Positions 1-64,000 of a DNA stretch of 64,000 bases are shown here, one piece after another. The notes beneath the pieces were generated by a model that was given only the letters and a program-made list of their open reading frames with translations, was not told the DNA's origin and ran no database searches. How positions within the stretch are numbered: position 1 is the stretch's first letter; every line of letters starts with the position of its first letter. Origin of the DNA: Chrysemys picta bellii (lineage: Eukaryota); the NCBI RefSeq assembly GCF_011386835.1, contig NC_088802.1, positions 57,164,001-57,228,000 on the forward strand. The letters are read 5' to 3'. Both the position numbers and the translations under genes were made by a program.

Positions 1-300
1 GTTGCTCCATTGTCTTTCTGGGTTCCCAAATTAAGCTGACTGGTCCATAATTCTCTGGACTGTCCTTATACCTCTTTTTATAGCTAGGTACTATAATTTG
101 CCTTTTTCCAGTCCTCTGGGATGTCTCCCATCCTCCCAGAGTTCTCAAAGATAATCGCTAATGGCTCAGAGATCGCTTCAGCCAGTTCCTCAAGTATTGG
201 AGGATATATTTCATCAGGGCCTGCCAACCTGAAGGCAGGTAACTTGTTTATCATGTTTGAAAAAACCTCTAACGCTCCTAAGATGTGGATTAGCATATCT
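1..300 (-). mobile_element. CR1 LINE ORF2 fragment (decayed, runs off window start)
   Basis: Minus strand translates GPDEIYPPILEELAEAISEPLAIIFENSGRMGDIPEDWKKAN, the CR1 ORF2 segment just before the RT core. Confidence 0.85.
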
Positions 301-1174
301 GATGTCATTTTAATAAACAACTAGGGCCCAGATCCTCAAAGCTATTTCTGCGCCTAAATTCCACTGAAGTCAATGTAATTTAGTGGCCTAACTACGTTCG
401 AGAATCTGGGCGTAGATAACTAGGGGGAAGCTAGCCTTCAAACCCGTGAGCCTGCATTTTAGTTGTATTAGGCTAACAAAATACTTAGGATGTATTTTTC
501 AATGGTCAGTGAAGACTAGCCTTAAGAGTCTTTCCATATGCCTCGAGGAAGTTGGGTAGGGCAAATGACAAACACAAGGGCTCACATATTTCAGCTGTGA
601 GATCTTGGCTCCTTTACAATATCATGGGAGTTACAAAGAGTAGAACAGTGCATAACTCGTATGCTTTTTGCTATATCCCTTCTCCCCAAAAGCATGTTCC
701 CACCGCGATTAGGGACCCCCACAAGCCAGTACGTTTTGTCTAGCAGCATAGGAGTTCAGAACTGGGAGAAAAGCAGGGGTGGGGAGACAGAAAGATCTCT
801 CTCTCTATCGCAGTTAGGAGAGAATAAAAAAAATGCAACCTTGTAAAGCATTCTACTAATGCATTTACTAGGATCTGCATGTCAGATTTTGGGCAAGTTA
901 CATTAAATTTTCAGACCCAAACATCATAGCCTTCCCACACAGACACCTTTGCTCAGTCATTTATTATATATTAAACGAACTACAGAGGAACAAAATACTT
1001 TTTTTTGCATTCCAGTCACATCAGACAGTACTAAAACAGTCAGTCAGAAGTGGTGACTGCAACAATAAAAAGAGTCCAAAGTTAACTGCCTTAGAGATCC
1101 CTGTGTCATTCCATGAGGAAGGGTCCACAGACCTCAGAAAATGTAACATTAATCCAAAATGCCCAAGCCAATTA

Positions 1175-1956
<782 letters not shown>

Positions 1957-2160
1957 GATGGCGGCTCCGCTCCGGGGCCTGCACTTCCGGCCGCGCTGCG
2001 CCGACGCCGGAACCGGAAGGGGCGGGCCAGGGCGTCAAATGAGAGCGCAGGTGCTGTACGCCCTGTTCTATAGGGCCGAGGCGGGGGGGGGGGGGTGCAC
2101 GTCTTGCCGGGGGCGGGACTTCCGGTACGCGGCCATTGAGATTCCCGCCGGCCCGAGCGT
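1957..2160. promoter_or_regulatory. Bidirectional CpG-island promoter shared by ALYREF and ANAPC11
   Basis: CpG-rich. ETS/GABP-type motifs at 1983-1990 (ACTTCCGG), 2013-2019 (CCGGAAG) and 2118-2125, and a GC box at about 2110-2117. A plus-strand donor GTGAGC at 2161 would end a non-coding ANAPC11 exon 1. Confidence 0.75.
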
Positions 2161-2220
2161 GTGAGCTGGGGACCGTTGTGTCGTCTCTGGGGTGGGGCTG
2201 CCGGGATCCTGGGGCAAGGG

Positions 2221-2470
2221 GTCCCGCGGGGGCGGGGCCGGAGAGATCCCGAGCGGGAGGGGCTCCCGGGGGCGGGGCCAGAGAGATCCAGAGGGGGAGG
2301 GGCTCCCGGGGGCGGGGGGCGGAGAGATCCCGAGGGGGAGGGGCTCCCGGGGGCGGGGCCGGAGAGATCCCGAGGGGGAGGGGCTCCCGGGGGCGGGGCC
2401 GGAGAGATCCCGAGGGGGAGGGGCTCCCGGGGGCGGGGCCGGAGATGTCCCGAGGGGGAGGGGGCTCCCT
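2221..2470. repeat. 40-bp GC-rich minisatellite, about 6 copies
   Basis: Unit GGAGAGATCCCGAGGGGGAGGGGCTCCCGGGGGCGGGGCC repeats in tandem, e.g. 2361-2400 and 2401-2440. Confidence 0.9.
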
Positions 2471-2507
2471 CGGCTTGCAGTGGTTCTGGGTTGTGCTGAG
2501 CTCTGGG

Positions 2508-2652
2508 TAGGGTGACTTCGTGACTAGATCACACAGGTGAAATATCGGGACGTGGGGGCAACAAAAAAAAAAGCTGGCGGTAGGTCGGGACGCAGGACAA
2601 ATAAGCAAATATCGGGACAGTCCCAATAAAATCAGGACGTCTGGTCACCCTA
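2508..2652. mobile_element. Non-autonomous hAT (Tip100-like) MITE
   Basis: Termini TAGGGTGAC...GTCACCCTA with a perfect 8-bp TSD GCTCTGGG at 2500-2507 and 2653-2660. Confidence 0.85.
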
Positions 2653-3301
2653 GCTCTGGGGGACCCCGTTAGGTGCGTGTCAGCCCCTTTCCCTGGGGGT
2701 GCGGGGAGGCCTCTCAGCCCTGATCCTGGCAGGAAGCAATCACGTGACATGCTAATAGGAGCTGCTGGGATCCATTTTCATTCTGTCCCATGGAAAGACT
2801 AAGGTGCCCAGGTCCTCCCAGCAGTGCTGTGAGGAAGCCTGGAGTAGAAGGGCAGGGGGCTCAGGCCTAGGCTCCTACTTCTCCTGCCATGGAACTGGCA
2901 GTCAGACCAGTTGTGTGACCTTGACCAAATTCCTTCCTCTCACTGTTACTCAGTTTCCTGATCTGTAAAGTGGGGGGTGCTGATCCTGGTATGCCCAGTG
3001 ATGGGGCAAGGTCGCTAAATGGGTGTTTGTGAACCAGGATAGAGGATCTGGGATGAGAGGCTCCTGAGGATAGAGGTTCACTAGTAACCCCTGAGCTGTG
3101 GGGGAGGGAACAGCCCATCCACATCCCATTCTGAACTGCCATGGGGAGGAAGCAATGCTGGTAGCCAAAGGAGGCTGCATTGCCCCTGGGGAGATGAGCT
3201 GTTTCAGCTGGGAAACCAAAGGATTAGAAATTAAACTCAATCTGAGCAACTGCTTCTCCTGCCAGGTGCTGACTTGACTCTGACACACACAGCTGGCCAG
3301 G

Positions 3302-3639
3302 ATGAAGGTGAAGATAAAGAGCTGGAATGGGGTAGCCTCTTGGCTCTGGGTGGCCAATGATGAGAACTGTGGCATCTGCCGGATGGCCTTTAATGGCTGT
3401 TGCCCAGACTGTGAGTAACCCAGGCCCCTTGCCCTGTGCGGTATTTCAGCCCAGGTGCTCCCTTCTCTCCTCATAAATTTTGTCTCTTTGTAGGTAAGGT
3501 GCCTGGAGATGACTGCCCCCTGGTGTGGGGGCAGTGCTCCCACTGCTTCCACATGCACTGCATTCTCAAGTGGCTGAATTCACAGCAAGTCCAGCAGCAC
3601 TGTCCTATGTGCCGGCAAGAGTGGAAATTCAAGGAGTGA
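3302..3639 (+). CDS. ANAPC11: Anaphase-promoting complex subunit 11 (RING-H2), 84 aa
   Basis: join(3302-3410,3494-3639) = 255 nt: MKVKIKSWNGVASWLWVANDENCGICRMAFNGCCPDC|KVPGDDCPLVWGQCSHCFHMHCILKWLNSQQVQQHCPMCRQEWKFKE*. The 83-nt intron is GT-AG. Confidence 0.98.
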
Positions 3640-5400
3640 CAGAGCCCCCCGCAACCAGCAGATCTACTTGGATTTAATGGGATGTTGTTACAGTGTTTTG
3701 TTGGGATTCAGCCCCTCTCTCTCCACACCCTGGAACAGCGAATTATTTATACAGCATCATATGTATCCCCAGCCCTTATAGAGAACTTTAGCAGATAATT
3801 CTTGCCCCCAAATAATTGACTCATTATAGGCAAAAAGGAAGCCTGGGGCAGATGGAGCAGTGGAGACATGACTGGAAGCATCTGCATGTTAACCTTTCCC
3901 ACCATGATGCTGGTTCCACATGCTGTCAAAGTTTTCAGCATTATTAATTGCTTCATCCTGGGCACAGTCAGTATTTCAACTTTCTCTGTGCCCTTATGGT
4001 CTACACAGTACATGTGGGCCTCAGTAAAAGGCCACGGGTTGGCCTGGGTACATCTCATGTTGGCCCTTTTATGATAATGGCTTCTTTTGCCATGCAGACA
4101 TGGGTCTTCTTTAAAACACCCTGGACCTGATTTTTTTAAGAGGTGCTTATCCTTCGCAACTCCACCCAAAGTCAGCAGGAGCTCAGAACCTTTGAAAAGC
4201 TGGAGGGACCTTCCTGTTTAAATAAAACCTCTCCCAGCTCTTGCATCATGGGAACCTTCCCATCCTTCTTCTCTGAAGAGACCTCTCAGGCCTGTCCTGA
4301 CCCTGCCTCCCTCCATTCTCTGAGAAGTCACCACTATCCAGTTATGTGGGTATTCTGTACCTTACTGGTGAGAGATGGTCACGTCATCTCAAATCTTTCT
4401 TTAGTTGAAATGGGATTCTTAGGGCCATATGCAGCTCTCCATCCAGGCTCACTGCTCGTAATGCCTTTGGCAACCATTTCCCCCATGCATCACAGGCAGG
4501 CTGGGCCCTGAACTGATACCTTCAAATACAGCAGTAGAGAAATGAAGGCTGTTGTGTGGCCAATAGGATAAGGGGCCTGCCTCCCACCACAACCAGAGGT
4601 ATACCCACAGGTCAGGTGTGCTGTTCAGCACCAGAATCATGTAAATTCTTTGAACCCAAGTTGCTTTGGGACTAGACCCCTTGCCAACCATATAAGTCAG
4701 TTTCCAGCTGTAATGTGGCAATCCCTGGACTGGTTTCAATAAACTCATAGCTGTGATTAATTTCTCTTCATGCTTTTTGCTTTTGAGCTAAGCGGGGAGT
4801 CTCCAGCGCTGGTCAGATACCCACAAACAGCAGAGAAAGGTTGTTGCCATGCCATCAACAAAGACTTTCCCTAGATGTGCAGCAAGGTGGCAGAATGTGA
4901 CCTGTGGCTTTAACTTAGCCATTCTAGCTGTCCCTGCTCTATGGAGGGGGCCCTGCACTAGCTTGGCACATTGCTCACGTCCTACAGACCAACTGTGCTT
5001 GATGCTTCATCCTTGGCAAAATCCCTCTCTGGTTTGTCAGTCTTCTCTGCCATGTAGGCCACCCCCAGGTGGAATGTATAATGGGAGCCTCTTAGTGTGG
5101 AACCTGGCATGTGATGGATGCTTATCAGTCTAGAACAAGGACTTCTCCTGGAAATGTGACATGAGGAGATCATTTATTAAATGGGCAGTGGGTGGGGGCA
5201 GAGAGTACAATGGGTCCCCTTAAGGATGGTTGAACCAAAGACACAAGGATCCCCCCTATGGAGGGGAGAATGATACACAATGGGAATCAATTAGTGGGAC
5301 CAAGAGTCTATAGGGTGGCTTCTCATTTCGGCCTGGTACCTGAGCCAGCTGGAGTGCAGCTTGTAAAACTCCTCACCTATTCAATCCCAAGCCTCTAGTT

Positions 5401-5880
5401 CAGAGGTGGGCAAACTGCAGCCCACAGGATTGCCACCCCCGTGGCGCTGCAGACCCCGCGCCGCTCCCAGAAGTGGCCAGCACCATGTCCCTGTGGCCCC
5501 GGGAACGGGGAATTGCAGCCAATGGGAGCTTCGGGGGAGGTACCCTCAGGGATGTGATGCTGATCGCTTCCACTGTGCGCCATTGCCACCCCGGAGCCAC
5601 TCCAGATAAGCGGTACCTGGCTGGAGCCTGCACCCCAACTCCCACCTGCACCCCCAACCTCCTGCCCTGAGCCCCCGCTGCACTCCGCACCCTCTCCTGC
5701 ACCCCTACCCTGAGCCCCCTATACACCCTGCACCCCTCCTGTGCCCCAACCCCTTGCCCTGAGCCCCTTCCAGCACTCTGCACCCCTCCCACACCCTTGC
5801 CCCAGCCCTACATTCATGGCCCTGCATGCAATTTCCCCACCCAGATGTGGCCTTTGGGCCAAAACGTTTGCCCACCCCTG
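5401..5880. mobile_element. hAT (Charlie-like) non-autonomous DNA transposon
   Basis: TIRs CAGAGGTGGGCAAAC...GTTTGCCCACCCCTG. Flanks CTCTAGTT / TCCTAGTT form a degenerate 8-bp TSD. Confidence 0.75.
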
Positions 5881-6192
5881 TCCTAGTTCAATGCTGTGCC
5901 CTCTCTCAGGTGGCCATTTGTATGCGCACACACAGGTTCTGTCTGATCCACTAGAGGGCACCAGAAACCAGCCAACAGTGATGTTGGTGACTAACTGTTC
6001 GCCTCGCCCTGCCATTCACTTAGTGCAAACGGGGACACAAGGGGGCACAGCAGCACATGGGTGCTCAGTACGCTCCAGAAACCATGTGCGCCATCACCAC
6101 AAGCAGCACCAGTGCAGTGACCCGTCTGCAAGGGGGCTACTTCCTTGTGTAGGGGGCAGCTGGGGAAAGATCGGGGAGGTTGGAGGCATGGG

Positions 6193-7570
6193 TAGGGTTA
6201 CCATTCGTCCAGATTCTCCCGGACATGTCCAGCTTTTTAGGTTAAAAATAGCATCCAGGGGGGTGAAATTTGTAAATATCTTTACAACTCCAGCATTCTC
6301 CCCGCCCTGCAGAGCACGGTGCGGGTGATAGGGCGGCTGGCTGGATTGAACCACTGGCATGGTGCTCCAGCAGCCGGAGCCTCTCCTCCCCTTCCCCCTG
6401 CAGCTTCAAATCACTGGCCAGGCGGCCTCCGGCAGCTCCAGAGCTCTTCCCTCCTCCTCCCCATCCCCTGCTGCCCAGCGTGCCGCTCCGTGGGGAGAGC
6501 AGGGGCACGGCTGTTCTAACCTGCTTTTGCAGGGGGGAGAGAACCGCCCCGCAGCAGGGAAAACAGAGAGTTTAGCTCCTGTCTGGAGCCCAGGTGTCCC
6601 TTTCCTCGCGGGGCGCTGGTCGTGCCCTCGCTGGAACGGAGCGGGGGCAAGGGGACGGTGACTGCGGGTACTTGACCGATGGAAAGGACGCCTGGCAGCA
6701 GTAGCCGTGCCCAGCCTGGTGCTGGGGGATAAATTTTGGAGAAGATTTAAAAAAAACAAAGCCCCAGAAAGATGATGGTTAGAGGCCTTGGGGGGGTTCC
6801 CCCCATTAATGTCTTCTAAAGTCTCCCCACCCCCAGGCCCTCTGAGCCAGTTGTGGCTGTGTCCAGATGCCCCCTGGAGTGTGCTGCGGAGCCACACGGT
6901 AAGGGAGCCAGGGGGTTGGAGAAGGGGCAGGGGGGTTCTGGAGGGGGCAGTCAAGGGAGAGGAGTGGGGGGGTTGGAGGTTCTGGGGGGGCCTGTCAGGG
7001 GGCAGGGGTGTGGAGAGTGGTCAGAGCAGTCAGGAGACAGGGAGCCAGGGAGGTTGATGGGTTGGGGGTTCTGGGGGGGGGCAGTCAGGGGACAGGGAGT
7101 GGTTGGATGGGGCATGGGAGTCCCGGGGGTCTGTCTGAGGGCGGGGGCGTGGATAAGGGTCGGGGCAGTCAGGGGACAGGTAGGGGGTAGGGTCCTAGGG
7201 GGGCAGTTAGGGTGGGGGGGTCTCAGGAGGGGGCAGTCAGGGGACAAGGAGCAGGGAGGCTTAGGTAGGGGGTGGGGTCCTGGGGGGCAGTTAGGGTGGG
7301 GGGGTCTCAGGAGGGGGCAGTCAGGGGACAAGGAGCAGGGAGGCTTAGGTAGGGGGTGGGGTCCTGGGGGGCAGTTAGGGGCAGGGGTCCCAGGAGGGGG
7401 CAGTCTGGGGACAAGGAGCGGGGGGAGGGTTGGAATTCTGAGGGGGGCAGTCAGGGGGCAGGGAGTGGATGGGGCTAGGGTGGGGCTCCCCCCCTCTTTC
7501 CATTAGATGCAGGGTTCACAGTTTGGTTCAATGGCTCTCAGCGCCCCACTACACATTGCTCCAGCCCCCC
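6193..7570. mobile_element. Composite or decayed hAT-type repeat(s) with G-rich internal tandem repeats
   Basis: Begins with the Tip100-like terminus TAGGGTTACCA at 6193. Internal GGGGGCAGTCAGGGGACAAGGAGCAGGG motifs include an 84-bp direct duplication at about 7200-7370. Right terminus and TSD not resolved. Confidence 0.45.
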
Positions 7571-8166
7571 GTTGGAGGCAGCGCAGATACATGAAAGAAA
7601 GGGGGGGAGCTCCCAAGAGGGCAGGCCATCGCCCCAGGAGGTAACCTGACTTTACCGACCCCCAACCCGCCGCCCTCCAGCCCGGGGGGCACGTTACTGG
7701 CGGGGGGCCCGGCCAGCCCTGCGGGGATGGGGGGAGCGAGCCCCGGGCACCCGGCCAGGGCCGGGCATTGCAGCAAAGGGGTCTGGGGGACTCTGAGCTG
7801 CAGCTTGTGGGGCAGGGACTGTCCGTGTTTCCCGCCGGAGCAGGACCCAGCCCGGCGAGTTCGCAGCTTTTCTCACAACCACGTTCACGCCCCGCAGCCC
7901 TGGGAGCAACGAGAGCGGAGCGGGGTCCCGGGCGCGTCCGGCTCGACGGAGCTTCGGTTCCCTCCGCCCGGAGGTGCCGTGTCCGGGGGTGCAGGGCGAG
8001 CTCCGCCCACCCCTGCGCCCCACACACCCCCGGGCCCCGGTGACCCTGCCCCGCGCCCACCCACGGACTAGCTGGCTGGCGGCCCCGCGGAGCCCCCCAC
8101 GTGCGCCCGGCCCCGCCTCCGCGGAGCCCCGCGCAGCGCCAGGCGCCTCCCCCGCCCGCCTGCCGC

Positions 8167-8172
8167 TATAAG
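8167..8172 (+). promoter_or_regulatory. NPB TATA-like box within a CpG island (about 7700-8700)
   Basis: TATAAG 60 nt upstream of the Kozak ATG (GGCACCATG, 8227), preceded by GC boxes. Confidence 0.65.
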
Positions 8173-8226
8173 GGGCGGCCGATGGCAGCGCCTCAGTCGG
8201 AGCCGCCGCCGGACCCCGCCGGCACC

Positions 8227-8920
8227 ATGCAGCGAGCCCGAGCCCGCGCCCTGCTCTGCCTCGCCCTGGCCGCGCTGCTCGGACCGCCCGCCCAGGCGTG
8301 GTACAAGCAGGCGGCCGGACCCAGCTCCTACTCGGTGGGCAGAGCCTCGGGACTCCTGTCCGGGATCCGCCGGGCGCCCCACGTCCGCCGCGCCGAGAGC
8401 GGGACAGACAGCGCCGAGCGCCGCGCCGAGCTGCTGCCCCCCGAGCCGCCGGGCCCCGCGCTCCGGAGCACGGTGAGTGGGGGCTGCCCCGGGGCCCCGT
8501 CTCTGCCGCCTCCGGCAGTTCCGCGCCCCCCGCTCCTCTGGGGCCGGGCCAGCCGCCCCTCTAGGACCTCCCCCCCCCCCCCCGCAGGGCTAGGCGCCCC
8601 TCCAGCCTGCACCCGCAGGACCCACACCCCGGCGGGGCCAGCAGCAGCCCCTGGCCCCAGCAGGCAGGAGTAGGGAGAACCGGCTCCCTTTCACCGCTGA
8701 AGATGCAGCAGGTGCTGGGGCGGTGGGGGGAAGGGGTCCGTGTCCCCGACAGTTCTTTGCGGGCTGTAACCACCCACTTCTCCACCCCCAGGCTCTGTGC
8801 GTGAAGGACCTTGCCCTGGAGCTGCCGAACTGCCAGCTGCTGTCCGGAGCCCCCAGCACGATCCTGTGCAAGGCTGATGTCACCATCTCCCTCGACCCCT
8901 CAGACTGTACCAGCACCTAA
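8227..8920 (+). CDS. NPB: Neuropeptide B precursor, 124 aa
   Basis: join(8227-8472,8792-8920). Signal peptide [24 protein letters not shown], mature [32 protein letters not shown]-terminal ALCVKDL...CQ...[24 protein letters not shown] junction in phase 0. Confidence 0.96.
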
Positions 8921-8965
8921 TCCCCCCGCTATGGGGGGAGCAGCACCCTATCGTCTGCAGCTGAC

Positions 8966-8971
8966 AATAAA
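8966..8971 (+). terminator. NPB polyadenylation signal
   Basis: AATAAA 46 nt after the stop codon. Confidence 0.7.
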
Positions 8972-9401
8972 GGCACCTTTAAACCATCTCATCTCTCTCC
9001 TGCTTGTCATGGGGGTGGGGGGGAGATGCCAGCCCCAGGAGCGCTCTGCCCCCACATTTCTGCTCACACCCACTTCCCCCTGGAGGGACCTGCCTTCCAC
9101 CCTGCTCACCCCTTGGGGATCCCTGAGGGGCTGGGCTAGGAGGGAGGGGCCACAGCTGGGAATTTGCTCCCCACCCCACCAGCCAGGGCAGGCTGAGCAT
9201 CGCTCCATCCCCCAAGACCACCTCTCAGTATGGGACCACTCACTGGCCAGCCCGAGAGATGCAGGACCCAGACCCCAGCAGCCTCCTAGTCACAGCATCA
9301 GGCAGTGATCTTACCTCCCTGCCCTGTCCCAAATGCCATCCATTCAGCCAGCTCTGCCCCCCTCCCCGCCTTTAATGTGCAGATGGGGGGTGGAAACAGC
9401 C

Positions 9402-9407
9402 TTTATT
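9402..9407 (-). terminator. Probable GNAV1 polyadenylation signal
   Basis: First AATAAA I found on the minus strand downstream of the stop at 10152. An ATTAAA also lies at 9371-9376. Confidence 0.55.
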
Positions 9408-10151
9408 TACATCTCACAGCAGTGACAGGGAGCTCAGAGTCACTCACAAGGGGTCTGGATCCAGGTCTCCTCCCCCCTGAAGGCTGGGAGAAGGCAGCAG
9501 GCTCCTGTGGGCAGGGGGGGCTTCCACCCCAGCCCAATTAACTGAGACGGGGTGAAGAGTGTGGGACAGAGCCTCTGCTGGGCCCCCTGACCATCCCTAG
9601 CTAGGGCTGCCCCAGGGGCTCAGGGAGAGGCTAGCCCGTGGTTTGAAGTTGGAGGCTCCAACTGCTCCTACAGAGAGCCTGCCCCCAGCACTGCTTAGCC
9701 CCAACCGGTTCAGTGTGGGGCTATTGAAAGGCGCCAGGCCACTCAGAGGTAGCACCCACCTCCCCTCTGTCTTTAACCTGAGCACTGTCAGGACACAGCA
9801 CAGGCTGGGGGCAGGAGCTGCTGTCATGGGGCAGGGCCCAGTGCAGAGTTAAATGGGAGATTCAAAGCACATGTACAACCCCACATGCCCCACCTCAGCC
9901 CTGCCCCTTAGGGATTAGAGTCACCATGCATGGGGGTAGTGCCACCTCAACCTGTGGGGGAAGGGGGGAGAGGTCCTTATCCCACATGGAGCCAAGTGGA
10001 AGGAGTTAGTCCCAGAAGAACAGAAGGCTTAGGGATGATGGTGCCAGGAGCCAGGCAGGTCCTTTGACGCCATCATATGTCCATCTGTAGCATACGGCAT
10101 CTCACTTGAACTCTAGCAGCAAGCCTCCCCCCAGCCGCACCTGCCTGCACT

Positions 10152-10342
10152 TCACAGCAGAGCTGCTGCCTCCAGGTTTTCCTGGATGATAGTGTCCACC
10201 ACCATGTGGAATACGCCCTGCACACTGTGTGTGTCTGTGGCGGTGGTGAAGTGGTGGTAGATCAGTTTCTGGGGGGTCTCATTGCACGACAGGAAGAGGC
10301 TGGCGATAAATCGGGCTGCAGCACCCACATCACAGTCTGCAC
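10152..10342 (-). CDS. GNAV1: Gv alpha exon 9 (C-terminus)
   Basis: (G)ADCDVGAAARFIASLFLSCNETPQKLIYHHFTTATDTHSVQGVFHMVVDTIIQENLEAAALL*, 191 nt. Confidence 0.92.
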
Positions 10343-13300
10343 CTGCAGGAGAGCAGATGAGGGCAAGTGAGATGGAAAATCTCCACCGCTTGCCCATGTG
10401 CAGCACACCCACCACACAACCTCCCATCCCCATAGCAGGCAGGAGAGAGCGCTCTCCCAGGGCAGGGTACCAGGAGAGGGCCATCCCCAAGCAGGCGTGG
10501 GGTGGACAGCGAATGTGCTGCTGCTTTTAACCAAATGGCAGCCCTCCTGCCCTATCTGGCACAGAGGGAATCCACTGACGGTCCTGGCCTAACCCTAACG
10601 GACGAGCCCATGTGGCTCACCGAGCCCAAATGGGCCAGCACAGGACACGGGCCCAGGAGCTCACCATCCAGAGGGGCACGAGGAGGCTGCGGCGGGGGAG
10701 CTCTCAGCAATGGGGAAAGTGCAGTTTAAGGGGAGGCTGGAAAGGGGAAAGTGAGGCTGTTCCAGGTCTTGGGGCACAGCAGGCATGAGACAGGGGAGAG
10801 GCTCAGGCAGGGTAGTCCCTGAGCGGGTGCAGGACGGCTGGGATGCAGGCAGGGCTTTAGTCAGAGTTGGAGGGAGGGGCAGGTCTGCCTTTATAAACCA
10901 GCCACCCAGTACTGAGGTGTGGCAATTTACTGCCATGGACACTCCTGGTGTCATGTCAGTCTGTGACATCACTGATTAGAATGGAGATGTCTAATCACAG
11001 GCAATGCTGGGAAAGGAACTTCAGATAGCAGGAAACTGGCAAAAGGTCAGGTGTCAGCGCAAGGCTTAATCCTGGCTGACTTCGGGGCCAGGTCGCCCAC
11101 TGCCTGCTCTGCAGCTCCAGGAGGGGGACAAGGTTCTTTCTTCAGGGGAGAATTGGCTCCAATCAGTGGGAGCTGCACTTGCCACCCACCCAGCTCTCCC
11201 AAGGAGGAGAACGGAGTCTGGCAGTGTTTTGAGACCACCCCTCAACTCCCCAGCAAACGCTGCTCTCCGCTCCTAGCTATTTATTTCAGCTGGGCTCAAC
11301 CAGCACCTTACACACCCTCTCCTTGTCTCCTGCTCATTCAGCCTCTCCACCAAGGGCTGTAACGACCCCAGCTTCCCTTGTGTGGGCTGACTGCCATTTT
11401 GTATTCCGTGTTGAAGAACCAGCTGGCCTTGACAAGGTCCGGTCTATTATGCTGCAGTCCAGCCAGGAGCCTGGCTCAAGCAAGGTGCTGGACTCGTAGC
11501 TGAATGACTGACTGAGGAGCCCTCCGAGCAATCTAGGACCATCAGCATGGATTGCCTCTCACTGCTGGTCCTAGCCGTCTCGCAAGTAACTCTCTACAGA
11601 TGCCTGACTGGAGGGGCAGGACTGGCGTTTCTCAGTCTGGGCACAGGGTTAAAGGGAGTAAGACTGTATTTTAGAGAGGGTGCTCTCAGAGAAGTGGGGT
11701 TATCACACGCCAGAAGTCTGGGCTGGAGGGAGAGACAGAAGGCAAGAGGGATTCAGCCTGGCCTGACATGCAGACTTCGGCCTCCCAGAAGGGATGAGCT
11801 CAGAGTAGGGGAGGGGGCATCTGAGGACTGTTTGTCAGTTTGCAAAGATTCATAACTCTCGAGCACTTATAAGAGTAAAGTGACTGTGGATAAGAAATCC
11901 CCTTGCTAAGCTGTGTTCCTTGCCTTCCCACCATGCTGCCCCTGAAGGGGTTAAACTTCAGCATCCACAGCTAGGTGGAACCTGGGCAGAATGTGAGAGT
12001 GACTAGGGGCTCCAGAGGGATGAGGCTGTAGTTTTGGGGACTGGGGCACTGGGGTTGCAGAGCCCCATGACTTAAAGAAAAGCTCACCAGGAGTGTGCTC
12101 TAGAGACCCAGAGCTTCGGGCTTAAAGCCAGGTGGATTGGGTCCAAGTACAACAGATTAGTGACTGTCCAGAAGAGAGGACTAAGCTGGGTTGCAACACC
12201 TGGATTTCAGTCCCAGCAAGAAGCACCCCTAGTAATGGTTCTGTCCCTTGGGACCACATGGCACCAACTACAGACTCCGAGAAAAGCCAAAGGGGCCCTC
12301 AGTGCAGATGTTCTCAAGGCCCAGGTGTGGGCTGTGATGCTCCACAGGACACAAAACCCTCAGCTCCTCGCCATCTTGTGGTTTCCCCTCCCTGAGCTGA
12401 GCAAGGCCACGCCCTGCAAGGTGAGGTTCCCGGGGGCTACGGCTGCGCAGTGCACTGTAGGACTTGGCCCTAAGGAAACCATTCCCCAGGGGTTTGCTCC
12501 AGCAGAGGGGAGGAGGGTGTTATAGTAAAGCTAAGGATTCATAGGCCCCAGAGCTCAGCAGCGCCAGGTAAACTGTCCCCTGCCCTGTAACTGCTTTGCT
12601 ACATGAACACATGGGACCCCAGCCCCCCAGTTAGCGTGTCATGAGTGTGCATGCTGCCCTGTCAGACCCCAGAACAGGGAGGCTGCAACAAACCAAACTT
12701 CCTAACACTGACCACTCCTGCCATGCCAAGGTCTGCAAAATTCAGCACTGGAGAGGAGCTTCCCTACGCTGAGGCTCTGGCTTGCTAATCTCGGCTCAGG
12801 CAGAGGAGCAGGAACTTAGAGACAAAATCCACTTGCAGACATTTCTTTTATAAAGACAAATCTAGAGAGGCAGGGAAGTCGTCTCAACCATTTCCCATCC
12901 TGCACCTGGCTCCCTACTGCTCACAGCACCCACCGGTCACAGAAGGGACCCCTGCTCATCTGGCAGTCTGTGCTGCGCCTGCCCCTTGTGCAAACCCAGG
13001 AGAAGGAGCAGCACCACGCCCTGCCACCTCAGCTGCAAAGCATCCTTGGGGAGCGCCCAGCGACAGAGCGGGGTGGAGGGAGCCTACCTGTGTACTGAGG
13101 AAAGAAGAGACGCAGGTGCCTGCCCAGGTGCAGGATTTTCTCTTGGAGAAGGTCGATTTTATTCAGAAACAAGATCTGTGAAAAAAGCAGGATGATCAGA
13201 ACCTGCCCTGGCCCTACACTCCTGTTCCCCAAGTCACCTCCTCCCCTCCCGACCATGGCACGGCAGCATAGACCCCACCCACCCCCAATGCCTAATCTGC

Positions 13301-16300
13301 AAGACGATGTTGGGATGGTTACAGGGGCAGCTTTGCCTAGTCTCCGCTGAGAATCCTCAGGTTGGGGGGGAGGAGATTTAACATCTCTCCCTCCCACACC
13401 ATCTTCCCGCCCAGCACTGCAGGCCAGTGGCAAACAGCAGCGATTTAGGGCTTGGTTCATGGTAGTCGCATGGCTCCTTTACTCTGCCAGAGCCAGACTC
13501 CAGGAGTTTGCCAGTGCAGGGGGATTCCTTGGCTGGCTAAGTGCTGCTCCCTCATATGTTGCTGTTGTGACGAAGTGGGACTGTTCTTAATGTTTCCTCT
13601 GAATACTGTGTGGGTGCCTCAGTTTCCCCTATGCATTTCTTAAGTCTTTAGGTGGTGAGGAAAGGCCAGTGTGCATAAATCACTGACACTCTGTCTCCCT
13701 GGCAACAAATGGCCAGGGCCCCTTCCCCCACTGCAAGGAGATAGCTAAAGGTGAACAAAGAGATGAGGTGACCTCCTGGCCCAGGAAAGAGACAAAGCCG
13801 AGAGAAGGAGGGGCTGGAGGGGGTTTCAGAGTTGGAGCTACCTGGGAACTAGGAGTGAGGGCAGACGTGGGTGTCTGGCTCTCTGAACCCCACAATGGAC
13901 CCGGCTGAGGGGTCTCGTTCGCCGCTGTACCTACAAGCTCTGTTTTAGACCGTGTTCCTGTCATCTAATAAACCTCTGTGTTACTGGCTGGCTGAGAGTC
14001 ACGTCTGACTGCGAAGTGGGGGTGCAGAACCCTTTGGCTTCCCCAGGACCCCGCCTGGGCGGACTCGCTGTGGGAAGCGCAAGGAGGGGCATATGCTGAA
14101 TGCTCCCAGGAGAGACCCAGGAGGTGAAGCCATGTGAGCTTCTTGCCCTGAAGACAGTCTGCTCCAAGGGAGAGGAAGCTCCCCAAAGTCCTGACTGGCT
14201 TTGTGGGGAGCAGTTCCAGAGCATCGCCCGGGGACTCCATGACAGCTGTGCTCCAGCTACTGCCAGAAGGCAGCTGGGTGCAAGGTAGGGCAAATGCTGA
14301 GGCTGGTGCCAATACAGTGCAGCCCCACAGGCACCATGAAACCACATCTCCCATCGCCTGGGGTCCAGCACCAAACTCGGGCTGGGCGCAAGGTGTCTTA
14401 GTAAAGTTGGTCTGACAGTAGCACCTAGAAGCCAAGATCAAAGCCCCTCATGCTGAGAGTGCTGGACAGACAGTGAGAGAGGGTCCCTGCCCCAAAGGGC
14501 TCCCAGGCTGAAGAGACAAGACAGGCACAGGGTCCCCTCCCATCTCTGTGCACAGGGTCACCCAGCAAGCTAGTGGCAGAACCAGGAGCAGAACCCAGGA
14601 CTCCTGAGGGCCCTGACAATGGGCCCTTAATCCTCACAGTCCACTGGGAGGTAGGGGAGAGTTCACCCCATTGTATAAATGGGGCACAGGGAGAGGGAAG
14701 CGACTCATCAAGGTCATATGGTCAGTGGCAGAGATTTCCAGTCTCCTGCTTTAATCACTAGACTAGGCTCCTGCCTAGGCCAAATCCACCTGAGGCAGCC
14801 AGAGGGCCCTTGTGGGGAATAGAGGTGGCCGGAGGTCCCAGTTATCCTGTCAGGAACTGGATTGATTGACCACCCCTGGCTTGAGCTGCAGGAACTCAGT
14901 GCTCATAAGGCAGATGCCACTGTTTAATCATTTCATTAGCAGAAATAAATGAACCAATTAGCGAGTGAGATAAGTTACAGGGCCCGGCACTAACTAACAC
15001 TGTCAAGCAGAACCAGCCCCCCCTCCACAGAGACAGCAGCAGCTGCTTCTTAATTACAAGTGGCAGCCCCACTCAGAGAAGGAGCTGGAGTCCAGGCTGC
15101 CAGAAATGGCCCCAGTGTCTCATCACAGTGGCAGGATCCCCAGAACGAGAGCCTGCTGTGCTCAGGTGAGGGGAGCAATGGGCTAGCGGGACCATCCCAC
15201 CCCTCCCGCATGCTGCAGCTTGCCCGTTCGCCACCTGATGCCGGGACAGTGCAGGGTGGGGAGAGCGCTGAGCTCACTGCCCGGTTCCTTACAGCTCCTC
15301 CTGCTGGGAGAGGCTGGGACCGGAATCTATGCAGCCAGTGCTTCTGCGCTGCTCCCTTATGGTGCCTCTTGCTGGGACTCACCAGGGAAGTGCTTTGGAA
15401 GAACACGTTGTTGCAGACAGAGGAGAAAAGCTTCATGCTTTCCAGAAGCCGATTCTGAGGAAGAAGGAAAACTATCTTGAACACCATGGAACTGCAGTGG
15501 ATCAGCAGCAGTGGCCGTGGCCAACGCCAGCCAGCTCCCTGGGGCGGGGAGCACCCCTCTGCTTTCTTCCCCCAGCCCAGGTCCTGACCTCAGCGCCCCC
15601 TTTTGTGCTCTGCTCAGCACCCAGGAGCAAGGGGGCATGCTGGCTGCATTCTCTCGTTAGGAAGGGCCCAGAACTATGCCCGAGGAAGATGGAAGGGGGC
15701 AAACTGCGCAGGCCAGGGGAGAGAAGAGATCTACAGATGGGTAACAAAGGGCTGTGGGCCAGGGCACGAGAAGCCAGCAGCCCGGGGCTGCAGCTGGATC
15801 ACTGGCTTTATGAGAGGGTGCAGCGGAGAAAGGGGGGTTCTGGGCATGGGCAGACCCAGGGGAGGCCGCGGGGAGAACACAGGTGGGATTGGCAGGCTGC
15901 TGTCATGCAGCAGGAATGAGTGTTCACGCCCTGGGAGAGGATCAGCTCAGGCACAGAGTGAGCCCCCGATCGCGCAGCAGGCAGAACACTGGCGCCTTGA
16001 ACACGAGAGAGCCCCGCCCCCCCCCACACTGAGCCTGGCCTTACCAGCGCTGGCTCCTCTGGGAGAGCCTCATCGTATGCACTGAGAGACGCCACAAACA
16101 GCACGGCTCGCATATCCTCGAAGCAGCCAAGCCACTTCCGGCGCTCAGAGCGCTGCCCACCCACATCGTAGAGCCTGCAAGACAGGGCAGAGTACCGTAG
16201 AGGGTCTGCCCAGCAAGGGGCAAACGGCTTCCCCAGGAAGGGGACTGAGCAATAGGTCAGACAGTGAACGGTTAACCCTCCCAGCGCCACCAGGCTGCTC

Positions 16301-19300
16301 AGCATCACTATCCCTACAGAAAGGAGGCATGTGGGAAGGGGCTGCTGCCAGGTCACACTGCCAGGAGTGGAACCCAGGAGTCCTGGCTCCTGGGCCCCTC
16401 TGCTCACCACAAATGCTTCCTCAATGATCTTGAGTGCAATGGTCCTCAACCAGGAGTCTGGGGTCCCCTAGGGGGCCGCGAGCAGGTTTCAGGGGGTCCG
16501 CCAAGCAGGGCCAGCATCAGACTCACTGGGGCCCAGGGCAGAAAGCCAAAGCCCCACCACATGGGGCTGAAGCCCGGGACCCTGAACCCCACCACCCAGG
16601 GCTGAACCCAAAGCCTGAGCAATGTAGCTTTGCAGGGCCCCCTGGCAAATGCCCTGCTTGCTATCCCCAAATGCCAGCCCTGGCTTTTATATGCAGAAAA
16701 CCAGTGATTGTGGCACAAGTGGGCTGTGGAGATTTTATAGCACGTTGGGTGGGCCTCAGAAAGGAAGAGGTTGAGAACCCTGCTTTACTGGATCCACTGC
16801 AAGCACCTAGTGAGCGATGTGCCATTGGGGACGTTCTCAAACCCATCAGACCTACTGCCTACGCCCAGTAACAGCCCCAAACGAACCATCATTCCCCACT
16901 GGAGCCCCAGCCCGGGCCCTCAACAGCAGCCCTCAGCCCCCAGTCCCACCCCACCTGCTCGCTGCTCAGGAGACTTTATGTGGAAAGCAGAGGCTGCCAG
17001 ACGGCAGGCCCCCTGCACCTCCCCGCCCCCATTTACATGGAACCGGCTCTGCAGCCCTGGTGCCCCAGTGGATGAGTGACAAACACGAGTGATCAGTTCC
17101 CTCCAGGTGGCAGTTGATGCTCAAATGAGCCAGTGGAAAATTACTACCAGAATGCAACTGGCAAATTACAGCCCGGTCTGCAGCTCATAAACCTGGCGCC
17201 ATTCCCCGGCGAGCAATTGTGCTCAGAGTCACTGGCGGCACAGGGACAGGCTCTGCCCAGCTCTCCTCTGTTCCAGAGACCAGCACCAACAGGGATGCCA
17301 GCACCTCGGCCTGGCACCTGCCAGCTGGGGACAGCCGGGATGAGAGAGCAGGGAGAGCTTAAAACTGGCATCTGCCGCATTTCCCAAGGGCCTGGCAGCA
17401 GCCATGCCCAGGGCTGTGGGAAAGGGGTGGGGAGCTGAGAGTCGGGCTCACGCCAAGTTATAGCAGCTACTCAAAACAAGAAGAAACTCCCAGCCCGATA
17501 GGGGAGGCACCGTGGCTCAGACCCTCCCACGTGTGGCCCAGGCCGTGTCAGATGCAGCTGCATCTTCCCCCTCCAGTTGTTGGGTTGGTGCCTAAGCCAC
17601 CGCGCCTCACCCCAGGCAGCAGCGCAGAAATAGGGACTGTGCCCTCAGGCAGGGTCTCTGGATGGTCAGACTCAAACCAGCGAATCCAAACAGCTCATTA
17701 CAACAACCACAACCATCCCTGTGCCTCCCAGAGCCCGTCCGTCTGCAGGAGCCCCAACAGTCAGAGGAGTCGAACGCATCTGGCACTCAGCTATGCCACC
17801 TGAGAACAGAGGGAATGGCCCCCAGCCTGAGGGGTCCCCCACAGCAACCCACCAGCCCCAGCGCTCTGCAGCCTGCCCCTGGAGAGCAGATGCCTCGGGC
17901 TGCATTTGAGAACACTGGCCTGCCCCCCGCCCCCGCCCCTCTTGCTGCTTCTGCTGAGGCAGCCAGTGAGGGGGCAGTTAGTGCTGTGTGGGGTGGAGAG
18001 ACAGGCAGAAACCTGCCCATATGGAATTGGGCCTGGATACCACTGCCAGCCCCCAGACCCCAGTGCCAAACACCTCGACTTCGTCAGGTATTCCCCTCCC
18101 CCCGCAACCTCAGCTACTAGAGACATTTTAGGTCTTTATCAAATCAAGCAGGACTCAGAAGCCTTCTGTGTGGGAGGACAGCGCTGCTCAGGGAGGGCAA
18201 GGGAGAGCCACATGCCAGATAAGCCCACACGGGGGGATTAATGGGAAATCGATGGGGCTTTGCTGGTCAGGGCCAGCTTCCCAATTAGCGCAGTCAAGTC
18301 ACTATGGGGAAAGTGTCTGCTTAGCAGGCTGATTTCCTCCGGCCCCACCTCCCCAAGGCTCTGGGTGCTGTCAGGCCAGGCCTGGCCCCTAGTCTCCTCA
18401 CAACTCATCCGGCCACTCCCTACCCAGCGCGTCTCATCCGCTGGCCACACATCTCACCGGAACACCAGGTCCTTGATCCTGAAGTGGGTCTCAACGATGC
18501 CACTTGTGCGCAGTCGGACACGCAGCACGTCGTTTGGCGTGGGCTGGAACTCGGGGTGGACGAGCCGCTCCATGTTCTCAAAGAAACTGGGGAGAGCAGG
18601 GGAGAGATCCTTATAGCCTCTCTCATCTACACCGCATCTTGCCAGAGTCCGTCCACTCCTCCCTAGCCAGCTCCCCCGCCACGGAGCCTGACCAGTGCCT
18701 CTCCTTCACCCAACCAGACTGCCCAGCCCTCCTTTCAGCCCCACATTCTCCCCCTCCCCAGGCATCTCTCAAGGCCTTGAAATGACATCACAAGCTCAGG
18801 AGAGCTCCAGTGCCCAAGCTGTGCCCTACCCCAGTACAGGTGTTTGAGGCAGTTTCACTGACCCAGGGCTGGGCCCCTGAACCCCCCAGGAAAGAAACCA
18901 AGTCAAATCCTTTTCTAACCCCCAGCCAATGGTCCAGGTCTCTCGGCGGTAACAGGCAGCTCCTTCCAAAGCAAAACAGCACACACACACCCCCCAAAGA
19001 GCACGCTTGGCCCCGTGCCCCGGACCACCCTAGGCCCTGCACCGACTCCAGGCCTCCGCAGCTTTAACCAAAAGCAAACACCCAGCAGATGCTGGGGTCC
19101 CTCAGCAGAGCCCCTTCTGCTGCCCATCCCTGCATACACCCCCAAACTGGAAGATGCCGGTTGCCCTTAGGGATCCTGAAGCAGGGAGGCATTGCAGGAC
19201 TGTCCAGCTGAGAACTTAGGGGCCCCCACAAGCCTGGAGCTCACTGGCCAGAAGAGGGGCCTGGGACCAGGGAAATGGAACATCACAGGGCCAAGCTGTG

Positions 19301-22300
19301 GCAGCTTCAGAAGCCAACACGTCCACCCACCCCAGCCCAGCAGGGGTCACCCCCGGACTGGGGCTCACGCGACGCCTGAGGCCGTGGATGAGCAAAGCCC
19401 CAGGATAAGGCTGGAAGAGCAGCTCAACGCCTGGCAGTGTCAGTGGCAGCTCCTCCACGGGAGAGTCACTGAAGCTGCTGGTGCAACCCAGGGCTCCCCC
19501 ACCCCCTCCTCCCCCAGCCCGTCTCGGAAGCAGCACTAAACACGGTGCTGCCGGCGCATTTCCATAATTTCACACGCGCCACAAACGACTCAGCAGCTCC
19601 CGTCGGGCAGTGGTGACACTTTATTGACTCTCCCAATCTCTGCTCTCCTGGGGCTGACAAGTGCACAAAGCGCTTCCCTCCAGCAGCAATAATGTGCTCA
19701 CAATTTCCATACTAATCTCCCCAGCCAGGAGGAGCCATCCCACACCACAGACAGGCTTTCCAAACACTGCTCTGAACAAGAGCCCCATCCCGATCCTCCG
19801 CCCTGGGGGGGCTGACAAGTGGCTGTCCATCCCCCGCCCCCCCACGTTCCTCCGACGTCTTGGGGGAGACATGGTAGTAGTGCTGCTGCCCTCCGTGTGT
19901 CCCAGGCTTCAGCACAGACGTGGCAGCTTCCCAACCCTGTGTCCTTGGCACTGGCTGTAGACAGCACCCCCAGAGCACTGACTGGTGAACAGTTCATGCT
20001 TCCTTCTCCCAGCTTTACTCAGCTCAGGACGCTCTCCCGCAATGGCCTGGCTAGCCAGTAAAAATTACCCTTTAGATCAGGAGCTGTAATTGCTTCCGCG
20101 ATGCCAAGGCAGAGACCCAGGAGCTGCCGTCTCAGGCTGAGACTCTCCTCTTCCCCAGCAGCACCAGCAGAAGGATGCAGCAAAATCTGCCCTTTAATTC
20201 TACTTCCCTGGTCTGGCAGCTTTGGCTGGAGGGCAAAACCAGTCCCAAGCCCCAGGAGAGAAGAGCCTGTCGACAAACACTCAGATCTCTCCATAGCTGT
20301 TACGCAGCCCCAGCTTTCCCCACCCAAAGCTACCCCAGTCCCAGGCGCTCTCAAGCAGGTGGCACTGTAGGAATGGCACAGAACCCTGACTGCAGAATTG
20401 GGGGCAGTTTATATCATGGCCTGTCCCTGCCCCCACAGTAGGAGGCACTGGAGCATTAGTGGGAGTTGGGGAGAACACAGCTATTCTGGTCACAGCCAGG
20501 GGTCCCCTTCCAGGGGCGCCCGGTTATTCTGAGAGCAGGTGCACTGACCTGTGTGTGTTCTGGAAGCCAGGGCCCCACGGGAGCCATATGGTAACTACAA
20601 CTTCCAAGAACATCTCTGAAACAGAAAACAATCAAAGCCCAAACTTGAAATTCATGAGCCTTTCCCCCAATCTAACTCCAAGTTTTCTTCCTCCCCCCAG
20701 GACTTGCAGGCCACAAGCAAACACAAGCACAGAAAAAGAGGGGCCCGGAGGCACTAGGAGACTGAAGAATATAAAATGCAAAAAGATTTCTGCTCAGGAA
20801 TTACAATAAGAGGCCGCGAGGAACTGCAGCTCTGCCAGGCACTGTTTATTCCATCTCATCAAGAGAAGCTGAAGTTCCTGAGCGAACGAGTGATACAAGC
20901 AGTCAGGCACCAAAGCACTGGGGGAGAGCAAAAATTAAATAACATTGACATTTAATAACCATTGCAACTGTTTGGGCCCAGAAGCAGCATCTTTCTATGG
21001 AAATGTTCAGCCGGGGGTAGAATTGCCACTTTTGTTGGGTTGTTTGTATTTAATGACAAACTCGTCTTGAGTCTGACTTTGCAGAGGGAGCCGAGAACTG
21101 ACAGGTCTCACCGTGCCAGGGAACGAATATGGAAATGGGAACACTCCCACCCCAAGACGAACGCTGAGCTCTAGGACGGCCCAAAGTGGCACAGGAGACA
21201 CAACTTGCCCTTTTGGCAGCTTGAGGCAAGAGCAGGCACAAGGCAGCAGCTGATGGATCTGCAGAGGCACCAAGACGTGGCTAGGAGACGAGCGGCAGGT
21301 GTGGTGGTGTCAGACACCAACAACGAGAAAATAAAAGTCCAGAATAAAGCATTGGCCACGTCCAGCCAACCCCCCAGTAACTGCCCCCCGACCAGAGCCA
21401 TCTGCAGCTGCCGCTCTGCTTGAGGCTCTCCAGTCTGCTTCTCTCTCCCAGTGCCACCCCACCACACCACAGGTGGGCAAAGGAGCAGCCCCAGAACCAC
21501 TGCTCTGTGCCCTTAACCCCTCTCCAGCAGGCACATACGCCCCCAGCACAAACAAGCCCAAAGTCCTCCTCGATGGATGGAACCAGCAGAATGCTCCTGC
21601 CTAGCCCCCAACACCCGATCACAGCCCCAAGGGCCTCATTAGCTCAGTTACCAGCGGGGTGGGGCCCCTCCACGACCTCACCCCCCCAGGGGAGGCTGGG
21701 CAGTGGGCCAAGCACAGTGCAATGAGGGGCCCCTTTCTCCCAGGCCCAGGGCTCTGCTCTGCCCAGCGTTGACTAACTGGGTGAGGGAAGCACAAGCTGA
21801 ACTCACGGAGAGATAGAGGCAGCAGAAATCAGGAGAGAAAGCCCCACTCCAGGCTGGGAGGCTGCCGAGAACATCATGGACCAGGAGGGATCCCACCCAC
21901 CCCACTTCTGCCTGGCAGGCTTGGCAGAGACCACAGAGTCTGCAGCAGGCTCTTGTCTTTGTTCTCTCCGGCCGTTGATCCAGCTCTTGTCACTTTACAG
22001 CTGTTACAGCGGGTCCCAAACCACTCCCAACCCTCCACCGACAGGAACACTTTCCCTGCCAAAATGCAGCTGCCCGGGGTAATCTGCGTAGCACAGGAAG
22101 GGAAAGAGGATGTTTTGCTGTGAACACACACAGAGCTGAGGTGGCAGGGGAATGGAGCCAGGCCACCAGGGTAACACTCCTACTGCAGAGGATGATTAAT
22201 GGGCAGGAGGGGCCAGCAGCTCTGAAAGCATTCAGAGCCAGCCACATGGGTCGTCCACCACAGCGGGGCCTGAGCTCCAGGTGCAGCACCCACACAGTGC

Positions 22301-25300
22301 CCATGCACACACAGCTGGCTGCACATGGGGCACACACAGGCTCCCGGAGCTGAGGCCACTGCACATGGGACTGTCACTGCCAACTCCCAGCAGCAAAGGA
22401 ATTCAACAGGCCTGAGTGTTATGGGCTCAAACCCTCCCCCACAAGATCAGCCACACAGCAGGACAGCCACAGAGCAGTGCACTGATGGGGCTGCAGTACT
22501 CACTAGAGTGCAGAGTCATTGAGGCCATATTCGTAGCCTCTCCTGGTTGCTGCTTGCACTCCATCATCAGCCCAGAGGCAGCACAGAGCATCTGACACCC
22601 AGGGAAGCACCATCTGGGTCTCATCCAAACAGTGGCTGCAGGACAGCACGGAGCGGGCATGCACCTAGGACAGGGAGAGAAAGGCCCAGATCAGTTGGGA
22701 ATTGCTGGAGCATCTTGGCTTGGGGCAAGCATGGGAGGGGAGGGCTTCAGAATGGGCCCAAAGCCTCCAGGTCACCCTCTGCTCAGCTCTAGAGAGGACT
22801 GGAGCCTCCTATAGTTCCATCCCCCAAGCCACTCCTGGGACAGACATGTACCTCAGAAGGCTCCGAGCCTGCGCTCACGTGTATGGTGGGGAGGGGGTTC
22901 CTTCCCCATCACAATCCCCTTCTAAAGCTAAAATCTTTCCCACAGTGACAGGTCTCCTGGCTCCAAGAGCAACTGTGTCATGGATGACAGAGTCATTCCT
23001 GAAATGCCAATACAGTGCCTTGGAGATTAATAGTCCACAGACATGTACCCCCCCCCCACCGCAACAGGGAACAGATACACACACACCGCTCCCCCACAAC
23101 GTGGGATGGGGCAGGGGATCTGCACACACAACGGCAATACTGGGTGGCCCCACCCCACTCAGGTAGAGCCTACAAGATCGCTTGCACTTTCCTGCTTTAT
23201 AACGATGATGCGGAGTCTCAGCAGTGAGCTGTTCTAGCGAGCCCCACTTGCCCCCCATCTACCCAAATCTCCACCTTCCCCACTCCCAAACTGCTGCAGT
23301 GACACACTGCACTTTCAATGCAGAGCCCTGCTGCAATCTGACAATCCAGGCAGCATAAAACAAATGCAATTTAATATCATGCTGAACACCACGAACTATT
23401 TTACTCGCTGCATCATTTCGTTTTCTGGTGAATTCAGTAAGGCTTTCCTCCCTCCACTCATCTGAACATGTGCATATCTTCCTGGTTGCCCTGCAGGCCT
23501 GGCTGCGGGAACTGGAGGTGGGGATCACAGACCCCGGAGACTAAGGGGGACAACGGGCATGGGAAGCACCCAGGAGCTGGGCTGGGGACCTGTTGTAAAA
23601 TTTGCAGTAAGAGACCAACAGATCCCTGATCGGGACTAACACTGAAGAGCCACCTCCGCCCCATAACCCCAAATCCACCCCCCCCGCCCCCCCGGGTGCT
23701 GATCAGTACTAGTTCCCTGACACAGACAACCTCTTATAGGTGCTGGAGCTAGGGGAGCTGCCACACCCCCAGCTTGAAGTGGTTCCATCCTATACAGGGT
23801 TTACAGTTCGGTTCAATGGCTCTCAGTCCCCCACTGTACACATTGTTCCCCTGCAACCTTCCTGGGAGATGTGGCTCAGAAAGGAGATGATTGCACAGGT
23901 TATAACTGGGTTAGCCCCACAAAGTAGGGCAGGCAGGAACCACATGGAAGGGGGTCAAATGTGAGTGCACAGAGGGGTTGGACATGAGTAACCCCTGGAA
24001 TCAGTCCCCTGAGTGGAGTTGTGTCCCCTCCCCTGACTCCAGTTCAGCCCTCTAACACTGGGTCCGTGTCCCCTCCTGCAGCAGCCCAGCTACCTGGTTC
24101 TTGCTGTTTGTCAGGTCGATGTGCAGAGTCCCCATGCCGCGCAGAACAAACTTCATGGAGCTGAGCAGATTGTCCAGCACGGCAGGCTGCAGAGAGAGAG
24201 GGAGACGCAGAAGGGACTCATTCTGAGGGCAGGAGAGGAAAGGGAAAACTCGCGAGTGCCAAACGGGAGCCAATGCAGTGGGAGCAGCAAGTGCCCTCCA
24301 GTTCCCAAAGTCCAGATCATCACCACAATCATATGAGATCTGATTCCAGTTAACGCCATTCAGTAACACGGAGTCAGTCCGAGAGGCTCTCTGGCGAATT
24401 AGAGGAATCTGAGCAGGAGTCCAGGGGACAGATAAAGTCAAACTTTTTCATTCCACTAGGAACCAAAAGCTGTTTCCAGAGGTGCTGGGAGAGGTGCTGC
24501 CTGGATTTCCAGCAGTGCCTCTGCCTGGCAGATACACATGAGGTTCCTTATCAGGATAAACGCACGGCCCATAGCACCACTCCCCTCACACAGCAGCTCT
24601 GTTCCAGGGCACTCAGCTCTATCCCTGCCCCAGAACCCCTCTCCCCATCCCAACAGCTGCAGTCTGTTCTCCCCTCTCAGTGGTCACTTGACCATATACA
24701 GACTCAGCTCTTATCGTCTTCATGTTGCTTTCTCTGAATACCTTCAAGTTTGTCAATGTCTTTCTAGTACAGTGGTTCTCAAACTTTTGTACTGGTGACC
24801 CCCTTCCTCTGAGTGTGACCCCGCCCTTATAAATTAAAAACACGTTTTTATATATTTAACACCATTATAAATGCTGGAGGCAAAGTGGGGTTTGGGGTGG
24901 AGGCTGACAGCTCACTACCCCCCATGGAATAACCTCGTGACCCCCAAGGGGTCCCATTTGAGAACCCCTGTTCTAGTACTTTAGTTCTTGGAATTGAACC
25001 CAGCATTCCTGGGGTGTGGACGTCTCGCCAGAGTGAGGAACTGTTCCCTCCAGGCTTTGGGACATGAGGCCTCTGGCATCCAGAGACCCAGAGCTGAGTG
25101 CAAGATCCAGGTCTCCCCCGCAGAGCTGCACATATGCCTGCATTTTCCAGAGTGACTCATCCTTTGGATGCAAGAGGGAGGCCCTTGGAGGGGCCTGGCT
25201 TTCCGAGAGGGGTGCTCAGAGCTTCCTGAACATCTTTAAGGTGACTCAAGCTGGCCCACAAATCACTAGGAAATTTGAAGACACAGGCCATAGATGTTGA

Positions 25301-26760
25301 AGGCAGAAGGGACCATTGTGACCATCGTCTGACCTCCCACACAGCACAGGGCAGAGAACCAGTCAGTGACTCCTGCATGGAGGGAACTATTCTTCCCCAC
25401 TATGTACATAACACTAGCGCACCCACTGACTTGGGGTTGAACTGGAATGTGTCCCCTGCTCTGGGGCATGATGCTTATACTGCCCACAATTGGTTGCTGC
25501 CATCTGACATCCAGAGAGGCTCAGGTGGTCCCTGAATGCCAAGAGGCCGAGATGCCAACACCAGAAGAGGGCTGTTCTGGAGGGAGGAGAGTGCACAGCC
25601 AGCAAGGAAAGTCCCACTTCCCTGCGCAAAGGGGGAAATTCCTGCCCCCATCCAGCACTGAGGTGAAAGCTCCCTCCAGGCCATCAGCCCCCAGTGAGAT
25701 TTCCAGATAGCTGCACTAGCATCCACAGGAAGCCTGGGCTTTTGAGAGGGGTCCCCCAGGGCCTGCCCAATTCAAGCCCCAACCCTGACAGCAGCCAGGC
25801 TGGTGTCTGAGCACATCCCAGGCAGAGACAAGCCCAGGCCAGCACCATTCCCACTCACTCACCAGAAGCGTCTCTGGCCGCCTGTTCCACTCTGCCAAGG
25901 GCAAGAAAAGACCCAGCTCCTGGCCGGGATCCCACTCCCCAGGAGAGAGGCTGGGAAAGCCAGACCTGGACACAGGGGGCAGAGGGGACTCGCAGTCTAG
26001 AATCACCTTAAAGTCGGCTAGCTCCTCCGGGCTGAACCCCTGGCTGTGGATGATTTTCATCTGCTTCACCAGTGTACTCTTGCCACTTTCTGCACTGCCT
26101 GCAGGGCAGGAACCCAGTGTCACTGAATCAGCCTGGGGAGGGGACCGAGTCAGTGGGAAGTCAGGGATGTATAGGGGACAGGAGAGGAGACCGGGAACAT
26201 ACCTGAGCAGGCGCTGGGGGGAGAGAAGAAGGGGAAGAGAGCAGCCACAGAGAGCCAGGAGAGTCGGGAGAGAGAGACTGGAATGTAGCCGGGCCCTGGG
26301 GAGACTGGCCCCGAGAGTTGGGGAGCGGGGCCCCGGGAAGGGGGGGGGCAGGAGCGGCCCCCGGAGCTTGGGTGTGGGGCCCCGGGGGGGGGCAGGAGCG
26401 GGGTCCCGGGGGAGGGAGCGCCCCCAGAGCTGGGGAGCTGGGCCGGGAAGAGGGGAGCAGGAATGGCCCCGGAGCTGGGGAGCGGGGGGGCAGGAGCGGC
26501 CCCCGGAGCTGGGGAGCGGGGCCGGGAACGGGGGGCAGGAGCGGGGCCCCGAGGGGAGGCGGGAGCGGCCCCCGGAGCGGGGTCCCGGGTAGGGGGGACG
26601 GGAGCGGCCCGGGCCCCCCCACGCCCTCACCCAGCAGCAGGATCCGCACCGCGCCCAGCTCCCGCTTCGCCTGCTCGTACAGCTCCCGCTCGATGCGGCG
26701 GCTGCGGCCGCGGGCTGCGCGCTGCTGCGCGGCGCCCCGGGAGCCGAGGCAGAGCCCCAT
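10152..26760 (-). CDS. GNAV1: Heterotrimeric G-protein alpha subunit, Gv class (fifth class), 361 aa, 9 coding exons
   Basis: complement join(26631-26760,26007-26098,24094-24186,22504-22664,18458-18586,16045-16174,15383-15454,13088-13175,10152-10342) = 1086 nt, one open frame, all junctions GT-AG. G1 GSAESGKST, switch I RVRLRTSG, G3 DVGGQ, G4 NKID, G5 TTAT. Features I recall from fish gnav1: MGLCLGS start, PAVLDNLLSSMKFVL, ALCCLWAD, GYEY, GRHLRL, GADCDV, KLIYHHFTTATDT, C-terminus IIQENLEAAALL. Class assignment is from recalled sequence, not a search. Confidence 0.9.
13088..13175 (-). CDS. GNAV1: Gv alpha exon 8 (NKxD)
   Basis: ILFLNKIDLLQEKILHLGRHLRLFFPQYT+G, 88 nt, CAG acceptor and GTAGGC donor. 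Confidence 0.9.
13566..14244 (+). mobile_element. Solo LTR in GNAV1 intron 7
   Basis: TGTGAC...ATGACA ends, a 5-bp direct repeat GCTGT on both sides (13561-13565, 14245-14249), and an internal plus-strand AATAAA near 13967. Confidence 0.75.
15383..15454 (-). CDS. GNAV1: Gv alpha exon 7
   Basis: NRLLESMKLFSSVCNNVFFQSTSL, 72 nt, CAG acceptor and GTGAGT donor. Confidence 0.9.
16045..16174 (-). CDS. GNAV1: Gv alpha exon 6 (switch II)
   Basis: (R)[43 protein letters not shown], 130 nt, CAG acceptor and GTAAGG donor. Confidence 0.92.
16437..16782. mobile_element. hAT (Charlie-like) MITE in GNAV1 intron 5
   Basis: TIRs CAATGGTCCTCAACC...GGTTGAGAACCCTG. Flanks CTTGAGTG / CTTTACTG match at 6 of 8. 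Confidence 0.7.
18458..18586 (-). CDS. GNAV1: Gv alpha exon 5 (switch I)
   Basis: (Y)FFENMERLVHPEFQPTPNDVLRVRLRTSGIVETHFRIKDLVF(R), 129 nt, CAG acceptor and GTGAGA donor. Confidence 0.9.
22504..22664 (-). CDS. GNAV1: Gv alpha exon 4
   Basis: VHARSVLSCSHCLDETQMVLPWVSDALCCLWADDGVQAATRRGYEYGLNDSAL+TA, 161 nt, TAG acceptor and GTGAGT donor. This frame is not in the supplied ORF track. Confidence 0.88.
24094..24186 (-). CDS. GNAV1: Gv alpha exon 3
   Basis: PAVLDNLLSSMKFVLRGMGTLHIDLTNSKNQ, 93 nt, pyrimidine-rich CAG acceptor and GTAGCT donor. Confidence 0.9.
24770..24970. mobile_element. hAT (Charlie-like) MITE in GNAV1 intron 2
   Basis: TIRs CAGTGGTTCTCAAA...TTTGAGAACCCCTG with a perfect 8-bp TSD TTCTAGTA. 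Confidence 0.85.
26007..26098 (-). CDS. GNAV1: Gv alpha exon 2 (P-loop)
   Basis: (G)SAESGKSTLVKQMKIIHSQGFSPEELADFK, 92 nt, CAG acceptor and GTGATT donor. Confidence 0.9.
26631..26760 (-). CDS. GNAV1: Gv alpha exon 1
   Basis: MGLCLGSRGAAQQRAARGRSRRIERELYEQAKRELGAVRILLL+G, 130 nt, donor GTGAGG. Confidence 0.9.
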
Positions 26761-27055
26761 GGGCCCGGGGACTTTTCAAACGTCGCCGCCGCGGACCGGA
26801 GGCTGCAGGCCCCGCCCAGCCGGCTGCGGAGCGAGGAAGGCGACAGCTGCCGCTCCGCTCGAAGCGCCGCGTAGCCCGAGACCGGCACCGGGCTCTCCGG
26901 ACCCCCGGGGCCGGGGCAGCGCCGGTCCGACACTGGTCGCTGCTGCAGCCGCCCCCGCCCCGCACGGGACACGTGCAGCGCCGCCCGCGGGCCCGGGGCT
27001 CCGCCACAGCCCGCCCCGCGCGGGGCCACTCACCACACCCAAACGGCTCAACAAG

Positions 27056-27061
27056 TTTATT
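27056..27061 (-). terminator. Probable PCYT2 polyadenylation signal
   Basis: First AATAAA I found on the minus strand after the PCYT2 stop (28777), followed about 15-30 nt later by the GU-rich tract GTTTGGGTGTGGTG. Confidence 0.55.
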
Positions 27062-27189
27062 ATTTTCCACCACACGTACAAGAGCGACAGACAGAAAACG
27101 GCCAGGCTGGAAGGGGGTGCAGCCCGCCCAACATCCCCCCAGGTGGGACCCAGCACCCGCTACTCCCCAGCCGCGGTGCTGCCCTCCCA

Positions 27190-27780
27190 CGCGCGGGACG
27201 GGCAGGCGGACTGCCCGCTCCCTGGTTCGAGTACAGGCGAGACAGCAGCCCACGAGCGGGATGGGCAGGCGGACTGCCCACGCCCTGCTTAGAGTACAGG
27301 CGAGGCACTAGCCCACGAGTGGTAACCGGCCGGCGGACTGCCTGCTCCCTGGTTAGAGTACAGGCGAGGCAGTAGCCCACGAGATGTAACCGGCCGGCGG
27401 ACTGCCCGCACCCTGGTTAGAGTACAGGCGGGATAGCAGCCCACAAGCGGGAACAGGCAGGCGGACTGCCCGCACCCTGGTTAGAGTACAGGCGGGATAG
27501 CAGCCCACAAGCGGGAACAGGCAGGCGGACTACCTGCTCCCTGGTTAGAGTACAGGCGAGGCAGTAGCCCACGAGATGTAACCGGCAGGCAGACTGCCCA
27601 CGCCCTGGTTAGAGTACAGGCGAGGCAGTAGCCCATGAGCGGTAACCGGCAGGCAGACTGCCCATGCCCTGCTTAGAGTACAGCGAGACAGCAGCCCACG
27701 AGCGGGAACAGGCAGGCAGACTGCCCGCTCCCTGGTTAGAATACAGGCTAGGCAGTAGCCCACGAGCAGGAACGGGCAGC
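27190..27780. repeat. 63-64 bp minisatellite, about 9 copies
   Basis: Anchor motif CTGGTTAGAGTACAGGCG (with minor variants) recurs at 27222, 27285, 27349, 27413, 27477, 27541, 27605, 27669 and 27732. Confidence 0.92.
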
Positions 27781-28776
27781 AAAGGCAAGGAGAAAGCCCG
27801 CTGTGGTTTGTACTGAGGGCCAAAGTCCACACCCTTGCTGCTGTAGGACGAGGGGCCAAGGGAAAGCACATGCTTAGTGCAGCTAGTGGCCTCCCTGCTT
27901 CCCCTTGGGGAACTACTGGCACTGAGACCTCCCCCGCTGCACTGCCCACCCCACCGATCCCGTTTCTCCGTATGGAAGCTGGCAATACATTAGCACCAGC
28001 CACAGCCGCCACAGAGCCTTTCCCCCAGCTGTTTGAACCAGTACCAACAGAGCAGAAGCAGCTCTGAGCACTCCAGAAGAGAGTGGCCTGTTCCCAGCAC
28101 CTGCCCATGCACAGAGCAAGTAGCTCAGCACAGATGGTAGCTGGAGTTTGTCTCCCAAAGACAGCAGCTGATGCTCTGTATCAACTGTGAGGGACACGGC
28201 TACAGGTTAAGGGCCTGAATGATTCTCACAGGTGCTAAGTACCCACAACCTCTCACTACAAATTCTAGGTGCTCAGAAGTCAAAATCAAGGGCTTGGGCT
28301 GGAGCAGACTCTTCAGTTTGTAAAATTCTTGGTGATAGCAAAAAACCCAGGAAGGATGGTCTGAAGCAGACAGACTCCTAACAGCATAACCAACCAAAAT
28401 CCCACACCAAGGGGAGCAGAGTCCTGCGGAGGGGACAGCACTTCCCACGTGTCAGAAGCCAAAACTGGCAGAAAGTAAAACCACAACATGTTAAAACATT
28501 CATTAGAATTAAAACTTCCTTTAAAGGGGTAAAACAAATCTCCCCCAGGAAAGGAGGTGGCTGGGGGCTGATTAAGAGAAAACTAGGAAGCAGCATCCCA
28601 GCTTGTCATCTCTGCACAATCTGCAGTAGGATATGAAGAGGGAAGAATGTGTGAGAAGATGCCTTGTTGGGGCCAGCAGCACTGTCCTTGCCTAGGGTAT
28701 GCCCTAGGCAGGCTTGCTTCTCCAGAAGAGAGAACACTGCGGTGCTCTCCCCTCCACACACTTGTTCTCAATCATC

Positions 28777-47201
<18,425 letters not shown>

Positions 47202-47887
47202 CTCGGACGAGTCCTGGACCCCCGCCCCGGAGCCGTCACCGGCCGGAGCCGCCTCAGTCACCTGACCGGGGGCGGGGATAGGCCGGCCCAGGGCGCCGCC
47301 ATCATGGAGAGATCACGTGACAACCACCCCAGCCGGTCTCGCCCCTCCCTCCCCGGGGCGGGGCGGAGGGAGCCGGCCCTGCCCGACGGGCTGTAATGCC
47401 AAGGCCGCGGCCACATGCCCCCCCAGCCCCCAGCCGGAATCCCTCCCCCCGGCAGGACACAATCGGGCTCCTGCACCCAGCCCAGGGTCACCCCACCAGC
47501 CAGTCTCAGAACCGCAGGAGAGTCCAGGCTTTCTTTACTTAGCGAAAAGAACCCCGCCAGGCGGGGACCCGGCAGGTGCACCAGCCTGCCAGTGCGGCTA
47601 GAGAGCAGAGTGCAAGTGCTGAGGTTAAGGGGAAGGGTTCAGACTGCAAGCCCCATTGCCTAATACCCAGCTGTCCTCTCAGCTTTGTCTTCGCATCGTA
47701 AATAGTTGCATGAAAATACGGTACGACTCCTGCAGTTTTTTCCAGTTGCCCCCACCTCAGACCAGCAGAGTCTGTGTGGAGTCCATGGCAAACCCAGCAG
47801 AGTCCAGGGCAGTAGGGAAAAGCCATCCTGAAGGGCACCAGCTGATGTATTTCCATAAAAAGAGTGTTCAAATGGCAATTTACAAAG

Positions 47888-50800
47888 TCAATTTACTTTT
47901 TTCCTCTTGGAGCCTTTTGCACAACCCCTGCCAAACCAGCCACCCGAGAGAGAGAGGCTGAGCGGAGAAGCTGGCTCTTGCTGCTGCTCTTGCATCTGCG
48001 CGTCCTCCAGGCTCCATGGTGGTGCCACGGGTCTCCGACTGTGACTGCCTTCTTCATCGGGGCTAAGGGGAATAGCCAGAGAGAAGATAGGATCCTTTGT
48101 TCTACCAAAACAAGACAGATGTGTCAGAAAGGCTCCTCGGCCTGCTGCTGGGGAATTCAGCACTACCACAGAGAGGAACTGAACCCACTGCTGAAAATTA
48201 CACTCCTCCATCCTGGATGTAGCCAGTGAGCAGCTACTATTCACTCAGTCCAGAGAAGCAGCTATGTGACTAAAATCACCTCTTGTGCTCTCCCCTGGAA
48301 GGCACGCTTTTGGACTGCTCTGCCATTGCAAACATCTCACTGCCCCACCTCTGCCAGGAGTTGTTGACAGTGCCTTCTGGGTCCATATCTACCCAGATGA
48401 AAATCACCATTAAACTACAAATATTAAAATATATTGCCGAACAGGCAGAGGAATGTTCTGTAGTAAACAGGCACAGGAGGGTGCAGTCTCAGCAAAGGCC
48501 TGGGAATTTGGAACTTCCATATTATAATCCCCGTGACAGCAAATCACTTCCCTTCCCTGTGCCTTAGTTTCCCCATTTATAAAACGAGGATGGCAGAAGT
48601 GACTTGCTTTGTAGGAGGGAAGTGAAGGGGGGGTGAGTTCTCTATAAAATAGATGAATATTATTGTCAGTAAATATGAGGCAGCCACCAGACCTGAGGAT
48701 CTATACCTGTCATAGCATGGGATCTCCAGACCAAGTTCTTCCATCAGTAATCTCATAACATCATCACATTTCCCATGTAGTTTCAAGGCAGCAAGATCAT
48801 CCTTTGGAGTCCACTGTGGGGGGCCAAGGAAGTGAAGATAAAAATCCAGACAGGTTGAATGAGCAACCTTTATATGATCCCTGCACAGCACCCTATCCAG
48901 ACCTAACAGCCTTGTATTGTGGCAGGGGACCCATGTCCCAGTCTGTCCCCTGCTCAAATTCACTGTCTAGCTCCCAGACTCTTTGTGGGTATGAATTCCA
49001 GCTTCCCCTGTACAGCAGGATGTAGGCGCAGAATCATTTCATATGAGGCTTTTCCCATTTTTTAACATCTCACCTGCAGGTTCACAATGTAGAGTTTTGG
49101 ACGGCGACTGGGGGGTTTGCTCATGCACCAAAGATGTGGATACTTTTTCAAAACCTGGCATAAAATAGAGACGGTCAGTATAGCCAAAGGCAGATGTGAA
49201 TACTAGAATATATCTGTGAGAGCAGGTGGAATTTATTACCAGGAAGGGGATGAGGGAGGAGTCAGAAGAGAGACTACCCGGCACCTGGATTTATCACATG
49301 TGGTGGGCGAGGCCTGACACCAGGGTCTTTGGGAGGAGACTGCTCCGCGCCAGGGTGCATCACCAAAGGAGAATGCTGCTAACAATCTTCACTGAGCGTC
49401 TAGTTACCTTTAAGCTGGAACCCAGACACAGAATCACATCTGCTTTGCTTGCAGCCTCTGTTGCTGCTTCCCAGTTCAGTGGTTCCCTCAAGGTCCCTTT
49501 CTCCCCAAAATGGACGATTGTGTCTCTCAGCTGTGTCCCACACTTATGGCACATCCTGCCTGTATGATGTCTGTGCAGGGCTGTGCGCTCCGTCACATCA
49601 AACACTCGCACATATTCTCTATTGGGTGTGCAGGAAGTACAGACCTTGTGCAGGAAGGAAGCAAGGAAATGCAGTTATGTAACAGGGACATTTGCCAGGG
49701 GCCTTGCATCAGTTAGCCTTGGTTTGAGGCAGTGCTCCTTTAACAATAGGTGTTTCGCCCTGGTAGGGAATTCAGACCCAGCTGGTAAGGGGGGAGGTGT
49801 CAGGTGACTGCCTGATGAGCACTTGATTCCTATAAGGCTGAAAGAGCTCGCTTTCTAGGCGGGAGCTACAGGAAGTAGGGTAGTTCCTGTGGCAGGGGTA
49901 TGCCTAGGCATATTGTCTATAGGAGGACTGAGGAAGAGCTGCTGGATTTATGCTAAACTGTTTCATTTGGGGTTTTTCTAAAGACTGTCAGTGCAACCAA
50001 TACATTGTGCCCTGAAGAAAGGGCCTGAACAGACTCCAGGTGTAGAGTTTAATCCTTCATGGACTGGGGAGACAGGCCAGCAGCCTACAACCTACAACCC
50101 ACCTGAGCCCACAGAATAGCAAGCCTGTGCCCTGGCTACTCACCTCTATGTACATGTTTCCATGAAGCTCAGATATTGCTGCTTGGGGTAACCCACTCCG
50201 TAGGTGGAGCCCATCACAGTTCTGAGACACCACATGCTGTACCTTGGAAGGAAGGAAGCAGAGCTGACATGGCAGGGAACTCTGAAAGCGTTCACCAATG
50301 AGGCAAACAGACTGATCTCAGTACAACCCCAGAATCTGAGCACAGTTGGCAGAGTCCAAGCAGGGTGGGAAAGAAATGACTGAGAAGACACAGAAACCAG
50401 CACACACTTATGACAGAAGTTAAAGGGCTCCCACTGCTAAATAAAGCTCTGCTAGGAGTTCTCACTATCGCTCTGCTAGGAGTTTTATAACAGGGACCCT
50501 CACCCATCCTCAGTAACAGAGGTGGGTGGGTGGGTGTGAGAGAGAGAGAGAGCGCGAGCGCATGTGCGCACGCTATGGAAAAGGTGCTGCTGCAAAGGGT
50601 GGGAGTTACATCCAGGGGTGAAAGTGGGCTGGTACAGTGTACCAGTAAGAAGCTGGTACCAGCCTGTATGCAGCGACACTAAAGCACTGCCGGAGGGTCC
50701 TTTGCCACGTCAGCGCTTTAATGTTGCTGGCCCCCCCCAGTCAGCAGCGGTGATGTGGAGGGGGGTGGGGGGGAGAGAGGGGCAACAACATTAAAGCGCA

Positions 50801-53800
50801 TAATTGTCCCACTCCGGGCTGACGGAGTGGGGGGCAAAAGGGCTAACTGCCCCAGAGCCAGCAATTTAAAAAAGCCCAGGGCTCCAGGCCGCCACCATTA
50901 TCGGGGCTCCAGGCCACTGCCGCTACCAGGGCAGCGGCCGAAGTCCTGGGCCCTTTTAAATCACCACCAGAGCCCCAGGCAGCGTGGGCCATGCAGTGCA
51001 AATGGGCTGGCTGGGGGAGGCTGACCCCCTCCAGCCCCGCACCTTCCACCCGAGGCCCCACCCCTTCTGGGGGCCCACGCCAGGCCCCCGTACCTGTAAG
51101 AATTTTATATTACTTTCACCCTGGTTACACTAATAAGACACTAGGTTTTTACAGGAGCACAAACCCTGCTGTTTTCATGTGGACATCTGGCCACCTTCCG
51201 TAAGTAACAGTAACTATGTTCAGTAACCCAAGGAACACTCCCAGCAACTGGTCTCTGTTGATTTTCCAGTCTCTCCCTTCAGATCCAGGTACCAGAGCAC
51301 TAGTGAGCTTAGGACCTTACCAGGTTGTGCTTGTGTAAGCAGGCAATGCTCATATGGGTGAGTGTGGGCTCCGCTTCACTCAGATCTGTAGCCCTGGCAA
51401 ATGGAAAGGAAAAGGAACAGAAGAGGAGCTGTTAATCCCACATTCAGTCTTCGCCTTCTGCTGTGCAGCCCAGAAAGATACTCTTGTGAGGTTTGCAAAG
51501 ACTGTCACCCCATTAGAGCAGAAGGAAAAAACTTAGGAATGTCATCTGCTTACCTGATACTCCTCCCTTTCTGCAGTAACGTCCAAACTCCATTAGGACC
51601 CCTGTAGTCAGGGATTGAAGCTGCCTGCATTACAGGAGAAACAAAAGGAAAATTAGACCTGCTGAGAATGCTCCCCACACCACCAGTCCAGCCTTGTTAG
51701 TTTATCTGACTCTCACTTTCTACATTCCCCACAAATTCATCATCCCTCTCTCATACAGAAGCACATACAGGTCTGTCTCACTTGTTTGAACTCCATGCTT
51801 AACTCACTCCGACAATTCATCCAGAATCATCATCCTTCACAGAGCAACATTCTGTCCATCTGCCCCCTTCGTTCAGTTTCTGCATTTTTATATTAGATCC
51901 CTAATATTCTCCTCCCTCACATAATTGATATAATTTCTGCCACTTTTTCCCACTCAGTATTTCCTGTTTCCCCACAAAGAACTCAATTCCTGAATCTTTC
52001 CATAGTTCCTCCAGATATGGTGGCATCTTTGTTGGCCTATGCTGGCCATTCTCCAGCACAAATGTCTATAGCACAGTAGCACCCAGACAACTCAGTCAGA
52101 ATCATGCCCCCATAGGGGCTGTAGAAAAAGAGAAGAAAATATGGTTCCTGCTTCAAAAAATTCACAATCAAAAGTGATAAGTGACATACACGGGAGGGAT
52201 GTGCCTGACTTCAACACCCACTTCTCCCAGAAGGGACCACAAAGGGAGACCATTTTTATAGATCTTTATAACTTAAAAATTATGAAGTGCCTGCTAGACC
52301 TATCTGCCCTTCAACCTAGCCATCATTAACTGGCCAATTTCGTATTGGCTATAGGACAGAAGTGAGTCTTGAAGAGAAATCTGAAGGAGTGGCCTTACTG
52401 ATCAGATCAAAAAGGACATTCTTTGTACAGTGATCTTGGCTCTGACAAATATCTTTGTATGCAGTCAGAGCCTCAGCCTCTCTGACTAACAAGTGTCTTC
52501 CTGAGACACAAAACATGAAGGTGTCCTGCCCATCGTCCAGTCCCTAACCGTGGGCCAATCTCAGTCTGAATCCAGGATCCTAGGACTCCTAATACTTTGC
52601 TTACACACCTTCCTGTCCTCATGCAATCCACTCACTAGCCAAGAAAGATCTCTGTAGAATTTATGGCATAGAAACACTGCTGAAGGAACTCCAGCAGCCT
52701 TAAACACTCATCCCATTCAACCCTACCGTGCTGATCCCAGCTCCTGTATAGATGACCAGGTGTTTCGCACTTCGGACAGCTGCAGCCAGTTCAATGACCT
52801 TTCTCTTTAATTCCTCTGGTTCATCACAAACCTAAAGAGAAGACAAGGAAGTTAGAGCAATCGCTCTAAGATGCAGTGCGTCACTCTACACAAATTGCTG
52901 GTTAACTCCCTTCTAGTCTCTTCTCTTTTTACTGAATCCTTAATGGCTTCAATTAAAAAATTAGAAAAAAAAAATTGTTTGAAAATCTTTTTCTCATGTG
53001 CATACCTTGATCCTAGATATCAATTCCTACTGACACAAGACGACAAAGTCAAGGTAAAATTTAATTTAAGCAAAACGTGGATGAAAACGGAAATGTTTCA
53101 GTCAGAAGTAGAAAATAATTATGTAATAGTATCAATGTCAGACACATCTGAAATTGAAAGACTGGATGATGAACTGCAACTTCTTCTTAAAGCTCATGAA
53201 ATCTCCAAAAATAAAGAGATATCTGGATGAAGAAAAGCTCAAAAAAGGATTGGGACAATTCTTGATTCATTTGCAAATGAGCCACATCTCATTAAGAAAG
53301 AAATCATATTAAACTACTGGAAACATCATGAAAATGTCATGCCCAAGATGAATCAATTTACAGTTCCAGCAATACAAGTGAGTGGTGAAAGAACATTCTC
53401 AGGCCTCAGAAGTATCCTTTCACCGCACAGGTCCAATACAACACAGAAAATCTTACAAGATGTTATTTTAGTTTGTTCAAACATGTTGTTCATAAAAAAA
53501 ATAAATTCTGTTTGACAGCACAAGAACACTAGGAAAATTCATGTAAAAGTTAAACAGTTTCAGGTCTTTTTTTAAATTTAAATCAGATTGAAATTTGATT
53601 TGACCTAGTTTGAATCAGTAAATGAAGTTTCTTGGGATTTTTTGATGGCTTGAACCAGAAAAGAACCAAAACACATAGAATACAACTGAACCCAAACCTG
53701 AACCAAAGCAAAATAAATATCAGTTTGACTCCCTGGTTCTCACTCTGCATCCCTGGAAGCTGCAATGTCTCATCCTAGGGAGGGGGGGGGGGGGGGGAAA

Positions 53801-55129
53801 GAGCTGACATACAATGCCAGTCAGGAACAATTTCTTCTCTGAATAGAAAATAATTGACATGGACTATTAAACCTTGATGGTGGGTTAGAAATCTCCTAGA
53901 TGGTAAAAAGAACAGGAGTACTTGTGGCACCTTAGAGACTAAGGAATTTATTAGAGCATAAGCTTTCGTGGGCTACAGCCCACTTCTTCGGATGCATATG
54001 ATCCGAAGAAGTGGGCTGTAGCCCACGAAAGCTTATGCTCTAATAAATTCCTTAGTCTCTAAGGTGCCACAAGTACTCCTGTTCTTTTTGCAGATACAGA
54101 CTAACACGGCTGCTACTCTGAAACCTCCTAGACAGTGACACCCTTACATGTCCTTTCCCAAAAGGACAATTCTCCACTGAATTTGATCCATTTTCTGACA
54201 GTTTCCCTGTCAGGCTAATTCTGTAGATTACAGAAACTATCCTCCATTTTTTTTTTACTGCCACTCATCATTATGCTATTGGAGCTCATGCAACAAGAGT
54301 TAGGTAAGCAACATGGAAGTCCTTACCAGAGTCTGTCTCTTCTCCCTTTTCTAGTTAGAGGAAGCTCTGTTTGCTGTTGACTTTATTCTTTTAGTGGAAA
54401 AAATATTTGTTGCAAGTGTCATTCTAGTTATGGTGGAAACCTTTACCAAAGGTTAGACCTGAGACTCACTAGTCTAGTCTGGAATTTCATTCCATACCTG
54501 CCTCCTCTCAACTGAGAATTTTCCAGCTCTCACATGCTTTGCTCTAGGTCGTGTGATCCTCATGGTCCCAGAGACGTGCAGGGTCCTGATCCTTAGCAGC
54601 TCTGAAGATTAGGACTATGCCTTTGAAGTGGCAGGGCAAGTGGACAGGGATCCAAGGGAGGGCGGAAGTCTGATGTGCTCACGTGGCTTAGCGGTTCATT
54701 GGATAACAATGATTATAGCGGGGTCCGCACGAGGGGCATTCAACGTCCCAGCACGGGTGAGCACCCACCTCCTCCTGCCTCCTGCGCAGCCCTTCGCGCT
54801 TCTTGCGCCGCCGCTCCAGCTCCCGCACGATATCCTCACACTCGCCCAGGAGCAGGCTCTCCTCAGGGTTCCGCTCCCCCACCGGCTTCTTCAGGATCCG
54901 GGACACCTGCCAGCCGGAGAGCAAAGACACGGTCACCCGCCGCGCCCGCCCGAGGGGGACCGAGGCGGGGTGGGACCGTACTGCGGCGGCGGAGTCCGAC
55001 GAGGGACCCGGGGCAAAAGGGAGGGGGCGGTACCTGTCTGCGCCGGTCCTGCTGCTCCTCCTGCTGCAGAATCTCGGCTCGTGCTACCGCTTTCCGCTCC
55101 GTCCGGCTCAGGCTCCCGCCAGCCGCCAT
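47888..55129 (-). CDS. SIRT7: NAD-dependent protein deacetylase sirtuin-7, 406 aa, 10 exons
   Basis: complement join(55034-55129,54769-54906,52727-52831,51554-51624,51321-51393,50144-50242,49408-49644,49074-49154,48707-48813,47888-48101) = 1221 nt. Motifs: [51 protein letters not shown], zinc-binding CTSC/CHKC, GSSLKV, GWFGRGC. Confidence 0.97.
50613..51123. mobile_element. hAT-type non-autonomous element in SIRT7 intron 5
   Basis: TIRs CAGGGGTGAAAGT...ACTTTCACCCTG. Flanks GTTACATC / GTTACACT match at 6 of 8. Confidence 0.7.
52900..53490 (+). mobile_element. Decayed hAT transposase C-terminal coding remnant in SIRT7 intron 2
   Basis: Broken translation ...[10 protein letters not shown]... 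then ILNYWK...[24 protein letters not shown]...LQDVI, matching the hAT dimerisation domain (YW, SxxERxFS). Stops and frameshifts are present. Confidence 0.7.
53905..54127. mobile_element. Penelope-like element pLTR in inverted (palindromic) arrangement
   Basis: Perfect 89-bp inverted repeat 53905-53993 / 54001-54089 around a 7-nt spacer, continuing into GCAGATACAGACTAACACGGCTGCTACTCTG. Confidence 0.8.
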
Positions 55130-55560
55130 GACAGCCGCAGGATGCCGGCCGCTTCCGGGTACTGAACCAAGAGTAGACAGACCTTGTACTTCCGCTTCCG
55201 GCAACAGAGTCGCGGGGGGGGGGAAAGGATGATATTCACTTCCGGGACAGAGCGGCTATTTCCGGGTAAAGAGAGTAGTTTGGGTTACAGGACAGAGCCC
55301 CCGCCTCTCACGTGCCTTTGCCCCGCCAGCAGCAAAGCCCAGGGGGCGGAGCGGTGCGCCAATGGCGCCTGCGCAGTGACGCGCTTGGGCTCAGCGCCGG
55401 CCGCGGAGCAAGCGGGGCCCTTCGCCTCGCCGGGCCTCCAAACAACACGGGACAGCCGGCGCGCGCCCCCGCCCGACCCTCCCTCAGCCCAGCGCGCGCC
55501 CCCCCCCCCACGCCTGCCCCCCCCCCCCCTCGGCCCAGCGCGCCTCCCCCTCTCCCCTCA
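55130..55560 (-). promoter_or_regulatory. SIRT7 CpG-island promoter
   Basis: Cluster of TTCCG/CCGGAA ETS motifs at about 55150-55265, and YY1-like/NRF1-like AATGGCGCCTGCGCA at about 55361-55375. Confidence 0.7.
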
Positions 55561-55885
55561 GAACTGTGGCGCTGGGTGGTCCCGCGCTGGAGGCGGGAGC
55601 CCGGCCAGGACCTAGACCCTCACTCAGCCGGGCTGGGCCCCTCACGCCTGTGGCCAGGAGCCAGTGCCTCAGCCTAGAGCCCTGCCCGGCTCGAGGAGAG
55701 GCCTGGATACAGCTGTGGGGGTCGGGGGGTCCGTTCAGCGGCTACTCCAAACACCTACCCCCCCCCCGGGGCGCCTGTAGGAGATAGACGTGTGGGTGGA
55801 GGTTGGGGGAGGCTAGGTCGTAACGGGACACGCTGGCCCACTCCAGCCGCAGTATCTCACCCCTCCAACAGTGGCCTAGTGAGAG

Positions 55886-56101
55886 TAGGGTGACCAGACA
55901 TCCCCATATTTCGCGGTGTGCCCTGCGTCGCACCCGATCTTTGGTCAGGCTGCAAATTGTCCCGATATCCGCCGGCCGCGGTTTTTTGCTCCACTGGCAG
56001 GGACTGACTCGCCGCTTCCCCCCACCCCTTTTACTCCACGGGCAGGCACCCCCTCTCCCCCAAGTGTCCCAATATTTGCTTTCCCTCATCTGGTCACACT
56101 A
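55886..56101. mobile_element. Non-autonomous hAT (Tip100-like) MITE
   Basis: Termini TAGGGTGACCAGA...TCTGGTCACACTA with a perfect 8-bp TSD AGTGAGAG. Confidence 0.85.
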
Positions 56102-56327
56102 AGTGAGAGCTTAAGTTTCCCCTGTAAGAGGTCACCATTTGCTAGCACCAGAAGGTGAAGATGGCAAGAGCTAAGGCTCAGCGGTAAAGAGGAGAGGACA
56201 GAAGTTGATAAAGTACAGGTAAGAACTGAAGAGAAACCAACAAAAGAGTCCCATTCACTTGCATCACATGAAGGCAGACAACTAAATAGTGACAAATTTT
56301 AGAAGCGCTTGTATAGAAATGCAAGAA

Positions 56328-56501
56328 GGGGGGAGGGATAGTTCAGTGGTTTGAGCATCGCCCTGCTAAACCCAGGGTTGTGAGTTCAATCCTTGAGGGG
56401 GCCACTTAGGGATCTGAGGCAAAATCAGGACTTGGTCCTGCTAGTGAAGGCAGAGGGCTGGACTCACTGACCTTTCAAGGTCCCTTCCAGTTCTAGGAGA
56501 T
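56328..56501 (+). mobile_element. tRNA-derived SINE with CR1-like 3' tail (tortoise PolIII/SINE type)
   Basis: GGGGAGGGATAGTTCAGTGG (A box)...GTGAGTTCAATCC (B box)...GACCTTTCAAGGTCCCTTCCAGTTCTAGGAGAT. Confidence 0.9.
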
Positions 56502-59120
56502 AAATAAATTAATGGAGATATCTTAGTATTTAGGCTTCTTAAATAAAAATAAGATGGATGAACTCAAGTGCCTAGTATTAAATGAGGATATGGATATAAT
56601 AGGCACCATAGAAACTTAGTGGAATGATAATCAATGGAACACTGAAGAGTCAAATATGGTAAAAATCTTAAATTAATTAAATAGTACTGTAAAATCTCTA
56701 CCAATGGAAGTTCTGTGCTTGAAAAAGAAAGGCATAGCAGTAGGCATATATTACCACCTGACCAGGAGGGTGATGGGGGTTGTGAAATGCTCAGAGAGAT
56801 TAGAGGCTACAAAAACAGAAAACCCAACAATAGTGGGAGATTGCAACTATCCCCATATGAATTGGTACCCGTCCCCCTCAGGATGGGATGCAAAGACAAT
56901 AAAAATGTCTAGACACCATTGACTGCTTCTTGGAGCAGTTTGTCCTGGAACGCACAAGGGGAAGAGGTAATTCTTGATTTAGTCCTAAGGATCTACTCCA
57001 AGATGTGAATGTAGCTGAACCACTTGGTAACAGCAACCATAACATAATTAAATATAACATCTTCGTAGGAAGGAAAATACCAAAGAAACCCATCACAGTA
57101 CCATTTAAGTTCAAAAAGAGGAACTATACAAAAACAAGGCAGCTAGTTACGAATGGTCATGAGAGTGAAATGCCTGCAAATTGCATGGAATTTTTAAAAA
57201 CACCATAATAGAGGCTCAAACAAAATATATACCCGAAATTAACAAAAACAACCAAAAAAAAAGTCACCATGGCTAAACAGCGTAAAACAGGCAGGTAGAG
57301 TTCAAAGAGACATTTTAAGCATTGGAAGTCAAATCCTGCTGAAGAAAATAGAAAGGAGCATAACCTCTGGCAAGTCAAGTGTAAAAATATAATAAGGCAG
57401 GCCAAAAAAGAATTTGAAGAGCAACTAGCAAAAGACACAAAAACTAACCAGCAACATTTTTTTACGTATATGGGAAGCAGGAAGCCTGCCAAACAGTCAC
57501 TGGGGCCACCAGATGACTGAGGTGCTAAAGAAGCACCCAAGGAAGACAAGGCCATTGCAGAGAAACAAAATGAATTCTTTGCATCAGTCTCCACTGCAGA
57601 GGATGTGAGGGAGAGTCCCACACCGTAGTCATTCTTTATAGGTGACAAATCTGAGGAACTGTCCCAGATTGAGGCGTCAATAACAGAAGTTTGGAACACA
57701 CTGAACAGTAATAAATCACCAGGACCAGATGGTATCACCCAAATACGAAATTGCAGAACTACTGTGGTATATAACCTATCGCTTAAATCAGCCTCTGTAC
57801 CAGATGACTGGAGGATAACTAAAGTAATGCCAATTCTTTAAAAAGCCTCCAGAGGCAATCCTGGCAATTACAGGACGGAAAACCTAATCTCAAAGAGCAG
57901 AATGATCGGACAGAGGAACACGATACAATTGGGAAGAGTCAATATAGCTTTTGTAAAGGGAAATCATGCCTCACTAATCTATCAGAATTCTTTGAGGGGG
58001 TCAACCAACCTATGAACAAGGGTGATCCAGTGGATATAGTGCATTTGGACTTTCAGAAACCCTTGACAAGGTCCCTCACCAAAGGCTCTTAAGCAAAGTA
58101 GGCAGTCGTGGGATAAGAGGGATCCCTCTCAGGGATCACTACCTGGTTAAAAGATAAGAAACAGGGTAGAATAAATAGTCAGTTTTCATAGGGGAGAGAG
58201 GTAAACAATGATGTCCCCCCCAAAATCTGTACTGGAACCAGTTCTGTTCACCGTAATCATAAATATGGAAAGGTGTAAACACTGAGGTGGCAAAGTTTGC
58301 AGATACAAAATTCCACAAGACAGACAAGTCCAAAGCTATCTGTGAAGTTATAAAGGGGTCTCACTACACTGGGTAATTGGGCAACAAAATGCAGATTAAA
58401 TTAATTGTTGATAAATGCAAAGTAACCATATTGGAAAACGATCCCAATTATACATTCAAAATGGAGTCTAAATTAGAAAGATCTTGGCGTCATAGTCTGA
58501 AAACATCTGCTCAATATGCAGTGGTAGTCAAAAAAAGCCAACAGAATGTTAGGAACCATAAGGAAGAGGATAGATAAGACAGAAAATACCATAATGCCAC
58601 TATATAAATACATGGTACACCCACACCTTGAATACTGCATACAGTTCTGGTCACCACATCTCAAAAAAAAAAAAAAAAATACATTAGAATTGGAAAAAGT
58701 ATAGAGAAAGGCAAAAAAGGTGATTAGGGGTATGGAACGGTTTCCATGAGAGGAGAGATTAAAAAACTGGTACTGTTCAGCTTGGAAAAGAGATGACTAT
58801 GGTGGGAATATGATAGAGGGCTCTCTCTCTCTCTCTGTACGTATATAAGGTTCATGAATAGTGTGGAGAAAGTAAGTGCTATTTATCCCTTCATATAAAA
58901 CAAGAACCAGGGTCACCCAATGACATTAAATAGGCAGTAGATTTAAAACAAACAAAAGGAAGTATTTCTTCACACAACATACCGTCAACCTGTGGAACTC
59001 ATTACCATGGGATGTTGTGAAGGCCAAAAGGATAACAGGGTTCAAAAAATAATTAGATAAGTTAAATAAAAAATAAAATGTTTATATATATATATACACA
59101 TACACACACACACACACATA

Positions 59121-59292
59121 TCTCATAGAACTGGAAGGGACCTTGAAAGGTCATTGAGTCCAGCCCCCTGCCTTCGCTAGCAGGACCAAGTACTGATTTT
59201 GCCCCAGATCCCTAAGTGGCCCCCTCAAGGATTAAACTCACAACCCTGGGTTTAGCAGGCCACTGCTCAAACCACTGAGCTATCCCTCCCCC
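59121..59292 (-). mobile_element. tRNA-derived SINE, same family
   Basis: Close reverse complement of the 56328 and 63318 copies, adjacent to a (TA)n(CA)n microsatellite. Confidence 0.9.
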
Positions 59293-60304
59293 TGTTCATG
59301 GCAGGGATCCAGCCCCATGTTCTGACTGTCAGAAGCTGGGACTGTACTATAGTAGATGGATCACTTGATAAATTGCCCTCTTCTGTTTATTCCCTTTGAA
59401 GCATTTGGTACAAACCACTGTCAGAAGACAAGATACTTGGCTAGGGATCATTGGTTTGATCCAGTGTGGCCATTCTTATGCCCTCCCTATGTTCTTATCC
59501 TGCCAAAGGCAACACAACGAGTTGCAGGCACATCATGGTGTAGTTGCAGCTTGGAAGAGGCCTTAGAGCCAAAGCCTGCCTTCTCTGTGGAGAGGCTCAT
59601 GACTCTATGGGCTCTAAGTTGGGTAGAGTTTGCCCTGGTGTCTTTGGCCAGCTTGCCCTTGCCACACTGATGTGTGTCCACTACCCCCCCCAACCCCCAG
59701 AGGTATCACATCCCTGGGGCTCTCCAGTGTTCAAAATGAGAAGTGTGCAAGGGGATACTGTGAACCTCTGGGCTCTGATTCTTTGCACCTTGGAGCCTGT
59801 GCTGTAGGGTTTTCTCTCCCTTTACTGCCCCACTGCCAACCTCTAACTTTATTCTCTCCTCTTCCTCCTGCTGAGGGAGGGGATTTCAGCCAAGGCTGGT
59901 TTATGTGTTTTTCCATGGAGCCACGTCTCAGCATCAGGTCAATGGATCCGTCTCTACTCAGTGCTTGTGAAACACTTTAAAGAACGTCTCCACCTGGGGA
60001 AAGATATGGCTGGGTTCTCCCTCCTACCCCAAACTTCAGTTCTAGTCTGGGGCCGCATCTCCTCCATAAAGCAGCCATTCCATCACCCAACAGTGTCCAT
60101 GAAGTGAGATGTAAGTGCCCCTTGCACTCTAGTCCAAAGTATTGCACCTTTCTTGTGTCTTCTGTTCAACACATTGGAGTCTTGTCTACATGCAGTTTTT
60201 GTATTGCTTTAACTATATTGGTTTGAAACTCAGTTAAAGCTGTACAACCCTCTAATGTGGACACAGTTATACCAGCATAGCTTATTCCCATAAGTGGACA
60301 GAAA

Positions 60305-60520
60305 CAAACAATATCACTATAAAGGAGAGATGAGGTATGTAAGGTAATATCTTATTGGTTGATGATTGTGCGTGACCTTGGTGGAAAGGACAAGCTGTTA
60401 AGTTCACAGAGCTCTTCTTCAGGTCTGGAGAAGGTAAACAGATCATCCAAGCTAAATACAACATGGGAGAAATTGTTAAGCATAAGTACTTCACACATGC
60501 TGTAGGAGACCACTTAATTT
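60305..60520 (+). mobile_element. Old Penelope-like fragment
   Basis: GGTAATATCTTATTGG...CACAGAGCTCTTCTTCAGGTCTGG, the same family motifs as 43400-44395. Confidence 0.5.
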
Positions 60521-60928
60521 TAAGTGGACAACTAAGGGTTATCAGGCAGTAGGGTGTATTACAAATTGTTGTAGTGAGTCATCAAACCAGTGTCTCTGTT
60601 AAGGCCATGTTAGTGTCCAGCAGAGCTATGAATTTAAGTTCCCAGGCACTGATAAGGGACTTTTATATCAAGAACGGCATCCCCAGGAGGGGACTGTACA
60701 ATTTAATTTCCTGTAAAGAAGTCACCACTTAACCAAACAGTGAAACTGGTAAAAAAGCTGCATAAACCAGGCCTGGGATGAAAATCAGTGTCTGCAAAAT
60801 GGAAGAGTCGCTCAGTTCAGAAGAGCCCCCCCAATGGAGCAACAGAAGAGCCTGAAACAAACCTTACCACAAGGCTGCCCGCCAAATCCCCAGGGAAGAT
60901 GCTCTGGAATGGGTCTCTTTAAAAGAAG

Positions 60929-60934
60929 TTTATT
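60929..60934 (-). terminator. Poly(A) signal of an upstream minus-strand gene, probably MAFG 3' UTR by synteny
   Basis: AATAAA preceded on minus by a T-rich, UTR-like tract (60935-61260). MAFG follows SIRT7 in human, but no MAFG coding sequence is in the window. Confidence 0.35.
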
Positions 60935-62857
60935 GGTCATATACAAAATAAAGAAAGCCTCATATCAACAAACATACACTATATACAGAAATAAATTAAC
61001 AACACCGCCAACGGGGCCGCAACAGCAAATCCCCGACAGTTATCAACAGATACCTATCTACAGATTGAAAAAGGACAATAATTTAGTAATAAATACTGAT
61101 TATTAGCTGGACTTGGCTTTGTTATAGAAAAGCCTTGGACTGAACATTTTATTACACCCCTGTCAGAGATCTTGCCCCCATTTCTAGTCATTTTTTATAT
61201 TTACAAATTAGATTCTGTTTAATAAAATATTTTTTTTTCCATTTTAGAGTCCGTTTAAAACGGAAAAGAAGCAAATACATAATTCAGAACTGAGCCTTGC
61301 AGGCCCGGTCCTCATGTTTGACACAAGCCAATATTGACACTGCAGGGCAGCATAGCCTGGGCTGCAGCCAAGGCACCCTCGTCCTGTCACTTCGTGCCCA
61401 GGATGTTATTTCTCCAATAACATTCCAGTTTGGCCAAGGGTGTAATAAACTCCGGGCAGACTGCAGTGAGGTCACACTTCAGGCAGGGCTCAGCAGTTTG
61501 GTAGCTCCTTCTCCCCTTGGAATAGGGCAGGGACTCCACTCCCACTGCTCCACCATTGCACTCTGGGAATTCATGGCAGCACAGTACTGCCCTCCACTAG
61601 GGAGCGGTTCATATGGCTGCCCCAGAGAGGAACCGGGGCTGCAGAATCATTCACACAGGCTGTACCCAGAGGTATCATACACAAGCATCCAAAGCTCACT
61701 CATGCACCCAACCTGGCTGCTCCTACTCCCAAAGGGAGCAAAGCCAGCTACTGAGCAGAGAGAGTATTGCCCCATCCAGGCTGCCCCTTAGCACCTGCCA
61801 GCCCCGCAGCTGAAAGGGGCCCAGCACTACCTCCTCATATCTGAGTGGGGAGGGGAGTCAGTGTACTCACAGGTCCCCACCCTTCCCTTTACTATGGTGG
61901 GAGGCAGCAGCGTACCCTGGCAGGAAGGGAACCTTCCTCTGAGGTGAGAGCGTTAGTGTTTGTTCCTGCCAGAAAAACCACAGCTTGAAGCACGGAGCTT
62001 CATTCAGGAAGGCGCCTGCAAGCAAAAGGAGCAGTCCCCTCCCAGCGATGTCGTCCCTGTGGGCTGGTGAAAGGACAGGACACAGCCCCCATCTAGCCAT
62101 TACCCTCTGGCCACTAGGGGTGTGGCCTCTGCTCATAAAAGGTTGGAAGAGATATGCCACCCCCAGCTCTTCACAAATCCCCCTCCCCCCCCACGCCCAA
62201 TGCATTTCATACCAGAGACCCAGGGATGGTGGTGACCATCCAGGATCTCACACACACACCAGCCAACCCAAGGGGAGAGTGCTCTGCGTGCCCTTCCCCA
62301 CCTGCATGAACCCTCACAGAGCAGTCCTAGTCCTGCCTACACACTGCAGTCTGCCTCTTCCTCTCCCTAAAGGGAAATATCCATCATGTTGCCTAAGCCA
62401 AGAGATCACTTTACACAATTCACCACAACATACACAAGTCCCTGTGCACGCCCTGGGTGGGACAGCCACGCCTACACCCAGCCATGCGAGGGTGGATACA
62501 CTTCACGGGTTCGCTTTGCAGCCAGGCCAGGAGCAAAAACCCCACCCGCTGCGTCAAAAAGGTACCAGAGAAAGAAAACACAACACCCTTCACAGCAGGA
62601 AACCAAATGAACAAGCACCTCGAAAACAAGAACTGTCACACTCTGAAACGCTATATATGAGAGAGAGAGAGAGAGAGAAAAATCAAGTGAGGGGTTGGGG
62701 GGCCTGACTCACTGGGACAATCCATAAACACAAGAAGCTGACTGGTGCTGGGGTGAGTGGGGGAGTGCCCCCTTTAGCATAAACGGGGGATTCCCTGAAC
62801 ACAGGGGCAAGAAGGTATTCAGAGTTTATACTTCACTAAAATCAAAGAACCAAAACC

Positions 62858-63057
62858 ACTGACGTGGGGCACAGACCACAGGGAGCTGCCCAGAACCCCT
62901 TCAACACACCGGACACTGACGTGGGGCAGAGCACAGACCACAGAGAGCTGCCCAGAACCCCTTCAACACACCGGACACTGACGTGGGGCAGAGCACGACC
63001 TGCAGGGAGCTGCCCAGAGCCCCTCCAACACACCGGTCACTGACATGGGGCAGAGGC
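62858..63057. repeat. About 60-bp minisatellite, about 3.3 copies
   Basis: Unit CACTGACGTGGGGCAGAGCACAGACCACAGGGAGCTGCCCAGAACCCCTTCAACACACCGGA. Confidence 0.85.
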
Positions 63058-63317
63058 ACCAAGCACAGAGAAGGGAAGCAATTTGCCCAAGGTCACACCC
63101 GGAGCCAGTGGCTGAGCCAAGAGTGGAACCCAGGAGTCCTGGCCCCCAGCGCTGAGTTCATGACTCCACATCACACAACCACAGTTTTGCTGACTTTGCA
63201 CCTAAATCCTCTATGTTGAGATGTGATGTTACTGAATATGCTCAGCCAATCAGAGAGCTGTTTGGGATAACAGACTAACAAGCACAATAAACGAAAACGT
63301 CAAGAAGTGGAAAAGAC

Positions 63318-63490
63318 GGGGGAGGGATAGCTCAGTGGTTTGAGCATTGGCCTGTTAAACCCAGGGTTGAGAGTTCAATCCTTGAAGGAGCCACTTGGGG
63401 ATCTGGGGCAAAATCAGTACTTGGTCCTGCTAGTGAAGGCAGGGGGCTGGACTTGATGACCTTTCAAGGTCCCTTCCAGTTCTAGGAGAT
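63318..63490 (+). mobile_element. tRNA-derived SINE, same family
   Basis: GGGGGAGGGATAGCTCAGTGG...GAGTTCAATCC...CAAGGTCCCTTCCAGTTCTAGGAGAT. Confidence 0.9.
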
Positions 63491-64000
63491 GGGATATCTC
63501 CATTAATTATAAAAAATTATATTCTGTCTGAGTCAGTGTCTGCTCTCTCCGTCCTCCAGCACTCATGGAACCCAGCCCTAAAGCATCCTCTCCTGGTAAG
63601 ACATGGACCAGGACTCCTCTGAAGATGGATGATGGGTGAGATGTCAGTCAGGGAGGGAAGTTCCAGGCTGTTAGTAGGACGGAAAGGGATTGGCAGCCAC
63701 TAACAGGGGTCTCTCTGGCCACGTGCATCTTCTCAGGAAGATGGTCACCACCTGCTCCTTCTGTTGCACAAAAGTTGATGGGGCCTCCTCAAACCAAACC
63801 CTCTTGGAGCAAGAGCACAGCACCCAGCTCGCTATATAAACACACCCCTGGCAACAGCGTCCCCTGCATCCCAGGCAGGGTAGACATGCTAGGCTGGCTC
63901 AGAACTGCCTTCTGCACTCAACTTCATGTGGGGAACCCAATTTCAAGCTGGTTCTAAGGGGAGTCTGGACTTGGTATTCTGGGCTCATTTCAGGGGTCTG

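Follow-up and report, generated by a model that had tools for sequence, protein, structure and literature searches.

A most likely functional GNAV1 (Gv-class G-alpha) orthologue in the painted turtle

Gv, reportedly set apart as a class of G-alpha by Oka et al. in 2009 and counted as the fifth, is to our knowledge the least understood of the G-alpha classes. In vertebrates it has one gene, GNAV1. Vertebrate GNAV genes have nine coding exons—exon 7 being split in two and intron 2 displaced relative to GNAI—and share six exon borders with the Gi/o genes (PMC5896119). In gar, arowana, catfish, and medaka, they lie in the order PCYT2-GNAV-NPB (PMC6684226), and the knockout of gnav1 in zebrafish led to the proposal of a role in ionic homeostasis (Ca/Mg/K; PMC11087313). 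Gv is stated to be lost in tetrapods, a view that the first-pass annotation of the DNA described here had cited and that papers from 2018 and 2024 do still hold.

This DNA—the window—is a stretch of 64,000 nt, taken in that annotation to be amniote and probably turtle. The spliced protein of the gene of interest is 100% identical to RefSeq XP_005283122.2 of Chrysemys picta bellii, and, hence, the window is painted turtle. The RefSeq entry is called 'G(o) subunit alpha-like', which is the name that had been predicted for an automated pipeline. The sequence itself has therefore been known for years as a RefSeq model, under a misleading name.

The GNAV1 locus and its transcripts

The minus-strand model, rebuilt from the raw sequence, runs from 26760 to 10152 and comprises nine exons with 1086 nt, i.e., 361 codons and a TGA. 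All eight introns follow GT..AG, their acceptors are rich in pyrimidines, and the phases are consistent; an in-frame stop lies eight codons 5′ of the ATG. In window coordinates, the locus reads:

28777..37112, minus strand: PCYT2 (partial), upstream neighbour; 8375 nt aligned at 96.7% identity with the Malaclemys interval, where the called product carries CTP_transf_like
26501..27500, unstranded: CpG island covering the start codon and the presumed promoter; GC 0.81 and 0.67, CpG o/e 0.90 and 0.74
26631..26760, minus strand: coding exon 1, 130 nt; ATG at 26760, MGLCLGS lipidation motif, phase 1 end, donor GTGAGG
26007..26098, minus strand: coding exon 2, 92 nt; P-loop GSAESGKST, Pfam G-alpha positions 30-58, length as in Takifugu gnav1 exon 2
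24094..24186, minus strand: coding exon 3, 93 nt; PAVLDNLL (Takifugu comparison)
22504..22664, minus strand: coding exon 4, 161 nt; helical domain, CLWADDG (Takifugu comparison)
18458..18586, minus strand: coding exon 5, 129 nt; switch I with R183 and T186 (Takifugu comparison)
16045..16174, minus strand: coding exon 6, 130 nt; switch II with Q209, 60.8 bits against G-alpha; exon 6-7 joint in contigs of four runs
15383..15454, minus strand: coding exon 7, 72 nt; first half of the GNAV-specific split exon; joints 15454/16045 and 13175/15383
13088..13175, minus strand: coding exon 8, 88 nt; NKID G4 box, GRHLRL; joints seen in contigs
10152..10342, minus strand: coding part of exon 9, 191 nt; GADCDV, TTATDT G5 box, alpha-5 helix ...ENLEAAALL, TGA at 10154-10152; joint 10340/13086
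9371..10151, minus strand: 3′ UTR; AATAAA at 9407-9402 and ATTAAA at 9376-9371, ~750 nt 3′ of the stop
8182..8920, plus strand: NPB (neuropeptide B), downstream convergent neighbour; ORF 8101-8673, called product in turtle loci with Pfam NPBW

The CpG o/e is 0.90 at 26501-27000 (GC 0.81) versus 0.13-0.16 in the gene body. The protein bears the complete set of G1–G5 boxes—GSAESGKST, R183 and T186, DVGGQ with Q209, NKID, and TTATDT—and the nucleotide-box and catalytic columns show no or hardly any variation in an alignment of 32 sequences. The exon pieces match Pfam G-alpha colinearly in a profile search, the full protein scoring 364.9 bits against PF00503 (profile positions 3-333 of 333). Its AF2 model (pLDDT 84.5) displays the G-alpha fold of Ras-like and helical domains, with Foldseek TM values of 0.85-0.92 to Gi, Gt, and Gq. 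The intact 361-residue frame over nine GT-AG exons with matching phases, the CpG-island 5′ end with a candidate poly(A) site, and each quoted guanine-nucleotide motif of the first-pass annotation are thereby borne out.

Splicing can be followed in single contigs of 1282-1746 nt from runs X10, X15, and X30, which belong to three studies and are probably RNA-derived. These contigs join exons 9-8-7-6 without a single mismatch and skip exactly 2745, 2207, and 590 nt; the exon 9-8 joint (10340/13086, cut +2), with its 2745 skipped nucleotides, is found in all three runs. The exon 6-7 joint is present in a contig of run X28 as well, and 13 small runs hold 0.19-0.20 of the exon 6–intron–exon 7 words, which equals the exon share. 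Three of the eight junctions (6-7, 7-8, and 8-9) are thus seen directly and exactly as annotated, in runs taken as RNA by guess, and mature spliced GNAV1 transcripts probably exist in them. Beyond window position 10175, the spliced X10 contig extends 764 nt in 3′ direction; judged by the length of this assembled contig, the transcript would reach about 9411.

The gene order PCYT2-GNAV-NPB(-) is found in the window, in seven turtle loci, and in Takifugu. That the gene is an artefact of the assembly—a fish contig brought in by contamination, or a processed copy—is next to inconceivable: over 8-13 kb, the flanks match Malaclemys at 96-97% identity, the locus and its neighbours recur in seven turtle assemblies, the gene bears eight introns, and its intron-containing form is present in whole-genome-sized runs. 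No evidence supporting contamination or a retrocopy was found, and both were rejected.

Assignment to the Gv class

Over all 361 residues and without gaps, the protein shares 66-70% identity with the named gnav1 of fish, shark, and coelacanth, versus 44-47% with Gi/Go/Gt and 40-43% with Gq (PDB sequences); identity to the orthologues of Malaclemys and Trachemys is 98% and to that of Chelydra 93%. The best non-turtle matches are all named alpha v1 or are fish paralogues of these. In the ML tree, whose outgroups are Gq-like, Go-like, and unnamed distant sequences, the turtles fall within vertebrate Gv (99/96) and chordate Gv (100/100), and the Gq-like and Go-like rows stay outside.

Takifugu gnav1 served as the reference for intron positions and synteny. 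Its exon lengths of 127/92/93/161/129/130/72/88/191 compare with 130/92/93/161/129/130/72/88/191 in the turtle—one codon of difference in exon 1, equal lengths in exons 2-9, and identical phases—and the turtle gene fits the nine-exon structure described for GNAV (PMC5896119). The signature motifs of the class (MGLCLGS, an AAESGKST-type P-loop, KPAVLDNLL, CLWAD, GRHLRL, GADCDV, HHFTTATDT, and ENLEA..LL), which take in the Gv hallmarks listed in the first-pass annotation, are all present both in the window protein and in a consensus drawn from 35 named gnav1 proteins. Turtle Gv and the gnav1 of fish, shark, and coelacanth hence have in common the length of 361 residues, colinearity, these motifs, eight intron positions with their phases, the PCYT2-gnav1-NPB neighbourhood, and a single ML clade. 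They differ at the C-terminus, where a near-invariant ...TSNVQVVFQVVMDTIIKENLEAVSLL elsewhere contrasts with ...THSVQGVFHMVVDTIIQENLEAAALL in Chrysemys. An exon-9 search of 50%-identity representatives returned mostly short fragments, and the non-turtle ones carry the fish-type C-terminus.

The automatic RefSeq name implies a divergent member of the Gi/o class (GNAI1-3, GNAO1, GNAT). Gi2 and Go are the best PDB matches, and turtle Gv shares with this class the G-alpha fold (TM 0.85-0.9) and the N-terminal MG..C lipidation motif. However, identity to Gi/Go stays below that to gnav1, the Go-like row is separate in the ML tree, and the turtle gene has a shifted intron 2, a split exon 7, nine coding exons instead of eight, and the chromosomal neighbourhood of gnav1 rather than that of Gi/o genes. 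A Cys at position -4, the pertussis toxin site, is a trait of the Gi/o class; the turtle protein ends in EAAALL, with no Cys at -4. Gi/o membership is therefore very improbable and was rejected on identity, tree, exon number, and C-terminus. Judged by sequence identity, tree, intron positions, and synteny, the window gene is a true Gv/GNAV1 orthologue, as the first-pass annotation had proposed, and its label points to a systematic mis-naming in RefSeq.

Selection and decay among turtles

Among intact turtle copies, dN/dS is 0.374, significantly below 1 (omega = 1 rejected with 2dlnL = 11.4, p about 7e-4). This reveals purifying selection in the lineages with a preserved ORF—Chrysemys, Malaclemys, Trachemys, and Chelydra. 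The selection is moderate, as an omega of 0.37 is high for the family and marks a constraint that is weak for a G-alpha. Frames and splice sites are intact in nine exons and at 16 sites each in Chrysemys, Malaclemys, and Chelydra; Trachemys shows eight of nine exons intact, exon 8 being N-masked in the stored locus and left out.

Apart from its amniote host and this weaker constraint, turtle Gv differs from fish, shark, and coelacanth gnav1 in its stem branch, which at 0.38 is about twice that of the coelacanth (0.19) in the ML tree. Gv evolution is thus accelerated on the turtle stem. Of the 228 positions with ≥90% conservation in other Gv, Chrysemys deviates at 32 and the median species at 2; seven of the Chrysemys changes fall within the last 30 residues, in the C-terminus that contacts the receptor. 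It retains 122 of the 128 positions that are invariant in 35 other Gv proteins.

In other turtles, the orthologue is multiply broken. In the sea turtles Chelonia and Caretta, which share both lesions, exon 1 has lost 10 bp and a CGA>TGA change puts a stop into exon 6. In Emys orbicularis, a 17-bp deletion removes the exon-4 donor, and exon 9 bears +1 and -17 changes with loss of the G5 box. Platysternon lacks 40 bp of exon 1 and has two stops and a +1 in exon 6. These pseudogenes occupy the orthologous locus with nine exons and 87-98% nucleotide identity to the window copy, which bears none of their lesions. By these lesions, GNAV has decayed independently at least three times, in Cheloniidae, Emys orbicularis, and Platysternon. 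Loss is hence tolerated, and Gv is not generally needed in turtles. The turtle pseudogenes of GNAV1 and the accelerated turtle stem branch are new here.

Such repeated pseudogenization, the fast stem, and the many changes at conserved Gv positions would also suit a unitary pseudogene in waiting: function would have been lost in the turtle ancestor, and the Chrysemys copy would be open and transcribed only through slow turtle DNA evolution. Parsimony counts, which are small and root-dependent and are used as a trend only, point in both directions, with internal testudinoid branches close to neutral (some 20 N to 9 S) and an N:S of 2:5 on the Chrysemys terminal branch. Against a pseudogene stands the rejection of omega = 1 for the intact copies. 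Moreover, frames and splice sites have survived in four species on both sides of the Chelydra/emydid split (Trachemys in eight of nine exons), whereas over comparable branches Platysternon took two stops and several frameshifts and Emys three indels, and the catalytic residues are all intact. We regard a pseudogene in waiting as unlikely.

Function and meaning of turtle Gv

We consider it quite probable that this painted-turtle window carries a turtle GNAV1 orthologue that works as a heterotrimeric G-alpha subunit; the gene is probably functional under weak constraint. The first-pass annotation had gone further in inferring a retained functional signalling class. Its reading is supported by the intact ORF, the splicing, and the omega of 0.37, and is tempered to a likely one by the moderate selection, the fast stem, and the dead copies in other turtles. 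We infer both the biochemical activity and the physiological role of turtle Gv. The N-terminal MGxC motif is predicted to hold the protein at the membrane through lipidation; GDP/GTP exchange would be promoted by a receptor via the C-terminal alpha-5 helix, and R183 and Q209 would serve GTP hydrolysis. By analogy to the zebrafish knockout, its role might possibly lie in ionic homeostasis.

A more far-reaching reading is that Gv survived for >300 million years as a working amniote signalling class and that its retention was selective, in turtles that spend the winter under water (Chrysemys, Trachemys, Malaclemys, Chelydra), where it might serve Ca/Mg/K homeostasis. On this view, sea turtles, Emys, and Platysternon would amount to natural knockouts, and the altered alpha-5 C-terminus would mirror a switch of receptor partner. 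We deem this reading as a whole improbable. The link between overwintering ecology and Gv retention is speculation, and Emys hibernates under water too, which argues against it.

An intact, expressed, and constrained Gv in cryptodiran turtles implies several independent losses instead of a single one—separately in amphibians, mammals, lepidosaurs, archosaurs, and several turtle lineages. The painted turtle thereby offers an amniote for studying Gv, and the intact and dead copies inside one order form a natural series for testing its necessity.

Structure and identity of the Gv gene

The coding sequence of the Gv gene (GNAV1, the fifth G-alpha class) was rebuilt from the raw window as nine minus-strand exons, which add up to 1086 nt—361 codons plus a TGA stop.

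Coding exons of the Gv gene, rebuilt from raw sequence
26760-26631, minus strand, exon 1
26098-26007, minus strand, exon 2
24186-24094, minus strand, exon 3
22664-22504, minus strand, exon 4
18586-18458, minus strand, exon 5
16174-16045, minus strand, exon 6
15454-15383, minus strand, exon 7
13175-13088, minus strand, exon 8
10342-10152, minus strand, exon 9

All introns are GT..AG with pyrimidine-rich acceptors and compatible phases, a stop codon precedes the ATG by 8 codons, the start lies within a CpG island (GC 0.81, CpG o/e 0.90), and AATAAA and ATTAAA are found ~750 nt 3' of the stop. The first-pass annotation is hereby reproduced in every detail of frame, splice sites, phases, CpG-island 5' end, and poly(A) candidates, and each of the five G boxes and catalytic residues that it listed is found in the rebuilt protein. 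In profile searches, the exon peptides match Pfam G-alpha colinearly and the complete protein scores 364.9 bits; its AF2 model (pLDDT 84.5) displays the canonical G-alpha fold. An alternative in-frame acceptor lies 36 nt 5' of exon 3 (24187-24222, minus strand), whose use would insert NESLLRLPLSLQ, and a 373-aa Trachemys RefSeq model uses the homologous site. Since exon 3 of fish measures 93 nt, the short exon is taken as the conserved form.

A search by the last exon returned turtle proteins first, and full-length search and cluster look-ups show the spliced protein to be 100% identical to XP_005283122.2 of Chrysemys picta bellii. Identity is 98% with the models of Malaclemys and Trachemys and 93% with KAG6936821.1 of Chelydra serpentina. 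The window flanks match Malaclemys at 96–97% identity over 8–13 kb, so the "probable turtle" is the painted turtle. The Gv sequence itself is not new: it is a long-standing RefSeq model with a misleading name, "guanine nucleotide-binding protein G(o) subunit alpha-like", exactly as had been predicted for automated pipelines.

Class, orthology, and gene neighborhood

Against proteins named "G protein alpha v1" from Polypterus, teleosts, sturgeon, bowfin, coelacanth, sharks, and chimaera, the turtle protein shows 66–70% identity over all 361 residues with zero gaps. Identity is 61% to amphioxus, vs 44–47% to Gi/Go/Gt and 40–43% to Gq of solved structures. In an LG+C20 maximum-likelihood tree, three turtle rows nest within the vertebrate (99/96) and chordate (100/100) Gv clades, with Gq-like and Go-like rows outside; apart from these, the tree's outgroups are unnamed distant rows. 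According to Lokits et al. (PMC5896119), the hallmarks of vertebrate GNAV are a coding sequence in nine exons, with exon 7 split and intron 2 displaced. The exact exon chain of Takifugu gnav1, derived here, measures 127/92/93/161/129/130/72/88/191 nt vs 130/92/93/161/129/130/72/88/191 nt in the window; phases are identical and only the first exon differs. The order PCYT2–GNAV–NPB (opposite strand), reported for gar and teleosts (PMC6684226), is present in the window, seven turtle assemblies, and Takifugu. Similarity, phylogeny, gene structure, and synteny are four independent, agreeing lines that support the Gv/GNAV1 orthology proposed by the first-pass annotation.

Neighboring genes (side observations)
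475-1956, minus strand, ALYREF; start of first exon found
3302-3639, plus strand, ANAPC11
8101-8920, plus strand, NPB (neuropeptide B); open reading frame starts with a signal peptide, convergent with Gv
28777-37112, minus strand, PCYT2, neighbor of Gv

No more than ~500 bp separates the 3' end of NPB from that of Gv. A tandem array (27186-27779; 64-bp unit, 9.3 copies, 86% match, 192-bp higher-order period) is located between Gv and PCYT2, 430–1000 bp 5' of the Gv start codon. Two G-rich tandem repeats lie directly upstream of ALYREF (2227-2469; 40-bp unit, 6 copies) and between ANAPC11 and NPB (7178-7423; 84-bp unit, 2.9 copies); the long Gly/Arg-rich reading frames that they produce are spurious. 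The ALYREF, ANAPC11, PCYT2, and NPB block is that of human 17q25.3, where the PCYT2–NPB interval is not known to contain a G-alpha gene.

GNAV "was lost ... at the base of Tetrapoda" according to a study that interrogated one turtle (PMC5896119), and "its loss in tetrapods" was repeated in 2024 (PMC11087313), as the first-pass annotation had stated. Full-text literature searches—with subscription journals mostly outside their scope—turned up no publication that connects GNAV or Gv with turtles or any tetrapod. Among the 120 best matches of the full-length protein in a collection of 5.8 billion proteins, turtles are the only tetrapods; others may have unannotated genes or pseudogenes. The family is known, and the lineage is one from which it was said to be missing; the initial observation is confirmed and its interpretation supported.

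Transcription

Thirteen small public runs contain 0.19–0.20 of the sampled exon6–intron–exon7 words, which equals the exon share, and whole-genome-sized runs contain 1.00. The small runs were taken as transcriptomes from their size, and their RNA label is a guess. Contigs of four such runs from four studies (X10, X15, X28, and X30) were aligned to 10175-16174. For X10, X15, and X30, a single contig each (1282–1746 nt, 0 mismatches) spans exons 9, 8, 7, and 6 and skips exactly 2745, 2207, and 590 nt—segments bounded by CT..AC in plus-strand orientation, i.e., GT..AG on the gene strand—and the X28 contig bears the exon 6–7 joint. Because exact intron removal is a signature of cDNA, the runs are read as such despite the guessed label. 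Three of the eight predicted joints, those within the aligned segment (exons 6–9), are hereby seen in transcripts. Judged by their length, the contigs of X10 and X15 would extend into exon 1, and that of X10 to ~9411 in the 3' UTR. Within intron 7, 13565-14374 shows a summed contig depth of hundreds to thousands in all four runs, from numerous short contigs of 95–99% identity with loose ends, and is probably a dispersed transcribed repeat, e.g., a transposable element.

Intact and broken copies, selection, and probable function

Each exon with 30-nt flanks was aligned to seven orthologous turtle loci. Malaclemys and Chelydra keep every frame and 16/16 splice dinucleotides, as does Trachemys outside its N-masked exon 8; the other lineages carry broken copies.

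Lesions in broken turtle GNAV copies
Chelonia and Caretta: exon 1, 10-bp deletion; exon 6, CGA>TGA stop; SERRKW to TEHQNW
Chelonia only: exon-6 acceptor lost
Caretta only: 6-bp deletion in the G5 box
Emys orbicularis: exon-4 donor removed by 17-bp deletion; exon 9, +1 and -17, HHFTTA deleted; R>C in DVGGQR
Platysternon: exon 1, 16- and 24-bp deletions; exon 4, TGC>TGA and 11-bp deletion; exon 6, +1 and TAC>TAA; G5, 6-bp deletion

Chelydra groups with sea turtles, and Platysternon and Emys with emydids. Placed on this accepted tree, the lesions amount to at least three independent inactivations. Repeated and ongoing pseudogenization within turtles is an added new finding. Predicted sea-turtle "proteins", in which exon 5 is translated in the wrong frame and exon 6 is left out, were rejected as real products and are pseudogene annotations. 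TFK05906.1 (Platysternon), EMP32450.1 and XP_043383547.1 (Chelonia), CAM... sea-turtle entries, and XP_065271114.1 (Emys) are likewise conceptual translations of GNAV pseudogenes; such deposits measure 108–353 aa, with out-of-frame exon 5, skipped exon 6, or frameshifted C-termini, and one bears the name coiled-coil domain-containing protein 38.

Pairwise dN/dS is 0.22–0.41 among intact copies and 0.5–0.9 where a pair includes a pseudogene. For Chrysemys, Malaclemys, and Chelydra, a codon model yields omega 0.374 (kappa 6.9) and rejects omega = 1, the value expected of a pseudogene (lnL -1703.23 vs -1708.92, 2dlnL = 11.4, p about 7e-4). Parsimony counts of N:S, at a neutral site ratio of ~3.2, are 35:13 with one stop (sea-turtle stem), 15:4 with two stops (Platysternon), 8:8 (Chelydra), and 2:5 (Chrysemys). 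Selective constraint on intact turtle Gv is real, yet low by G-alpha standards. The stem branch of turtles measures 0.38 substitutions per site vs 0.19 for coelacanth. Chrysemys deviates at 32 of the 228 columns that are ≥90% conserved in other Gv (median of other species: 2), 28 of them shared with Chelydra and seven within the C-terminal 30 residues, where alpha-5 contacts the receptor; it keeps 122/128 strictly invariant columns.

The main rival reading, transcription of a gene that has already lost its function, appears unlikely because omega = 1 is rejected, four species keep GNAV intact, and the dead lineages gained lesions rapidly. A functional Gv alpha subunit is the best-supported reading of the sequence: intactness, spliced transcripts, and omega below 1 support the proposal that this lineage keeps a working Gv, with function itself probable, not proven. 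The MGLCLGS motif would provide lipid anchoring, a receptor would promote nucleotide exchange through alpha-5, and GTP would be hydrolyzed with R183 and Q209; a pertussis-toxin site is absent. Functional data on the class come from zebrafish only: fish with gnav1 knocked out have reduced Ca, Mg, and K, and their renal ion transporters, hatching, oviposition, and craniofacial cartilage are changed (PMC11087313). By analogy, Gv of turtles might play a similar role.
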